Shown one piece after another: positions 1-64,000 of a DNA stretch of 64,000 bases (its first letter is position 1; each line of letters begins with the position of its first letter). The translations under genes were made by a program, and so were the position numbers. Source of the DNA: Pseudobdellovibrionaceae bacterium (lineage in GTDB: Bacteria; Bdellovibrionota; Bdellovibrionia; Bdellovibrionales; UBA1609); NCBI GenBank assembly GCA_030591685.1, contig JAUVAX010000001.1, positions 28,873 to 92,872 on the forward strand, in the 5' to 3' direction. The notes beneath the pieces were generated by a model, which saw nothing but the letters and a program-made list of their open reading frames with translations, had not been told where the DNA came from and ran no database searches.

Positions 1-675
1 AATGGCGTATTAACCTCTGAAGAAAAGGAGTTTAAACAAAATAGTTTAATCTATATTTTTGGCTATCATAAAACCATAACTCCAAATTTAACCCTTGGCA
101 TCAGTCATCGGTTTGAGTCCTTACCTATTAATGGCAAGGGGTCTTATGTTATTTCTACCATCAGCACCTCAGGGACTCAAAATACAGATTCGGCAAAAGA
201 TGTACATGCCTACACCCTTGTTCCGGCTAAAACAACAATTGGCCTCGCCTATAAAAGGCCAAAACAATGGACACTCAGTGCTGATTTAAATTTTTACGAT
301 AGCGCTCGGTATTTAGATCTTGGCAACGAAGCAGCTTCGGACAATATAATTTACAAGCCCACCTGGAACCTCAACCTAGGCGCGGAGTATTACTATAAAC
401 CCTGGCTTGCATTGAGAACTGGGGTTTACACAAACACCTCTTCTCACCCCGAAGTTTCAGAAAACCCCACAAAACGTGAGGGAGACCATATCAATATGCT
501 TGGATTTAGCGCCAATGTCGCAATTTACACAAACCCCAACACAACGGTAACATTGGGTGGTTATTACACCGGCGGCAGCGGAAGCGCTCATGAAAAAACG
601 GGGCAAGCTATTAAAAAAGTAAAAAAGTCTCTCTACTCTTTTTCTTTTTTAGTGGGCACCTCCTTTTATTTTTAA
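1..675 (+). CDS. Outer-membrane beta-barrel protein (FadL/OMPP1-like), 5'-truncated by window edge
   Basis: Frame 1 is open from base 1 to the stop at 673-675. The track shows only the internal TTG-started 412..675 piece. Alternating aromatic/Gly strands (LNLGAEYYYKPWLALRTGVYT, VTLGGYYTGG) and a C-terminal ...GTSFYF typical of OM barrels. Confidence 0.6.
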   Translation, partial: NGVLTSEEKEFKQNSLIYIFGYHKTITPNLTLGISHRFESLPINGKGSYVISTISTSGTQNTDSAKDVHAYTLVPAKTTIGLAYKRPKQWTLSADLNFYDSARYLDLGNEAASDNIIYKPTWNLNLGAEYYYKPWLALRTGVYTNTSSHPEVSENPTKREGDHINMLGFSANVAIYTNPNTTVTLGGYYTGGSGSAHEKTGQAIKKVKKSLYSFSFLVGTSFYF

Positions 676-746
676 CACACTTTTTAATTTTTCAAGTCCC
701 CACGGCCTACTCTAAAGATCAAGCTGCTCGATTTTTAGTTAAAAAG

Positions 747-1412
747 TTATGCTCTCATTAGTAATATTGAAAGCAGTACGTCTTTTAAACTCCCCACATG
801 GTCATTTTTTATTTTTCGAAGCTTCATCTTTAAAATGATGGCCAACACGTTACCTGAAGAAATTTTATCTATCAGTTTATCTAATTTGGCACTGAGTTGA
901 TCTAATTTGCTAACTATTTTTGAGATCACCTTATCAATTTTCTCATTCGCCTTATCGAGCTTATTAAGGCCGCTTTGGAGCTTATCAATGAGACGGGCCT
1001 CTTCGATAATACTGGGGTCTAATAAATCAATTTGAGCCTGAAGTTTAGCTTTAAATCCGTTAATCTTCTCCTTAATCTCTAAAAGCTTCCCGGTGATAGG
1101 CTCTACAGTGCTGTAGAGTTTATCTTTAAGATCCTCTAGTAGACCTGTATCGATTAATCCAGCATAATCAAAAACACCCTGCTGCACTTGAGAGTCGACC
1201 TGGCTAGAAAGAAGTACTGCCTTTTGATACTGAACCTCAGTGTCCAGCTCAACTGTAGACTGCTGCTCGTTTGTTAACCCAGAGCCCCCATCAAACATAT
1301 ACGAACTCGGCCCCTCAGCACAGCCCAGTGAAAATAAACTCAAAAATAAAGCACTTACGTATATAGACTTAGTCAAATTTGACCTTTGATTTGAAATCAT
1401 ACCCTCTCCCAT
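747..1412 (-). CDS. Coiled-coil lipoprotein, function unknown
   Basis: Signal peptide with lipobox (LFSLGC). Long heptad-like K/L/I/D-rich C-terminal half (KLDKANEKIDKVISKIVSKLDQLSAKLDKLIDKI). Confidence 0.6.
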   Translation of the reverse strand: MGEGMISNQRSNLTKSIYVSALFLSLFSLGCAEGPSSYMFDGGSGLTNEQQSTVELDTEVQYQKAVLLSSQVDSQVQQGVFDYAGLIDTGLLEDLKDKLYSTVEPITGKLLEIKEKINGFKAKLQAQIDLLDPSIIEEARLIDKLQSGLNKLDKANEKIDKVISKIVSKLDQLSAKLDKLIDKISSGNVLAIILKMKLRKIKNDHVGSLKDVLLSILLMRA

Positions 1413-1684
1413 AAGTTTGTTTTTTTATACTTAGATAAAAAAGCAAACCCTATGCCACCACAGGGCCCTGTACTTTTGAGGAAAGTTTAATAAACTGTTT
1501 AACCCTTTATTTTAGTCAAAGACTTTGTCTATTTATTAAAAATATATGATTTATATTTTCGACAGAATCTATTGAAATCTGTCAAAGGCCTATGAATAAG
1601 GCTACTCAGGGGCAACAGATATGTTAATATTATTTTTAAAAGTCATTTTCTGAGAATCTTAAGTTCATTTTTTTGAATCAATAA

Positions 1685-2479
1685 TTACCACGACGCTAAT
1701 GGGGGCATAGAGCAGAGTATAGCCTCAGGGTTGCCCCCAGAGTTAAAACCAAATTTTGTACCCCGATCATAGAGCAAGTTAAATTCTACATAATGGGCTC
1801 TTTTTTTCAACTGCAACTGGCGATCTTGATCGGTGCAGGGTTCATTAATTCTTCGATGGTAAATGGGCATTATTGACTGCGTGAAACAGTCCCCTACCGA
1901 GGTCCACATCTCTAAGTCCTTTGCAAAGTCTTTTGTTTTGTAGTGATCAAAAAATATACCCCCAACACCCCGCTCACGATTGTAGTGTTTGATAAAAAAG
2001 TAGTCTTTTGCGTTTTTAGAAAAGCAGGGGTAAAGGTCAAGGCCAAAAGGATCTAGGGCTGATTTAGCCACCGAATGAAAGTGTTGAGTGTCCTCTTTGT
2101 ACTCAAAACCCATGGGTGTTAAATCAAAGCCTCCTCCGAGCCAACAGTCATCACCCACCTCTATATAGCGAATGTTAAAATGCACAGTTGGAGCCTTAGG
2201 GTTTTTCATGTGAGTGATTAAACTCACTCCGGTCGCAAAAAAGGGGCCTTTTTTAGTGTCTAAGGGGAAGTGCTCCCCCCCGACCCCACTCCAGTTCACA
2301 GCGGCTTTTTCAAAAACATCCCCTCTTACTACTGACATTTCACCCCCACCATGACCTTTATCATAGGTCCATGGCTTGAGTTTAAACTTATGCTTAGGGT
2401 CTAGTGTCTCAAATTCATTGATAATAGAACTTCTTAGGCCTTTTAAATAAACGATGATTTTATTTCGATGAACACTCAT
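1685..2479 (-). CDS. hemF: Oxygen-dependent coproporphyrinogen III oxidase
   Basis: Family-typical blocks: GGGEMSV, FEKAAVNWSGV, HFNIRYIEV, WLGGGFDLTP, RERGVGGIFFDH, YVEFNLLYDRGTKFG, C-terminal MPPLASW. Confidence 0.9.
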   Translation of the reverse strand: MSVHRNKIIVYLKGLRSSIINEFETLDPKHKFKLKPWTYDKGHGGGEMSVVRGDVFEKAAVNWSGVGGEHFPLDTKKGPFFATGVSLITHMKNPKAPTVHFNIRYIEVGDDCWLGGGFDLTPMGFEYKEDTQHFHSVAKSALDPFGLDLYPCFSKNAKDYFFIKHYNRERGVGGIFFDHYKTKDFAKDLEMWTSVGDCFTQSIMPIYHRRINEPCTDQDRQLQLKKRAHYVEFNLLYDRGTKFGFNSGGNPEAILCSMPPLASW

Positions 2480-2597
2480 GAAATTTTCCTTTATAAAACG
2501 TCCATTTTTAGTGGTCTGACCTTAATCACTTGCCAAGAACATTAATTTTACGATAAAATTAAAGGTGTAAAACCTTTTAATTTAGGACAATAAAATA

Positions 2598-3011
2598 ATG
2601 GATAACTCAGTTGAAGGCCTCAAACAACAAAAAGTTATGGTTATAGATGATACCACCACTATACATAGGCTTATGAAGCATTTACTTAATGAGTTAGGTT
2701 TTAATGACGTCACATGTTGCTCTGGCGCTGTTGAGGCTAAAGAAGAGCTCGACAAGAGCCCTAACGACTGGGGTGTCATTTTTTGTGATTTAAATATGCC
2801 TGAGGTTTCTGGTATTGATTTTTTGAAGCAACTGCGTAGCGACGAACAGTTTAAAGACCAAATATTTATAATGCTCACTATGGAAAGTGATATAAAGCTT
2901 GTTAACGAGTCTATAATGGCCGGTGTTAATGGTTATATATTAAAACCCTACACTAAAAATACAATCGTCAAAGCCCTTGATGCGGCAATAAGCACCCAGA
3001 GCAACCCATAA
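2598..3011 (+). CDS. Single-domain CheY-like response regulator
   Basis: Receiver hallmarks: VMVIDDTTT acidic pocket, phospho-acceptor context FCDLNMPEVSG, conserved T (MLTME) and K (ILKPYT). Confidence 0.85.
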   Translation: MDNSVEGLKQQKVMVIDDTTTIHRLMKHLLNELGFNDVTCCSGAVEAKEELDKSPNDWGVIFCDLNMPEVSGIDFLKQLRSDEQFKDQIFIMLTMESDIKLVNESIMAGVNGYILKPYTKNTIVKALDAAISTQSNP

Positions 3012-3081
3012 ACTACGACCTTTGTTGAGATATTTCCCCTTTAAAGACAGTTCTTATATTTTTTAATGTTACAATAAGGGC

Positions 3082-4512
3082 ATGTCTTCTCGATTAGAGC
3101 AAAAATCAATTCATGACAATATTCACGGACATATACTTTTAAATCGAGTGGAGTCCCGTATATTAGAGACCCCCTACTTTCAGCGCCTCCGCTGGATCAA
3201 GCAACTCGGCTTTTCTTTTTATATCTACCCTGGAGCCACTCACACACGCCATGCTCACGTTATTGGCGTGCTACATATGATGGATAAAGTACTTAAAAGT
3301 ATTGGACTTGCCGTTTCTGATGAAAAACTTTTTAACCCTCAAGTCAGTGATGAAAAAACCATATTTCACAGGACCATGAGACTTGCAGCTATGCTTCATG
3401 ATATCGGCACAATGCCCTTTTCACACACCATTGAAATTGCTTATATTAACTACTGGCGACAACAGCAGAGCTTTAAAAAACCAAAATACAGAGCCACCCA
3501 TGAAAACCTCGGAAGCCATATTATTCAAAATACTAACTTTGACCAAGGGATCACTCGTATACTTATTGAAGAGGGCATTGACCCTAAGGAGCTCTCGTTA
3601 ATTATCTCTGGTAAATCCTCAAATACTCTCGCCAACCAGCTTATTCATTCGGATGTGGACGCTGACAGGATGGACTACCTCCTCAGAGATGCCTACCACA
3701 CAGGGGTAACCCTTGGCATGTATGATCAAAACTTATTAATTAAAAACCTGCATGCACACAAAGTCGATAACCAATACTATTTATGCATTAAAGAAGATGC
3801 TGTGAATGTTGTTGAGTCCTTTTTAACAAGTCGCTATTTTTGGTATTCACAAATTATCAGCGATGGGACCAGTTATAAATTTGACCTTATTGCGGCTAAA
3901 ATATATCAATATTTTCTTGAAAATGGATTGGCCTATTCATTTGATCAACTCATGGACAGCATTAGTCAAAAACCCAATGAGTACTTCACTTTTAACGACT
4001 CCTACTTTATGGCAAAGCTTCATGAGTACTTGTCAGGGCGCATCACACACCCTTTAATTCGTGAATTGAGTGAAATGTTGGCAAGGCGCATCCCACCGGC
4101 CCAAATCAAAATAGCTCCTATTACGCCAACCCTCATAGAAGGTGAAGAACACAGAATCCACCTCATTGAAAAGGTACAAGCCGCTGTAGACTGGCTCACC
4201 GAGGAAGTGCGAGAGCTTGACCCCACCGCTTGGATTATCACAGACATACCTAATAAAGATGTTATGTTTACTAAAAACCTAGACGCCATTTTAAAGGGCA
4301 GTACAAGCGGATCAGCTGTTTACACAAGAGATCCCGTAAAGGTTATTAATCGCCATGGTGAGCTTAAACTACTTATTGAAATGTCCCACTCTTTAATGAA
4401 AATTTTAAGCGGGTATAGAAACTTTATACCGCGAGTTTATGTCAGCCGAAAAACCTATGATTTGCTGAAGAAGAAAAAAGTACTTGAAAAGCTTCGTAGC
4501 AACTTCTCTTAA
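3082..4512 (+). CDS. HD-domain phosphohydrolase (COG1078 / dNTP triphosphohydrolase-like)
   Basis: IHDNIHGHILL, FQRLRWIKQLG, THTRHAHVIGV, MLHDIGTMPFSH and DADRMDYLLRDAYHTGV match the HD-superfamily dGTPase/SAMHD1-like core. Confidence 0.8.
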   Translation: MSSRLEQKSIHDNIHGHILLNRVESRILETPYFQRLRWIKQLGFSFYIYPGATHTRHAHVIGVLHMMDKVLKSIGLAVSDEKLFNPQVSDEKTIFHRTMRLAAMLHDIGTMPFSHTIEIAYINYWRQQQSFKKPKYRATHENLGSHIIQNTNFDQGITRILIEEGIDPKELSLIISGKSSNTLANQLIHSDVDADRMDYLLRDAYHTGVTLGMYDQNLLIKNLHAHKVDNQYYLCIKEDAVNVVESFLTSRYFWYSQIISDGTSYKFDLIAAKIYQYFLENGLAYSFDQLMDSISQKPNEYFTFNDSYFMAKLHEYLSGRITHPLIRELSEMLARRIPPAQIKIAPITPTLIEGEEHRIHLIEKVQAAVDWLTEEVRELDPTAWIITDIPNKDVMFTKNLDAILKGSTSGSAVYTRDPVKVINRHGELKLLIEMSHSLMKILSGYRNFIPRVYVSRKTYDLLKKKKVLEKLRSNFS

Positions 4513-4586
4513 AAAAACATAAAACCAGTTCTTGCCCCTTAGGGTAACTGAGGGTAGTGTCTCGTTACATTTTTAAAGGAGTTTAT

Positions 4587-5741
4587 ATGTCGGATCAACG
4601 CCCTGCACTAACAACATTTTCAGAGGACGAAATCGCCTTCAAAGAAGCCATTAGAGATTTTGCTGAATCAGAGGTTAAGCCACTCGTTCACAAAATGGAT
4701 GCCGAAAAAACAATGAACCCTGATTTGATTAAAAAACTCTTTGAAATGGGCTTAATGGGCATAGAATCTCAAGAGCAGTATGGTGGGGCTGAGGGCTCTT
4801 TTACCATGGCCTGCATTGCCATTGAAGAGCTCGGACGAATAGATGCCTCCGTCAGTGTAATTGTCGACGTTCAAAATACTCTTGTTACAAATGCTTTTTT
4901 AAGGTGGGGTAGCGATGCTCAAAAGGAGCGTTATTTACCTCAGTTGGCCACAGGCAAGGTGGGGGCTTATGCACTTTCTGAATCCGTCAGTGGCTCTGAT
5001 GCCTTTGCACTTAAATTAAAGGCCGAAGACAAAGGTGAAAAATATATTTTAAATGGCCATAAGCTGTGGATCACAAGTGCTAACGAAGCTGAGATTTTTC
5101 TTGTTTTTGCAAACCTTGATTTTGATAAGGGCTATAAGGGCATTACAGGGTTTATTGTTGAAAAGGGCATGCCCGGATTTAGCGTTGGTAAAAAGGAGGA
5201 CAAGCTCGGCATAAGAGCCAGCTCTACATGTGAACTTATTTTTGAAAACTGCGAAGTCCCCAAAGAAAACGTCATTGGCGAAGTCGGCAAAGGTTATAAG
5301 ATTGCCATTGAGACCCTTAATGAAGGCCGAATTGGTATTGGCGCACAAATGGTCGGCATAGCACAAGGAGCCTATGAGGCCACTTTAAACTATGTCAAAG
5401 AGCGCGAGCAGTTTGGCAAACCCCTTTCAAAATTTCAAGGCGTTCAGTTTCAATTAGCTGAAATGAGAACCCAAATTGAGGCCTCAAGACTTATGGTTTA
5501 CAACGCTGCACGATTAAAAGATGCCGGACTTGATTTTGTTAAAGAGGCGGCGATGGCCAAGCTCTTCTCCTCGCGAGTGGCTGAAAAGGTGGCCTCAATG
5601 GCTGTCGACTTATTTGGTGGAAATGGCTTTACAACAGAATACCCTGTTGAGAAGTTTTACAGAGACTCTAAAATTGGGCAAATCTATGAGGGAACCTCAA
5701 ACATGCAACTGCAAACTATTGCAAAAATGGAGCTCTCATAG
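4587..5741 (+). CDS. Acyl-CoA dehydrogenase (short/branched-chain type)
   Basis: Typical ACAD blocks (GAYALSESVSGSDA, ERxGIGAQMVGIAQGA, QFGKPLSKFQGVQFQLAEM, YEGTSNMQLQTIAK). ATG at 4587 follows AAAGGAG. The track ORF starts 30 nt upstream at a GTG (4557). Confidence 0.9.
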   Translation: MSDQRPALTTFSEDEIAFKEAIRDFAESEVKPLVHKMDAEKTMNPDLIKKLFEMGLMGIESQEQYGGAEGSFTMACIAIEELGRIDASVSVIVDVQNTLVTNAFLRWGSDAQKERYLPQLATGKVGAYALSESVSGSDAFALKLKAEDKGEKYILNGHKLWITSANEAEIFLVFANLDFDKGYKGITGFIVEKGMPGFSVGKKEDKLGIRASSTCELIFENCEVPKENVIGEVGKGYKIAIETLNEGRIGIGAQMVGIAQGAYEATLNYVKEREQFGKPLSKFQGVQFQLAEMRTQIEASRLMVYNAARLKDAGLDFVKEAAMAKLFSSRVAEKVASMAVDLFGGNGFTTEYPVEKFYRDSKIGQIYEGTSNMQLQTIAKMELS

Positions 5742-5868
5742 AAAATAATTATTTTTACTAAAAAAATAAATTAAAAAAAGGAGCCTTTAATAGACTCCAC
5801 AGACCAAAATAATTAATAAATCACAAAGAACAGAACTTTTTATTATTAAAAAATGAAACCTTACAACG

Positions 5869-7269
5869 TCACAATTTTTTAGAGTAAGGCATGTTTGGGT
5901 CCACTTTAACATAATTAATACTTATAACCGGATCCTGCCTATCTAACACATCAGGGCTCACCCCTGAGTGTATTGTGACAGAATTTGTCGTGGCATTATA
6001 TGTCCACCCTGTTTTATCATTTTCGTCCAGTTGAATATCACCGTATTTTACAGAAATTAAAATCTGACCTGTTTCTTTATCAAATTCAGGAAGATCCTTA
6101 AGTTTAATACTTTTTTGTAGGACTCTTTTTTTAATATCAGTCCCTAATTTAGCTAAATCTTCACCCCAATGAGGTGAGTTTAATGGTAAAAATGCTTTTA
6201 CAGGACTACTTGACCTATGAATATCTTGGTTTTGATTTTTTTGAACCACATTAACAAACTCTCTTATCCGTTGAGACACCTTTTCACGAACCTGGCTCCC
6301 TTGTAAATTAGGGTTCACCCGACGACACTGCCCACTTTTATACTTAGGGCATAAAAGCCCTACTGCTGAAATCTTAGAGGGGTCCTTTTTAAACTTAAGG
6401 ACTGCCGCGTACAGGTCTTTAGGGTTCATTAACCCATCCTTACTCCCAACACCTTTTGCCGGCGTTGAATCCTCAGCATCAGAAAGTATGAAAACAACTA
6501 AATGAGCCTCTTTACGGTAAAAACCCATATTAGTGCCCTTAACGTATGAACTAGAAGCATCAAAAGAACTCAAAATTGGCGAAAAGGACTCCTCATAGGC
6601 GGGGCCGAAGGCCACTTTAGTAAACTCACCAGAGTCTTCAATAATATTGTCATCAACAAAACGGGTATCAAAATGACTGTCCATTGTAAACAAAGCCTCA
6701 AGTTGAGTTCTTTGGACATCATTAAACTGAGCTTTGCCCAGTGAATCAAGTATAGCCGACCCGTCTTGTCGCCTGAGCTTTTCTTTTACAACAACACTTT
6801 TTTGAGCATTTCCTCTATGAACATAACGGGGCTTATCCCAAAGAAAGCTCCCCTTTGAATCTCTTAAAGGTCTCAATTCACCTTTTTCAAGAAACTGTAC
6901 ATCACCCGTAACAGGGTGAAGTTTTAATACTTGGTCAATAGAGTCCGTATATCTGATAGAGTCGTAAACCGTAGTGACTCCAATGTGATAGTCCATAACT
7001 AAATTTTCTGCTAATGATTTAGCAAAACTCTCTATATTTTTTTGTACAGTGGTGATCTCATTTTCCATACTTCGAGAATTATCAACTACAAATAAAATAT
7101 CGACCTTAGCATTAAAGTTTACCTTTAAACCCTCAGAGCTATCACTCACGACCTCAACTCTCTGTGCTTCGGGAGGGAGCTCAGGAGGTGACATTAAAAT
7201 AGGTGATTGTTTTACTTTACACCCCGACACCAAAACTACGATCAAAAATCCATACACATAAGCTTTCAT
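5869..7269 (-). CDS. VWA-domain lipoprotein with intact MIDAS (CglB-like adhesin candidate), last gene of the Agl/Glt-like operon
   Basis: Lipobox LVSGC. DILFVVDNSRSM gives a DxSxS MIDAS start. HIGVTT and VVFILSDAEDS are typical of VWA beta-strands. Only 1 nt separates it from the upstream gene. Confidence 0.7.
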   Translation of the reverse strand: MKAYVYGFLIVVLVSGCKVKQSPILMSPPELPPEAQRVEVVSDSSEGLKVNFNAKVDILFVVDNSRSMENEITTVQKNIESFAKSLAENLVMDYHIGVTTVYDSIRYTDSIDQVLKLHPVTGDVQFLEKGELRPLRDSKGSFLWDKPRYVHRGNAQKSVVVKEKLRRQDGSAILDSLGKAQFNDVQRTQLEALFTMDSHFDTRFVDDNIIEDSGEFTKVAFGPAYEESFSPILSSFDASSSYVKGTNMGFYRKEAHLVVFILSDAEDSTPAKGVGSKDGLMNPKDLYAAVLKFKKDPSKISAVGLLCPKYKSGQCRRVNPNLQGSQVREKVSQRIREFVNVVQKNQNQDIHRSSSPVKAFLPLNSPHWGEDLAKLGTDIKKRVLQKSIKLKDLPEFDKETGQILISVKYGDIQLDENDKTGWTYNATTNSVTIHSGVSPDVLDRQDPVISINYVKVDPNMPYSKKL

Positions 7270-7270
7270 A

Positions 7271-8257
7271 TTAAGCCCCTTTCACTTTAGGACAAGAAGA
7301 TGCTTTTACTTTAAAACTCCCCAGCTCATCAATCCAAACTTCGTTGTCATTTACCGGGAAGGTTAAGATTTCTAAATTTTTTGTTGTGCCTGTTTTTGCA
7401 TTACTCATAACAGGCTTATTACTTTGCTCAAATACTCTTTGTATAACTTCGGCTTCAACAACCTGTAGCTTGTCAATGTTATTATTTATAACTTTAAGGT
7501 TCCTCCTGGCTAAGAGGGAAAATCTTTTATATATTTTTCTTTTAAGTGGGCTCAAGCCTTTTGAATTTAATTTTTTATTTTTCACCTTTAACATAAGTGC
7601 TTTAAGTATTTTATCTCTGTAAAAATACGAGGGGAGGGTTTTTAAATAAGGTGCTGCTGATTGAAAATTAAGATCGGATTGACGACTCATTTTAATGATA
7701 TTTTCTATGTCAGAATTATTTTGTTTATTTGATGATATGCTTTGCAGAGATATTATTCTCTCATGATAGCGGGATTTCATTTGTTTTGTTATGTTAAATA
7801 CTCCGCTATAATCACAGACATAGTAACGCGAAAGGGACGCCAAATAATACGAACCCGAACTCACATACTGATCAAACACTGAAGACAACAAAGTCAGTGA
7901 TTCGGCCAAAGCTAAATCATACTGGGCTGTCTTCATATAGGCCCATGCTCTCTCTTCTAGGGCCAAGAGCCACATATCTGAAGACTTAGAAACTTTACTA
8001 TAATACTCAATAGATTTTTTAAACTGTCTGTTTTGATAATAAACTCTTGCGAGATCAATATGTGTCTCATCTAAACGATATGAGTTTTTAATTAAGAGTT
8101 TAAAAGATCTCACTGCAGATTTATTTTTTGAATTCAGAGCCTTTTTTTTGGCTGATAAATATATCCTATCTAAGTCTCTCTGGCTCATTTTAGACGCAAA
8201 GAGATTTCCACCGAAAAAGCTCATAATTAACAAAAGGGAAATTAATTTAAAGCTCAT
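7271..8257 (-). CDS. Secreted TPR-like protein (GltC/NfsC-like position)
   Basis: Signal peptide. TPR-like helices (ARVYYQNRQFKKSIEYYSKV, AWAYMKTAQYDLALAES). 4-nt overlap with the upstream barrel gene. Confidence 0.55.
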   Translation of the reverse strand: MSFKLISLLLIMSFFGGNLFASKMSQRDLDRIYLSAKKKALNSKNKSAVRSFKLLIKNSYRLDETHIDLARVYYQNRQFKKSIEYYSKVSKSSDMWLLALEERAWAYMKTAQYDLALAESLTLLSSVFDQYVSSGSYYLASLSRYYVCDYSGVFNITKQMKSRYHERIISLQSISSNKQNNSDIENIIKMSRQSDLNFQSAAPYLKTLPSYFYRDKILKALMLKVKNKKLNSKGLSPLKRKIYKRFSLLARRNLKVINNNIDKLQVVEAEVIQRVFEQSNKPVMSNAKTGTTKNLEILTFPVNDNEVWIDELGSFKVKASSCPKVKGA

Positions 8258-8994
8258 ATCATTATCCCTATCATAAATGAAACTGACAGCAGGTCCTGAT
8301 CTCGTTCCCCATAGCTTACCTTATCAGTATAGGTTTGATACCTGACCTCTAAACGAGAACTCACATGCTGGGTGTACCATAGTCCAAGCCCTGCTCCTAA
8401 CATGTACGTAGATGTTGGCCCACTTTCTAACTGCATTTGCCCACTACCCAAAAGAGCATATAGGTCAAACTGAGCTACTTTCCAATCAAAGAAATTTAGC
8501 TTTCCGTAAACAGGATACCAACTCACTGTGGCCATAGTTGAGCTTTTCATCAAATCCATTTCAGGCACATACCCAAACAACCCCTCTTGTGAATTTGTAT
8601 TTACCTGGGAGGCTCGATCAAAAATATTCTTTCCCTCTGCATTTAGAGTATTCTTATAATCATAATATCTAACACCCAAAGACCACCGAGGGTTAATGTG
8701 AAACTCTAATTGTGCCCCTGCCGCAGCAGAATCTGTATAAGGATCCCCTCCTGAAATAACATTATAACTAGGTCCAAGTTCAAATCTAAAATTACGATCA
8801 ACCGCACGTTTTTGAACTACTTTTATTTTATGTCTTGATTTATAGGCTCTAATTCTTTTTAAAATAGCGTCATTAGCTCCTAGTGAATTTAGGTTTTTAT
8901 CGGCACTGCGCCTGACTCTACGGTTTTTTTTTGCCTCAACACTTAAGCTCATTATCAAAGATATAGCTATTAATAACACACTGTAGGTTTTCAC
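8254..8994 (-). CDS. Outer-membrane beta-barrel protein (GltA/GltB/Nfs-type, OMP_myx_plus-like)
   Basis: Signal peptide. Alternating-strand pattern (FELGPSY, WSLGVRYYDY, VSWYPVYGKLNFF, LGAGLGLWY, LEVRYQTY) including the PxYGK motif I associate with this barrel family. Confidence 0.6.
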   Translation of the reverse strand: MKTYSVLLIAISLIMSLSVEAKKNRRVRRSADKNLNSLGANDAILKRIRAYKSRHKIKVVQKRAVDRNFRFELGPSYNVISGGDPYTDSAAAGAQLEFHINPRWSLGVRYYDYKNTLNAEGKNIFDRASQVNTNSQEGLFGYVPEMDLMKSSTMATVSWYPVYGKLNFFDWKVAQFDLYALLGSGQMQLESGPTSTYMLGAGLGLWYTQHVSSRLEVRYQTYTDKVSYGERDQDLLSVSFMIGIMI

Positions 8995-9500
8995 TTTACT
9001 GCTCCTTTAGTTTGACGTAAAAATTTTACGCTCACTTTTCTATCATAATACTTGATTCTCTGGCTATTCAGCTCACTGACCTCAAGGGGCTTAAATTCAA
9101 AAATTATATTAAATGTATCTGCAAATAAATCCTCTAAATAATGACTATCAATGGCCCCTGTCATTATGTAAGAACCCTTGTCATTGATAACAGGACTAAG
9201 TTTTAAGTGAGTGATGTGCTTAGCATTAGTCACTGACCAAAGGGTATTAGCTCCTAGCTCTCCCTTAAATTGTATATTAAATGAAAACTGACCCTTGTTA
9301 AGGTTTATCACCTTTGGGGTTTTAATTATTAGCGCATCAGAGGATAAGTAAAAATGCTTTGGGGGTTCGTCAAAATCTTGGGCCACAGGCTCATACTCAT
9401 TTATAAATTTACGTACCTTTGGGTAGTCTTTTTCAGGGTCTGGCCCACTTAAACAACCTACAAATAATACACTGAAAAGCAACATTAATAATCGACTCAT
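8991..9500 (-). CDS. Small lipoprotein, function unknown (GltK-like position)
   Basis: Lipobox LFVGC. 4-nt overlap with the downstream barrel gene and a 1-nt gap to the upstream gene. Confidence 0.5.
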   Translation of the reverse strand: MSRLLMLLFSVLFVGCLSGPDPEKDYPKVRKFINEYEPVAQDFDEPPKHFYLSSDALIIKTPKVINLNKGQFSFNIQFKGELGANTLWSVTNAKHITHLKLSPVINDKGSYIMTGAIDSHYLEDLFADTFNIIFEFKPLEVSELNSQRIKYYDRKVSVKFLRQTKGAVK

Positions 9501-9501
9501 A

Positions 9502-10752
9502 TTAACCTCTCCCTGATCTTCTTAATTCAAGTGGATAGCGAACTTTCACAACTACGTTACCGACAGGCTGTGGAAACTGCCAACTTTTAAATTTCTTTAC
9601 AATACATTTTTCAACTAGTGACGAATGTAGGCTTGAGCTAGCAATGCGCGCTGTACTTACCCTCCCCTTAGTATTAATCAAAAATTTTACAGATATGCGC
9701 CCCGATAAAAGTGGCTTTATTTGAAGCCCCTTTTCATAACAATATGTAATTTGCCCAGAGTTTCTTCTTATAACAGCATCTATAGAGGCCCTATCTAAAC
9801 CGCCCTCGACTATAGACTGCTCGTACGCTGGTAATACAAAAGCCCCACCGGAACCTGTTGAAATCTTATGTTTACCAAACCCCGAAGCTCCTTGTGCGCC
9901 GAGGCCATTATTACCATAGCCCTTACGAGATTGACCCACTCTCGCGCCTTGACCTTGAGTAGTGCTCAGCAGCCCTTTACCAAGTAATGATCTCTGACTG
10001 ACTCCAACACCAGATTTAGAGGATCGGCCATGTCCACTGGCACGCTCAATAGACTTAGTACTAACACCCTTTGGCCCCGACCCCATTGAACCGAGTGCAC
10101 CTAGAGCTCCCATAGCATTTACGTTTTTACTTCTTGATTTAATGCTCTTAGATCTGCGCTTAACGTAGCTCATTTTTTTTCGCAATGAATTATTTCGAAC
10201 TTTAACACGAACACGGCTTCTAGGATTTAGCTTCTTACGGGTAACAAGCTTACGCTTACTTCTTGATACTCTCTTAACTCTCTTTCTAGAGGGCCTTACT
10301 ACACGTTTCTTTTTCTTAATCACAGGTCTATCTTGCTTAACGACTGTCACAACCTGTACAACATCCACCACATCAGGAGTTAAATAATAACCCACACTAA
10401 TAAGCAATAATAACACTATTAAATGAGTCATAAATGACCATTTCATCACCCTCTTAAAAAGGTTGTTATCATCAGAAACTAAAGGTTGTGATCGGTCAAT
10501 ATTCTCTACATTATCTATATATTCTAAAGTTATATCCTCTGACAAAAGAATAGGTCCATCTTTGACTTCGGCCTTACTAATTGACGCCAGGTCTTTATAA
10601 GGCACACTCTCATTATTTAATACTTTTAAGTCAGGAACTATATCAATCTTTTGATCTTGAAGTAAGTATACAATATGAGCCTTAGTGCCATCCCAATGCA
10701 AAAAACGCACAACTTTTTTGTTTTTCTTTAAAACATAATGTCCGTTTAACAT
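9502..10752 (-). CDS. Bitopic inner-membrane protein with TonB-C-like AgmX/PglI-type C-terminal domain (GltG/GltJ-like)
   Basis: About 105-aa cytoplasmic N-terminus, one TM (HLIVLLLLISVGYYL), an extremely K/R-rich linker, then a G/S-rich stretch. C-terminal block: IDAVIRRNSGQITYCYEKGLQIKPLLSGRISVKFLINTKGRVS...VEKCIVKKFKSWQFPQP. Confidence 0.65.
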   Translation of the reverse strand: MLNGHYVLKKNKKVVRFLHWDGTKAHIVYLLQDQKIDIVPDLKVLNNESVPYKDLASISKAEVKDGPILLSEDITLEYIDNVENIDRSQPLVSDDNNLFKRVMKWSFMTHLIVLLLLISVGYYLTPDVVDVVQVVTVVKQDRPVIKKKKRVVRPSRKRVKRVSRSKRKLVTRKKLNPRSRVRVKVRNNSLRKKMSYVKRRSKSIKSRSKNVNAMGALGALGSMGSGPKGVSTKSIERASGHGRSSKSGVGVSQRSLLGKGLLSTTQGQGARVGQSRKGYGNNGLGAQGASGFGKHKISTGSGGAFVLPAYEQSIVEGGLDRASIDAVIRRNSGQITYCYEKGLQIKPLLSGRISVKFLINTKGRVSTARIASSSLHSSLVEKCIVKKFKSWQFPQPVGNVVVKVRYPLELRRSGRG

Positions 10753-10761
10753 AAAATACTC

Positions 10762-11013
10762 CTAATCATAGTTCAAACTCTCTTTAATACGAACTTTAAA
10801 ATTATTTGGCATAGTGATCAAATTATTAAGTTTCTTCTCTGACTCAACATCAACTAAAACTTCACCAGGTGTATTAAACCGACCCTTAACCCCTAAGCCA
10901 TTAAAGTGAATATTAGTAGAGAGGGTGCTGTCATACTTACTTTTAATTTTTGAGTAAACAGATGTTGAAAAAAATAACACTATAATGCATGGAGTAAAAA
11001 TTAATAGCCTCAC
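10762..11013 (-). CDS. Small secreted protein, function unknown (GltF-like position)
   Basis: 83 aa with an N-terminal signal-like hydrophobic segment. 4-nt overlap with the upstream TPR gene. Confidence 0.45.
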   Translation of the reverse strand: MRLLIFTPCIIVLFFSTSVYSKIKSKYDSTLSTNIHFNGLGVKGRFNTPGEVLVDVESEKKLNNLITMPNNFKVRIKESLNYD

Positions 11014-13931
11014 CGGATTACTCCTTTAACTAATTGTTCTCGCACACTCAAATATCCATATAAGCTGTTATTATACTGATAGGTCATTTGACCTCTTAAA
11101 TTATTCAGCAACTTAAGGTCTAATGGATTACTTTTAACCACCGACCAGGCCTTCTTTAGGTTTGGTTTTGAAATTTCTCCGAGCTTAACAAGTCTAAATT
11201 TAATTAAGCGCTGTCTTCTTACCGGAGCTTGGGAGATTAATTTTTTAAGCTGACTTCGTATTACAATTTTTTGATGGTATGTGGATCTTTTCAAAAGGCT
11301 GAATTGAGAGTTTATATTATCAATATGACTCCATATTTTATTTGAAAGCATTAATATACTTTTCATACGATCATTATAGGGAGCTAATTTTCTTTTTACG
11401 TTTTCTAGGTACTTCTTTTTTTGGTCCTTAGTTAGTTTTTTAGGCATTGGGAGTTTTATAAACTCATCCGTAAAACGTCTATACTCACTAGCTAAACGAC
11501 CAAGTGCATAGGCTTGAGACAATACATCTTTTTTTGGTAACTTTAACTTTAAATACTTCTCCATACCATTAAGCAATGCGATTCTTCTTTTCACACCCTT
11601 AGAGATTAAGTAATTGCTAGATGTCCCTATAACTGATCTCAATAGTGGCTTAATTTTAATATCATAGCTGTTTATAAACCCTTCTCGAAAAAGAACCCTA
11701 CCCTCAACGGTATTTCTTATGGATTTATATTTTGTAAACTCTTCGGCTCGCTTAAAATTTTTAAAGCGACCAAATGTTTCCAACAGAGCACTTGCCAAAA
11801 GACTAGGAGTTTTCAATAAAACCCCTTTGATATTAGAAAGCTCTTTCCATGGATATTTTGATTTTAATGCCAAGTGAATTCGGATTTCATTGGCTTTATA
11901 TCGACTTTTGGTCATTTTAATAAACGACTTATAATGCTTTTTTGAATTATATCCTGACAACTCAGCAAGCATACCCAATTTAAGCTGTTGATCTGCTCTC
12001 TTTACTTTTGATACCTTAATTTTTAATAGTGTTTTATAGGCCTTTTTAAATTTAAACTTCAGTTCACTAACAAACAATATTCTTTCAAGCGCATAGTTAC
12101 TTTCTTTTTGATTTACACCCTTAATATTTAATATATCTTTTGCATATTTTTCAATACTATTATGGTCTAAGATTAAGGCCGATAAATTAATTTTAGTTTC
12201 AATATACTTAACCTTCTCTCTCGTCTTTAGATCTGAGTATGAATATATATTTAAACATTTTAGAGATCCATTGATGTCACTTGTAAGTTTTTCTTTTTTA
12301 GATAGAATGCTTAAAGAAATATTATAACACGCATCCCTCGCTAACTTAATGTACTTTACCCTCCTTGAAGGGACTTTGCTTGATAAGACAGGGGCTCTTG
12401 AAAGAATTTTAGTATCCTCTTTTAAAAAAACAAGCGAGCTTAACGCTAGGTCAGATGATTTAATAAGTAGCTTATTTTTAATATTTTTATCTGCGGTCAG
12501 CTTATAGAAGTTTTCAGCTGATAATTTATATTTCTTTTTCTCGTAATCTAGATAGTACAGTTGATACAGTATTTCACTTTTAATCTTTGATTTAGGCTCA
12601 AGATTAAGATAAGCCTCATACGTTGAACGTTTTAAATTTGAATTATTTGACCCTTCAGCTATGCTTATCATTTCAACTAGGGATGCCCTTCTAAGTTTGG
12701 CCTCACTTTTAGTAGACTTAACTATGGCCATTTTTAAATTATCTATGGCCTTTCCCCAAGCTTTACTCTTTTTACTTTGCATAGCTGCTATATAGAATAT
12801 TCCTGATTCTTTTTTAAAGTGGGCTAGGTAAAGATTAATAGCTATTAAGAAGTACTTATCACTTCTATTTTTAATATCTTTATGCCAAAGTATAATAAAA
12901 TTTTTAAATTTAATCTCAATACTTGCGCACTCTTTAAGGCAAGACCCATTGCCCCATAACGCTAATGATTCTCTATAGTGTTTTAAGGCTTGTTTTTTAT
13001 TTTTTATAAAATAATATATCTGGGCCTTTCTGACCGAAACCTCAAGCCTTGTTGACGCGTCATGATCTTTTAATAACAAGTAATAGTCCCACACTCGTAG
13101 GCTAGATCTCCACTGTCCTGTTCTTTGTGTTTCTTCGGCAAGGTAGAATAAATTATCTAATACAACTCCCCTTGGGCTTAAACTCTCAATTTCAATTATT
13201 TCTTTTTTATAAATAGGTCGTCTTGCCATAAAGGTCACTAAATCACGAGACACATCTACATGAAAGGGCTTGTTGTAAACCCCATTGTTACTCAAGTAGC
13301 TTTTTGATTTTAAAATATACTTTAGCGATTTTACAGCCTCTTTTATCTGCCCAATATTCATTTGCGACCATGCAATTTTGTATAGAGCCATTGCTCTTTT
13401 ATTTTTATTTAAATTCATGAATGCGGACTTATAACCTTTAATAGCTTTTTTATATTGATTGTTATTGTAATTAATTTCAGAAAGCTCGTACTCTGATATT
13501 GCAATATAAGATTTTTGAGATTTTCGTTTACTATGCTTATTTAAGCTTAAAAGTGTTATTTTTCTAAGGCGCTCATTAGGGAGTACTTTATACAAATGAG
13601 CCACCTGCAGCAGCATGCGTGATTTCTCTAGGGGCCTTGCTCTTTTTATAGCCTTTTTTAAATAGCTAATCGCAACTGTTCTGTCAGATTTTGACTGAAT
13701 ACACTTAGTACAATTATCTTGAGTTTCTCTCAGAAAGTATAGTCGCGCTCTTTCAGAGTATAAGTCACCAAGACGACGGTAAAGTGACTGTTTTTTTACG
13801 TGATTTTTACCTGTCAGAGAAAGGGCCTTTTCTAGCTTATTAATTACAACTGAGTGGGCATCAATGGTCATCTTCTCAGCTCTGAGAGACACTGTCATTA
13901 ACACTAAAAGGGCAACTACTATTACTTTCAT
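11010..13931 (-). CDS. Large secreted TPR-repeat protein (GltD/GltE-like)
   Basis: 973 aa with a signal peptide. Many TPR-like helix pairs (AMALYKIAWSQMNIGQIKEAVKSLKYIL, KAQIYYFIKNKKQALKHYRESLAL). 4-nt overlap with the upstream ExbD-like gene. Confidence 0.6.
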   Translation of the reverse strand: MKVIVVALLVLMTVSLRAEKMTIDAHSVVINKLEKALSLTGKNHVKKQSLYRRLGDLYSERARLYFLRETQDNCTKCIQSKSDRTVAISYLKKAIKRARPLEKSRMLLQVAHLYKVLPNERLRKITLLSLNKHSKRKSQKSYIAISEYELSEINYNNNQYKKAIKGYKSAFMNLNKNKRAMALYKIAWSQMNIGQIKEAVKSLKYILKSKSYLSNNGVYNKPFHVDVSRDLVTFMARRPIYKKEIIEIESLSPRGVVLDNLFYLAEETQRTGQWRSSLRVWDYYLLLKDHDASTRLEVSVRKAQIYYFIKNKKQALKHYRESLALWGNGSCLKECASIEIKFKNFIILWHKDIKNRSDKYFLIAINLYLAHFKKESGIFYIAAMQSKKSKAWGKAIDNLKMAIVKSTKSEAKLRRASLVEMISIAEGSNNSNLKRSTYEAYLNLEPKSKIKSEILYQLYYLDYEKKKYKLSAENFYKLTADKNIKNKLLIKSSDLALSSLVFLKEDTKILSRAPVLSSKVPSRRVKYIKLARDACYNISLSILSKKEKLTSDINGSLKCLNIYSYSDLKTREKVKYIETKINLSALILDHNSIEKYAKDILNIKGVNQKESNYALERILFVSELKFKFKKAYKTLLKIKVSKVKRADQQLKLGMLAELSGYNSKKHYKSFIKMTKSRYKANEIRIHLALKSKYPWKELSNIKGVLLKTPSLLASALLETFGRFKNFKRAEEFTKYKSIRNTVEGRVLFREGFINSYDIKIKPLLRSVIGTSSNYLISKGVKRRIALLNGMEKYLKLKLPKKDVLSQAYALGRLASEYRRFTDEFIKLPMPKKLTKDQKKKYLENVKRKLAPYNDRMKSILMLSNKIWSHIDNINSQFSLLKRSTYHQKIVIRSQLKKLISQAPVRRQRLIKFRLVKLGEISKPNLKKAWSVVKSNPLDLKLLNNLRGQMTYQYNNSLYGYLSVREQLVKGVIR

Positions 13932-14425
13932 CCGGCCCCCCTAACTCTTAAAACAGCTAATTGTACTTTTGATATATCAAATTCAGAGGCCCAAATCATA
14001 AGTGGGTTGATCATTTTAAAAGATGTTTTTTTGTCTGAAACGATCACAAGTGAAGCCTTTGTTTTATCTTTCATGGCCAATGTTTTTTTTGCATATTTTT
14101 TCATCTCTTTTATAATGGCTCGATCACTTACTCTTTTTTTATCAATAAAGTATTGCTTTCCTTTTATTTGAACAACAAGGCCCCCTTTAAATGTACTTGA
14201 GTTATATGCTTTTGGTATTTTTAATGTTTTGTCTAGGTCTTTTACTTCTGATGTTGCTACTGTATTAACCAGTAGGTAAATCACTAGGATAGCAAACGCA
14301 TCCACCAATGGCGTTAGAATCAATGTCGCAATCACAGCCTTTTTAACTCGCCCCTCTTTGTTTTGTAAAGGAGCTATGTTTTTTAATGGGCTTTGTGCTT
14401 CTAAATGACTGAGTATGCTTCTCAT
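13928..14425 (-). CDS. ExbD/TolR-family protein (AglQ/AglS-like) with conserved TM aspartate
   Basis: TM segment LILTPLVDAFAILVIYLL carries the protonatable Asp. C-terminal ExbD-like fold (SLVIVSDKKTSFKMINPLM). Confidence 0.75.
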   Translation of the reverse strand: MRSILSHLEAQSPLKNIAPLQNKEGRVKKAVIATLILTPLVDAFAILVIYLLVNTVATSEVKDLDKTLKIPKAYNSSTFKGGLVVQIKGKQYFIDKKRVSDRAIIKEMKKYAKKTLAMKDKTKASLVIVSDKKTSFKMINPLMIWASEFDISKVQLAVLRVRGAG

Positions 14426-14445
14426 AAATCCTACCTTATGGCTCC

Positions 14446-14892
14446 CTATAAAGGGGCCACTCCTATGTCTAGGGTTTTTATGGTCTTCACTATATCTATA
14501 ACTGCAATAATACGATCAAAGGATGTGTTGCTATGAGGCGCCACTATAGCATTTTTAATCAATGGGTATCGCGCTATGATCTTATTGATATGCTTTAAAA
14601 GTTGATTGTTAAACTTATTTTTTACTTTGATGTTTTTTATTTTACCTATTACCTTCATTGACCCATCTCTAGTAAATATCTTTATTGATTTTTTATTATT
14701 AAACTGTACCCATATAGATAAGTTTTTACCTGAGTTTAATTTAGTCGTTGGCGCATTACCTACAGATTGAGAGACGGAAAGCGCGCCAACGGGTTGCCAT
14801 ACGACGGTCACAAGAAGAAAGCTCAGTATGACTGCCAATAATGATATGATTGGCAGTAAGTTAATTTCAAAATCTAATGATTTATTAGCCAT
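14446..14892 (-). CDS. ExbD/TolR-family protein lacking the TM aspartate
   Basis: EINLLPIISLLAVILSFLL aligns to the ExbD/TolR TM, with Ser where the Asp is expected. C-terminal VAPHSNTSFDRIIAVIDIV is ExbD-like. Confidence 0.7.
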   Translation of the reverse strand: MANKSLDFEINLLPIISLLAVILSFLLVTVVWQPVGALSVSQSVGNAPTTKLNSGKNLSIWVQFNNKKSIKIFTRDGSMKVIGKIKNIKVKNKFNNQLLKHINKIIARYPLIKNAIVAPHSNTSFDRIIAVIDIVKTIKTLDIGVAPL

Positions 14893-14899
14893 TTTGTTC

Positions 14900-15583
14900 C
14901 TACCTAGCTTTTGTTTTTTTAACAGTTAAGTTATCAAAATTATAATTAAGCCAGTTAAAGGCTCTAAATGCGGCTTGATGTAGGTCTTCTTTTAGTGACT
15001 CACTTCGGCTCTGTAGTATTGCAAACATAACAAGTGATGGTATTGCCATTATTAGTCCGTAGGCTGTTGTGTTCATAGCCATTGAGATACCTTTTGTGAG
15101 CATAATGGATTTTTCAGCATCATTACCATTACTGATGGAGGCAAAGGCTGTGATGAGTCCAACGATGGTACCTAGCAGTCCAAGAAGGGTCCCTACATTA
15201 CCGAGCATTGCTAAAAACCCAGTTCGTTTATCTAGCTTTTCATTTTCAATGAGCAGCATTTCATCCATACGGGCTCTGACTTCGTCTTTGCCACCTAGGT
15301 TAATTGCTGATTGTGTTCCTGCTTTAACGACTCTGTAGATGGGGTTTACTTTATCTTTAATTGAATTGATCTTCATGATTTGCTGTAGGTTGCCTGTTCT
15401 AATGGGTCTCTCGAGTCGATTAACTATTTTTCTTTGTGAGACTTTTCTTAAAACATATAGCTGAATCACTCTTTCTGCGATAATAGCAATGGATACGATT
15501 TGTGCAGCCAGTATGGCCCACATCCATATTCCTCCGTTTGAAAAGGCTTGATATATTAGTGTAAACATATTTGCATCTGCCAT
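14900..15583 (-). CDS. MotA/TolQ/ExbB-family proton channel (AglR-like)
   Basis: LGNVGTLLGLLGTIVGLITAF and GISMAMNTTAYGLIMAIPS are the family signature helices. GAGGAG precedes the ATG. Confidence 0.85.
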   Translation of the reverse strand: MADANMFTLIYQAFSNGGIWMWAILAAQIVSIAIIAERVIQLYVLRKVSQRKIVNRLERPIRTGNLQQIMKINSIKDKVNPIYRVVKAGTQSAINLGGKDEVRARMDEMLLIENEKLDKRTGFLAMLGNVGTLLGLLGTIVGLITAFASISNGNDAEKSIMLTKGISMAMNTTAYGLIMAIPSLVMFAILQSRSESLKEDLHQAAFRAFNWLNYNFDNLTVKKTKAR

Positions 15584-15654
15584 TTTTATAGCTCCTCATT
15601 AAGTACTGCATTGGTTTTGACATTTATTTATTCTCTTGCAGTTGCAATATATAA

Positions 15655-15670
15655 GGCACATTCTGTACCA
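15655..15670 (-). promoter_or_regulatory. Candidate sigma54 -24/-12 element upstream of the Agl/Glt-like operon
   Basis: The reverse complement reads TGGTACAGAATGTGCC, with GG and GC at the consensus spacing (compare TGGCAC-N5-TTGC). It lies about 70 nt upstream of the 15583 start. Short motif, so weak evidence. Confidence 0.3.
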
Positions 15671-15705
15671 CAAGAAATTCGACCTTAGGGGTGTACATAT
15701 TGGAT

Positions 15706-15883
15706 ATGAGTGTGAATTTTGGTAAAATTTTGAAAATGAGTGACAATAATGAGCTCAAATCAGGGCCCCCTGACCCCCTCCCCCAAGGAGTGACGGAGCC
15801 TTTTTCTCCCCCATTTTAGCCACAAGGAAGAGCTGGGGAAGGAGTGACCAAATAATGGAGAAAATGGAGAAAAATGGAGTGAC
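15706..15883 (+). repeat. Array of five GAGTG-core short repeats plus ATGGAG x3 micro-tandem
   Basis: ATGAGTGTGAA (15706-15716), ATGAGTGAC (15736-15744), GGAGTGAC at 15787, 15841 and 15876. ATGGAG at 15855, 15864 and 15874. Confidence 0.7.
15790..15804 (+). repeat. REP-like motif copy 1 (GTGACGGAGCCTTTT), preceded by a C-rich tract
   Basis: Exact 15-mer, also present at 16527-16541. A related GTGACGAAGACC sits at 15879-15890. Confidence 0.7.
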
Positions 15884-16043
15884 GAAGACCTCCTCATGCC
15901 ATTGCAGACAGCAGACAGAGACCTAGCCGTGATTTAAGCGAAAACGCTAGGGGCAATAAAGAGCCCTCAGATACAAGCGAGAAGGGCCTCTAGAGACATT
16001 AGTACTTAATCGTATGTTTATAAAACCTATTGGTCACAATTCC

Positions 16044-16059
16044 TGGCATGAATTATGCT
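16044..16059 (+). promoter_or_regulatory. Candidate sigma54 -24/-12 element upstream of small ORF 16086..16481
   Basis: TGGCATGAATTATGCT matches TGGCAC-N5-TTGC with GG and GC at the correct spacing. It lies about 27 nt upstream of the ATG and AAGGAA RBS. Short motif, so weak evidence. Confidence 0.35.
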
Positions 16060-16085
16060 AATATTACTTGGTAAAGGAACCTTAT

Positions 16086-16481
16086 ATGAAGCCTATATTA
16101 ATGCTAGTTACAAATATTTTATTCACTACTGCCGCTCTTGGGTTTTGGGGTGCTGAGAGTACAGTAACATTTGTTGACCCTAAAATTGGTGGATTCCCTA
16201 TTTATGCAGAGACTTCAAGTACCAATAAAGTTGATGTTGATGAATTGGCTCAAAAGGTGTGTCGAATCAAAGCCCAGGGCCAGGACCGGTCCCCCACATA
16301 CACGAGACTCAGTCTTTCATTGTACACTGACCTGAATTTTGATTTTTCTGAACATGGCACTCTAGCTCGTGTGGTCGTAAGGCACGGCGACCTTTACTCG
16401 GTTGAGTTTAATCCTACCGAGAAAGATTTAAACAAAGAGCTTCTAGTTTTCTCAAAATTAGACTGCATAAAGGACAACTGA
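16086..16481 (+). CDS. Small secreted protein, function unknown
   Basis: ATG at 16086 follows AAGGAA (the track ORF starts at TTG 16068). N-terminal signal-like MKPILMLVTNILFTTAALGFWG. Bracketed by repeat arrays. Confidence 0.5.
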   Translation: MKPILMLVTNILFTTAALGFWGAESTVTFVDPKIGGFPIYAETSSTNKVDVDELAQKVCRIKAQGQDRSPTYTRLSLSLYTDLNFDFSEHGTLARVVVRHGDLYSVEFNPTEKDLNKELLVFSKLDCIKDN

Positions 16482-16496
16482 CGCCCTTCCTCTTCG

Positions 16497-16566
16497 CTTA
16501 CTCCTCCTTACTCCTCTTACTCTTAGGTGACGGAGCCTTTTCACACTCATTTCAAACACTTACTCC
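16497..16566 (-). repeat. Array of GGAGTAAG/GAGTGTGA repeats (inverted relative to the 15706-15883 array), including a CTTACTCCTC tandem
   Basis: CTTACTCCTC at 16497 and 16507, CTTACTCT at 16516, TTCACACTCAT at 16540-16550 (exact reverse complement of 15706-15716), CTTACTCC at 16559. Confidence 0.7.
16527..16541 (+). repeat. REP-like motif copy 2 (GTGACGGAGCCTTTT)
   Basis: Exact 15-mer shared with 15790-15804. Lies just 3' of the small ORF and downstream of the RAYT gene. Confidence 0.7.
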
Positions 16567-16789
16567 CGCCAAACATAAATTAACTTTGAGTTGGTTAAAT
16601 TTCTACAAGCTACTTCTCTTAAATTTCAACATATCCCATAATCATCTTATAAATACACGTAACAGAAGGCTTTTAGCTGCATATAAATATTTATACTCAA
16701 GAATTTGTTATTTCAGCGCAAACTTCACCATAGACACTTAATAAATATCTGACTCTAACGTAGTAAGTAGTTTGTTAATTGATTTTTAA

Positions 16790-17518
16790 CTAGGTTGAGT
16801 TTAGGGCTGTGGATTTCATGAGCACTCGATCCATAAGCTCTTTAGCCTTACCAATCATTTGGTCCTGCCACATAGGGTTGCCGATATACCTTGTATACAT
16901 CCACTTAGAGCCAAAGAGCTCACTTGATAGGTATTTCAAAAAGAGCTTTCTATATTTTGACTGGCGAGCAGACTTTGTCTTCCCAAGTGCTAAGTACCAG
17001 TTCGGCAGAGTTAATAGACTTGTCCAAGCATCCCGTATACCGTGAGCAAAAAATCTGTAGCTTGAGTATTTATAAAGCTTTAGCCCCTCTACACTAACTA
17101 TGTTAGCTCTCACAGGGTTGGCCTCTATGTAAAAGTGAACCCTCATACAGTGTTCTGGGTTTTCAATTAAAGGGGTTTTAGGACGTTCATTGGCAACCTT
17201 ACCAGTGCGCTTAAATATTTTATTAAATGTGTATCCGAACCGAGCATGAGAAACTCTCATAAAACTCGAGAGGTAACTAGAGTCCTCATCATAGCTCATT
17301 TGCATGTGAGCGTGATTGTCCATTAAGCAATAAGAGTAGATCTTAACTTTTGAATTTACGCTTCTATGCTCTAGAGCGTACTTAGTACACTTCATATAGA
17401 GATCTTTTGTCGATTGAGCTTTTAATAAAAATTCACGATTCTGGCAGCGCCAAAACTTATGGATGAAGCCCTGTTCGGGGTGGAGTAAATTGGTTCTTGA
17501 AATACGCATACCCTCCAC
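16790..17518 (-). CDS. REP-associated tyrosine transposase (RAYT) / IS200-like Y1 transposase
   Basis: HUH motif in YSYCLMDNHAHMQM. Catalytic-Tyr block FYIEANPVRANIV, as in RAYT/TnpA-REP proteins. Confidence 0.75.
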   Translation of the reverse strand: MEGMRISRTNLLHPEQGFIHKFWRCQNREFLLKAQSTKDLYMKCTKYALEHRSVNSKVKIYSYCLMDNHAHMQMSYDEDSSYLSSFMRVSHARFGYTFNKIFKRTGKVANERPKTPLIENPEHCMRVHFYIEANPVRANIVSVEGLKLYKYSSYRFFAHGIRDAWTSLLTLPNWYLALGKTKSARQSKYRKLFLKYLSSELFGSKWMYTRYIGNPMWQDQMIGKAKELMDRVLMKSTALNST

Positions 17519-17608
17519 AATGCAAGATAGGTCACAGGCTCTAAAGGGGTTTCAGGTGGGTTAGGAGGAAGGGGTGTCCGGGAGGTGTACGGAAAGCGGA
17601 CTCCGTCA

Positions 17609-18769
17609 CTAGTTGAGTCTTATATGCACAAACTTCAAATACCTCAACTCATGGCATATATGCACAAACGGATGGTCCCCCCCCTGACCCGAAATCCGAA
17701 CTATTTGGCCCGTTTTTCGTGCCTTTGATAGCGAAAGATTTATAATCTCAAAAAAATCATTAAAACTAACATGACTAGAACATGAACTTAAAACTAAGTG
17801 CCCCCCCGAATGAAGCATCTTAGCCGCTAAAGCAAATGTTTCTATATACTTTTCAATGGCCCTCTCCTTTTGACCCTCTGAGTGAGCCATCGAAGGTGGG
17901 TCTACAATGACCATATCGCATCTGTCTTTTTTTTGATGAATGTACTCAAAAACATCCGCACACACTCCCGTGTGAAGATCTGCAGAAAGATCATTAAGCT
18001 CCCAGTTTTTTTTAGCCAAATCGATGGCTCCTGGAGACAGATCTACACTGACAACGGATTTAGCCCCCCCCTTACCTGCATAGACTGAAAACCCGCCCGT
18101 ATAACTAAATAAATTAACCACTGAAAGACCAGAGCTTATTTGCCTGACATACTCCCTGTTCTCTCGCTGGTCTAAGAAAAAACCAGTCTTCTGACCCTGA
18201 GGGATATTCACTAAAAACTTAATGTTATTTTCTATAATTTCAACACACTCTTCATTCATAGGAGAGCCCGATATTAATTTATAACCTTTATGAATTCGAC
18301 TCTTGTCGATGACTGATTTACACGAAGTGTTTTCAACTATCCATTGGCTGACCAAATCTTGATCCCAAAATTCGTAGGGGCCTTGGCCATCAAATTGCAC
18401 AACCGCTACATCATTATATACGTCACACACGAGCCCTGGTAACCGGTCCCCTTCACCATTAAATAGTCGGTAACTGTTTGATGATGAAAGTAAGTGGGAG
18501 TCACGTAACTTCAAGGCCTGAGAGAAAAGATTTTTATAGAATTGTTCAACAGGGCACTCAGGAGATAAGCTTATAATTCTAAGCGCTAGTACCGAATGAG
18601 GGTCACCCATAGCCCATGCTAAAAAAATGCCCTTTATATCTATAACCTTAACTAGCTCACAACGAGAGTTCACAAGCTTCGTTTTTAAAGATTCCTTATA
18701 AACCCAAGGGTGCCCTCGTAGAACATTGCGCCTCAAGTTTTTGCTCAGTTGAACCGTTTTATAGGACAT
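17609..18769 (-). CDS. rlmI: Class I SAM-dependent 23S rRNA (cytosine-C5) methyltransferase, RlmI-like
   Basis: N-terminal PUA-like LRGHPWVYKES, GQKTGFFLDQREN, Rossmann motif VVNLFSYTGGFSVYA, and VIVDPP. Confidence 0.8.
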   Translation of the reverse strand: MSYKTVQLSKNLRRNVLRGHPWVYKESLKTKLVNSRCELVKVIDIKGIFLAWAMGDPHSVLALRIISLSPECPVEQFYKNLFSQALKLRDSHLLSSSNSYRLFNGEGDRLPGLVCDVYNDVAVVQFDGQGPYEFWDQDLVSQWIVENTSCKSVIDKSRIHKGYKLISGSPMNEECVEIIENNIKFLVNIPQGQKTGFFLDQRENREYVRQISSGLSVVNLFSYTGGFSVYAGKGGAKSVVSVDLSPGAIDLAKKNWELNDLSADLHTGVCADVFEYIHQKKDRCDMVIVDPPSMAHSEGQKERAIEKYIETFALAAKMLHSGGHLVLSSCSSHVSFNDFFEIINLSLSKARKTGQIVRISGQGGDHPFVHICHELRYLKFVHIRLN

Positions 18770-19020
18770 TGTCTCGCTTTTTGTTAATTCTAAGTGCTAT
18801 GTGTGACCAATACTAACTACGTTACTTTTATAGTAAATAAATGTACATACAAATTTTACTGACTCTTAACGTCTATAAAAAGGCATGTGAGCACATGAGC
18901 CCCTTTTGCTCACTCTTCCTTTGTCTAGTCCTGCGGCATAATTTTAAGGGGTATTTCAATGACTAAACCTCTTTATTTTTGATACAATGATGGTAGTTTT
19001 TTCAATCTGAGGCAAAATAA

Positions 19021-19386
19021 ATGAAGCGACTACTCTACATCGAAGACGAATCTAAACTTTATAATTTAATGAGAGACACTTTTGGTGATGATTTTTTACT
19101 CTATTTTGCTGAAAATTTAGCAGAAGCAGACCGTCAACTAATGCGTAACCCTATAGATTATATAATCTCTGACATTATGCTGCCTGATGGAAGCAGCCTA
19201 GAATTTTTTAAAAACTTTTTAAAGCAAAAACGCGCACTTCCCCCAATAATTTTTCTAACAGGTCACGGAGAGGTGGATCATAAAATTCAAGGTCTACTTT
19301 TAGGCGCTGCTGATTTCTTTACAAAGCCAACGGACCCCTCTGTGCTCAAAGCACGCATAGACATACTTCAAAGAGAGGGAAAGTAA
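19021..19386 (+). CDS. Single-domain response regulator (receiver only)
   Basis: LLYIEDE acidic pocket, phospho-acceptor context IISDIMLPDGSS, FLTGH, FFTKP. Confidence 0.8.
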   Translation: MKRLLYIEDESKLYNLMRDTFGDDFLLYFAENLAEADRQLMRNPIDYIISDIMLPDGSSLEFFKNFLKQKRALPPIIFLTGHGEVDHKIQGLLLGAADFFTKPTDPSVLKARIDILQREGK

Positions 19387-19441
19387 AAGCCTCTCTTCAC
19401 CCTAACTTACGATTCACTCTCATATAAATTTATTTTAGCTC

Positions 19442-20887
19442 TTAAGAAAATAATCTTCTCATTTTCTCAAAAGGGAATACTGACAGTTGCGCTGCTTTTT
19501 CTAAATGAGCCGGTGTTATCTCCTTAGACTCGTCAATATCAGCAAAGCTTCTTGCTACTTTTATAAGTGCAAATTTTCTTCTTAACGACCTTCCGAATTC
19601 GGGCATAAAGTTTTCTAACCCTTTATCAACAAGGCCCTCTAGCTGCAATTTATTAAGTCGTGAATTAATTCTCTCTTCACCATTTATTTTTAAGTTAAAT
19701 TTTCGCCCCCTTTGAATCCATTTCTTTATTTCTTTTAAACTCACCCCATCATGTCTTCCGGGTTTCCATGTGTGGGTGTAGGACATGAGTTGAAAGCGAT
19801 CTAAAATGGGCCCACTGAGCCTTTCACTATACGAACGACATCTGTTTAAACTAAATCGACAACTGCTTATTTGCCCCGGAACAAGGTCCCCACAAGGGCA
19901 AAGGTTTGTCGTCCCTATAAGTAAAAATTGAGCCGGAAACGTCTCCGTCCGACCCTTTCTTGAAATGGTGATTTGACCCTTTTCTATAGGCTCCCTCAAG
20001 GCCTCTTTGACTTCACTTTTAAATTCTAAGAATTCATCTAAAAGTAACACCCCCCCATGAGCCCTTGTGATTTCACCAGGGAAGATGGGCACACCCCCTC
20101 CCACCATCGAAAGAGGGGTTGTCGTATGATGAGGAGCCACATAAGGGCGCCAATCCAGCTCAAAGCCCAAAGTTTTATTAATCAACTGAGAGACCCTGAA
20201 TGTTCTCTCATCGGGCTGCAGAAGCACCTGGTATAAACACTCCGCAAAAGTTGTTTTACCACTGCCCGCAGGGCCCGCAAGCATAATGGAATGCTCTCCG
20301 TGTGCCGTTACAGCGAGAGTCTCAGCCACAGGTCTTGAGAGCTTTATAGACTCATCAATTTCAGGAGCTTTTTTGTACTTAGGCTCTATGGAGGCCGGAT
20401 AATATTGTAAGTTTTGAAGCCCCTTTAACTCCTTTAGCCCCCATGTGTTTATATTAACATTATTCTCAGGCTCCCCTGTGATAAATTGACTCCCCTTTGG
20501 AGACTCCAAAATAAACTCTAAATCATCCGGCACCTGCACGCCCCCTTGTAAACCCAAAGTGCCATAAATAAAAAAGGCACTCTCCCCTTCTTGCGGAGGC
20601 TGCACTTGCCCGGTCTTCCAAAGCAATGCACAGGCCACGGCTAAATCAATACCCTGGCTCGTTTTTTTCAAATAAGAAGGCTTTAAATTGACGACCACCT
20701 GCTGCCCCTGAGGAAACTTAAACCCCTGGTGCTTTAGTGCTGATTTAATCCTCAACTCCGACTCTCTGATTAATAAATCCGGTTGTCCAAGAAAATTAAT
20801 TTTTGGTATCCCTGGTACAAGCGAAAGCTCAACCTCTACGGGGCGTAAATTATATCCATGTTTAATATAAGAGTAGATCTTCATCAC
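19442..20887 (-). CDS. comM: YifB/ComM-family Mg-chelatase-like AAA+ ATPase
   Basis: N-terminal Lon-protease-like domain. Walker A MLAGPAGSGKT, Walker B LLLDEF, PILDRF block, Cys-rich insert CPCGDL...C. Confidence 0.85.
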   Translation of the reverse strand: MMKIYSYIKHGYNLRPVEVELSLVPGIPKINFLGQPDLLIRESELRIKSALKHQGFKFPQGQQVVVNLKPSYLKKTSQGIDLAVACALLWKTGQVQPPQEGESAFFIYGTLGLQGGVQVPDDLEFILESPKGSQFITGEPENNVNINTWGLKELKGLQNLQYYPASIEPKYKKAPEIDESIKLSRPVAETLAVTAHGEHSIMLAGPAGSGKTTFAECLYQVLLQPDERTFRVSQLINKTLGFELDWRPYVAPHHTTTPLSMVGGGVPIFPGEITRAHGGVLLLDEFLEFKSEVKEALREPIEKGQITISRKGRTETFPAQFLLIGTTNLCPCGDLVPGQISSCRFSLNRCRSYSERLSGPILDRFQLMSYTHTWKPGRHDGVSLKEIKKWIQRGRKFNLKINGEERINSRLNKLQLEGLVDKGLENFMPEFGRSLRRKFALIKVARSFADIDESKEITPAHLEKAAQLSVFPFEKMRRLFS

Positions 20888-21000
20888 ATAAAAGGACTGA
20901 GCAATCTATATACCAGCCTCCCATTCAAATATATAAGGGGCTGATAACTTTCATGTCCGAATTTCAGTAAATTTCACTCTCGTTCGGATATTTTTTAATT

Positions 21001-21876
21001 TTAAATAGACTTCTTTTTAGAGAGCGGATGATGTGCATCCACCTCTTTTTCAAGATGTGCCGTCGCGACAGAAGTGTAAATTTGTGTAGTTTGAATGCTC
21101 GAATGCCCTAAAAGCATTTGTATGGACCTTAAATCAGCCCCACTCTCAAGTAGAGCCGTAGCGCAGCCATGCCTGAACTTATGGGGGCTTATAGGCTCAT
21201 CAAAGCCCGCTTTTTGAGACCAAGCCGCCATCCAGCGCCAAATATCCACCCGACTGGGGCGCTTACCCCGATCGTTAATTAAAATAGAATGATTAGACGA
21301 ATCTTTAGTCAGTTGAGGTCTGATTTTATATAAATAATCCTTTAACTCTACTAACAAACTGTCTGTTAAAGGCACCAGGCGTTCCTTATTACCCTTACCT
21401 AAAACTCTCAACCACTGATCAAATTCATTGAAATCTTGTAAATTTAAACCTATTAACTCAGACACTCTACACCCTAAGCCAAAAAGTAAAAGAAGAGTCA
21501 TCTGATTACGGGCACACTTATACACATCCTCAACTTGACAAGCCTCATAGAGCTTTTGAAAGTCCGCTACAGACAAAGCTTTAGGCAGCGCCACTTTTAC
21601 CTTAGGTGATCTTAACTGATCCAGCCTTGGCACTTTCAATCCCTGGATCTCACAGAATTTAAAATAAGTTCTCAAAGAACTCACTACACGTGCTTGAGAG
21701 CGCGGGCTTAAGCCCTTGTTTTTTAAAAATTCGTAGATACCTGTAATCTCTTTTTTTAATACTTCAAACTCTTCATAAAGCTCAAGGTCGCGCCGGTAAG
21801 CCATAACAGTGTTACGGGTCCTTCCACGCACATTTTGTAAGTCATCAAAAAATTCAGTCCAGTACCTTAAAGCCAT
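21001..21876 (-). CDS. xerD: Tyrosine recombinase XerC/XerD family
   Basis: NTVMAYRRDLELY N-terminal SAM-like domain. Catalytic RVSE, HKFRHGCAT, LLGHSSIQTTQIYT (R-H-R-H-Y set). Confidence 0.8.
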   Translation of the reverse strand: MALRYWTEFFDDLQNVRGRTRNTVMAYRRDLELYEEFEVLKKEITGIYEFLKNKGLSPRSQARVVSSLRTYFKFCEIQGLKVPRLDQLRSPKVKVALPKALSVADFQKLYEACQVEDVYKCARNQMTLLLLFGLGCRVSELIGLNLQDFNEFDQWLRVLGKGNKERLVPLTDSLLVELKDYLYKIRPQLTKDSSNHSILINDRGKRPSRVDIWRWMAAWSQKAGFDEPISPHKFRHGCATALLESGADLRSIQMLLGHSSIQTTQIYTSVATAHLEKEVDAHHPLSKKKSI

Positions 21877-22025
21877 GGCTTATTTTCGTTGAGGAGAGTT
21901 CACATTGGCAAGGGTTTTTAGGGTGAAGAGAGATTTAGTTAAGGCATGCGTCATCCATTAAGGGCATAAAATTGGACAAAAATAGGACTTCAAGTAAATA
22001 ACGCATACCTTAACAAGTTTAAATT

Positions 22026-22727
22026 TTATTCAAAAGCAACTAGTGAAGAAAACTTACCTTCGTAAATCATTTCATTAGCTCCAGGGGGTTGATAGTAAAC
22101 CTTTAATTGAATGACTTTGTTAAACTCAGTCGAGTTTAAATCCAGATCATGTGATTTTAACATTATAAGTTCTCCTGTTTCTTCGTTCTCTAGAGTGATC
22201 TGAAAAGTATCCGAAAGAGCTAAGTCATCTTGAGTGTACACAGGGTCAGAAATTCGATTCGGAACTTGAGTGTAATATTTAGTAATGGTCTGTCGGCCAA
22301 ATATATTTTCACCTTCCTCATTTAAGGTCACATCAACGATTAAAGAGAACCTCTCTGTTAAAGGATCTGATAAAAATATGACTCGCGCCTCAAGAAGGTA
22401 TTTATAATTTAAATCTCTTTCAACAAAATCTAACCACTCAAAGGCAAACACACTGCCTGGTGAACCCATTGCACTGTTACACTCGCTCTGTGCTGATTGG
22501 GCGCAGCCCTCACCGTAAAAAATAGTGGCGTAATCAACACCGTTTGTGGGGTTATATATTAAATTCTCTGCCTCTGCTTGAGCTGAGGGGGAGAGGTCAC
22601 CTAAAATTTGCTCTAACAGTGTATTGAGCTCTGCAGAGTTGACCGTGGGGGTCGCTGTTCGGCTCTGCCAAGAGCACCCAGTGCCCAAAGCTGCCAACAA
22701 CATTAAAATAGCAAAAGATTTAAACAT
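22026..22727 (-). CDS. Lipoprotein, function unknown
   Basis: Lipobox LGTGC. No recognisable domain. Confidence 0.55.
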   Translation of the reverse strand: MFKSFAILMLLAALGTGCSWQSRTATPTVNSAELNTLLEQILGDLSPSAQAEAENLIYNPTNGVDYATIFYGEGCAQSAQSECNSAMGSPGSVFAFEWLDFVERDLNYKYLLEARVIFLSDPLTERFSLIVDVTLNEEGENIFGRQTITKYYTQVPNRISDPVYTQDDLALSDTFQITLENEETGELIMLKSHDLDLNSTEFNKVIQLKVYYQPPGANEMIYEGKFSSLVAFE

Positions 22728-22741
22728 TTTTTCTCGCTTCC

Positions 22742-23437
22742 TTAATTAGGCATGTTCGGTAATGAAACTGTTGTAAATAGTTGGTATCCACCATTACACG
22801 GACCCTGAGGGGCTTGTACTGTAATATTAACGTAACCATGAAACCCTAACTGATAATTAAACTGATCTAACCCGTTAAAGGTCTGTATCTGAAGCATATC
22901 TAAATTTGAAAATTTAAATATTACTGGTATACCCGTCTCAATGCTAATGGCCTCAAGAGTTATACCGTTAGTCAGCGTTAGGCCTACAAGGTTACCTTCT
23001 CTAAGAGTATTCACCTCATAACCTCCATATGGAAGTGGGCACGTTGTGGTCGTGGGTTGACTGCGATGAACTTGCATATAACCTCGAGCCTCTACATTTC
23101 CAGATGAGAAGTTTCCAGAGTAAGAACTATATCCATCGTAATAATCATTAGAACCATACTGATTAGATGAAAACAAACTCAAACCCATCTCTAAATGAAG
23201 GTCAAAAGAGTCAATGCCTCCTGCCACATCAGCGACAACATTAGCGTTACTACAATCTCTACAGTTATTTTGCCTTAATCCATTTTGATCATACTGAAAC
23301 CAATCATCTCCATTATAAAACCGGTCCTGGGTTCTAGACTGACCACCTGAACTGCCTTTACAGGCTGTCATTGAAACCCCTACAAGCAGTGCAAAGAGGC
23401 CTATCACAATTATTTTTATTTTCCTTTGTGCTCTCAT
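22742..23437 (-). CDS. Lipoprotein, function unknown (Cys-containing, Y/G/S/N-rich)
   Basis: Lipobox SMTAC. No recognisable domain. Confidence 0.55.
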   Translation of the reverse strand: MRAQRKIKIIVIGLFALLVGVSMTACKGSSGGQSRTQDRFYNGDDWFQYDQNGLRQNNCRDCSNANVVADVAGGIDSFDLHLEMGLSLFSSNQYGSNDYYDGYSSYSGNFSSGNVEARGYMQVHRSQPTTTTCPLPYGGYEVNTLREGNLVGLTLTNGITLEAISIETGIPVIFKFSNLDMLQIQTFNGLDQFNYQLGFHGYVNITVQAPQGPCNGGYQLFTTVSLPNMPN

Positions 23438-23464
23438 TTTGCTTTCCTTTTTTTATTTTAAGTT

Positions 23465-24247
23465 TTAATTAAATGCCACATCAACGTCTAAGTTTTCAAA
23501 AGTACCTAATTTTATATAACCATTAGTGGGATTCACGGAGTGATATGTATTCACACCGTCTCCAGACTTCCAAGCCCGACAATCATAAGGGCCATATGAA
23601 ACAAACCAACAGTGAAGATTAGGATGAGGGCCGGTGTTGTACCCATTAAGCACTGTATCACCAAAGTTTTTATACCAAATGGAGCCCTTATACTTTGTCG
23701 GCGCCACTCCGTCTCCTAAAAACAACTCACTTGTTTCATCTAGAACTATAATAACTCCACCCGTATTATCCTGAAAAAACCCATGAAAGACCCACTGACC
23801 ATCTGCTTTAAACCATTTATTATACCTTGCAGACTCGACTATATTTTTATCATTCAGATAATAGCTGTCTTCACCGTTAATAAATCCACCGGTGTGTGTC
23901 TGCCCATTATCAGTATAAATAATTTTAACAGTTCCGCCGTAATTCCCATTACCTCTATTAATTAAATCCACATATAGTTTTATATTTTGAGGGCTATACA
24001 TAGGACGGCCTGTATACTTTGCAAAGTTAGTAATTTGCGCCGTCTCCGATGAACCAACAATCACTAAGTCCACTTCATTACCAGTGCTGCTTGTTGTTAC
24101 CGTTGTTCCGTCACTAACGGGACCGGTGCCACCATCATCAACAGGATCTATTATTGCCGCTGGCCCCTCTGACTCCGAAGCACAACCAACAAACATAAAG
24201 CTCGATAATGCCGCTAATAGGATTAATTTTATAATTCGCTTACTCAT
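23465..24247 (-). CDS. Lipoprotein, function unknown
   Basis: Lipobox MFVGC. G/T/D-rich linker followed by a beta-rich domain (GTVKIIYTDNGQTHTGGF). Confidence 0.55.
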   Translation of the reverse strand: MSKRIIKLILLAALSSFMFVGCASESEGPAAIIDPVDDGGTGPVSDGTTVTTSSTGNEVDLVIVGSSETAQITNFAKYTGRPMYSPQNIKLYVDLINRGNGNYGGTVKIIYTDNGQTHTGGFINGEDSYYLNDKNIVESARYNKWFKADGQWVFHGFFQDNTGGVIIVLDETSELFLGDGVAPTKYKGSIWYKNFGDTVLNGYNTGPHPNLHCWFVSYGPYDCRAWKSGDGVNTYHSVNPTNGYIKLGTFENLDVDVAFN

Positions 24248-24522
24248 ACTTAGTCCCTTTTTATAGTCTTTGTCCTACTGTTTCATAATGCGAGCACTAT
24301 GCCCCATGCATGCCATATGCTAACTATTTAATATTACTGTTATTTTTTGATTTCGGTTAACTTTTAGACAACCCTGTAAAGTGTCTAATGGACTCATTTG
24401 AAACAAAATATGTCACCGGACAGGCCAGAATAAGGGTTAAGGGGCTAAGTGAATAGGGTAAAAAATGAGCGTTAATGGCTCATAAAAAGAAGAGCTCACT
24501 GAATAGCCCCCAGCATTTAGTG

Positions 24523-25059
24523 TTACTGAGTCACTAATGAGCCTGTAAATACACCCATAGGTCCTAAGTAATCAACAACCTCGCCTATTAAAACGCCGTC
24601 ATTTATATACCCTGTAAGGGAAATCGTACCTCCGCCTGGGACACCTTGGCCAGGAGACTTCTCATCGTCCGAACGCATAAGGATTTTCCCATTAGACGGG
24701 AAGTACTTTACGATTAAAAAGCTATTGATTTCACTAATGAGGTCAAGCCTTCTGAAACGTCCTTTTAAAGAGGGGCGCAACTGAGGCTCTCCACTATTAT
24801 TATTGCCCACATTTTCATTCACCACAAATAACGTGATTCTTACGGGCACGGGCTCACGAGAGTGGTTGGCCATCTCTACAACCCCTTCATAGGTGCCCTT
24901 TATAGAGTCTGCAAGAAGCTGCAAGTAAGTAATATCATCCTTCTCTTTGCCCTCGTTCTCATCTCGGTAGCCTTGATCATCAGCACCACAAGAAATTAAA
25001 AGTAACGTAAAACAATAGAGAAAAATTTTTAATATTTTTTTAAACCCACATATATACAT
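24523..25059 (-). CDS. Lipoprotein, function unknown, last gene of the RND operon
   Basis: An internal ATG (25059) gives MYICGFKKILKIFLYCFTLLLISC (lipobox LISC) and removes the overlap with the RND gene. The track ORF extends to 25122. Confidence 0.5.
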   Translation of the reverse strand: MYICGFKKILKIFLYCFTLLLISCGADDQGYRDENEGKEKDDITYLQLLADSIKGTYEGVVEMANHSREPVPVRITLFVVNENVGNNNSGEPQLRPSLKGRFRRLDLISEINSFLIVKYFPSNGKILMRSDDEKSPGQGVPGGGTISLTGYINDGVLIGEVVDYLGPMGVFTGSLVTQ

Positions 25060-25076
25060 AACTTTACCTCCTATAT

Positions 25077-28000
25077 TTAATAACTCTTCGATCTCTGATT
25101 CCTCATTTTTAAAAACAAACACTTAACGTCATCTATAATGGCATAAGCACAAGGGACCCAAATAAGCGTTAAAATTGTCCCACTCGCTAAGCCCCAAGCT
25201 AAAGCTAAAGTCATGGGGACCAATATAGGGTCATGCCCCCCAAAACCATAGGCTGTAGGCATTAACCCGCCCACTGTTGTTAGACTTGTTACAAGAACAG
25301 CTCTTAATCTGTTGGCCGAGGCCTTGGCTAATAAATTTTCTTGATTAGAATCCTCATTTTTTAAATCCTTTATATAGCTCATTAAAACAATCGCTGAGTT
25401 CACAACAACCCCCGCTAACCCAACAACTCCTATTAATGCAAAAAAACCTAAAGGCTTACCATGAACAAAAAAGGCAAAGCTCACACCCACTAACCCCAAA
25501 GGTATAGAGCTTAAAACTAAAAAACTTTCGGTAAAGCTAAATAATATAAGAAGAATAGTAAATATACCAAAAATAGCAAGTCCCATGGCTTTAAATAAAG
25601 ACTCTATAGACTCTTTTGTACTCTCTTGCTCACCACCAAAATAAACTGTCACAGAGGGGTACTTTTCCTTGAGTCCAGTGAAGACTTCTAAGGTCCTATT
25701 GTTGGCCAAAATAGAGGTGATCACTTCTGGTATAACCTCTGCTGTTACCGTAATAGAGGGCTGAAAATCAAGGTGCTTCTTCACTGATGGCCCCTGAACC
25801 TCAACCACTTTGGCTACGCTACTTAAAGGGATCAATCGACCTGTTTTCGTCATTACCTTGGCCCGCTTTAAACTATCAATATTGGCTCTATCCACTTTAT
25901 TATACTTAATTCTTAAATCAAAATCCTCATTATCCATATTTAATTCAGAGGCTACAGCCCCCTGAAGAGCTGTTCTAATGGCAACCCCGATATCCTCAGT
26001 AGATAAACCAAGCCTTGAAAGCATAGAGTAGTCTAATTGAATTTGGTACTCCTTACCCCCAAGGATAACATCATCCTGGACATCAACAATACCGTCAATT
26101 TTTACGAGTGAGTCTTTAAGCTCACTCACTAACTCGTTAAGGTGAACCCTGTTGTTCGATCTAAAGGTAACGTTAATAGGTTTACCAATAGGTGGACCAT
26201 TTACTTTTTGCTCAAAGCTTAAAGACTTTAAACTTCCTTTTTTAATTTCTCTTAGTTTTTTTAATACACTCTGAACATTAAGGGTTTCAGCAACCTCTGG
26301 GTGGATGACAACAGTAACCATGCCCACGTTGTCTCCAGATTTTTCATTTGGATCTGTAAAACCCGTCTTCTGAAACCCCACTTGTAATACCTGATTTTTT
26401 ACAAGCTTATTACCTAGTTTTTTATTTATTTCTTTAACAAGCATATCACCACGAAGCTGAGTCTCTTCAAGGCTTGTGGATACAGGAGTTTCATATCTGG
26501 CAAAGTAATAATCAATCCCCTCACTAGGGAACAATTCAAAACGGTTTCCAAAAACAGCAAGAAGCAAGCTTGATACCAAAAGCAAAGTAAACGAAACCAA
26601 AACTGTATATCTTTTTTTAACAGCAATAATCATAAATTTCTCGAACAAAACTCGAAACTTAGAAAACCAATTATCAGCTCTTTTATTTCCCTCTTTCTGT
26701 GTACTTTTTAAAGTAAATTGTAACCTTGCTGGCAGCAAAAAGAAGCTCTCAAATAAACTCACTGAAAGTGACACTATAACAACTATTGGAATGAACTTTA
26801 CAAACTGACCCATTATCCCTTTTGTTACCAGCATAGGAGCAAAAGAAGCCATGGTTGTTGCGACGGTTAGTGAAATGGGCACCCAAAACTGATGTGCCCC
26901 CCTAAGGGCCGCATTAAAATTATCTAAGCCCGACTGACGTAAGCGAGCATAATTCTCACTGATCACAACGGCATTATCAACAAGCATACCAATAGAGATA
27001 ACAAGGGCCAACATAGTTACAGTATTAAGAGTCACACCAAGTAGTGAGATAAAACCAATCGTTGCCATAACAGAGACAGGCAAACTAATCGCTGCAACAA
27101 GGCCCATTTTACCAGGTAAAAATAAAAACATAATTAATAAAACTAACACCATACCTGTTAAAGCATTATTAACAACAATTGAAAGTTTATTAGATACTTT
27201 AACAGACTCGTCCCTGTAGACCGTCAATTTATATCCTGGCTTCAAAGTTCTTTCAAATTCATTAATTTTATTTATAACTAAAGTCGCAGTACTTACGGCA
27301 TCAGATGTGGACTTTTTAATTACAGTTAAAAGTGTTGATTGAGACCCGTCAATTGAAGTTAAAATACTGGATTCTTCATCTCCATCAACAACAGTTGCGA
27401 TGTCACTCACTAGTACTTTTTTATTTTCAAAGTTAGACCTAACAACAATGTCACCCATTTCAGCAGCAGAGTGGACCTGCCCTTGTACTCGAACTAACAT
27501 TTGATTTTTTGAATTCTTAATATACCCAGCCGGAATATTTTGAGTTCTTTTTTTAACTGCTAAAAAGACCTCCTGTATACCCACATGATGTTGATCCATC
27601 TTTTTTTGATTTAACAAAATTTGAAACTCTCTATTTTTAAACCCTAAATACCTGACCTCAGCAACGCCCTTAACATCCTCTAATAATGATTTTAAATCAT
27701 GAGCCACCCTATCCCGAGCCCTGCCCTTATTCGACCCAGTGACTCCTACTTCTATCACTGGAAACTCTGACGAGCTTAAAGTGTCAAAGCTGGGGTCCTC
27801 TAATATGCCATCAGGCAACCCATCTGTTTTTTCTACAGCACGCTGCAACTCACCCATAACTTCTTTAGTGTTTGCATTGTCCATATCTACACGAATAAAT
27901 ATTTTACTTAATCCTGATTGCGAAACAGACCTCACGTCCTTGACCCCGCTCACAGTTCTTATTTCATCTTCAATTTTTTTAGTGATTTTCTCTTCGACCT

Positions 28001-28175
28001 CTTCAGGTGAGGAGCCCGGGTACACTGTCGTCACAAACGCCTTTGCCAACTCTATGGCTGGATAGGACTCTCTATTTAAAGATTTTAACCCCATAACTCC
28101 CACTACCATTAAAAAAACAACGATAGAAAAAGAAAGTCTATAGTTTTGAATAAAAAAACGAAATATGCTTTTCAC
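25077..28175 (-). CDS. RND efflux transporter permease (AcrB/HAE family)
   Basis: 1032 aa with 12-TM/two-large-loop RND architecture. N-terminal FFIQNYRLSFSIVVFLMVVGVMG...YPAIELAKAFVTTVYPGSSPEEVE is typical. Confidence 0.9.
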   Translation of the reverse strand: MKSIFRFFIQNYRLSFSIVVFLMVVGVMGLKSLNRESYPAIELAKAFVTTVYPGSSPEEVEEKITKKIEDEIRTVSGVKDVRSVSQSGLSKIFIRVDMDNANTKEVMGELQRAVEKTDGLPDGILEDPSFDTLSSSEFPVIEVGVTGSNKGRARDRVAHDLKSLLEDVKGVAEVRYLGFKNREFQILLNQKKMDQHHVGIQEVFLAVKKRTQNIPAGYIKNSKNQMLVRVQGQVHSAAEMGDIVVRSNFENKKVLVSDIATVVDGDEESSILTSIDGSQSTLLTVIKKSTSDAVSTATLVINKINEFERTLKPGYKLTVYRDESVKVSNKLSIVVNNALTGMVLVLLIMFLFLPGKMGLVAAISLPVSVMATIGFISLLGVTLNTVTMLALVISIGMLVDNAVVISENYARLRQSGLDNFNAALRGAHQFWVPISLTVATTMASFAPMLVTKGIMGQFVKFIPIVVIVSLSVSLFESFFLLPARLQFTLKSTQKEGNKRADNWFSKFRVLFEKFMIIAVKKRYTVLVSFTLLLVSSLLLAVFGNRFELFPSEGIDYYFARYETPVSTSLEETQLRGDMLVKEINKKLGNKLVKNQVLQVGFQKTGFTDPNEKSGDNVGMVTVVIHPEVAETLNVQSVLKKLREIKKGSLKSLSFEQKVNGPPIGKPINVTFRSNNRVHLNELVSELKDSLVKIDGIVDVQDDVILGGKEYQIQLDYSMLSRLGLSTEDIGVAIRTALQGAVASELNMDNEDFDLRIKYNKVDRANIDSLKRAKVMTKTGRLIPLSSVAKVVEVQGPSVKKHLDFQPSITVTAEVIPEVITSILANNRTLEVFTGLKEKYPSVTVYFGGEQESTKESIESLFKAMGLAIFGIFTILLILFSFTESFLVLSSIPLGLVGVSFAFFVHGKPLGFFALIGVVGLAGVVVNSAIVLMSYIKDLKNEDSNQENLLAKASANRLRAVLVTSLTTVGGLMPTAYGFGGHDPILVPMTLALAWGLASGTILTLIWVPCAYAIIDDVKCLFLKMRNQRSKSY

Positions 28176-28188
28176 TGGCGCTGATCCT

Positions 28189-29610
28189 CTAGTTTGATTT
28201 AATTAAGTTGTCTTGATTTGCGGCAAGTCTATTTAAAGATATAAAATAATTGCCCATAGCTATAATCCTCTGGGTCTCCGACTTGAAGTAATTGTTAAAG
28301 CTTAATGTTAAATCAGAGATGGGGATACGGCCCTGCCCATATGCTCTTTCTTTTTGTCGGACAGCTTTTTTTCGAAGCTGTGCCGTTTTAACAGCACTTT
28401 TAGCAATTTTATAATAAGCATTCACACTCCTGAAAATTTGTGCAGATTGATTTATCAATTCAGCTCTTGATCTCTCCCCTTCAAGCTCGGCAAGGCGGGC
28501 TTTGGCCTCTCTCCGAGCCCGCTCAGCGCGCACCCCATGAGAGTTTATGGCCGTTTTAAACTCAAGTCCAATAAAGTACTTGGGGTGAGAACCCGCCGTC
28601 ATCTCTGAAAAGGCCCTCGACGCCGCGCTGTCCACACCCACATTAGTCGCCTTTATTACAAGATCTAAAACGGGCAAGCCTTCCCATAGAGCTGAATTTT
28701 TTGAAATAGTCGCGTTATCTATATCTAAACGGTCCATCTTTACTTTTCTTAAACCTGACAGCATAAAAGAGGGGTTCGATGGAGGAGCCGGCAAATGAGC
28801 ATCAACCTTAAACTCAACATCCCCTCTTTTTTCAAACTTAATCAAAGTCAGCAGTAAATCTAAAGAATGCAGGTAATTTGAGGACATTTTTTTTACATTC
28901 TGGTCCTGTACCTCGTACTCAGCTTCGACGCTATAAAGTTCACCCTTATCAACATAACCCACTTTTGCTTTCTTTCTCATGCTCTTTACTAGGCTATAAT
29001 ATTTATCTCTAGCCCGTATGGCTTGATTTAAAGTTTGCTTTGCAACATAGGCTTGCCAGTACGTGCTTAAAGCACTCAGTACTAACTCTTCTAATCGTTC
29101 ATCCCTTAAGTGTGTTGATTTAATAAGGTTATTTTTTACTATTTCTTGATTCATTCTGTCAGATTTACCAATAAAATTATTTAATAAACTCTGACGTACA
29201 GAGATCCCGGCTTCGATAGAGTCCATACTCGGGGACCTCAGATTAGATGAAAATGGGGATAAAATACTTTTCTGATTGAGCTTTGTATAAAATAATCCAA
29301 ACGTCGTTCCAAATTTATTTTTTTTACTTAAATCAATAGTCAATAAATTTGTTATGTCACTCACGTTAGAGAACCCTGTGATGCTTTCAACCTGGCTGTC
29401 TTCTTTGGAAACCCGAGCCCCTAATGAAAAATCAAATTGAGATTCAAAAAAATCATCTTCGAGTTGTTCATTACCGAAGGACTTAATAATGATCTGCTTT
29501 TGTATACTTTTATCTAACACTCTGTCGACGATGACCTGTTGGCTTAACTCTATTTTAGCAAATGAGTTTTGCGAGATCATTAGCATTAATAATATTACTG
29601 TTTTAGTCAC
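28189..29610 (-). CDS. TolC-like outer-membrane efflux protein
   Basis: Signal peptide. Two OEP-type coiled repeats (LSALSTYWQAYVAKQTLNQAIRARDKY, RAELINQSAQIFRSVNAYYKIAKSAVKTAQ). Confidence 0.8.
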   Translation of the reverse strand: MTKTVILLMLMISQNSFAKIELSQQVIVDRVLDKSIQKQIIIKSFGNEQLEDDFFESQFDFSLGARVSKEDSQVESITGFSNVSDITNLLTIDLSKKNKFGTTFGLFYTKLNQKSILSPFSSNLRSPSMDSIEAGISVRQSLLNNFIGKSDRMNQEIVKNNLIKSTHLRDERLEELVLSALSTYWQAYVAKQTLNQAIRARDKYYSLVKSMRKKAKVGYVDKGELYSVEAEYEVQDQNVKKMSSNYLHSLDLLLTLIKFEKRGDVEFKVDAHLPAPPSNPSFMLSGLRKVKMDRLDIDNATISKNSALWEGLPVLDLVIKATNVGVDSAASRAFSEMTAGSHPKYFIGLEFKTAINSHGVRAERARREAKARLAELEGERSRAELINQSAQIFRSVNAYYKIAKSAVKTAQLRKKAVRQKERAYGQGRIPISDLTLSFNNYFKSETQRIIAMGNYFISLNRLAANQDNLIKSN

Positions 29611-30344
29611 TACTTAAACTCCCCGGTCATCCCTAGGTACATATTATTATTTTGAACATCAACACTTTCTTTGCTGGCAAACTTAACCTTATTTTTATAA
29701 GACAATTTAATATAAACATTTCTATAAAGATTAATTTTTGCATAAACCCCAATGCTGGCAAATATTGTATTTGCCGAAGCAGAGGCCAACAACGGGCTTT
29801 TGTGCTCTATGTATAAAAGCCCCAGTCCAAGCTCTGCCCCTAAATGATACTTCTTATATTTTAAATTTCTATACTCATAGTAAGGCCCCGTGGTCAGTTC
29901 ATATAAGGACAATTGAGAGCTCTCAATATACTGGCCCTCAGCTTCAATTGATATATCTTGCGCTAAATACCCCAGAGCAATAAAGGTCCCAAAGTCACCA
30001 CTCCTCCATGGCTCACCCCACCTCACATCAAGTGTAGACAAAGCTCCCTTGCTGAGACTCCCTAGGTGAATAGGCTTATAACCTCTTAAGTTTAAAAAAC
30101 CCTGTGGCCTATATAATTGCGCCTCATAGCCTATTGAAAAATTCGTCGTCCTAGCCGCCTTAACTTTCGGTCCATAGGCTTTTACAGCACCAACAGCTAT
30201 GCTTGGCCGAGTGCCGTTTTTTGAGGCTTGAAAAATGTGGGCCAGCTCATTTTCTGCCGCGGCCTTCAAATCTATGTTTTTATTAATCACTGCCCAACAA
30301 TTTTGCCCAAAGCCTGCTAGTAAAATAAAAATTATTGCTTTCAT
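29610..30344 (-). CDS. Predicted small OM beta-barrel protein, function unknown
   Basis: Signal peptide (ILLAGFGQNCWA). Alternating Y/G strands (YHLGAELGLGLLYIEH, FASIGVYAKINLY, YIKLSYKN). Confidence 0.5.
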   Translation of the reverse strand: MKAIIFILLAGFGQNCWAVINKNIDLKAAAENELAHIFQASKNGTRPSIAVGAVKAYGPKVKAARTTNFSIGYEAQLYRPQGFLNLRGYKPIHLGSLSKGALSTLDVRWGEPWRSGDFGTFIALGYLAQDISIEAEGQYIESSQLSLYELTTGPYYEYRNLKYKKYHLGAELGLGLLYIEHKSPLLASASANTIFASIGVYAKINLYRNVYIKLSYKNKVKFASKESVDVQNNNMYLGMTGEFK

Positions 30345-31654
30345 TTTAAGTCCTCTTCTATAAAAGAAGGTTCATAGCATTCATTTTGACTTAGCCTTCT
30401 CCATGTGGAGCTCTTTTTTTCTGCCCTAAAAAGTGATCGCTTAGATCCATTAAAAAAAACTGAATATATCGAGCTGCTTTTTTTATTGGGCCAATGTATG
30501 CGGGGCAAAACTTTTGCACCTCTAGTTTTACTAAAAGTGTACTGAAAACTCTGGTTCAACTTTAAAGAGAAGTCGCTATTGTTAGTGTAAAGTATATAAT
30601 TATTTAAAAAAAATGTTTCTGCATTGTCTTCAGCACCTGGGGTTGAAAACAAATGAAGCTCAGGCTCCCCCTTCTCAACGCTTAAAAACAAATGTGGTAA
30701 AAACAATTTTTCTAAGTCATATGACCTCACCTGATTTATACTCACATCATAATAAATAATTCGAGGAGCTGAGCCCTTTTTGTAATCTAGCCAGAGTAAT
30801 TGGTGACCAAGGAGCTGTCCTTGAATCTGACTAAAGCTATTTTGAGAACCAATATTTTGAGTGCTTAAAACGTGAGAGATCTCAAACCCTTTAGTCCACT
30901 TAAAAAATGACTGCCGAAGACTCTCAGACTGATCACCTTTAGATACAGAGTCGAAAACTATATATTTCCCCTCTTCACTCCACCTCTCTTCGCCGAGAAG
31001 GCGTGGATTAAAATAAAACTGAGGATTTAAGTCAAGAGTCCGAATAATCTTATTTTTTATAAAATTATAAATAACATACCCCTCTGACTCTCCTCCCACA
31101 CGCTTTGAAGAGTGCGGGACAAGGATATGTTCAGCATCAAGCTTTAAATAAAAATAAGGCTCTTCGTGAGTTACTTTTTTTAAGGCACGATTAATATTAG
31201 AACTTAATGTAACGACCCCTGAAATCTTTTTTGCCACACCACGGCCCATGAGCGTATCTATACGTGCCAAAAAAATACCCTGATGCGACGGGGGCCCCGC
31301 CCACTCCTTGTTCTGAAAAACAACAAGGGCTTTGTAGTTTTTAATTATTAGAGGCAGAGGTCGTGTGACCCCTGAAACCTCCTCAAAGCCCTTTTTATCA
31401 ACAAAAATATGTAGATTTTTTGCAAAAGCGCTCGAGTCCGTCGACTCAGAAAGGGTGATCATTCTCCCTGGCTTTGTCACACAAAAAACCCTTAATAAAC
31501 TCATTGAGGGTTTTTTATGGGCATCATTTGTAAATTTATGTTTAAAATTTTTATTAGTCTCTGATTTAACTAAAGCAATAGTTGATTGAGTTTCTGAGCA
31601 GGAGCTCAAAAAAAATTGAAAGGTAAAAACAATGCCTAAAAATACAAATTTCAC
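30341..31654 (-). CDS. Lipoprotein, function unknown, first gene of the RND operon (GTG start)
   Basis: Lipobox FLSSC. 437 aa, beta-rich. No coiled-coil hairpin or lipoyl-like blocks of membrane-fusion proteins are visible. Confidence 0.5.
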   Translation of the reverse strand: MKFVFLGIVFTFQFFLSSCSETQSTIALVKSETNKNFKHKFTNDAHKKPSMSLLRVFCVTKPGRMITLSESTDSSAFAKNLHIFVDKKGFEEVSGVTRPLPLIIKNYKALVVFQNKEWAGPPSHQGIFLARIDTLMGRGVAKKISGVVTLSSNINRALKKVTHEEPYFYLKLDAEHILVPHSSKRVGGESEGYVIYNFIKNKIIRTLDLNPQFYFNPRLLGEERWSEEGKYIVFDSVSKGDQSESLRQSFFKWTKGFEISHVLSTQNIGSQNSFSQIQGQLLGHQLLWLDYKKGSAPRIIYYDVSINQVRSYDLEKLFLPHLFLSVEKGEPELHLFSTPGAEDNAETFFLNNYILYTNNSDFSLKLNQSFQYTFSKTRGAKVLPRIHWPNKKSSSIYSVFFNGSKRSLFRAEKKSSTWRRLSQNECYEPSFIEEDLK

Positions 31655-32168
31655 TATATGTGGAAACCTTTTTTATTGCGCAACGTCAAAATAGTTAAAT
31701 ACTCGATTAACTTTACTGTTTCAACCCTTTCAGGAGCTTCTGCGTTGCGCTACTTAATGTGACTCAAATATACGCCCATGAAACAAGCATTATATGGGGG
31801 CAGCACCTTCAGCTTCTGCCAAACGGCCCGTAAATTATTTTTTTAAACCCTACTCTGTAAACTTGTACTAAAACCTTTTCGGCAGGAGCTTGCTGCCCGC
31901 CTGCAAAACATCGATTTAATGCCACTAGTGATCACACATTTTCTAATATTATAAGTGAGTGATTTAATAGCGCCCTTGAATCTCTTTTTCTTTAAAGAAT
32001 AGATCGCCATTAAGAAATTTATTATAACTTTTAATAAAATATTTCAGCTCGCTCTTTATTTGATCTCATTATCGGAGTGGCGCCTACATGACTCGTTATT
32101 TTTTAACTAAAAATATTTTAATGACAACTCTCAACGGTTCATATAGTGTTTTTTTAGGAGATCTGCAT

Positions 32169-32645
32169 ATGAAAATTCAATTAAAGACATTAAAAATATT
32201 ATGCTTATTTAGTTTAATCACAATACTAGGCCCCTTTGCCTTTGCTAAGAAAAACTTAGGTGTAGGTATTATCCTCGGCAGTCCTACTGGTCTCTCTGCC
32301 AATTATTACACTTCAAGCTCCACTTCAATAGATGTGGCCCTTTCTTTTTCACTTGGTCAAAAAATGATTTTACATATTAATAAATTGTGGCTCTACAACC
32401 GTGGCCTTAACCTTGACGGCTTCGTCGCCGATTGGTTTTGGGGCGTTGGCGGACGTTTAAAAAACATAAATGATAATAGTAATAACCCTGAGACTCAAAT
32501 GGGCCCAAGGGTTGTTATTGGCCTTAATAAATTTATCACAAAAATACCTATTCAACTGTTTGGCGAGCTCGCTCTCACAATGAACATTATCCCCGAAACA
32601 ACTGCTAGTTTTGACTTTGGAATTGGTGCTCGATATTATTTTTAA
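32169..32645 (+). CDS. Small OM beta-barrel protein
   Basis: ATG at 32169 follows AGGAG. Signal peptide ending FAFA. G-rich strands and a C-terminal GIGARYYF. Confidence 0.6.
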   Translation: MKIQLKTLKILCLFSLITILGPFAFAKKNLGVGIILGSPTGLSANYYTSSSTSIDVALSFSLGQKMILHINKLWLYNRGLNLDGFVADWFWGVGGRLKNINDNSNNPETQMGPRVVIGLNKFITKIPIQLFGELALTMNIIPETTASFDFGIGARYYF

Positions 32646-32654
32646 AACAAAAGT

Positions 32655-34904
32655 CTATTGAGTTTTCTTCTCATTTTTTTTAGTGTCATTGCTGGGTTCA
32701 AAGTTGCGGGATTCATAGGGGCATGGCCTCACACTCACAACAGAACATGTCGCCTTTTCTATCAATCGATCTGCTTCACTACCAAAAAGGTGCATCCAAA
32801 AGGTCTGCTTATCCGTGTCACCAAAAATTAACAGGTCATATTCTACTGTGGCAGCAACTATGGCCGCTATGGTGTCTTCTCCTTTTATGATTTGTGTTGT
32901 CGTAGGAGACTGGCAATAACTTTTACCAAGAGCCTGTAAGAGCATCAGTAGGGCATCCTCTTCACGCTGATCAATAGCATCATTAACAACCTTAACAATT
33001 GTTAGCCGAGCCTCATGGGCGCGGGCAATCTGGTCAGCGGTGCTAATAATTAACCGGTCGTGCTCATCTGACTTTGAAATAACCAATACTTTTCGTATAT
33101 AACGAACCCCTGCATCTCTAAAAATGGCGAGATGACAAGAAAGATGGTTTCTAAGCCAACCAACAGGGTTGTGCAGTGTTAAAGCACCCCTTGTTTTTCC
33201 ACCCCATTCGGTAACTAACCACTCACAGTGTAACCGGTAACTGATGTCATAAATGGACTTAAAAATATCATGTGAAACGACGGCATCAAAGGCCACAGGA
33301 GCATTTTGCTTAACACTTAAAGCATTTATCCTTCGACGCAATGACCTTACGTGAGCTGAATCATCGTGAATATCACTGAGTGAAACCTGTTCTGGAACCT
33401 CTGTTAAATGAGTGACCTCAATAAGCTCCCCGGTTGAAAGGGCCGCTGCCATCTCTATAAGAACCTCTGGGGTTCTTTCTTTACCAAACAACGGGACCAC
33501 TGATTTGGCGTGCCTTACAAAGCGAAGCTTCTCAACACGTTTCTGAGAACCAGACTCCTGCTCAAATTCGGCCGTTAAATCTTTACGAGCACCATGTATA
33601 CCTACAACTCCCTTTCTTTTCGTTCTTTTTCTTGCATAGAATATATAAATAAGAAAACCAGGGATACTAATACCTACAATACCTGACACCACAACAGATT
33701 TCATTGAGGTTAATAGTAATATTAAACTCAAAATCCCAAACATTTGAACCCAAGGGTAAAAGGGGGATTTATACCTAGGCTTGTACCATTGAACTCGTGT
33801 TTCTCTCAGAACGATAACGGCAATATTCTCAAACATATAAATAAGTAAAATAAATGAACTGGCTAGTTTTGCTATTTCTTGGACATTAAAAAAGAGGATT
33901 GCATAACCCACTATGCCCCCAGAAATCAATATACTCCACACAGGCGTTAAATATTTTGGACTTAAAGTTCCTAAAAATTTCGGAAGCAAACTATCTCGAC
34001 TCATCGCAAAGGGAAACCGAGACGCGGCCATAACACCAGCATTAGCCATAGACATCATCGTAATAATTGCAACAACCGCCACACACCAACCTATTTTAGT
34101 CCCCCAAAAGAGCTCAGCTAAGGTATGTATAGACCTATAGTTAGAGTGCAGTACAGCTTGAGATAGGTTCGCTGAAAGCACAAAAGTCACAACGCAATAA
34201 ATAATCGTTACAACGAGCAAAGAAAGCAGTATGCCTCGGGGCAGGTTCTTCTCAGGTTCTTTGATTTCTTCGGCAATAGCAGCAACCTTTGTAACCCCTG
34301 CGTACGAAACGAACACCATCCCCGTAGCTACAAAAAAACCACTTAAACCATTACTGTAGTAGGGGTTTAACAATTCAGGATCATAATTTATTGTTCCATA
34401 AAATGATAATATACCCAGGGTAATGACACTTAAAATAACGACAACAATAAGGCTTTTACTGACTTTACCAACGCCTAAAATATTAAGAAAAACTATGAGT
34501 ATGAGTAATGAAATAGGTAATAATTTAGAAATAGGCATCCCTAAAATTGACGACACATTAGTCAAAACAGCCACATAGGCACCGATACCAAATAAAGCAA
34601 AGGCACTTTTTAAAAGTAACGATAACCATAACCCAAGGCCAGCTATCATACCAAACAACGGGCCAAAGGTTCTCTCTAGGTATACATAGGTCCCGCCAGA
34701 GGTGGGCATCGCCGTTGCCAACTCTGATTTAGAGAGCGCCGCCGGCAAGACACATATCCCTGCTGCCAAATAGGCCATCCATGCCGAGGCCCCTGTTTGA
34801 GCAAAAGCAAGACCGGGTAAAACAAAAATTCCACTGCCCAGCATTGAGCTAATACTAATAGAAATAACGGCACCTAAGCCTAAACTACGATCGAGTGATT
34901 TCAA
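32655..34904 (-). CDS. APC-family amino-acid permease fused to tandem universal-stress-protein (USP) domains
   Basis: N-terminal ~440 aa has 12 TM helices with SSMLGSGIFVLPG and TSGGTYVY. C-terminal ~300 aa has two USP-like halves (LIEVTHLTEVPEQ..., VLVISKSDEHDR..., LLIFGDTDKQ). Confidence 0.8.
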   Translation of the reverse strand: MKSLDRSLGLGAVISISISSMLGSGIFVLPGLAFAQTGASAWMAYLAAGICVLPAALSKSELATAMPTSGGTYVYLERTFGPLFGMIAGLGLWLSLLLKSAFALFGIGAYVAVLTNVSSILGMPISKLLPISLLILIVFLNILGVGKVSKSLIVVVILSVITLGILSFYGTINYDPELLNPYYSNGLSGFFVATGMVFVSYAGVTKVAAIAEEIKEPEKNLPRGILLSLLVVTIIYCVVTFVLSANLSQAVLHSNYRSIHTLAELFWGTKIGWCVAVVAIITMMSMANAGVMAASRFPFAMSRDSLLPKFLGTLSPKYLTPVWSILISGGIVGYAILFFNVQEIAKLASSFILLIYMFENIAVIVLRETRVQWYKPRYKSPFYPWVQMFGILSLILLLTSMKSVVVSGIVGISIPGFLIYIFYARKRTKRKGVVGIHGARKDLTAEFEQESGSQKRVEKLRFVRHAKSVVPLFGKERTPEVLIEMAAALSTGELIEVTHLTEVPEQVSLSDIHDDSAHVRSLRRRINALSVKQNAPVAFDAVVSHDIFKSIYDISYRLHCEWLVTEWGGKTRGALTLHNPVGWLRNHLSCHLAIFRDAGVRYIRKVLVISKSDEHDRLIISTADQIARAHEARLTIVKVVNDAIDQREEDALLMLLQALGKSYCQSPTTTQIIKGEDTIAAIVAATVEYDLLIFGDTDKQTFWMHLFGSEADRLIEKATCSVVSVRPCPYESRNFEPSNDTKKNEKKTQ

Positions 34905-35229
34905 TAAAACTCCTTACCTCTTTAAAAAATAACATATAATGAACTATTTAAGAATAAAAGCTAGGCCAAAGCAGACTACTTTTAGACTTTAAGTCTGAAG
35001 AAAAGTTAAAAACAAATTTATAATATTTAATATCGCGTCCCACATTCACCTGAATCAACTCTTCACATGCGTGCTTAAATTTTAAGCCCTCTTGTGCCGC
35101 GCCCCCTTACTATAAGTAGGTATTTTTATTAGGGTTTAGCCCCTTTTTAAAACGGACCAAAAGAGTTTTCCCTAGACAAATCAATGATTAGTACCTAGTG
35201 TAACGCCGTACAAATAAAATGAGGCAAAG

Positions 35230-36888
35230 ATGATTAAAACAATTTTACCAAAAAAATACCAAGAGCCACTCAACTTGGAGCAGTTGATTTTAAAAGACCA
35301 ACCTCAAACCGACGACACCGTACCTATGGATGTATGCTTTGGTGGGGGTGGGCCCGCCGGGCTCGCTGGCGCCATAGAACTGGCACGACTCGTAAAGGCA
35401 GACAATGAAAATGGGGGGTCGCTCGGTGAAATTGAAATTGCTGTGTTAGAAAAAGCCGCCAACTTAGGCGGACATAATCTCTCAGGGGCCGTTGTAAACC
35501 CCGTGGCCTTTAAAGAGCTTTTTCCTGAACTCTCAATATCTGATTTCCCCTTTAAAGGTCCTGTTAATGGGGATGACGTGTACCTCATGACAGAAAAGTC
35601 CCAAATTAAAATACCAGCCCCGCCAACAATGCATAATAAGGGCAATTACCTCGCCTCAATTTGCGAGATCGTAAAATGGTTAGGGGACAAGGCCGAAGGG
35701 TTAGGCATAAATATTTTTACAAACTTTCCGGCGAACAGTTTACTCTCGGAGGGCAAAAAGATCACTGGGATCCGCACGACTCCAGCAGGCCTTGATCGCG
35801 ATGGCCACCCCAGTGGCGAAAGCATGCCCGCTACTGATATTACAGCAAGAGTGACCGTTTTGGCCGAAGGCACAAGAGGCCCCCTCACGCAAGCTTATCA
35901 AGCTTGGCAGCAAATAGCTCCCGACTCACCCCAAATATACGCCCTTGGAGTTAAAGAGCTCTGGAAAGTAAAAAAAGCTCCTCATCATGTCATTCACACT
36001 CTCGGTTGGCCACTACCTAAGGATGTTTTTGGGGGCAGCTTCTGTTACCCTCAGGGACCAAACTCTATTGCCATAGGGCTTGTAGCAGGCCTTGACTATA
36101 AAAATACAAATTTAGACGTTCATAATTTACTACAAAAAATGAAACACCACCCCCTCTTTAAACAATACCTCGAGGGCGGAGAATGCATTGAATGGGGTGC
36201 TAAAACAATACCCGAGGGAGGCTATCACTCCCTTCCCAAAAAACATCATGGCGACGGAATCCTAACCATAGGCGATGCTGTTGGCCTTGTTAACGTACCC
36301 GCACTAAAAGGTATTCATTACGCCATGATGAGTGGGATTTTAGCCGCTCGCACAATATTCAAAGCCCTAAAATCTAAGGACTGTACCAGCGAAATTTTAA
36401 AATCATATGATGAAGATTTTAAAAATAGTTATATTTATAGCGACTTAAAAAAAGTACGTAATATGAGACACGCGTTTAAATCTGGCTTTTACTCAGGCGG
36501 CTTTAAAGCCACGCTCATGAGTTTAACTGGCGGTGCCTTTCCGAACCTCAAAGGCCCATTCAAAGGTGACGAATCAGAAGTGAAAACCGTTCTCCCCGTT
36601 CTCCCCGCCCTACCAAGTGAAGAGGGCCTTAGTAAAGTCGATGCCGTTTACTTGTCTGGGAACAAGACCAGAGACGATATCCCTCAACATTTAAACAGTA
36701 GTTCAGATATCACCCCTGAAGTGGCTGACTTTTACTCCTCCCTTTGCCCCGCTGGTGTTTACGAACAACAAAAGGGGCAGCTTGTGATCAATGGGCCTAA
36801 CTGTGTTGACTGCAAAGCCACTGACGTACTGGGCCCTAGGTGGACGCCACGAGAGGGAGGCAGTGGACCCAATTACCAGAACATGTAA
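35230..36888 (+). CDS. Electron-transfer flavoprotein:ubiquinone oxidoreductase
   Basis: FAD dinucleotide motif GGGGPAGLAGA. C-terminal 4Fe-4S region CPAGVYE...NCVDCKATD and W..PEGGSGPNY.NM. Confidence 0.9.
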   Translation: MIKTILPKKYQEPLNLEQLILKDQPQTDDTVPMDVCFGGGGPAGLAGAIELARLVKADNENGGSLGEIEIAVLEKAANLGGHNLSGAVVNPVAFKELFPELSISDFPFKGPVNGDDVYLMTEKSQIKIPAPPTMHNKGNYLASICEIVKWLGDKAEGLGINIFTNFPANSLLSEGKKITGIRTTPAGLDRDGHPSGESMPATDITARVTVLAEGTRGPLTQAYQAWQQIAPDSPQIYALGVKELWKVKKAPHHVIHTLGWPLPKDVFGGSFCYPQGPNSIAIGLVAGLDYKNTNLDVHNLLQKMKHHPLFKQYLEGGECIEWGAKTIPEGGYHSLPKKHHGDGILTIGDAVGLVNVPALKGIHYAMMSGILAARTIFKALKSKDCTSEILKSYDEDFKNSYIYSDLKKVRNMRHAFKSGFYSGGFKATLMSLTGGAFPNLKGPFKGDESEVKTVLPVLPALPSEEGLSKVDAVYLSGNKTRDDIPQHLNSSSDITPEVADFYSSLCPAGVYEQQKGQLVINGPNCVDCKATDVLGPRWTPREGGSGPNYQNM

Positions 36889-36979
36889 CTGGTCTTTTAT
36901 CCTGCCAGCCTATAGTGCAACTTTTAATTCTAGATACATAACCTTTGAAATAATGAAGGCCTAAAAGTATAATTTAAAA

Positions 36980-38938
36980 ATGGCCAACATAATAATTATC
37001 GAACCGGACAATAAAACAGCTTACGACCAGCTTAAGCTTATCGAAGAGCTTCATGGCACCCATAATGCAGACCATGTTTCTTCCCTTGAAGTCTTTGAAG
37101 CTGACTACCTAAATATTGATGACGACGACGCTCAGGCCACCAGCATTGATCTTATTATATTTAAACTTGAAGTCATTGGTGAAAAATCTGTCCCTGAATT
37201 TATTACTGACATTACTAACAGGTGCCTTGAAAAAAAATATATTCAATCAAATAAACAACTTAAATTTATTATCCTAAAGTATGAAAATGATGGGATAGAC
37301 CAAAACTCACTTATTCACCCCAACGTTTATGATATCATTTACACCCCCATGGACCGGCTCCTTTACTTACAAAAACTTGAAATAATCTTGAAGCTTCCTA
37401 AAAAACCAGCTCCCAGTTATTTGTTCTCAACGCCAATAATTGAAAACATTGAAATTTCAAAACGTACACTTATTCAAAGAGTTTCTTCATCAGGGTTCTC
37501 AATGATCAACCCCGTTAAAATCAATATCGGCACTCTCAGCCGTATTTATATTCGCATATCCAAAACTGAAACCCTGGGTCTTTATGCAAGGGCCGTTAAT
37601 GCCGAGGCCAATACTCAAGGAAAAGGATTTTTAATTGATTTTATTTACTACGGGCTCAGTCGGTCTCAAAACGCAGCCATTAATTTTTTTCTTAGAAGCC
37701 ACAAACACTTTTTAGATCTCGAGGTCCTTGACAATAATCAGTTTCTTTCAAAAAACGCTTCCGCTAACGATACTGATTATACTCCAAAGCATGTCCTTAT
37801 CCTAGACGACGAAGAGGCGCGTGGCCGATCTTTATCAGGTGACATTGAAAATTCTATGAGTTACGTCATGGCCGATTACGAGGACAACCTACCCTCTTTT
37901 ACTTCAAAGTACTTGCAGGACTCTGTTAAAAAACCTTCTCAAATGTCCTCGCCAGAGGACCTCCCAACAAGGTCAGTAGTCTTTGAAATTAGTCTAATGG
38001 ATCAAAAATTAATTCAACTACAAACAGACTTTAAAGACTCTGATCACATGCTACATTATGACCCTAAAGTTTTTTTCACTGAACCCACTCAGTGGAAAAA
38101 TATTTTCAATAGTGAAGAGGGTAAAAAGGCTCTCCAAGGTGCACTCGCTGAAATAGCTCCTAATAGTAAAATTAAAAAAATTGTGGCCTTAGAGAATAAG
38201 CATTATGAAGAGCGAATTGTCCTATTAGAGTTTATGCAAATCTCTAACGAAACAGCTCGAATTACCATCAAGCCAATGATGAAGGACATTCAAGATTTTA
38301 GCAAAAATAAATCAAAAAAAGATATTCTTAAAAAAATTGATCTGATAATAGTAAATAAGAAATTTATACCTGAAGAGCCTGGCGTTTGGATGGAAAACTT
38401 GAGGGAAAAATTTATTAAAAATGGTATGATCAGGGAAAGCTCAGACCTTAAATTTATAATAGTCACTCATGACAAGGATATCCCCTCTTCTGGGTATGTT
38501 GAAAAATTTATTAAACATCCCTACTTAATCAATTACTTTCAGGGAACCCCTCCGAAAACTCTCTTAATGATTTCCATTGGTTTAGCTTTAAAAAATCCAT
38601 ACACTAAATATTGTGTCAATAATATTGCATGGGCCGAAAAAAAGACTACCTGTTACATTGCAAAAAAAGGAACCCTTAACTCACTTTCTGAATTTGGAGC
38701 CAGCATAACCAGCAGCTACCCTGTTCAGCCGGGAGTCGTTTTGTTTATGCATGGTTATATTTTTGAACATTCACCCAATGGCACTCTACCTGTACGCTTT
38801 TATTTTAACGAAGAAGATAAAGATGGGGACAAAGTTTCTTATATCTCATACTTTATTTATTTTGGCATAACAGATCATTTTTTACGCTTTGCTAGAAAGT
38901 GGATTAAAAATAATTATGCTTCAAAAAAAGACAAATAA
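36980..38938 (+). CDS. Internally duplicated protein: 2 x (pseudo-receiver + PilZ-like barrel), function unknown
   Basis: Two halves align: IDLIIFKLEV..LKFIILKYEND..HPNVYDIIYTP with IDLIIVNKKF..LKFIIVTHDKD..HPYLINYFQGTP, and RVSSSGFSMI with SLSEFGASIT (xxSxxG). Confidence 0.5.
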   Translation: MANIIIIEPDNKTAYDQLKLIEELHGTHNADHVSSLEVFEADYLNIDDDDAQATSIDLIIFKLEVIGEKSVPEFITDITNRCLEKKYIQSNKQLKFIILKYENDGIDQNSLIHPNVYDIIYTPMDRLLYLQKLEIILKLPKKPAPSYLFSTPIIENIEISKRTLIQRVSSSGFSMINPVKINIGTLSRIYIRISKTETLGLYARAVNAEANTQGKGFLIDFIYYGLSRSQNAAINFFLRSHKHFLDLEVLDNNQFLSKNASANDTDYTPKHVLILDDEEARGRSLSGDIENSMSYVMADYEDNLPSFTSKYLQDSVKKPSQMSSPEDLPTRSVVFEISLMDQKLIQLQTDFKDSDHMLHYDPKVFFTEPTQWKNIFNSEEGKKALQGALAEIAPNSKIKKIVALENKHYEERIVLLEFMQISNETARITIKPMMKDIQDFSKNKSKKDILKKIDLIIVNKKFIPEEPGVWMENLREKFIKNGMIRESSDLKFIIVTHDKDIPSSGYVEKFIKHPYLINYFQGTPPKTLLMISIGLALKNPYTKYCVNNIAWAEKKTTCYIAKKGTLNSLSEFGASITSSYPVQPGVVLFMHGYIFEHSPNGTLPVRFYFNEEDKDGDKVSYISYFIYFGITDHFLRFARKWIKNNYASKKDK

Positions 38939-38973
38939 GCCTATAAGAAATGTTTCATTGTTAATATTAAAAA

Positions 38974-40308
38974 CTATCTCGAGGCAAAAATACTCATACA
39001 GGCTCGTGGCACATAAGTTTGGTGATTATAACCTAAAATACTTGTTGTTACTTTTTCTGAAAAACTAATGGCGGCTTTTTCAATGGCGGCCCTTCTTCGG
39101 TACATATAAATACCCAAACCTGGAGCACCAAAAGCAGCCATATTCCTTAGAGTCTCTGTAGGGTCACTACTCATCGCTGTTGAAGCAAAATAAATTGAAA
39201 AATAAGCCAATCCAAAACCATAGATACGCGCCTGCATTGAAGTCGTTTTCAATTGCTTTTGCAGGCCTTGAAATAATTCACCTTGATTCACGTACATTTT
39301 TGGGTTCATTTTTTCATAAACCTCTACGGCCTTAGCTTCTTTATCTTTAAAAATATCTGAGAGGACCATCTCCCAAACCCCCTGTTGAAGAAAAGCCAAA
39401 AGTGAAATGGTTGCAATATCTACAGTGCTCTTTAATACTCCCGAGGAGTACATCTCAGGATAAAGTGAATTGGCAAAGGTGTGCTTTGTAACCTCCATAA
39501 CTCCCAACACACTAAACTGAATAAAACACCACTTTGCCATGATCTCTTGCAGAGAGGCCTTTAGGTGCTTACCATTCCTATCACGGCCCACTTTTGATTT
39601 ATCAAAAGAGTTCCACCCCTTGTACTTTATCCAATCATTGAAATTATCAATATAGTAGGTCAAGGCCCCTCCCACAGAAGAAGCAATGATCCCCCCAAAG
39701 ACAGCCGGAACAAGCGGCATTGTTTGTGAAAATATATATGTTGTTATACCTAAGTAACCCGTAATCCTTAGGGCTGTTAAAACTCCCTGATTGTACTTAA
39801 GAGCTAATTCGTGAGTTTTTGAGAAGCCCTTACTTTTAAGGGCATTTTGAGTTTTTTTATCAATGGTGATTTGTTGCACCCCACTGACTCCCTCAGTGTT
39901 CCAACGGGTTATAAACTCATTCACATCATAATTTTTTATAGAATCTTTATCTAAGGCGTACAAAACCTCAATATCTGTATTTGTAGAGCCTGGAGGTGGT
40001 ACTGCAAGCAAGCGAATGGCCTTTTCATGCTCGCTTTTATTATGAGACCTAATCACATCAACCGTGACGACCCTTCCGCTCTCATCACGAAAAGACCACG
40101 TTATACTTTTAAATTTATTGGAGACGTCTAAATCTAATAACTGGTCCCGAAGGTCTAAAACTTTTTCACCCAATTCAGAGTCAGGTGACTTAGGATCAGC
40201 CCAAACACTTGGCGAGTAAAAAGCAGACGCAAACAGGCCTACTAAAACTGCTAATATTCTTTTTTGAGTTAATAGGTACAAACTTAAACCTCGATATTTA
40301 AGGACCAA
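38974..40308 (-). CDS. Polytopic membrane protein with N-terminal periplasmic domain, function unknown
   Basis: Signal/anchor then a ~170-aa soluble region. Several hydrophobic helices in the C-terminal 270 aa. Confidence 0.5.
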   Translation of the reverse strand: MVLKYRGLSLYLLTQKRILAVLVGLFASAFYSPSVWADPKSPDSELGEKVLDLRDQLLDLDVSNKFKSITWSFRDESGRVVTVDVIRSHNKSEHEKAIRLLAVPPPGSTNTDIEVLYALDKDSIKNYDVNEFITRWNTEGVSGVQQITIDKKTQNALKSKGFSKTHELALKYNQGVLTALRITGYLGITTYIFSQTMPLVPAVFGGIIASSVGGALTYYIDNFNDWIKYKGWNSFDKSKVGRDRNGKHLKASLQEIMAKWCFIQFSVLGVMEVTKHTFANSLYPEMYSSGVLKSTVDIATISLLAFLQQGVWEMVLSDIFKDKEAKAVEVYEKMNPKMYVNQGELFQGLQKQLKTTSMQARIYGFGLAYFSIYFASTAMSSDPTETLRNMAAFGAPGLGIYMYRRRAAIEKAAISFSEKVTTSILGYNHQTYVPRACMSIFASR

Positions 40309-40519
40309 TTATAGCTTAAACACCCCCCTGTGTGATAGAGAAAATATTACCTAACCTGTCTAATTTATTGACATTTATGGGGCTGATTGAATGATTATTA
40401 GTTTTTCTTATACCTAATATATTTTAATCTGCGAGAAGAGAGAAATAGTTGCACAAAAATGGCCCTGTTTTCGTTAAAAAAACTCAAAACACCTGGCTTA
40501 AAACTCGTGGTGTTCTCCA

Positions 40520-41740
40520 CTAAGCCGCTACTTTATGCCCGCAATTACTACAGAATTTTTGATGACCCTCAATGCTGCTCTCACATTCAGGGCAATTAGA
40601 TTCTGTGTCCGCATTAGGCTCTTCAACAGCATCCTCCGTTATTTTTACGTAACCTAGCTCATTGAGGCCATTTATTTCTTTAATATAGCTCCAAAAGCGC
40701 GTGGTCTTTTCAAATTCAATCCTATCAAAAGATACACTAATCTCCCCACTCTTATTTTGCTTTCGTGCAAATAAGCCCTTACTTTCTAACAAATTAAGGT
40801 GATCCATATTAAAATCAAATTTAAATTTTTTCTTCACTTCATTGACAACGTCTGAGTGTTTAAGAGTTGTTAACCCTCTAAAATCAGCTTCAGATTCATC
40901 ACTACAAGAGACAAACGCTGTTGCTATCTCTAAAGCTCTATTGTCTACCTTTAATAATGTTGCTCTTGCTCCTCTAAATAAGTGGTACTGATAAAAATCA
41001 GCAAAAGCCTCTAATGTACCCAGTTGATGTATAATAATTTCCTTAAGCTCCTGTTGATTTTCATCATTCATAACATAAATCATTTCTGCAAGTTTCATTT
41101 TTGTTAAAATCTTCAAAGCAAATTCAATACGCTTAGGCGATGCCATGAAAAAACGAGTTGTGTATAGCTTCATAGCACTCCATGAAACCTTAATAGACTC
41201 TTCGCCTTCATAGGGGGATACTTTTTGATCTTGTTTTTTTGAGGACTCAAAGGGGGTTTCCATCTTCCCCTCCTCTTTTTTTAACTCAAATAAATTAAGC
41301 CCCAAATGCTTTGCTGTTAAGCTAATCGAGCCAAATACTCTTGGAATAAAAGTTTCAGGGATTGGGGAGGTGTCTTCTTCTAATTTTTTTGACCTAAAAG
41401 CAGCCTTCATTGTTTTAAGGTCTTCGGTTTGACTTTTAATGAGTACTTTTATTCCTGGGGGGGCTTTCTCTAACTGTGAGCGCAAAACCTCTATAGGTAT
41501 CTTAATAAACGAAACGGCGTTGATGGCCTCAGCGCTTACTGTAAACTTTGTATCTACCAAAAGAGCTTCAATACCAAGTATATGAGGGCTATGAATTTTC
41601 TGAATTTCAATTTTCTTACCGTTTCGCTCAACAAATAAACTCACATGACCTGACTTAAGCATGTAAGCGCTCTCTATAGCATCTCCCTCTCCAAAAATGA
41701 GATCAGCCCTTTTTACTTTTGTTTCACCGTTATCAGCCAT
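40520..41740 (-). CDS. Cyclic-nucleotide-binding-domain protein with C-terminal zinc ribbon
   Basis: N-terminal cNMP-like beta-roll (IFGEGDAIESAYMLKSGHVSLFVERNGKK...ILGIEALL). C-terminus CPECESSIEGHQKFCSNCGHK (CxxC-N11-CxxC). Confidence 0.65.
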   Translation of the reverse strand: MADNGETKVKRADLIFGEGDAIESAYMLKSGHVSLFVERNGKKIEIQKIHSPHILGIEALLVDTKFTVSAEAINAVSFIKIPIEVLRSQLEKAPPGIKVLIKSQTEDLKTMKAAFRSKKLEEDTSPIPETFIPRVFGSISLTAKHLGLNLFELKKEEGKMETPFESSKKQDQKVSPYEGEESIKVSWSAMKLYTTRFFMASPKRIEFALKILTKMKLAEMIYVMNDENQQELKEIIIHQLGTLEAFADFYQYHLFRGARATLLKVDNRALEIATAFVSCSDESEADFRGLTTLKHSDVVNEVKKKFKFDFNMDHLNLLESKGLFARKQNKSGEISVSFDRIEFEKTTRFWSYIKEINGLNELGYVKITEDAVEEPNADTESNCPECESSIEGHQKFCSNCGHKVAA

Positions 41741-41903
41741 AGAGCCCCCATTTGCACCTATTTGTACCTATAATATTCGGTATTTCACACTGTGTTCTAA
41801 ATACCAATCCACTATAAATCCGCAGCAAACTATGGTATTGTGAAACAGAATGCGACAAGCAACGCGCCGCAACATTTACTTATAAGTTTTTCAGAGGATC
41901 AAT

Positions 41904-43457
41904 ATGTCTTTAGTCATTGGGTTTTTAGTCGGTATTTTAATGTTTTTAATTTATATTTGGGCCTCCAAGAGACAAATGATCAAGGCCTCTAAGCTCTATG
42001 CCGGCGACTTGATAACTGAGGCCAAAGAGCGGGCCCAAGAACTCTCAGAGGACTCAAAAAGGTCATCCCTAGAGTATGAGGACGAACTTAAAGAAAAATT
42101 TGATACAGAGATTAACCCCACTTTTGAAGGTATCGAAACCCTAAAGCTTAAAGTTTTAGAACAGCAGGATATTAACGAAGAAAAGGCCCGGCACATTCAA
42201 TCCGTCGTTTCAAAAAAACGGCATCAACTAAAAGTGATTGTTGAGAAAAATAACACCAAATACTCGGGGCTTCAGAAAACCCTAGAGAGCTCTTCTGAGA
42301 TTAAAAATAAATATATTGAAAACCTTTGTCAAAAGCTAGCGACGACCCTTAGTCAATATAAACCAATGCTCCACACTGAGCTTATAGAGACTGAAAAAGC
42401 ACGAATGTCTAAACACATTCAATCCGTAGAGGAAGAAACGCACACTCACCTTGAAAAGACAGCCAAACGTATTTTAGGTTCAGCTTTACATAGATTTCAA
42501 AGACCTTATTGCCCCGAAAGAGGGATTCACAATATTAACTTTCCAAGTGATGTGAGCATGACAAGAACTCTTGGGGCCAACGATGAGTATATCCCCCTAG
42601 TAGAGTCTTTGATAGGTGTTGATCTTACACCGGTGAGAGAGAAATTATTTTTAAACGTTTCAGCCTTTGACCCCGTCCGAAGAGAACTCACTCGAAAAGT
42701 TTTTGAAAAGATGGTCCGCGACAAGCGCTTAGACAAGGCAAAAGTAGAGAGAATTGTTCAACAGGCTAAAAAATCTTTATTTAAAAAAGTTCGTTCCGAC
42801 GGAAACGCCTTGGCTAAAGAACTTCATTTGAGAGACTTACATCCCGAGATAAAAAATCTTATGGGAAGTTTAAGGTATCGTTATTCATTTTCGCAAAATC
42901 AATATTACCATTGCGGCGAAGTCGGTTGGCTTTGCGGGCTGCTTTCTTCTGAAATGGGTTTAAATATCTATACAGGACGCAGAGCTGGCATGCTCCATGA
43001 CCTGGGGAAATCAATGGATCACAGTATTGATGGCGGCCATGCTGTTATTGGTGCTGACTTTATTGATAAGCATGGTGAGGAGCCTCACATTGTGCATGCC
43101 GTACGCGCCCATCATTATGACGAGACCCCTAACTCTGACCTTGCCTTTTTAGTGATTGCCTCAGATGCTATGTCTGGCGCACGACCAGGGGCTCGAAGAT
43201 CTACTGCTGAAAATTATTTTCATAAAATGAATGAGCTCGAACGCATTGGTAATAGCTTTAAAGGAGTACATCAAACCTTTATCCTCAGTGCTGGACGCGA
43301 AATTCGAGTTATGGTGGATGCTCGAAGGTTTGACGACTACAAAGCACTCGATTTAAGTAAACAACTTGCCGAAAAAATCGAGGAAGAACTCACCTACCCA
43401 GGGCAAATACGGGTCACTGTGGTAAGAGAAACACAAGCCATACAGTACGCAAAATAA
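41904..43457 (+). CDS. rny: Ribonuclease Y
   Basis: N-terminal TM, coiled-coil, KH region, and an HD domain (GRRAGMLHDLGKSMDH, VRAHH, SGARPGARR, and a C-terminal IRVTVVRET). Confidence 0.9.
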   Translation: MSLVIGFLVGILMFLIYIWASKRQMIKASKLYAGDLITEAKERAQELSEDSKRSSLEYEDELKEKFDTEINPTFEGIETLKLKVLEQQDINEEKARHIQSVVSKKRHQLKVIVEKNNTKYSGLQKTLESSSEIKNKYIENLCQKLATTLSQYKPMLHTELIETEKARMSKHIQSVEEETHTHLEKTAKRILGSALHRFQRPYCPERGIHNINFPSDVSMTRTLGANDEYIPLVESLIGVDLTPVREKLFLNVSAFDPVRRELTRKVFEKMVRDKRLDKAKVERIVQQAKKSLFKKVRSDGNALAKELHLRDLHPEIKNLMGSLRYRYSFSQNQYYHCGEVGWLCGLLSSEMGLNIYTGRRAGMLHDLGKSMDHSIDGGHAVIGADFIDKHGEEPHIVHAVRAHHYDETPNSDLAFLVIASDAMSGARPGARRSTAENYFHKMNELERIGNSFKGVHQTFILSAGREIRVMVDARRFDDYKALDLSKQLAEKIEEELTYPGQIRVTVVRETQAIQYAK

Positions 43458-43505
43458 CATATTGTTTGACCACTTAAACGCTCATTAGCACAAATCACTG
43501 AGCCT

Positions 43506-45026
43506 TTAAGCCTGTTCATTTTTTAATTCATTAAAGCATTTAAGTACAAGTGACTCTTTATCATTAATAATTTTCATTTGTTCAAACACACACTCTACGA
43601 CTTGTTTATATGTAATATTCAATACGTTATTCTGTTCTAAAAGCCAAATTATTGAGCGCGCACTGCGATCAATAAGCTTACCATTTGAAGGCCTCACCCA
43701 AGTCATAATGTTACTATCAAAACGCTCCATTAAGCCCATCACCAATGTTGAGTGGGTGTTTAAAAGCATTTTTAATGTCACATGTCTAAATAAGCTGTGC
43801 ATATCAGGCCAGCGAAAACTGAATTTATTTTCTCTTAATTCAAAAGTACACATTATTTTTTTGTCATCAATAATGAAACGTTCTATCTTTGCCTGTGGTT
43901 TTCTCCATGTGGCAACATCTTGACTGAAGTTATAACCTTCTAAGTAATGCTTTGTTGTGCGAATATCAATTTCAGGCCAGTTAAGGCAATGAGGCTCTCT
44001 GAGAAGCAAATGCTCCCATGACTCTTCTGCCGACTGAGTTGTTGGTATGGACACATAACAAAGCGACCTTAAACTCACCTCCGTTCGGCTTTCAAAAGCG
44101 GGTAAACTAAAAGTTGGAGACCTCTCGGTGGTGTCGGTAAAAACTACTATAGAGCTCCCCTCGCTTGTTTCGTAAATGACTTGAGACTTTTCTTTATATA
44201 TCAAGGCCTCTCTCTCTATAAAGGGCTGTAGAGCCTTTCTATCAAAGTGGACCCAGAAATTATAAAATATTTTAAATTGCTCAGTACGCTCTTGATCATT
44301 TTTAAAAAACAGGGCCATGCCAACAGCCAGCATTTGCACCGTGCTCGCCTGCATTCTTGTACTACCAGCTAGCGCCATAGGGCCCACATAAAGATTAAGT
44401 TTTATTATATCAGGGTTTTGAATTATTTTTTTTGATCTCTCTACGTTTGCAATAAGTGTTTTATCCTTATTACAGTATAAAAAATATGGTTTTATTTTTG
44501 AGATCTGAGTGGCCCTCTCCACCGCACCGATAACAAAAGGGGTCTCCCCGCCCTCTGTGACTGCGATTAACAGATCGCTTTCACCAAAACCTAACTCCTC
44601 TAAATGTCTCGCCCCATATTCGGAGTAATCCTCAAACCCCTCAAGAGAGTGTACAAGAGCTATATCACCACCGGCCATAAAAGCTCTTACAGCCTGACTC
44701 TTAGGGTTTAATTGCTTATATAAAACTTCAATATTTAAACTTAATCGCCCCGTGGCGCCGCAACCACATAGAAATACTCGACCTCCGCCATCAATAGTAG
44801 AGTGAATTTTGTCAGAGAGTTTATGTATTTGCTCTGAGTTTTTAAAGAAAATCTCTAATGCTTTTGTGTCTACTTCATGGAGTAATTCAAGGGCATGAGG
44901 TAGGTTAGTTTTACAGAGGCCTGAAAGCCCCTGTGTTTTTGGGTGAGGGGCCTCAGTCGCCAAGGGCCCCAATTTATAAAGATCGGCCTCTAATAAGTAA
45001 TCTTTAGCTGAGTGGAAATGCGTCAT
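43506..45026 (-). CDS. SIS-domain protein of the MurQ/GCKR family (MurNAc-6-P etherase-like) with ~200-aa C-terminal extension
   Basis: GGRVFLCGCGATGRLS, LIAVTEGGETPFVIGA and AGSTRMQASTVQML match MurQ/GCKR SIS blocks. At 506 aa it is much longer than the ~300 aa of MurQ. Confidence 0.65.
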   Translation of the reverse strand: MTHFHSAKDYLLEADLYKLGPLATEAPHPKTQGLSGLCKTNLPHALELLHEVDTKALEIFFKNSEQIHKLSDKIHSTIDGGGRVFLCGCGATGRLSLNIEVLYKQLNPKSQAVRAFMAGGDIALVHSLEGFEDYSEYGARHLEELGFGESDLLIAVTEGGETPFVIGAVERATQISKIKPYFLYCNKDKTLIANVERSKKIIQNPDIIKLNLYVGPMALAGSTRMQASTVQMLAVGMALFFKNDQERTEQFKIFYNFWVHFDRKALQPFIEREALIYKEKSQVIYETSEGSSIVVFTDTTERSPTFSLPAFESRTEVSLRSLCYVSIPTTQSAEESWEHLLLREPHCLNWPEIDIRTTKHYLEGYNFSQDVATWRKPQAKIERFIIDDKKIMCTFELRENKFSFRWPDMHSLFRHVTLKMLLNTHSTLVMGLMERFDSNIMTWVRPSNGKLIDRSARSIIWLLEQNNVLNITYKQVVECVFEQMKIINDKESLVLKCFNELKNEQA

Positions 45027-45303
45027 AGTTATTGATTATAGCCTATTTACTTACAAACCTTTACATGTCTTTAGTCACAGCTCGACCTTTATATTCCCTC
45101 TTTATATAAGAGCTTACTCTTACAGCTAATACTTAATAACAAAAAAATAAAAATAAAACGAATATATTTTTTGTTCTTTTTTAACCCCATTTTATTTAAA
45201 TAACGTTTAGCTAGGTGTATTATTAAACTCTCTTAAGTTGAACCCTGCATAAACTCATGCCATCATTTCAACTTCACCGTTTTAAACACTAGGAGCAACA
45301 CCC

Positions 45304-46581
45304 ATGTCTGAACTCAAAAGAGTTTGTATTATCGGCAGCCAAAGAATTCCCTTTAGTAGATCTTTTAGTAAGTATATGGGGCTCTCAAATAGAGAGCTCG
45401 CCGTACAGAGTTTAAATTCACTCATCGCAAAATATAGCCTGCAAGGCGAATGCCTGGGAGAAGTGGTGCTCGGCGCCGTAATGAAGCACTCCTCGGAGTG
45501 GAACTCAGCTCGTGAGTCAGTACTTAGCACACAGCTCTCGCCTATGACTCCTGCCTATGACTTGCAACAGGCCTGCGGCACAAGCCTTGAGGCCGCAATA
45601 CTAATTGCCAACAAAATTGCTGTGGGCCAAATTGATAGTGGCATTGCCGCCGGTGTAGATACGAACTCAGACTTACCTATTGTTTTTAGCAAAAAGTTTT
45701 CACAGCGGCTCCTCAAAAGCTCACGTGGGAAATCGGCTCTGCAAAAACTAAAACCCTTTATGGGCTTAGGGGTTAAGGAGCTCTTACCGATTGTCCCCGG
45801 CGTTATTGAGCCCCGAACAGGCTTAAGTATGGGTCAAAGCTGTGAACTCATGGCAAAAAAATGGGGCATTACTAGACAAGAACAGGACCAACTCGCTGTA
45901 ACAAGCCATCATAATGCCGCCGCTGCTTACAAAGAGGGTTTTTTTGATGATCTCATTACTCCCATGAATGGTCTCACTGAAGACAATAACTTAAGAGCCG
46001 AAACATCCGTTGAGAAAATGGCAAAGCTACGACCGGCATTTGATAGAAAAAGCGGTAACGGCACACTCACTGCGGGGAACTCCACCCCGTTAACTGACGG
46101 CTCATCGAGTGTACTTTTAGCCTCAGAGGAGTGGGCCCAAAAAAGAAACCTACCTGTGTTGGCCTATTTAACAATTGGCCAAGCCGCGGCCGTTGACTTT
46201 GTGGGGGGAGAGGGGCTGCTCATGGCGCCAGCTTTTGCCGTGAACCAACTCCTTAAAAAAACAAAGCTCACTTTACAGGACTTTGATTTTTATGAAATTC
46301 ATGAGGCCTTTGCAGCACAAGTTTTATGCACCTTAAAGGCATGGGAGGACGAGTCTTTTTGCAAACAGCAGCTAGGGCTAGACTCTCCCCTCGGCGCTAT
46401 TGATCGAAGCAAAATGAATATTAAAGGCGGTAGCCTCGCTATGGGTCACCCTTTTGCCGCCACAGGTGCCAGAATAATAGGTGGCCTTGCTAAAATGTTA
46501 GATCAAAAAGGCCATGGACGTGGGCTTATTTCTATTTGCACTGCTGGTGGCATGGGTGTCACCGCTATATTAGAAAAATAA
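45304..46581 (+). CDS. Acetyl-CoA C-acyltransferase (thiolase, FadI/FadA-like)
   Basis: VCIIGSQRIPF, active-site context QQACGTSLEA, NIKGGSLAMGHPFAATGAR, ICTAGGMG. Confidence 0.9.
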   Translation: MSELKRVCIIGSQRIPFSRSFSKYMGLSNRELAVQSLNSLIAKYSLQGECLGEVVLGAVMKHSSEWNSARESVLSTQLSPMTPAYDLQQACGTSLEAAILIANKIAVGQIDSGIAAGVDTNSDLPIVFSKKFSQRLLKSSRGKSALQKLKPFMGLGVKELLPIVPGVIEPRTGLSMGQSCELMAKKWGITRQEQDQLAVTSHHNAAAAYKEGFFDDLITPMNGLTEDNNLRAETSVEKMAKLRPAFDRKSGNGTLTAGNSTPLTDGSSSVLLASEEWAQKRNLPVLAYLTIGQAAAVDFVGGEGLLMAPAFAVNQLLKKTKLTLQDFDFYEIHEAFAAQVLCTLKAWEDESFCKQQLGLDSPLGAIDRSKMNIKGGSLAMGHPFAATGARIIGGLAKMLDQKGHGRGLISICTAGGMGVTAILEK

Positions 46582-46600
46582 TCTTAAAAAAAGAGCCTTA

Positions 46601-47533
46601 ATGTATCCAAAAATTACCCCCTATAAAACGGGCCACCTAAAAGTGTCTGAACTTCATACTCTATACTTTGAGGAGTGTGGATCACCTAGTGGAGTGCCCG
46701 TTGTCCTTCTCCATGGAGGTCCTGGCGGCGGATGCATTGACGATTATCGACGTTTTTTTAACCCTAATAAATATAGAATTATTTTATTCGATCAACGAGG
46801 CTGCGGGCGAAGCACCCCCCATGCAGAGCTCACTGACAACACAACATGGCACTTAGTCAACGATATTGAATCCCTAAGAGAGCACCTAGGGATTAACTCT
46901 TGGCATGTCTTTGGGGGGAGCTGGGGCAGCACCCTGTCCCTATGCTACGCCATTAAGAACCCGAAAAGGGTCAGCAGCCTTAATTTACGAGGTTTATTTT
47001 TATGTCGAAAAAAAGAAATTAAATGGTTTTATCAAGAAGGGGCCAGCAAACTCTACCCCGAGGCCTGGGAGAAGTACCTAGCCCCTATCCCCATAGATGA
47101 AAGAAATGACCTGGTCGGAGCTTTTTACAAAAGACTCACAAGTAACGACCCTAAAGTTCGCATTACTGCCGCCAAAGCCTGGAGTGTTTGGGAAGGGTCC
47201 ACATCTACTTTGTTACCGAGCAAAAGCACTGCTAAAAATTTTTCTGCCGATGAGTTTGCTTTAGCCTTTGCTCGCATTGAATGTCATTATTTTATTAATA
47301 ATATTTTTGTAGATAATGATGACTTCTTTTTTGAGAACCTAAATATAATTAAACATATCCCCTGTGACCTCGTTCACGGCCGATACGATGTCGTTTGCCC
47401 AGTCGAAAATGCTTGGGAGCTAAAGAAGGCTTGGCCGAACATGAACCTTCATATTATTTCAGACGCGGGACACTCAGCATTTGAACCAAATATACAAAAA
47501 AAATTAATAGAAATTATGGACTCGCGAATCTAA
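46601..47533 (+). CDS. pip: Prolyl aminopeptidase (proline iminopeptidase)
   Basis: HGGPGGG, FDQRGCGRS, nucleophile elbow GGSWGSTL, and C-terminal SDAGHS. Confidence 0.9.
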   Translation: MYPKITPYKTGHLKVSELHTLYFEECGSPSGVPVVLLHGGPGGGCIDDYRRFFNPNKYRIILFDQRGCGRSTPHAELTDNTTWHLVNDIESLREHLGINSWHVFGGSWGSTLSLCYAIKNPKRVSSLNLRGLFLCRKKEIKWFYQEGASKLYPEAWEKYLAPIPIDERNDLVGAFYKRLTSNDPKVRITAAKAWSVWEGSTSTLLPSKSTAKNFSADEFALAFARIECHYFINNIFVDNDDFFFENLNIIKHIPCDLVHGRYDVVCPVENAWELKKAWPNMNLHIISDAGHSAFEPNIQKKLIEIMDSRI

Positions 47534-47837
47534 TAAAAAAATTGTAATTAGATTCGATCGACCTCTAAAACAAAAGGGCTTCAATAAAGCTTCACACCTA
47601 CTCCTCTTAGAGCTTTGTTTTCTGTTATAAAAATCAATGACACCTGTATGCCTTCACATCGACTCTTTATTATACACACTCATCTATTGTCAGGACTCCA
47701 CCTCACCTAGACCTTGGTACTGATTTACGAACGCAGCGCTTAAAAAGCAAAAGACCTCCCTGATTAGACTAAAGTTCTGGGGCCAAAGGTCGAAGAGTTG
47801 GTCATAAGTCCTGTTTATCACCAACGAAGGTAGAGTT

Positions 47838-48803
47838 ATGAAGGTCAAAATTAGCCCCTCTGTTATTGTATTATCACTCATGTTTTGTGTGTTGCCATTG
47901 CACGCTCTGGACGAGCTCGAAGCAGAGACCCACCAAAGCCCTTTTTTGGCCAAAAAATTAGACATTATATTTATCATTGATAACTCACCTAATCTTTTTG
48001 ATAAACAAAAACGACTGGCTCTTGAAATAGATAAATTTATTAATAGTTTAAAGAATATAGATTGGCACATTGCTGTGACGAACTCCGATGTGAGTGGCGG
48101 GGCCCACAGCCTCAACGGACACTTTGTTAAATATGATAATGGAGATCGTTTTATTCGTAAAAACACAGATAAAGCCCCTCAGAAACTCATCAAAGCCCTC
48201 ATCCGAGAAAATGCAAAAAACTGTGACCCCACCTGCCCCTCTGAATCGGAGGAGCCCCTTAAATCTCTTGCTCTTGCTCTCGGCAACAGTAAAGGGAATG
48301 CTGCTGATTTTTTTAGACCTGATGCTGAACTCTCTGTTGTTTTTCTCACCGATGAGGATGAAATGAGCACCGGCCCCCTTCAGGCAACAAAACCCGGACA
48401 TATATTAAATGCAATGGAGTCTTATTTTACTAACAAACTTTTGCTCCCTTATGGGTTTATTGTGCAAAACAATGATGGTGAGTGCCGTAAAAACCAAGGC
48501 ACAAACAGTCAGTACAGCTCACACATTGAATATCTTATATCAAATGCTAAAGGCCTTAGTTTTAGTATTTGTAGCAACTTTTACGACACCTCCCTACTTA
48601 AAGCCTCTTATCATATGAAAAAGCAACTTCACTCTATTGTTTTAAGGCATGAACCTGATGTCAGCTCTATTTCTATAGAAAATGATCAAAACTTAAAGTG
48701 GCATGTCAGAGGTAAGAAAATAATTTTCACACAACTTGATGAGCAACAAAGACACCTTTATATCACCTACAAAAAAACAAAATATATCATTAAACCTAAA
48801 TAA
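47838..48803 (+). CDS. Secreted VWA-like protein with degenerate MIDAS, paralogue of the 5869..7269 product
   Basis: Signal peptide. DIIFIIDNSPNL (DxSxN), WHIAVTN and VVFLTDEDE parallel DILFVVDNSRSM, YHIGVTT and VVFILSDAEDS. Confidence 0.6.
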   Translation: MKVKISPSVIVLSLMFCVLPLHALDELEAETHQSPFLAKKLDIIFIIDNSPNLFDKQKRLALEIDKFINSLKNIDWHIAVTNSDVSGGAHSLNGHFVKYDNGDRFIRKNTDKAPQKLIKALIRENAKNCDPTCPSESEEPLKSLALALGNSKGNAADFFRPDAELSVVFLTDEDEMSTGPLQATKPGHILNAMESYFTNKLLLPYGFIVQNNDGECRKNQGTNSQYSSHIEYLISNAKGLSFSICSNFYDTSLLKASYHMKKQLHSIVLRHEPDVSSISIENDQNLKWHVRGKKIIFTQLDEQQRHLYITYKKTKYIIKPK

Positions 48804-48879
48804 CTTAAGTATTCAAAGTGTGAGCTATTAAACGTAATACACAGATGAGTCTTATGTTTTTATAATCCTCAAAATAGCG

Positions 48880-49716
48880 CTATAAAGCCCTTTTCTTTCT
48901 GGACCATTGAGCGTTGAACCCCACGCTGAGCATGATCAAGACAATCCCCAAAATATTTATAGGCCCCATGGCCTCTGAGAAAACAAAAAACCCTACCAAA
49001 AGTGATAACACGACTCCAATATACTGAGCTATACTCACTTCATGCACTTGTGCTGTTTGAAATGCTTTTGTTAAATAAATTTGTGCAATTTGAGTAAATA
49101 CACCAATGCAAAGTATTAAAAGCCAGTCTCTCCCCTGAGGAGTCACCCAATACATCAAAGCCATTGGGGCAATGAGCGGAACCGTCACTAAGGGGAAATA
49201 AAAGACAACCACCATTGGCCCATCAGTCACTCTTAACTTTCTAATCACAGTGTAGGCACACCCTGAAAAAAAAGCGGAGATAAGCCCCAACCCCATAACT
49301 CCATAGGGGACATCATCACCAAAACCTCTAGTGAAATACACCCCAATAAATGCCACTGAAAAGAAGAACCACTGGATACTCTGTGGTTTCTCTTTTAGCC
49401 ATACTCGAGCCACTATTAGGGTAAATATGGGGGACATGTATTGCAAGGTCACTGCTGTACCTAGAGGCAAGTGTTGAAGGGTGTAAAAAAACAACGTTAG
49501 GGCTATTGAACCAAAAAGCCCCCTAAGGATTAATAGTTTTTTATTGTTGCCCCAGGGGTTTATTTTTTTAGCTTTAAGTATGGTAAAGGTGATCACCAGT
49601 GTTAATAGTGCTCTAAACAACACCAGTTCAAAAGCAGGAAGATGACTTAAAAATTTGAGGCACATATTAACGACCACAAAGTTTAACACCGCCAATAACA
49701 TATAGTAAAAACCCAA
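48880..49716 (-). CDS. EamA/DMT-family transporter
   Basis: Ten predicted TM helices in two EamA-like halves. Confidence 0.75.
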   Translation of the reverse strand: MGFYYMLLAVLNFVVVNMCLKFLSHLPAFELVLFRALLTLVITFTILKAKKINPWGNNKKLLILRGLFGSIALTLFFYTLQHLPLGTAVTLQYMSPIFTLIVARVWLKEKPQSIQWFFFSVAFIGVYFTRGFGDDVPYGVMGLGLISAFFSGCAYTVIRKLRVTDGPMVVVFYFPLVTVPLIAPMALMYWVTPQGRDWLLILCIGVFTQIAQIYLTKAFQTAQVHEVSIAQYIGVVLSLLVGFFVFSEAMGPINILGIVLIMLSVGFNAQWSRKKRAL

Positions 49717-50141
49717 AAGAAATCCCTTAATGAAATTTTAAATAACAACTACGTACTCAATATATGCTTATCTATTTTTTGTCTTGAAAGCGACAAAAAC
49801 TAATTAAGCGTGTCCCAGTAATGGCTGAACTATTTCACGCCTACAATAAGTTGAGCCTAATTTATAAACACGAACTCTAGCGAATCACCCGGCAAAATGA
49901 AAACCGATATACTTTATATTCATCGTGAGCGAGAGAAAATAAAACTCTCACCTCAAACAGGGGGGCGGCAGACCGAATTTAACGCCCATAGACTTTTTTG
50001 AACCCCATAGGAGACCCACCAATGTTGCTCTGCAACAACTTTTGCCCTGATTCAACCATAGTATAATTTTTATATTTCATTGTAGTTTTTTCATACTTTT
50101 ATGATAGCCTCTTAAGCAAGAAAAAACCCTACGGAGGCCTT

Positions 50142-51383
50142 ATGTTTAAACTATTTATCGCAGCGCTATTTATTTTTAATTTTAGTACATCCTTTGCTAA
50201 AGCCAGCGAAGATCCTGATTTGTACTGGATGAAGGTGAAGGCTAAAGACAAATTTGCTCGTTCTCTCATTGCTAACACTGGCATTGCCATTGAGCATGTG
50301 AACGATAATTATGTCATGGGCATGGGGACTAAAAGTGAACTAGATGCTGTCAAAAAAACGGGACGTTTAGAGACTTCTTTTAAGCTCTCTGAGCAAATGC
50401 TTGATTTCCCGGCTAAGGATGAGAAATTTCATAACTACACAGAGCTTTTAGCTGAACTCAACTCACTGGCGGCAAACAACCCCGACATCGTTGCTTTAAA
50501 CTCTATAGGCCAGTCACATGAAAATAGACAAATTTTACATCTAACCATCTCTACAGATTTAGCTCAAAGTGATCTTAAACCAGGTATTGTTTTCATGGGA
50601 GGGCACCATGCTAGAGAACACGTTTCTATTGAAATGCCCCTTATGTTAGCTCAGTATTTGGTTCGAGAGTACCGCAATCAAAATGCTGAAGTCGTTAACT
50701 TGCTTGAGTCACGACAAATTCACCTTATACCAATGGTAAATCCCGATGGAGCAGAACATGATATTTCTAGTGGTCGGTATAAAACCTGGAGAAAAAATCG
50801 TAGACTTAACGCTGATGGAAATTACGGTGTCGATTTAAACCGTAACTACGGATTTATGTGGGGAACAGGTGGATCCAGTAAAAGCACTCGCTCAGACGTA
50901 TACATGGGCAAAGCCCCATTTTCTGAGCCTGAAACAATGGCCATTAAAAACTTTGTAGAAGCACAGACTAATATCTCAATTTTACTGTCCTTCCATACGT
51001 TTTCTGAGTTGATCCTTTACCCATGGGGGCATAAATATGACAGCATCAGTGACTCTCGTGCCCTTTCAGTTCATACAACGATGGCTAACCGTATGGCTCA
51101 ATGGAATGGTTATAAGCCTCAACAATCCTCCGACTTATACGTTGCCAGTGGCGACACGACTGATTGGAGTTTTGGCTCTCAAGGTATAATTTCATTCACA
51201 TTTGAATTGGACCCAAAAAGTATGTGGAGTGGTGGGTTTTACCCTGGGCAAAATACAATTGATATTGCCTTTAATAAAAACATCAAACCAGCTCTTTACT
51301 TAATGAGCTACGCAGATAACCCTTATAGGGTTCTCGAGTCTACACATCAAGCCTACGGACTAAACAGTCCTCTTGTTAAGTAA
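50142..51383 (+). CDS. Secreted M14-family zinc carboxypeptidase
   Basis: Signal peptide. YHNYTELLAEL...GQSHENRQI, zinc ligands in GGHHAREHVS (HxxE), NPDG, and a later H in SFHTFSE. Confidence 0.85.
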   Translation: MFKLFIAALFIFNFSTSFAKASEDPDLYWMKVKAKDKFARSLIANTGIAIEHVNDNYVMGMGTKSELDAVKKTGRLETSFKLSEQMLDFPAKDEKFHNYTELLAELNSLAANNPDIVALNSIGQSHENRQILHLTISTDLAQSDLKPGIVFMGGHHAREHVSIEMPLMLAQYLVREYRNQNAEVVNLLESRQIHLIPMVNPDGAEHDISSGRYKTWRKNRRLNADGNYGVDLNRNYGFMWGTGGSSKSTRSDVYMGKAPFSEPETMAIKNFVEAQTNISILLSFHTFSELILYPWGHKYDSISDSRALSVHTTMANRMAQWNGYKPQQSSDLYVASGDTTDWSFGSQGIISFTFELDPKSMWSGGFYPGQNTIDIAFNKNIKPALYLMSYADNPYRVLESTHQAYGLNSPLVK

Positions 51384-51396
51384 GATTAGAATTAAT

Positions 51397-51429
51397 AAAA
51401 AAAAGCTCCGAATTTCGGAGCTTTTTTTT
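51397..51429. terminator. Bidirectional rho-independent terminator between convergent genes
   Basis: A8 tract, GCTCCG-AATTT-CGGAGC hairpin (51405-51421), then T8 tract. Symmetric, so usable from both strands. Confidence 0.8.
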
Positions 51430-51456
51430 AAACTTAGTTTTTAATAAATAATGTGA

Positions 51457-53547
51457 TTACTCTTCGATATCTTCTTCATCATTACTGCCTTCATCAAACT
51501 CATATTCATCGCTAGTCTCTTCAAAAGAGTCATCATATTCTTCTTCATCTGCAAAATCATCCGCAGAGGTTGTTTCATAACTATCTTCATCAAGATCATC
51601 TATGCCCTCTGAATCCGACAAAATTTCACCTGAAATAGATTCCTCATTATTTACACCTGTAAAGTCTCTTATATGTATGTCATCAACAGCTCTCATTATT
51701 ACTGCGGTTGAAGACCTGGGGTTTACGTGTGCAATTTTCATGTACCCCGTCACTAAATTATCATTACTAATAAAAGATTTTTTAAAGCGCTCCTTTCGGT
51801 TTTTTCGAATGGGCAGTATATCTCCTGGGGCAAGACCTGAATCACTCCCCTTATCTATATAAACGATGGCGTTATTTGAGAAAAATACTCTTTCAGCGGT
51901 ATATCTGCCGCCAATAATTAAAGCCGAAATATTTTTAATATCTTCCTTTTTGAAATCTAACACTACATTTTTAACTTTTCCGTGTCTTAAAAAAGAACCC
52001 TTTTTTACCGGAAATATAGCTTTTTTAACTAGCCCCTTGTAAACAATTCGCCCTTTATAATTAGATGTCACTCTCTCTATAACCTCTATACTCCCAGTAT
52101 ACTTTATACTAAAACCAGAGTTTTTTATGTTCTTCCACTTATCTTTATAGGTAATTCTCCCAATATTTTCATATGAAGTGAGCAACTCACCTATATCCAA
52201 AGATCCTTTAACCGGTTCAATATAAACATATTGGTAAGGAGAGGCTGTGTCCCCTCCCATCTCAACTTCAATAATTTTTGCTTCTGGCTCTGGGACACCA
52301 TCAAACAATACAAAGTCTAATCGAGTGACTTCTTTAAAATCGTAAACGGGTCTTTTTCCGTAGGTAATGCCGGCCTCATCAAATATGTCTGAATTTCTGG
52401 CCCTTAAATGTGGCAAACTTGGCGGCAGTGTTTGAACTACTGGCTTGTATGGAAATAATGGTGGAGGAAACACAATATTCAACTCTTGAGTTGATTCAGA
52501 GTAGTACTCTTCATTTTTATTATTTGCAGTGTTTGTTTTTACTTCATTGGTTTCTGAACCATCAGTAATGGTAAAGCTCGGAGAGCTGCTCTCATTACCT
52601 AAAATAAAATTAATTTTATAATTTGGTTTAATTAAATGAGGATTAAATAGTTGATCATTCAAAGACCAAATTTTAGGCCAATAATTACCGTCTCCAAAAA
52701 TAGTACTACTGATGCCCCAAAGCGTGTCTCCTGATTGAATAGAGTAAGACTCTTGTTTGCCCTTTTGTAAAAGCCCTGACCACTGTTCTTCTGTAATAGG
52801 AGAACTATAAAATTTTGAGTATATATCCGCCAGAGCTTGCTCATACTCGTAATTGGGCTCATCGTAATCGTTCGATTCCTCAGATGCTTCAGCCTGAAAG
52901 GACTCCTCTTCAACTGGTTCGGGGTCCATAACGGGCTCTATAGTTTCTTCAACAAGAGCCTCTTCAACAATCGGCCCCTCAAGGGTCGAGTCAATTTCTT
53001 GCAAACTCTCCTCGTCCTGAGCTATTTCAGGGTCTAAATTACTGGGGTCTTCGTTTTCAAGTTGATCATCTTGAGCGGTCTTAGTTTTCAAAGAGGGCTC
53101 TTCCTCAAACTCATCATCTAATAAAGACTCTATGTCTTCATCTTCATCATTCTCAGACAGATCTTCTGAGTCCTCATCCGAATACTCATCCGCCTCAGCT
53201 AGGTCCTCAGAATCTTCATCTGAATATTCGTCTGTTTCAGCTAGATCTTCAGAGTTCTCGTCTGAAGGCTCTTCTTCTGACTCCTCACTAAGCTCCGTTA
53301 ACTCATCAAGTTCATTATTAAGTTCATTTTTTTGAGTGGATTTTTCACTATTGACCTCAGAGGACCCGTCAAACTCATCATCACTTTTTTGTGATTTAGC
53401 ACTCGCTCCACTCATCTCTTCAGCGGTGTATTCTTCAGATTGATTAAATTCTTTTTCAAAATCTTGAACAAAATCCACATCTTCTTGGGCCCAAAGATGA
53501 GTCGAAAACAATATAGCTATTAATAACATAAGGTATTTAATAATCAT
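51457..53547 (-). CDS. Secreted LysM-domain protein with extremely acidic N- and C-terminal regions
   Basis: Signal peptide. LysM core YSIQSGDTLWGISSTIFGDGNYWPKIWSLN. D/E-rich tracts at both ends. Confidence 0.8.
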   Translation of the reverse strand: MIIKYLMLLIAILFSTHLWAQEDVDFVQDFEKEFNQSEEYTAEEMSGASAKSQKSDDEFDGSSEVNSEKSTQKNELNNELDELTELSEESEEEPSDENSEDLAETDEYSDEDSEDLAEADEYSDEDSEDLSENDEDEDIESLLDDEFEEEPSLKTKTAQDDQLENEDPSNLDPEIAQDEESLQEIDSTLEGPIVEEALVEETIEPVMDPEPVEEESFQAEASEESNDYDEPNYEYEQALADIYSKFYSSPITEEQWSGLLQKGKQESYSIQSGDTLWGISSTIFGDGNYWPKIWSLNDQLFNPHLIKPNYKINFILGNESSSPSFTITDGSETNEVKTNTANNKNEEYYSESTQELNIVFPPPLFPYKPVVQTLPPSLPHLRARNSDIFDEAGITYGKRPVYDFKEVTRLDFVLFDGVPEPEAKIIEVEMGGDTASPYQYVYIEPVKGSLDIGELLTSYENIGRITYKDKWKNIKNSGFSIKYTGSIEVIERVTSNYKGRIVYKGLVKKAIFPVKKGSFLRHGKVKNVVLDFKKEDIKNISALIIGGRYTAERVFFSNNAIVYIDKGSDSGLAPGDILPIRKNRKERFKKSFISNDNLVTGYMKIAHVNPRSSTAVIMRAVDDIHIRDFTGVNNEESISGEILSDSEGIDDLDEDSYETTSADDFADEEEYDDSFEETSDEYEFDEGSNDEEDIEE
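53134..53253 (-). repeat. In-frame 42-bp tandem repeat (about 2.8 units) encoding SEDLAE(T/A)DEYSDED
   Basis: Units at 53212-53253 and 53170-53211 plus a partial third. The two full units differ at 9 codons, 8 of them synonymous. Confidence 0.85.
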
Positions 53548-53610
53548 AAAACTGAAACTTCCTTGTTTCGCTTAACCTATGGTAATTCTAGTATTATTTT
53601 ATGCACCTGG

Positions 53611-54219
53611 CTATTGAATTTTTGACAACTCTACCTGAGCCTTTTTGTATACACTCACGCCCGGCCCTTGCTTTAAAACCTCTTTTAACGAGAATACATA
53701 AGCCCCAGTGAGGTTCATTTTACGATACACCTGGGCTTTTAGGTAGTTTGCTTTAGACAATAGTTTTTTGTTTGATGAAGACTTCTGTATCTCTCCTAGG
53801 CCTGAGAGTACGGATGTGTATTTTTTAAGTCTAAAGTCCAGCTTCGCCAACCAATAAAGAGATCTATTTTTAAGCTCGATACGATGGTGCTTTGTCTTTA
53901 AAATATTTACTCCTGCCAGTACAGCATCATAGTTGTTCTCTTTCCAACTACGCACTATAAAGTTGTACACCTTTACAGCAGAGCCACCGGGCACTTGAAT
54001 TTCTACATATGTTCTAAGTTCAGTGGGCTTTAACTTTTTTGGTTTTTCTCTAAGAACCATTAAAACTTCATTCTCTTCAGTGAGTTGTGAAATCGTCTGT
54101 CTTTGCTGTTTTATTAAACCATACGCTCTGTCTTCATCTAAATCATGAGCACTCTCATTATTCATACTCTGACAACCCACCAGAAATAAACCTATAAAAA
54201 AAATATGACTTGCTCTCAT
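53611..54219 (-). CDS. TPR-like lipoprotein, function unknown
   Basis: Lipobox FLVGC. N-terminal coiled segment, then TPR-like helices (SLYWLAKLDFRLKKYTSVLSGL, ANYLKAQVYRKMNLTGAYVFSLKEVL). Confidence 0.5.
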   Translation of the reverse strand: MRASHIFFIGLFLVGCQSMNNESAHDLDEDRAYGLIKQQRQTISQLTEENEVLMVLREKPKKLKPTELRTYVEIQVPGGSAVKVYNFIVRSWKENNYDAVLAGVNILKTKHHRIELKNRSLYWLAKLDFRLKKYTSVLSGLGEIQKSSSNKKLLSKANYLKAQVYRKMNLTGAYVFSLKEVLKQGPGVSVYKKAQVELSKIQ

Positions 54220-54522
54220 AACCCCTCTTTATCAGTTAATGCTAGCGCTTTTAGTGCTCATTAACAAATAAAGGTTTTTACATGAAAAAAAAGTTTTCCA
54301 CAGGATTTGTGGATCTTAAGACCATAAAACCCCTAGACCTTAGGTCAGACAAGGGTTTTAGCCAAATGCAGTGGACTTAGGCATCAATTAAGTGACTGTT
54401 TTTATTATTAATTATTCAATTTTTTAGAGTTTTTTTTTGAAGGTATTCACTTTCTTAAATTCGAAAACCGGACTCCCCCCCGTCTAAGTCCATCTAAATA
54501 AATCTCCGCCTAGGCACACCTC

Positions 54523-55416
54523 TTGAAATGCCCTATTCATATGCTTAAGCCCACTTCTTACATCTTCGCCTTGGCCCTTATGATCATCTCATGCTTTGTT
54601 CTCATAAGCCCTTCTGAGGGCGTTCACTCACTGTGCTTACAATGGACCACCTCAGAGTCACCCTTTGACTATATTTATCAGTCTCTTCTCTGTGGTGAAA
54701 AACTTAAAAAAAATGACATTTACCTGGTTTTAATTTCAGCAGGGCTTATACATTTATTCGTCGTTTCAGGAGCGCACATCCTTTTTTTAGAAACACTTTT
54801 AAATAGATTACTCCTAAAGTTCATGTTTAAAAAACTGGCCATCACTTCTCTGCTCATCATCTACGCACATATCTGTTTATGGTCACCCCCAATTACTAGA
54901 GCATTGAGCCAGTACATTCTAAAATCTTTTAATGGTCATTTAAAGCTCAATCACTCTCCCTTATTAATACTCCTGCTCTCCATCATTATTTCTTTATGCT
55001 TTCAACCAGCCTGGATGTCCTCCATATCTCTCCCCTTAAGTTGGGTGGCGAGTCTTCAGTTTATTTCTCCAAACAAAAGTCCTCTGACGACAAATATAAA
55101 AATCTACCTCACCATGCTTCCGTTGACTCTAATGCTCACACCTTTGCACCCTTATTCCATTTTATTTAACACCCTGTTCGCCCCTGTTGTGAGCCATGTT
55201 TTATTTCCCTTAACTCTTATTTCTGGAGCTTTCACACCCCTTAGGGGCTTCTGTGACCTACTCTGGGAGCAGAGCTTAAAAGTTCTTTCACTCACAACTC
55301 AGATGGTCCCCTCAGGTATGACAGATGGGTTTTCAATTTCAGTTCTAGGAGCCTGGGCCTACGCCATAGGCCTTCATTTCATTTACACGATCATTTACAA
55401 ACGGAGAAATTTTTGA
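54523..55416 (+). CDS. comEC: ComEC/Rec2 competence-channel domain protein (membrane part only)
   Basis: Polytopic. LISAGLIHLFVVSGAHILFL matches the ComEC GLSHLLAISGLH block. TTG start in the track (ATG at 54541 is possible). Confidence 0.7.
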   Translation: MKCPIHMLKPTSYIFALALMIISCFVLISPSEGVHSLCLQWTTSESPFDYIYQSLLCGEKLKKNDIYLVLISAGLIHLFVVSGAHILFLETLLNRLLLKFMFKKLAITSLLIIYAHICLWSPPITRALSQYILKSFNGHLKLNHSPLLILLLSIIISLCFQPAWMSSISLPLSWVASLQFISPNKSPLTTNIKIYLTMLPLTLMLTPLHPYSILFNTLFAPVVSHVLFPLTLISGAFTPLRGFCDLLWEQSLKVLSLTTQMVPSGMTDGFSISVLGAWAYAIGLHFIYTIIYKRRNF

Positions 55417-56174
55417 GAAACATTAAATTCACCCTTTGCTTAACTCTGGCTCTTTTACACCCCCTACGCCTCAGCTCACATGTTAACAATATGCTTATTA
55501 TTTGGGACGTGGGACAAGGGCAGTTTTTAACTTTGGTCTCAGCTTATGAGTGCCTTCATATAGACTCTGGAGGTGAATTTTTTGCTCAAAAAGCCACTCT
55601 CAAACGTTTGTGTAATTATAAATCAAATCTTATCGCTTTTACCCATTGGGACTGGGATCACATAAATTTAACCCCAGTATTAAAACACCTTTTTCCAAAG
55701 CTCTGTCGCCTTAACTTCTCTCACTCTCTGCCCACTAGTGACCGAAAGAAATCCCTCATTCAGGGTTTAAAGGTCTGTAAACACTCACCCAAAATAATAA
55801 TAGAGCCTCTGTTTCCAAGAAAGTTACGTCAAAAAATCTATTCTTTAAGTTCAAATGATCAGTCTGATGTTTTTAATGTTGAGCATCTATTTTTATCCCC
55901 AGGGGACTCAACAAAAAAAGTTGAAAAATACTGGGCCCCAAGCCTGTCGAAAACAAACCAGATTAAAACCCTTATCTTAGGGCACCATGGCAGCCAAACA
56001 AGTACTTCAACAAACCTTTTAAGGGCTCTCCCTAACTTAACAATGGCCATTTGCAGTGCCCGCAAAAAAAGATACGGTCACCCCCATAAAAGAACAAAAA
56101 AAACCCTCAAACTTTTTAGAGGTCTGAGGGTTTTTTGTACTGAAAATTTTGGAAGCATTGCTATTAAATACTAA
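55413..56174 (+). CDS. ComEC C-terminal metallo-beta-lactamase-like domain encoded as a separate ORF
   Basis: WDVGQGQF, FTHWDWDHI (variant of HxHxDH), LILGHHGSQTSTS. TTG start overlaps the upstream stop (TTGA), with GGAG 6 nt upstream. Confidence 0.65.
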   Translation: MRNIKFTLCLTLALLHPLRLSSHVNNMLIIWDVGQGQFLTLVSAYECLHIDSGGEFFAQKATLKRLCNYKSNLIAFTHWDWDHINLTPVLKHLFPKLCRLNFSHSLPTSDRKKSLIQGLKVCKHSPKIIIEPLFPRKLRQKIYSLSSNDQSDVFNVEHLFLSPGDSTKKVEKYWAPSLSKTNQIKTLILGHHGSQTSTSTNLLRALPNLTMAICSARKKRYGHPHKRTKKTLKLFRGLRVFCTENFGSIAIKY

Positions 56175-57270
56175 AAGGCCTGTATTCTAAATTTAAATCT
56201 TTAGCTACGGGTTCGTAAGAAACATATCCTCCGTAAACATTTAAACCCTTATACAGGGCTGGATCTTTTTGTATCGCATCTTCAACACCCATTTGAGCAA
56301 TCATAGACGCATACCTCATTGTTGCATTAGTGAGTGCGTAGGTAGATGTCCTCGCTACAACTCCCGGCATATTGGGGACGCAGTAATGTATCACACCATC
56401 AATATCAAAAGTAGGGCTGGTATGAGAGGTGGGCTTACAGGTGGCAATACACCCCCCTTGATCTACGGCTACATCTACAACAACACTCCCCGTCCCCATA
56501 GACTTCACCATTTTTTCGCTTACAAGTTGAGGGGCTTTTCGCCCAGCAATAAGTACAGCTCCAACAAGTAGGTCCGATTTAGAGACCGCGTCTTCAATAT
56601 TACTCACACTAGAGTACAAGGTTCTTACTCGACCTTGAAAAATATCATCTAAATACTCCAGTCGAGCATGGTTTACATCTAAGATGGTCACTTCAGCTCC
56701 AAGACCCACCGCCATTTTTGCAGCATTTGTCCCAACAACTCCACCGCCGATAATTGTAACTTGCCCTTTTTTGACGCCAGTCACACCACCTAAAAGTATA
56801 CCCTTACCACCTTTATCTTTTTGTAAATAAAAGGCCCCTACCTGTGTCGCCATACGTCCGGCCACTTCGCTCATTGGTACAAGCAGTGGTAAACTGCCGT
56901 CAGCCGCCTGTATGGTTTCGTAACCAATGGCCTTTACCTTTCTCTCACAAAGGGCTTTGGTTAGTTTTGGCTCTGCGGCTAAATGTAAATAGGTATATAA
57001 AATTTGATTCTCTTGCATGAGTTCGTACTCATCAGCAAGGGGCTCTTTGACTTTAACTATCATTTCTGAAGATTTATAAACCTCAGATTTAGTGTCTATA
57101 ATTGTAGCGCCCACCTCTTCGTACAGTTCGTTTGATATCATGCTCCCAAGGCCCGCATCCTTTTCAACCAATAATTTGTGCCCTTCACTGACGAGCTGCT
57201 TAACCCCTTGTTCGGTAAGACCTACTCTGTTTTCACTGATTTTAATTTCCTTTGGGACTCCGATAATCAT
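56164..57270 (-). CDS. ald: Alanine dehydrogenase
   Basis: [22 protein letters not shown] motif [33 protein letters not shown]. Confidence 0.92.
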
Positions 57271-57433
57271 ATATTTACCTCTTATTAAAATATTAAAAAC
57301 CGTCTGAACCTATTTAGACTTGTTGCTTCATTTCGTCAACCCAAGACCGTGGGTTTTACCCCAAAAAAGCACCATGACAAAGCCTATCAATATTTACAAA
57401 ACTTTGAATATGTAGTCTAATTAACTGTATTAT

Positions 57434-57955
57434 TTGGGGGTTATTTTGAGTGCACAATGCATACTGGGTATTGACCCAGGAAGCCAAAATATGGGTTTTG
57501 GTGTTATCAGTTCTGATGGCACTGCTGAAACCCATATACACCACGGAGTAATAACCATACCCAATAAGTTGAGCCTTCCTGGAAAGCTTTTTTATGCCCA
57601 TGAAAAACTCGGTGAGCTCTTTTTACAGTTTAAACCCACATGTTTTGCCTTAGAGGACATTTTTTTAGGTAAAAACCCAAAATCAGCTTTTATTTTAGGG
57701 CATGTTCGAGGTGTTTGCCTGCAGATTGCTTACAAAAACCGCTGTGATATCCAAAATTATGCCGCACGCACGGTAAAAAAAACCATCACTGGTTCTGGGG
57801 CCGCCTCTAAGGAGCAAGTGCGAAACGTTGTGACACGCTTGCTCAATATATCCACCGAAGCAAAACTAGATGCGACAGATGCCCTCGCCATTGCTATAAC
57901 TTATAGCCGTCACCAACATGTACAAACTCTCCAAAAAAAGGGGGTCTATTTATGA
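57434..57955 (+). CDS. ruvC: Holliday-junction resolvase RuvC
   Basis: ILGIDPGSQNMGFGVI, ALEDIFLGKNPKSA, GSGAASKEQV, and DATDALAIAI near the C-terminus. TTG start (an alternative TTG lies at 57446). Confidence 0.9.
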   Translation: MGVILSAQCILGIDPGSQNMGFGVISSDGTAETHIHHGVITIPNKLSLPGKLFYAHEKLGELFLQFKPTCFALEDIFLGKNPKSAFILGHVRGVCLQIAYKNRCDIQNYAARTVKKTITGSGAASKEQVRNVVTRLLNISTEAKLDATDALAIAITYSRHQHVQTLQKKGVYL

Positions 57956-58530
57956 TTGCACTGCTCAGGGGTAAAGCGACAGCTCTCCATGAAAACACTT
58001 TAATCGTTGATGTTAATGGCGTTGGCTACGAAGTCACGTGCTCGGAACTCACAAAATTTGACCTCCTTGAAAAGGAGTACTGTAAAGTCCTCATACATAC
58101 ACACGTTCGAGAAGATGCCATTGTATTATTTGGCTTTTCAACACCCATAGAAAAACAGATGTTTTTATCCTTAGTTAAGGTCAATGGCATTGGCCCTAAA
58201 ATGGCCATGACTATTCTTTCAGCGGGGTCAGTGGAGAGTATTTTAAAATTTATTGACGAAGGTGATGTCAAGGGGCTTTCAAGTTTACCAAAAATTGGCA
58301 AAAAGAAAGCCGAGCAAATCATTTTAACTTTAAAGGGTAAGCTTATTATTGAAGACCAAAACAAAACCCTCTCTACGTTTTTATCACGTGATGATATTTG
58401 CTCTGCCCTTATACACTTAGGTTTCAAACCTAATGACGTTGCACTTGTCGTTGACAAAATGGATAGCTCTATAGACCTACAAACAGGGGTTCGCATAGGC
58501 CTCTCAGCCCTCACGCAGGCCCAAATTTAA
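57952..58530 (+). CDS. ruvA: Holliday-junction DNA helicase subunit RuvA
   Basis: MIALLRGK..VDVNGVGYEV, HhH region LVKVNGIGPKMA and LPKIGKKKAEQI. ATGA overlap with ruvC. Confidence 0.9.
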   Translation: MIALLRGKATALHENTLIVDVNGVGYEVTCSELTKFDLLEKEYCKVLIHTHVREDAIVLFGFSTPIEKQMFLSLVKVNGIGPKMAMTILSAGSVESILKFIDEGDVKGLSSLPKIGKKKAEQIILTLKGKLIIEDQNKTLSTFLSRDDICSALIHLGFKPNDVALVVDKMDSSIDLQTGVRIGLSALTQAQI

Positions 58531-58539
58531 GGAGAATCC

Positions 58540-59538
58540 ATGGAATTGGACAAGCAACCCATCACTACTAATAAAAAACAGTCCTCTGATAAAAAGGAAG
58601 TTTCTCTTCGCCCAAAAGTTTTTGAAGAGTTCCCGGGCCAAGATGTTGTGAAAAATAAACTTAAAGTTTTTGTTCAAGCGGCACAAAAGCGCAAAGAACC
58701 CCTTGATCACACACTCCTTTGTGGCCCTCCGGGACTCGGCAAAACTACACTTGCAAATATCATTGCAAAACAATTAGGGGTCGAGATGGTCACCACCTCT
58801 GGCCCCGCTCTTCATAAAAAGGGGGACCTTGCGGCCCTACTTACAAGCTTAAAGCCTCATCAAGTTTTTTTTATTGACGAAATCCACCGCCTCTCTCGTG
58901 ATGTTGAGGAGTATTTATACTCAGCAATGGAGGACTTTTTTTTAGACATTGTCACTGGCGATGGGCTTGGCGCTCGGTCTATCAAGTTCCCCATAGCTCC
59001 GTTTACACTTGTGGGGGCGACAACACGATCAGGACTGCTTAAGTCCCCTTTTAGAGATCGCTTTGGTATCGTTGAGCGACTTTCTTTTTATGATACCGAT
59101 TCGTTAGTTCAAATTTTAAATCGATCCAGCCAGATACTTAAAATTAACCTGGCTCCCGAAGGAGCTTATGAAATTTCTAAGCGAAGTCGGGGCACCCCAC
59201 GCATAGCCAATCGACTCTTAAAAAGAGTTCGAGACTATGCCCAAGTCATGGGCAACGGCCATATTGATGATGAAATGGCCAGTTTTGCGCTCAATAAGTT
59301 AGAAGTGGATCAGCTGGGGCTTGATCAAATGGACCGTAGAATTCTCTCACTGATTTATGAAAAGTTCTCTGGAGGCCCTGTGGGCATTGATACCCTTTCA
59401 GCGGCTCTTAGCGAAGACGCAAATACCCTTGAGGAGGTTTACGAACCTTACCTTATTCAACAGGGTTTTTTACAAAGAACACCTCGAGGGAGGGTGCTTA
59501 CAGACAGCATAAAAGAGCACCTCGACAAAACCATATAA
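58540..59538 (+). CDS. ruvB: Holliday-junction DNA helicase RuvB
   Basis: [12 protein letters not shown], Walker [10 protein letters not shown], Walker [24 protein letters not shown]. Confidence 0.95.
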
Positions 59539-59567
59539 CCTTTAATCAAAAAAAATCAGTTTAAAGT

Positions 59568-60476
59568 TTATTTAAACGCCCAGAGATAGCGGCCGTTTAA
59601 ATCAATTTCTGGCATGTTTGCGCCTAATTCAATAGATCTATGGCAGTCGGGGCTGTTGAGTATTTTATGAACCAGGGTATTCATTAAATCATGTCCTGTT
59701 TTATACAAAACTAAGTGACCAAGCATTGGCTTTCCAAGCATGACTATGTCCCCTAAGGCATCTAAAATTTTATGCCGTACGAATTCATCACTAAACCGAA
59801 GGCCCTCTTCGTTCACTAGAGTTTCCGTGTCGAGCACAATCGCAGTATCAGTACTGCCCCCTTTTATAAGCCCCTTAGATTTAAGGGCTTCAACATCTTT
59901 TAAAAACCCAAAGGTCCTTGCCCCAGAGATTTCTCGAGCATAGCTATGTTCATTAATATCAATATCTAAAGTTTGATGGCCAATCACCGGGTGAGAAAAT
60001 TCAATGGAGCAGGTCACCCTAAGACCATTATAAGGCTTAACGTAGGCGTGCTTCTCTTCGTTTCCAACATATATGGGCTGATCAATATAAATGTACTCCC
60101 TGGCCGCCTCTTGCTCCACCATGCCGGCACTCAATAGGGCTTCTAAAAAATGCTTGGCGCTGCCGTCACATATTGGGATCTCAGGTCCTTCTAGTTCAAC
60201 AAATAAATTATCTATACGAAATGCCGCCAGTGCGGACAAGCAATGCTCAACAGTTGAAACTGAAAAGTGCTCTCCACCAAGAGTGGTTGCATTCACTGTC
60301 GCCACAACATTTTTATTTCGAGCCGCTAAAGTTGGCCTTCCAGGCAGGTCATTTCTAACAAAAAAAATGCCGGTGTTAGCTGGAGCCGGACAAAAAGTTA
60401 ATTTGCACTCCTGACCACTGTGCAGGCCAATGCCTGAAACTTCTGCTCTCTTACGAATTGTTCTTTGTAAGTACAT
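59568..60476 (-). CDS. lpxC: UDP-3-O-acyl-N-acetylglucosamine deacetylase
   Basis: QRTIRKRAEVSGIGLHSGQ, STVEHCLSAL, FVRHKILDALGD, and TGHDL near the C-terminus. Confidence 0.92.
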   Translation of the reverse strand: MYLQRTIRKRAEVSGIGLHSGQECKLTFCPAPANTGIFFVRNDLPGRPTLAARNKNVVATVNATTLGGEHFSVSTVEHCLSALAAFRIDNLFVELEGPEIPICDGSAKHFLEALLSAGMVEQEAAREYIYIDQPIYVGNEEKHAYVKPYNGLRVTCSIEFSHPVIGHQTLDIDINEHSYAREISGARTFGFLKDVEALKSKGLIKGGSTDTAIVLDTETLVNEEGLRFSDEFVRHKILDALGDIVMLGKPMLGHLVLYKTGHDLMNTLVHKILNSPDCHRSIELGANMPEIDLNGRYLWAFK

Positions 60477-60654
60477 AATATTATAAGTATTTGAGACGCC
60501 TGATAAAATAGCAACCTAAATTTCCCCTCTCCTGATTATATGAAATAATTTTAAAGACCCTGCTTTTGATCTCCATCAATTAAAAGACTGGCTCTTTAGC
60601 TATTTCTTAAGAATTTTCCGTTACTTACAAGCCCAGCCCGGCTATATTGTGGGT

Positions 60655-60918
60655 ATGAAATTAATTTTTGCGCTTATCTTTTTGACACTTATAAACTGTG
60701 CCTCCCCAAGAGGTCCAAAGTATATTGGCCTAGAGGAGCACGATGATACAAGCGAAGCTCGAGGGCAGGCGTACTCTGGCGACGGAATTACCATCAGATA
60801 CCCCATGAAAGTCAGCGCCCCTGACTGGAAACCCTTTGAGTTTTTCTTTAAAGACTGTCACGACATCGGACCTCATTTTTATTATTCAAAAACAGCCTAC
60901 GCCTGCACTTATCCTTGA
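60655..60918 (+). CDS. Small lipoprotein, function unknown
   Basis: MKLIFALIFLTLINC lipobox. The track ORF starts 6 nt upstream at a GTG. Confidence 0.45.
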   Translation: MKLIFALIFLTLINCASPRGPKYIGLEEHDDTSEARGQAYSGDGITIRYPMKVSAPDWKPFEFFFKDCHDIGPHFYYSKTAYACTYP

Positions 60919-60949
60919 TTTCGTGAGAAACCTTTGAGAAAATTTCTTT

Positions 60950-61783
60950 ATGGAACCTGTAAACCCTGAATTTGTTGAGCGCTATCAACTTTTGCTCGAA
61001 AAAAAACCAGAATCCAAGGTTTTTGCTCCTCTTGCCGAAGCCTACCGAAAAATGGGGTTTATAAAACAAGCCATAGAGGTTTGCACAAAAGGGATCCAAC
61101 ATAACCCTCATTTTTCTAGTGGGTACATTGCCTTTGCGAGAATCTACATGGCTCAGAAAGACCTCGACTCTGCCCTAGTAAACTTGCAAAAAGCCTGTGA
61201 GCTATCCCCCGAAAATTTACTTGGGCATGAGCTTTTAGCTGAATGTTACTTGAAGCAAAAAAAAACAAAGCTCGCACTTAAAGCTTATAAAATGGTGTTA
61301 TTTTTAAATCCTCAACATCAACGAGCTGCAAAGGCCATAAAAAAACTTGAAAGCCTCACCGCTGATGAATTTGATGATGAAACATTCTTAATGGAAAAGT
61401 TACCCTTAGCTGCATATAAAATCACTCACCCCATAAGTGAGCCCAAGCATTTGGACCCTGATAGTTTGGAGCTAGAAGATACTCAGCCCCCTGAAACTTG
61501 TGAAACCATTGATCGATTTACGTCCCTTGTAGATGCCTATATAGCGCGCAATGAAATTGACAAAGCCCGAGAAACACTCATTGAAGCCGAGCGTATTTTA
61601 GGCCCAGTGGCTCAAATTATTCAAAGAAAGCCCTATGTACTCAATAATCGCACCTTTGAGCGACTAGAAGACCCTCCTGCTGAAGTCATAAAGCCTCTTA
61701 ACGACGATGAACTCAGCTCTAATGAATCTGAAAAGCTTCAGGTCCTTAAAAATCTACTCTCTCACATCGAGGGCAAAGTATAG
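60950..61783 (+). CDS. TPR-repeat protein
   Basis: Consecutive TPR motifs (LAEAYRKMGFIKQAIEVCTKGIQHNP, FARIYMAQKDLDSALVNLQKACELSP, LAECYLKQKKTKLALKAYKMVLFLNP). Confidence 0.7.
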   Translation: MEPVNPEFVERYQLLLEKKPESKVFAPLAEAYRKMGFIKQAIEVCTKGIQHNPHFSSGYIAFARIYMAQKDLDSALVNLQKACELSPENLLGHELLAECYLKQKKTKLALKAYKMVLFLNPQHQRAAKAIKKLESLTADEFDDETFLMEKLPLAAYKITHPISEPKHLDPDSLELEDTQPPETCETIDRFTSLVDAYIARNEIDKARETLIEAERILGPVAQIIQRKPYVLNNRTFERLEDPPAEVIKPLNDDELSSNESEKLQVLKNLLSHIEGKV

Positions 61784-61918
61784 TTAGCAAAATCTCTCAC
61801 GTGCATGACTCTAACTTAAATGCGCTTAAAACCGATGATAAGCACTATACGGCGGCTTGCCATTATATTGTGTTTGAAATAGAATAAATTTTTGATTTTG
61901 ACTCTCAAAGGAGATCCC

Positions 61919-62488
61919 ATGGTCAGCACAAGTGACTTTAAAAAAGGCCTTAAACTTATAGTAGACGATGAGCCCTACACCATTATTGACTTCTCACATT
62001 ATAAGCCCGGAAAGGGCAACTCTATAACTAGAACAAAGCTTAAGCATCTTATAACGGGCTCTAACTTAGATAGAACCATTAAATCGGGTGAGAAGTTCAA
62101 AGTCCCAGATGTTGAGTACCAAGAAATGAACTACCTTTATGCTGATGACAGTGGGTTTAACTGCATGAACCCTACAACCTTTGAGCAAATTGCCCTCTCT
62201 AGAGATGTGGTCGGAGAAATTGCGAATTACCTCACCGAAAACCTTGAGGTGAAGGTTACTTTTTACAATGAACGAGCTGTTGCGTTAGAAGTTCCGACCA
62301 TAGTTCAGCTTACGGTACAAGACACCGAACCAGGGTTTAAAGGCAACACCGTAACCGGGGGCTCAAAGCCGGCAATTATGGATACTGGATTAAAAATTAA
62401 CGTGCCTTTACATATTAAAATTGGTGATTTCCTCAGAATAAACACTACTTCTGGCGAATATGTCGATCGAGTCTCTAAGGACTCGTAA
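61919..62488 (+). CDS. efp: Elongation factor P
   Basis: ATG at 61919 follows AAAGGAG (the track starts at an upstream TTG). MVSTSDFKKGL, HYKPGKGNSITRTKLK, and C-terminal OB domains. Confidence 0.92.
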   Translation: MVSTSDFKKGLKLIVDDEPYTIIDFSHYKPGKGNSITRTKLKHLITGSNLDRTIKSGEKFKVPDVEYQEMNYLYADDSGFNCMNPTTFEQIALSRDVVGEIANYLTENLEVKVTFYNERAVALEVPTIVQLTVQDTEPGFKGNTVTGGSKPAIMDTGLKINVPLHIKIGDFLRINTTSGEYVDRVSKDS

Positions 62489-62559
62489 ATAACAAAATTG
62501 GGCGACGCATAAACCCTCGATCTCTCCTTAAAACCCTATAAACTTTAAATGAGGTTTAT

Positions 62560-63597
62560 GTGTCTAACAGTATGGAAATTCATATTAATAAATCCCTGAA
62601 GTCCAAAGAAGAGGTCTCAAAGATCGGCCTTCGCCTGGCAACAGAAGCCATTGAGGGAAAGCACGATAAAGAGTCTCTAGTTTCACTTTCTTATTTTTTA
62701 CTGCAAACAAATCAAATTGACCTTATCGGAAAACTTTCCATAGGAACCTTGAAGTATCAAAAATTTTTAGCCGTTACTCCACTACTAATAGCGCTCCGTC
62801 AAACAAAGAAATTTGACGAAAGCGAGGCCCTTCCTTTTTTTATAACTGCCGCAGAAGAAACCCAGCAAACAGAGCAGCTTATTCAAGTCACCAATATTAA
62901 ATCTAAAGACTTAGTCAATCTTCGAGAACAAGTAATCAAAAAACTTCATGAAAAGTATAATCACAGAAAATTTGAACTTCTAGAGAAAATTAATTTTTTT
63001 AAATCAGAAAAATTATTCGATCAAGAAAAAATAACCCTCCAGCAGTTAGAGCAAGAGTTCCCTAACCACCTTGGGATTGACTCCCTTATCTCAGATTGCC
63101 AAAATAGATCAGCCGCTTATGTTTTAAATCAACAAAATTTTAAAAAACCGTGGGGAGATTTTGAAAGGCCTCTCCCTCTGACCTCAGAAGAAGATAAGTT
63201 ATTATCTCTATTTGAAAAAGAGCTCAATTTACTCTGCAAAAAAAAACCTCAAAGTAGCTATAATTTTGCTCTTCTTTTTTACTTTCTAGGGGACCTTGAT
63301 CGATCATTAAAAATGTTAACTCATGCTCCCGACTCATCATCAACTGAATGGCTAAAACTAGAAATTATGATCGAAAATCGACATTTTGTAAGTGCGCTTG
63401 AGCTCGCCTCAATACTTGAGAGCAAATACGCACATGACCCGGAGACAAACTTTGCTTGCGTGTACGCAAAGGCCAGGTGCCACTGGGGCCTTAACAAAGT
63501 TAACTCCGCAATTAACCTGATCTCAAACCTTGTTCTCGTGCGAGCTGATTACCGTTCAGCTCAAACACTCCTCTCCAAGTGGAACGGCGGCCTCTAA
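62560..63597 (+). CDS. Helical-repeat (TPR-like) protein, function unknown
   Basis: GTG start after GAGG. Helix-rich sequence. TAATG coupling to the downstream gene. Confidence 0.45.
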   Translation: MSNSMEIHINKSLKSKEEVSKIGLRLATEAIEGKHDKESLVSLSYFLLQTNQIDLIGKLSIGTLKYQKFLAVTPLLIALRQTKKFDESEALPFFITAAEETQQTEQLIQVTNIKSKDLVNLREQVIKKLHEKYNHRKFELLEKINFFKSEKLFDQEKITLQQLEQEFPNHLGIDSLISDCQNRSAAYVLNQQNFKKPWGDFERPLPLTSEEDKLLSLFEKELNLLCKKKPQSSYNFALLFYFLGDLDRSLKMLTHAPDSSSTEWLKLEIMIENRHFVSALELASILESKYAHDPETNFACVYAKARCHWGLNKVNSAINLISNLVLVRADYRSAQTLLSKWNGGL

Positions 63598-64000
63598 TGA
63601 AAATACGCACGGGACTCATCAAGTATTTAATTAGTCTACTTATCTTTTCAAGTTTATTTTTTACTATTGGTTTTGCTTATAAATATCATTTACCAAAAAT
63701 AGAAACTTGGCTGCTTATTGAACTTGAGCAGTATACTAAAAACAATTTACCCATGAGAGTTTACCCAAAAAAAGTGAGTTTAAAGGCGTTTCCTCTAGGG
63801 GTACAGTTTAGTGAGCTAAAGGTTCTCCCTAAATCGCCCCTAAAATCTAAGCTGGCCCCCTTTAAGGTCAAACACCTTACTGTAAGCTTAAGCTGGTTAG
63901 CCATATTAAGAGGCGAAATAAGAATCTCTAACGTTGAGTTAGACTCAGCTGAGCTCTCGATACTTGTAAAAAATGAGTTTAAGCCTAAAAGTAATATGGC
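63597..64000 (+). CDS. Membrane-anchored protein, AsmA/TamB-like N-terminus, 3'-truncated by window edge
   Basis: Not in the ORF track. ATG at 63597 overlaps the upstream TAA, and the frame stays open for 134 codons to the window end. It begins MKIRTGLIKYLISLLIFSSLFFTIGFAY (TM), followed by short beta-like segments (FKVKHLTVSLSW, IRISNVELDSAELSILV). Confidence 0.55.
   Translation, partial: MKIRTGLIKYLISLLIFSSLFFTIGFAYKYHLPKIETWLLIELEQYTKNNLPMRVYPKKVSLKAFPLGVQFSELKVLPKSPLKSKLAPFKVKHLTVSLSWLAILRGEIRISNVELDSAELSILVKNEFKPKSNM

What the first reader, a model, noticed from the sequence alone, without database searches (positions are those of the whole stretch)
5869..15583. Compact single-locus Agl/Glt-type (gliding/Nfs-like) envelope-spanning machine: 10 translationally coupled genes
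Ten minus-strand genes run with gaps of 1-20 nt or 4-nt overlaps (8254/8257, 8991/8994, 11010/11013, 13928/13931). In order they encode a MotA/TolQ/ExbB channel, two ExbD/TolR paralogues, a 973-aa TPR protein, an 83-aa secreted protein, a TM protein with a TonB-C-like AgmX/PglI-type domain, a lipoprotein, an OM beta-barrel, a TPR protein and a VWA lipoprotein. This parts list mirrors the Myxococcus xanthus AglRQS motor plus GltA-K/NfsA-H complex, which in M. xanthus is spread over three loci. Here motor, inner-membrane, periplasmic, outer-membrane and candidate adhesin modules appear to sit in one ~9.7-kb operon with a single barrel. That makes it a minimal version worth structural and functional dissection. 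It may not drive gliding at all and could be a new PMF-driven surface machine in a predator.
Basis: partly seen in the sequence, partly recalled or inferred. Interest (0 to 1): 0.8.

Follow-up and report, generated by a model that had tools for sequence, protein, structure and literature searches.

The report
Bdellovibrio-type Agl/Glt gliding gene cluster
This is a real ten-gene operon for a proton-driven, envelope-spanning "gliding-type" machine ending in a surface adhesin, but the same single-locus cluster is already known from Bdellovibrio predators and is conserved in dozens of their genomes, so this copy is a divergent new member rather than a new kind of machine.

Summary
In detail: ten minus-strand genes (15583→5869) with junctions of +7, +20, −4, −4, +9, +1, −4, −4 and +1 nt. 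All have Shine-Dalgarno-like sites, and a hairpin plus U7 terminator follows the last gene.

The Agl/Glt reading is largely supported:
- g1–g3 are a TolQ/ExbB-type channel plus two ExbD/TolR paralogues.
- g6 is a GltG-type protein; its AgmX/PglI C-terminal domain scores above the curated cutoff and has a TonB-CTD fold.
- g8 is an OMP_myx_plus barrel, above cutoff.
- g9 is GltC-like (43/43 orthologues hit the model).
- g5 is weakly GltF/CglF-like.
- g10 is a lipobox protein with an invariant DxSxS motif and a VWA fold.

Two assignments are not established. The 973-aa TPR protein (g4) hits only generic TPR models, not GltD/E. The g7 lipoprotein is only positionally like GltK.

The novelty claim fails. 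The same order is colinear in 81 related Bdellovibrionales loci, including complete B. bacteriovorus genomes. The literature already describes four such operons in strain HD100. No TonB-dependent receptor, TolB or Pal is present.

Verdict: a divergent new member of a known kind, interest about 0.3. Minor new points are a conserved terminal VWA lipoprotein, a hypervariable lipoprotein slot, and some clusters without adjacent motor genes.

The parts
14900..15583 (-). g1: TolQ/ExbB/AglR-type proton channel (227 aa, 3 predicted TM segments)
   Evidence: PF01618 MotA_ExbB scores 95 bits against a cutoff of 22.9. The best NCBIfam hits are TolQ and ExbB, both below their equivalog cutoffs. Hydropathy peaks lie at about 18-40, 130-148 and 172-190. 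It is 44-67% identical to the first gene of the related loci.
14446..14892 (-). g2: ExbD/TolR/AglQ-S-type paralogue 1 (148 aa), with Ser in place of the TM Asp
   Evidence: PF02472 scores 33.3 bits against a cutoff of 25.4. The TM position is Asp in 33/47 orthologues and Ser in 14/47, including the window.
13928..14425 (-). g3: ExbD/TolR/AglQ-S-type paralogue 2 (165 aa), TM Asp present
   Evidence: PF02472 scores 35.8 bits. The TM Asp (D42, in 'TPLVDAF') is invariant in 47/47 orthologues. It overlaps g4 by 4 nt.
11010..13931 (-). g4: 973-aa secreted helical/TPR scaffold, in the GltD/E position
   Evidence: It has a signal-peptide-like N-terminus. Only sub-threshold TPR hits and a YbgF/CpoB-like TPR segment at residues 131-208 were found. 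None of 42 orthologues, and none of the more distant relatives, hits a GltD or GltE model. Orthologues of about 985 aa occupy the same slot in all loci. Conserved Cys pairs are C74/C77 and C331/C335.
10762..11013 (-). g5: 83-aa secreted protein, GltF/CglF-like
   Evidence: NF033764 CglF scores 17.8 bits, E 2.5e-3, against a cutoff of 90. Nine of 44 slot orthologues hit CglF, best E 1.1e-7. The conserved C-terminal motif is VE(N/D)EK..(D)LL..R..FKDR. CglF is the same protein as GltF (PMC4488436).
9502..10752 (-). g6: GltG-type bitopic protein (416 aa): cytoplasmic beta-rich N-domain, TM helix, basic/Gly-rich disordered linker, AgmX/PglI (TonB-CTD-like) C-domain
   Evidence: NF033768 scores 99.1 bits against a cutoff of 40. 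The GltG model scores 103 bits over its C-terminal part only, against a cutoff of 650. In the AF2 model the N-domain 1-80 has pLDDT about 90, the helix spans 96-124, residues 136-304 are disordered and the CTD is 304-412. Foldseek matches the CTD to TonB C-terminal domains with probability about 1 and target TM 0.55-0.64. C338 and C383 are invariant.
8991..9500 (-). g7: 169-aa lipoprotein in a hypervariable slot (the GltK/CglC position), probably with one cadherin-like beta-sandwich module
   Evidence: The lipobox is LFVGC, with Cys16 invariant across slot proteins. It matches no named family. An exhaustive phmmer search finds four relatives of 162-171 aa, plus giant proteins built of PF12733 cadherin-like repeats. 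A profile of the other slot lipoproteins gives a weak match of 16.7 bits. Slot length ranges from 58 to 588 aa.
8254..8994 (-). g8: single OMP_myx_plus outer-membrane beta-barrel (GltA/B/H family), 246 aa with a basic N-terminal extension
   Evidence: TIGR04565 scores 95.1 bits against a cutoff of 60. PF13505 is sub-threshold. It is 34-54% identical to slot orthologues. No locus has two barrel genes.
7271..8257 (-). g9: GltC-like secreted TPR connector (328 aa)
   Evidence: NF033756 GltC scores 52 bits, E 4.5e-14, matching model positions 325-451 of 622, against a cutoff of 450. All 43 orthologues hit GltC, best E 1.4e-18.
5869..7269 (-). g10: lipoprotein with a MIDAS/VWA domain inserted in a beta-rich domain (candidate surface adhesin; CglB / Bd0875 / Bd1483-like architecture)
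   Evidence: The lipobox Cys17 and D63-x-S65-x-S67 plus D264 are invariant across locus orthologues. Of 37 orthologues, 31 hit NF052240 (Bdellovibrio MIDAS adhesin) and 24 hit CglD, all far below cutoff. The AF2 model has pLDDT 76 and pTM 0.77. The top Foldseek hits are VWA adhesins (SpaC, PitA) and integrin beta headpieces, with probability 1.0 and E about 1e-6.
5780..5798 (-). Intrinsic-terminator-like hairpin (GGAGUCU/AGGCUCC) followed by U7
   Evidence: It lies about 70 nt after the g10 stop codon, between convergent genes.
15584..16067 (-). Upstream non-coding region holding the presumed promoter; three GTCACTCC repeats lie at 15787-15883
   Evidence: All three copies of the octamer in the window lie within 100 nt here, against 0.77 expected per window. 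No function was tested, and the promoter scan was no better than shuffled sequence.

Best explanation
The locus is a member of the Bdellovibrionota 'gliding' (Agl/Glt-type, tonB-like/agl) operon family. It encodes a complete, self-contained, proton-motive-force-driven machine that spans the cell envelope.

Proposed mechanism, by analogy with the M. xanthus Agl-Glt model. The steps are inferred unless marked as shown.

1. g1 forms a TolQ/ExbB-type channel ring around a g2/g3 ExbD/TolR heterodimer. The family membership of these proteins is shown. Only g3 carries the proton-relay Asp, which is also shown.
2. The motor acts on g6, a bitopic GltG-type protein. Its long disordered periplasmic linker ends in an AgmX/PglI TonB-CTD-like domain; both domain and fold are shown.
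3. That domain docks on the large helical/TPR scaffold g4. The small secreted g5 (GltF-like) helps bridge g4 to the GltC-like connector g9.
4. g9 binds the periplasmic N-terminal extension of the single OMP_myx_plus barrel g8. The barrel family is shown.
5. The barrel, together with the lipoprotein g7, presents the MIDAS/VWA lipoprotein g10 at the cell surface as the substratum- or prey-binding adhesin. The VWA fold, MIDAS motif and lipobox are shown; surface exposure is inferred.

The most likely output is force transmission to a surface-bound adhesin. That would give slow gliding on surfaces or on and within prey, including attachment, entry or exit movements.
For: - Family hits above curated cutoffs: MotA_ExbB, two ExbD proteins, the AgmX/PglI C-terminal domain and OMP_myx_plus.
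- Glt-specific sub-threshold hits that hold across orthologue sets: GltC 43/43, CglF/GltF 9/44, and MIDAS adhesin or CglD 31 and 24 of 37.
- Folds: the g6 C-domain matches TonB CTDs, and g10 matches VWA adhesins and integrin beta headpieces.
- The TM Asp is invariant in g3.
- The operon is tight, with SD-like sites and a terminator.
- The gene order is colinear in 81 of 81 Bdellovibrionales loci, including B. bacteriovorus W and several complete genomes.
- Literature: there are four homologous agl/glt clusters in HD100 (PMC2797640; PMC3169522). Their proteins are stage-specifically up-regulated at the early bdelloplast stage and at exit (PMC12546842). Transposon insertions in Bd1481 (aglR), Bd1483 and Bd0838 (aglS) impair biofilm predation or prey attachment (PMC2277423; PMC6561027).
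- The M. xanthus structural model provides the wiring diagram used here (PMC11761067).
Against: - No experiment exists for this organism, and no transcript data.
- g4 could not be linked to GltD or GltE by any profile available here.
- g7 could not be linked to GltK/CglC.
- All equivalog-level Glt models (GltG, GltC, CglF, CglD) score far below their cutoffs, so these are remote relatives, not orthologues.
- GltH, GltI, GltJ, GltK, AglZ and a second or third barrel are absent from the locus. The cytoplasmic coupling used in Myxococcus is therefore not encoded here, and the g6 N-domain is not recognisably FHA.
- A 2026 review still calls the Bdellovibrio gliding machinery 'unidentified' (PMC13104615), so the link between cluster and gliding is itself unproven even in the model species.
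Confidence: 0.72

Rival explanations
1. The hardware is the same, but the output is not locomotion. The machine would be a PMF-driven adhesin-display or prey-attachment device, or an Nfs-like transporter that moves a surface polymer, as in Myxococcus spore-coat assembly. Its role would be prey contact, niche establishment or envelope remodelling rather than gliding.
For: - A Bd0838 (aglS) Tn mutant is attachment-, killing- and rounding-defective (PMC6561027).
- Bd0411-0421 proteins peak inside the early bdelloplast (PMC12546842).
- Luciano et al. note that the core complex occurs in non-gliders.
- The terminal VWA lipoprotein and the hypervariable g7 lipoprotein look like a specificity module.
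- In Myxococcus the same Agl motor serves Nfs (PMC3858216, abstract listed).
Against: - B. bacteriovorus does glide, independently of flagella and pili (stated in PMC13104615).
- Luciano et al. consider any bacterium with AglRQS plus GltD, E, F, G, C, A and B a potential glider.
- Nothing in the sequence distinguishes Glt from Nfs here.
- There are no polysaccharide-export genes in the flanks.
Confidence: 0.22
2. The locus is an ordinary TonB-ExbB-ExbD uptake system or a Tol-Pal-like envelope-maintenance system that has been mis-read as Glt.
For: - g1 scores best against the TolQ and ExbB models.
- g6 has weak TonB_C hits (22.9 bits).
- g4 has a YbgF/CpoB-like TPR segment.
Against: - All TolQ, ExbB, TolR and TonB equivalog scores are far below cutoff.
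- Pfam TonB_C is below its cutoff, whereas the AgmX/PglI domain model is well above its own.
- The only barrel is a 246-aa OMP_myx_plus protein, not a TonB-dependent receptor.
- No TolA, TolB or Pal is present in the operon or its flanks.
- The GltC, CglF and MIDAS lipoprotein components have no place in Ton or Tol systems.
Confidence: 0.03
3. The ten ORFs are not one functional unit: either chance adjacency of unrelated envelope genes, or several separate transcription units.
For: - Internal promoter-like hexamers exist, but no more often than in shuffled sequence.
- Ten related loci lack the adjacent motor genes, which shows that the motor and the Glt part can be separated.
Against: - There are four 4-nt overlaps, and every other gap is 20 nt or less.
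- The order is colinear in 81/81 loci.
- No convincing internal terminator was found.
Confidence: 0.03

Closest known systems
Bdellovibrio bacteriovorus 'tonB-like/agl' gliding clusters (HD100 Bd0412-0420, Bd0828-0838, Bd1473-1483, Bd2368-2377; 'expanded core complex' of Luciano et al. 2011)
   Same: It has the same 10-slot gene order, strand and protein sizes as loci from B. bacteriovorus W and from the complete genomes of strains kdesi, Bd5 and s4 and several HCB isolates. It shares the domain families and the absence of GltH/I/J/K reported for Bdellovibrio.
   Different: The sequences are highly diverged: 44-67% identity for g1, 28-36% for g6 and 21-44% for g10. The source is an unnamed lineage of about 38% GC. 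g7 is short (169 aa against a median of about 350), and g2 has Ser instead of the TM Asp. I could not determine which of the four HD100 paralogues it corresponds to.
Myxococcus xanthus Agl-Glt focal-adhesion gliding machinery (AglRQS, GltA-K, CglB)
   Same: It has a TolQ/R-type motor and a GltG-type protein with an AgmX/PglI TonB-CTD-like tail. It also has an OMP_myx_plus barrel, a GltC-like connector, a GltF/CglF-like small protein, and a VWA lipoprotein adhesin. A ~170-aa lipoprotein gene sits next to the barrel gene, as cglC/gltK does.
   Different: - It is encoded at one locus rather than three or more.
- It has one barrel instead of GltA, GltB and GltH.
- There is no GltI, GltJ or AglZ in the locus.
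- g6 has a ~100-aa non-FHA N-domain instead of two FHA domains.
- There is a single ~973-aa scaffold where Myxococcus has GltD plus GltE, and homology to either is unproven.
- The adhesin is encoded within the operon.
- All equivalog scores are far below cutoff.
Bdellovibrio MIDAS-family lipoprotein adhesins Bd0875 / Bd1483 (Tyson et al. 2024)
   Same: g10 has a lipobox and a DxSxS MIDAS motif. [quoted passage not shown] Of 37 orthologues, 31 hit the NF052240 model.
   Different: The hits are about 24 bits against a cutoff of 700 and cover only the DxSxS region. g10 is therefore a distant relative, not an orthologue of Bd0875. It also carries a ~55-residue low-confidence insertion at residues 165-220.
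TonB-ExbB-ExbD and Tol-Pal systems
   Same: They share the stator-like 5:2-type motor family and a TonB-CTD-like periplasmic domain. g4 has a YbgF/CpoB-like TPR segment.
   Different: There is no TonB-dependent receptor and no TolA, TolB or Pal. Glt-specific components are present instead.

Membership tests
Bdellovibrionota agl/glt 'gliding' operon family | Conserved gene order: channel, two ExbD/TolR proteins, ~985-aa TPR protein, ~90-aa secreted protein, GltG-like protein, lipoprotein, barrel, GltC-like protein, VWA lipoprotein | tested here: met
   All 81 related loci are colinear and on the same strand. Of 52 loci with enough upstream flank, 42 have g1-g3. Of 53 with enough downstream flank, 45 have g10. 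The set includes complete B. bacteriovorus genomes.
Bdellovibrionota agl/glt 'gliding' operon family | Taxonomic setting: the relatives are Bdellovibrionales, Bdellovibrionaceae or Pseudobdellovibrionaceae | tested here: met
   All 80 best loci from 185,579 species-representative genomes carry such titles. Named protein hits are Bdellovibrio or Bdellovibrionaceae.
M. xanthus Agl-Glt machinery | AglR/AglQ/AglS-type motor: a TolQ/ExbB channel plus two TolR/ExbD paralogues with a TM Asp | tested here: met
   PF01618 scores 95 bits; PF02472 scores 33 and 36 bits. The Asp is invariant in g3 and replaced by Ser in g2.
M. xanthus Agl-Glt machinery | [quoted passage not shown] | tested here: met
   NF033768 scores 99 bits against a cutoff of 40. 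The TonB-CTD fold is confirmed. The equivalog GltG model is not met (103 bits against 650).
M. xanthus Agl-Glt machinery | OMP_myx_plus outer-membrane barrels forming a GltA/GltB/GltH heterocomplex | tested here: inconclusive
   One barrel is present and above cutoff (TIGR04565, 95 bits against 60). There is only one barrel gene in this and every related locus, so the three-barrel heterocomplex cannot form from operon products.
M. xanthus Agl-Glt machinery | GltC periplasmic TPR connector | tested here: inconclusive
   NF033756 scores 52 bits, E 4.5e-14, covering only model positions 325-451 of 622, against a cutoff of 450. All 43 orthologues hit it. This indicates family-level relatedness, not equivalog membership.
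M. xanthus Agl-Glt machinery | GltD and GltE TPR scaffold proteins | tested here: inconclusive
   g4 sits in the right position and is a secreted ~1000-aa helical/TPR protein. However, neither it, its 41 orthologues, nor its more distant relatives hit any GltD or GltE model. I could not confirm that such models exist in the library, and I had no M. xanthus sequences for a direct comparison.
M. xanthus Agl-Glt machinery | GltF/CglF small periplasmic protein | tested here: inconclusive
   NF033764 scores 17.8 bits against a cutoff of 90. Nine of 44 slot orthologues hit it, best E 1.1e-7.
M. xanthus Agl-Glt machinery | GltK/CglC OM lipoprotein and CglB VWA lipoprotein adhesin | tested here: inconclusive
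   g7 is a 169-aa lipoprotein next to the barrel gene (mature CglC spans residues 20-172), but it has no detectable similarity to any named family. g10 is a VWA/MIDAS lipoprotein. Direct homology to CglB was not testable, and only weak CglD hits were found.
M. xanthus Agl-Glt machinery | Cytoplasmic platform components (GltI, GltJ, AglZ) and FHA domains on GltG | tested here: not met
   None is encoded in the operon or its flanks. The g6 N-domain gives no FHA match in Pfam or Foldseek. This is consistent with the reported absence of GltH, I, J and K from Bdellovibrio.
M. xanthus Agl-Glt machinery | Required for gliding motility | not testable with these tools
   This needs genetics and microscopy.
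TonB-ExbBD uptake / Tol-Pal | A TonB-dependent receptor partner, or TolA/TolB/Pal; equivalog-level TolQ/TolR/ExbB/TonB scores | tested here: not met
   No such genes are in the operon or its flanks. TolQ scores 77 bits against 221, ExbB 58 against 206, TolR 24 against 127, and Pfam TonB_C 22.9 against 24.6.

The most novel reading that the evidence does not exclude
The outer-membrane end of these clusters may be a swappable specificity cassette bolted onto a conserved motor and scaffold. The cassette would be the hypervariable cadherin-like lipoprotein g7 plus the operon-encoded MIDAS/VWA lipoprotein g10. Paralogous or motor-less clusters (10 of 52 loci lack adjacent g1-g3) would share one Agl-type motor in trans, as Glt and Nfs do in Myxococcus. 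They would present different adhesins for different substrata or prey surfaces and for different life-cycle stages. On this reading the window's copy is a naturally minimal version, with a 169-aa g7, one barrel and a single-Asp stator. That would make it a good template for reconstituting a whole Agl-Glt-type machine.
Probability: 0.3. Interest if true: 0.55.

Novelty: new member of a known kind. Interest (0 to 1): 0.3.

Why it matters
The machinery, motor and adhesins behind Bdellovibrio gliding are still described as unidentified (PMC13104615). Gliding there is tied to prey invasion and exit. A compact operon with one barrel and an operon-encoded adhesin, conserved across the order, is the obvious candidate for that machinery. 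It is also simpler than the multi-locus system of 17 or more proteins in Myxococcus, which makes it easier to study structurally. This particular copy adds a very divergent sequence. That is useful for covariation and AlphaFold-Multimer work, and for defining which residues and parts are truly invariant. Examples are the g3 Asp, the g6 Cys pair, the g10 DxSxS motif and lipobox, and the g4 Cys pairs. It does not reveal a new kind of system.

Tried and rejected
- Source contig look-up by exact protein: not on record.
- PDB sequence search with g10: no hit at E ≤ 1. Only the fold comparison worked.
- Linking g4 to GltD or GltE: I tried NCBIfam on 42 orthologues, a profile search of 5.8 billion proteins, and NCBIfam on the distant hits. 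Only generic TPR and YbgF-type matches came back.
- Linking g7 to GltK/CglC or any other family: NCBIfam and Pfam on 43 slot proteins gave nothing, and BLAST of the window's g7 against the other slot proteins gave nothing. Only a weak profile match and cadherin-like repeat relatives were found.
- Mapping to a specific HD100 cluster, and testing whether Bd1483 equals the terminal VWA gene: each locus holds only one g10-type gene. Bd1481 is annotated aglR, so the numbering does not fit simply. This is unresolved. Lambert et al. 2011 (PMC3133215) is not held in the library.
- TonB or Tol-Pal reading: rejected (see rival explanations).
- Paralogous copies elsewhere in the window: none.
- Rfam: no RNA families in the window.
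- Promoter scan: no better than shuffled sequence, so no promoter is assigned.

Full report
**Observation.** Reading from the 5' end they are:
- g1, 14900-15583 (227 aa)
- g2, 14446-14892 (148 aa)
- g3, 13928-14425 (165 aa)
- g4, 11010-13931 (973 aa)
- g5, 10762-11013 (83 aa)
- g6, 9502-10752 (416 aa)
- g7, 8991-9500 (169 aa)
- g8, 8254-8994 (246 aa)
- g9, 7271-8257 (328 aa)
- g10, 5869-7269 (466 aa)

The junctions are +7, +20, −4, −4, +9, +1, −4, −4 and +1 nt, and each start codon has a purine-rich Shine-Dalgarno-like motif. A 7-bp hairpin followed by U7 lies at 5798-5780, about 70 nt after the last stop codon. A 484-nt non-coding region precedes g1. The flanking genes are unrelated housekeeping or mobile-element genes: an acyl-CoA dehydrogenase, an HD-domain protein, a CheY-like regulator, RlmI, a REP-transposase-like gene, YifB and XerD.

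**What the proteins are.**
- g1 is a MotA/TolQ/ExbB-family channel (PF01618, 95 bits) with three hydrophobic segments.
- g2 and g3 are ExbD/TolR-family proteins (33 and 36 bits). The transmembrane proton-relay Asp is invariant in g3 (47/47 orthologues). In g2 it is Asp in 33/47 and Ser in 14/47, and the window has Ser. The stator axle here would therefore be an asymmetric heterodimer.
- g6 carries the AgmX/PglI C-terminal domain (NF033768, 99 bits against a cutoff of 40). It aligns to the C-terminal 230 positions of the GltG model (103 bits against an equivalog cutoff of 650). Its AF2 model has a confident β-rich N-domain (residues 1-80), a TM helix (96-124), a disordered basic/Gly-rich linker (136-304) and a confident C-domain. 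Foldseek matches the C-domain to TonB C-terminal domains with probability about 1 and target TM 0.55-0.64. The N-domain matches nothing and is not recognisably FHA.
- g8 is an OMP_myx_plus barrel (TIGR04565, 95 bits against a cutoff of 60).
- g9 hits the GltC model (52 bits, E 4.5e-14, partial), as do all 43 orthologues tested.
- g5 weakly hits CglF. Nine of 44 slot orthologues do so, with E down to 1e-7. CglF is the same protein as GltF (PMC4488436).
- g10 has no Pfam hit. Its orthologue alignment shows an invariant lipobox Cys17 and an invariant D63-x-S65-x-S67 plus D264. Of 37 orthologues, 31 hit the Bdellovibrio MIDAS-adhesin model and 24 hit CglD, all far below cutoff. The AF2 model (pLDDT 76, pTM 0.77) has N- and C-terminal β-strands flanking an α/β domain. 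Its best structural matches are the VWA pilus adhesins SpaC and PitA and integrin β headpieces, with probability 1.0 and E about 1e-6, although global TM-scores are only about 0.3. This fits the published description of Bd0875 and Bd1483 as a lipobox plus a MIDAS domain inserted into a small β-rich domain (PMC11003981).

**What could not be established.**
- g4 is a secreted ~1000-aa helical/TPR protein in the position of gltD/gltE. Neither g4, its 41 orthologues, nor more distant relatives found by a profile search hit any GltD or GltE model. They hit only generic TPR models and a YbgF/CpoB-like segment.
- g7 is a lipoprotein in the position of gltK/cglC and of similar size; mature CglC spans residues 20-172. 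Every protein in this slot is a lipoprotein, and the slot is hypervariable in length, from 58 to 588 aa. None matches a named family.
- An exhaustive search gives the window's g7 only four same-sized relatives, plus matches of its core (about residues 33-116) to PF12733 cadherin-like β-sandwich repeats in giant proteins. A profile of the other slot proteins matches it only weakly (16.7 bits).

**Related loci.** A GltG-family profile retrieved 80 loci from species-representative genomes, all titled Bdellovibrionales, Bdellovibrionaceae, Pseudobdellovibrionaceae or Bdellovibrio. Three more loci came from exact-protein look-ups.
- In all 81 non-redundant loci, the detectable genes are colinear and on one strand.
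- Protein sizes are nearly constant: about 225, 150, 163, 985, 90 and 410 aa, then the variable slot, then about 240, 350 or 500, and 414-470 aa.
- Of 52 loci with enough upstream sequence, 42 carry g1-g3 and 10 have none.
- Of 53 loci with enough downstream sequence, 45 carry g10.
- No locus has two barrel genes.
- B. bacteriovorus W and several complete B. bacteriovorus and Bdellovibrio sp. genomes show the identical 10-slot layout.
- The window's proteins are distant from all of these: g1 is at most 67% identical and g6 at most 36%. The window's genome was not among the representatives. The closest locus is a Bdellovibrionaceae MAG (L032), which also has a short g7 of 172 aa.

**Literature.** B. 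bacteriovorus HD100 was reported in 2010 to have four homologous 'tonB-like/agl' operons: Bd0412-0420, Bd0828-0838, Bd1473-1483 and Bd2368-2377 (PMC2797640). [quoted passage not shown] Bd0828-0838 contains homologues of AglRQS and GltD, E, F, G, C, A and B but lacks GltH, I, J and K (PMC3169522).
- Proteomics shows stage-specific induction of Bd0411-0421 (early bdelloplast) and Bd2368-2377 (exit) (PMC12546842).
- Transposon insertions in Bd1481 (aglR) and Bd1483 reduce biofilm predation (PMC2277423).
- An insertion in Bd0838 (aglS) abolishes prey attachment (PMC6561027).

A single-locus Agl/Glt-type machine in a bdellovibrio is therefore established knowledge. What remains open, according to a 2026 review, is proof of which proteins form the motor, the force transmission and the adhesin (PMC13104615).

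**Mechanism.** The mechanism is transferred from the AlphaFold-based Myxococcus model (PMC11761067). The g1 ring with the g2/g3 axle converts proton flow into movement. g6 links that movement, through its long linker and TonB-CTD-like head, to the g4 scaffold. g5 helps bridge g4 to g9, and g9 grips the periplasmic N-terminal extension of barrel g8. The barrel and lipoprotein g7 then expose the VWA lipoprotein g10, which binds the substratum or prey through its MIDAS site. The family and fold assignments for g1-g3, g6, g8, g9 and g10 are shown here. All contacts, the surface exposure of g10 and the motility output are inferred.

**Rivals.**
- A non-locomotory role, such as adhesin display for prey attachment or Nfs-like polymer transport, uses the same hardware and cannot be excluded (confidence about 0.2).
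- A plain TonB/ExbBD or Tol-Pal system fails its defining features. There is no TonB-dependent receptor and no TolA, TolB or Pal. The equivalog scores are sub-threshold, and Glt-specific parts are present.

**Verdict.** The feature is a divergent new member of a known and widespread cluster type, not a new or unusually minimal system. Three points may be modestly new:
- The terminal MIDAS/VWA lipoprotein is a conserved, operon-encoded component.
- There is a hypervariable lipoprotein slot at the GltK position.
- Some clusters lack adjacent motor genes.

Interest is about 0.3.

Noticed in passing
window 15787-15883: The octamer GGAGTGAC (GTCACTCC on the operon's strand) occurs three times in the whole 64-kb window. 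All three copies lie within 100 nt, 200-300 nt upstream of the g1 start, against 0.77 copies expected per window. It could be an operator or activator site for the operon, or part of a repeat element.
   Followed up: partly
window 15689-16567: Two repeat pairs bracket an unannotated TTG-start ORF at 16068-16481 (+, 137 aa) that has no family hit. One pair is the imperfect 28-nt inverted repeat at 15689-15716 and 16540-16567. The other is the exact 15-nt direct repeat GTGACGGAGCCTTTT at 15790-15804 and 16527-16541. This may be a small inserted element between the operon's promoter region and the neighbouring transposase-like gene.
   Followed up: partly
window 16790-17518 (-): A 242-aa ORF shows a sub-threshold match to REP-associated tyrosine transposase (NF047646, 39 bits against a cutoff of 80). 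It lies next to the repeats noted above.
   Followed up: no
window 25077-31654 (-): This is an RND efflux operon. It holds an AcrB-family pump (1032 aa, PF00873, 572 bits), an OEP/TolC-like outer-membrane factor (473 aa), and two adjacent ORFs (244 and 437 aa) with no Pfam hit. One of those is presumably the periplasmic adaptor.
   Followed up: no
window 22026-24247 (-): Three consecutive ORFs of 233, 231 and 260 aa have no Pfam hit, and the first also has no NCBIfam hit.
   Followed up: no
window 11000-15000: The operon, especially g4, is more AT-rich (29.5-35% GC) than its flanks (39-44% GC). This could reflect the Lys/Asn-rich proteins or a different history for the cluster.
   Followed up: no
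window 14446-14892 (g2) and the related loci: The first ExbD/TolR paralogue has lost the transmembrane Asp (replaced by Ser) in the window and in 14/47 orthologues, mostly uncultured Bdellovibrionales MAGs. The second paralogue keeps it in 47/47.
   Followed up: yes
L002, L005, L009, L013, L016, L021, L023, L038, L042, L070: Ten related loci carry g4-g10 but have no motor genes (g1-g3) anywhere in the flanks held. These are mostly Pseudobdellovibrionaceae, marine TARA or unclassified Bdellovibrionales MAGs. Several instead have a conserved ~263-aa ORF upstream of g4. This suggests the motor is supplied in trans.
   Followed up: partly
window 9502-10752 (g6), residues 1-80: The cytoplasmic N-domain of the GltG-like protein is confidently predicted as a small β-rich fold (pLDDT about 90) with conserved G12, R16 and R35. 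It has no PDB match and no FHA signature, unlike M. xanthus GltG. Its cytoplasmic partner is unknown.
   Followed up: partly
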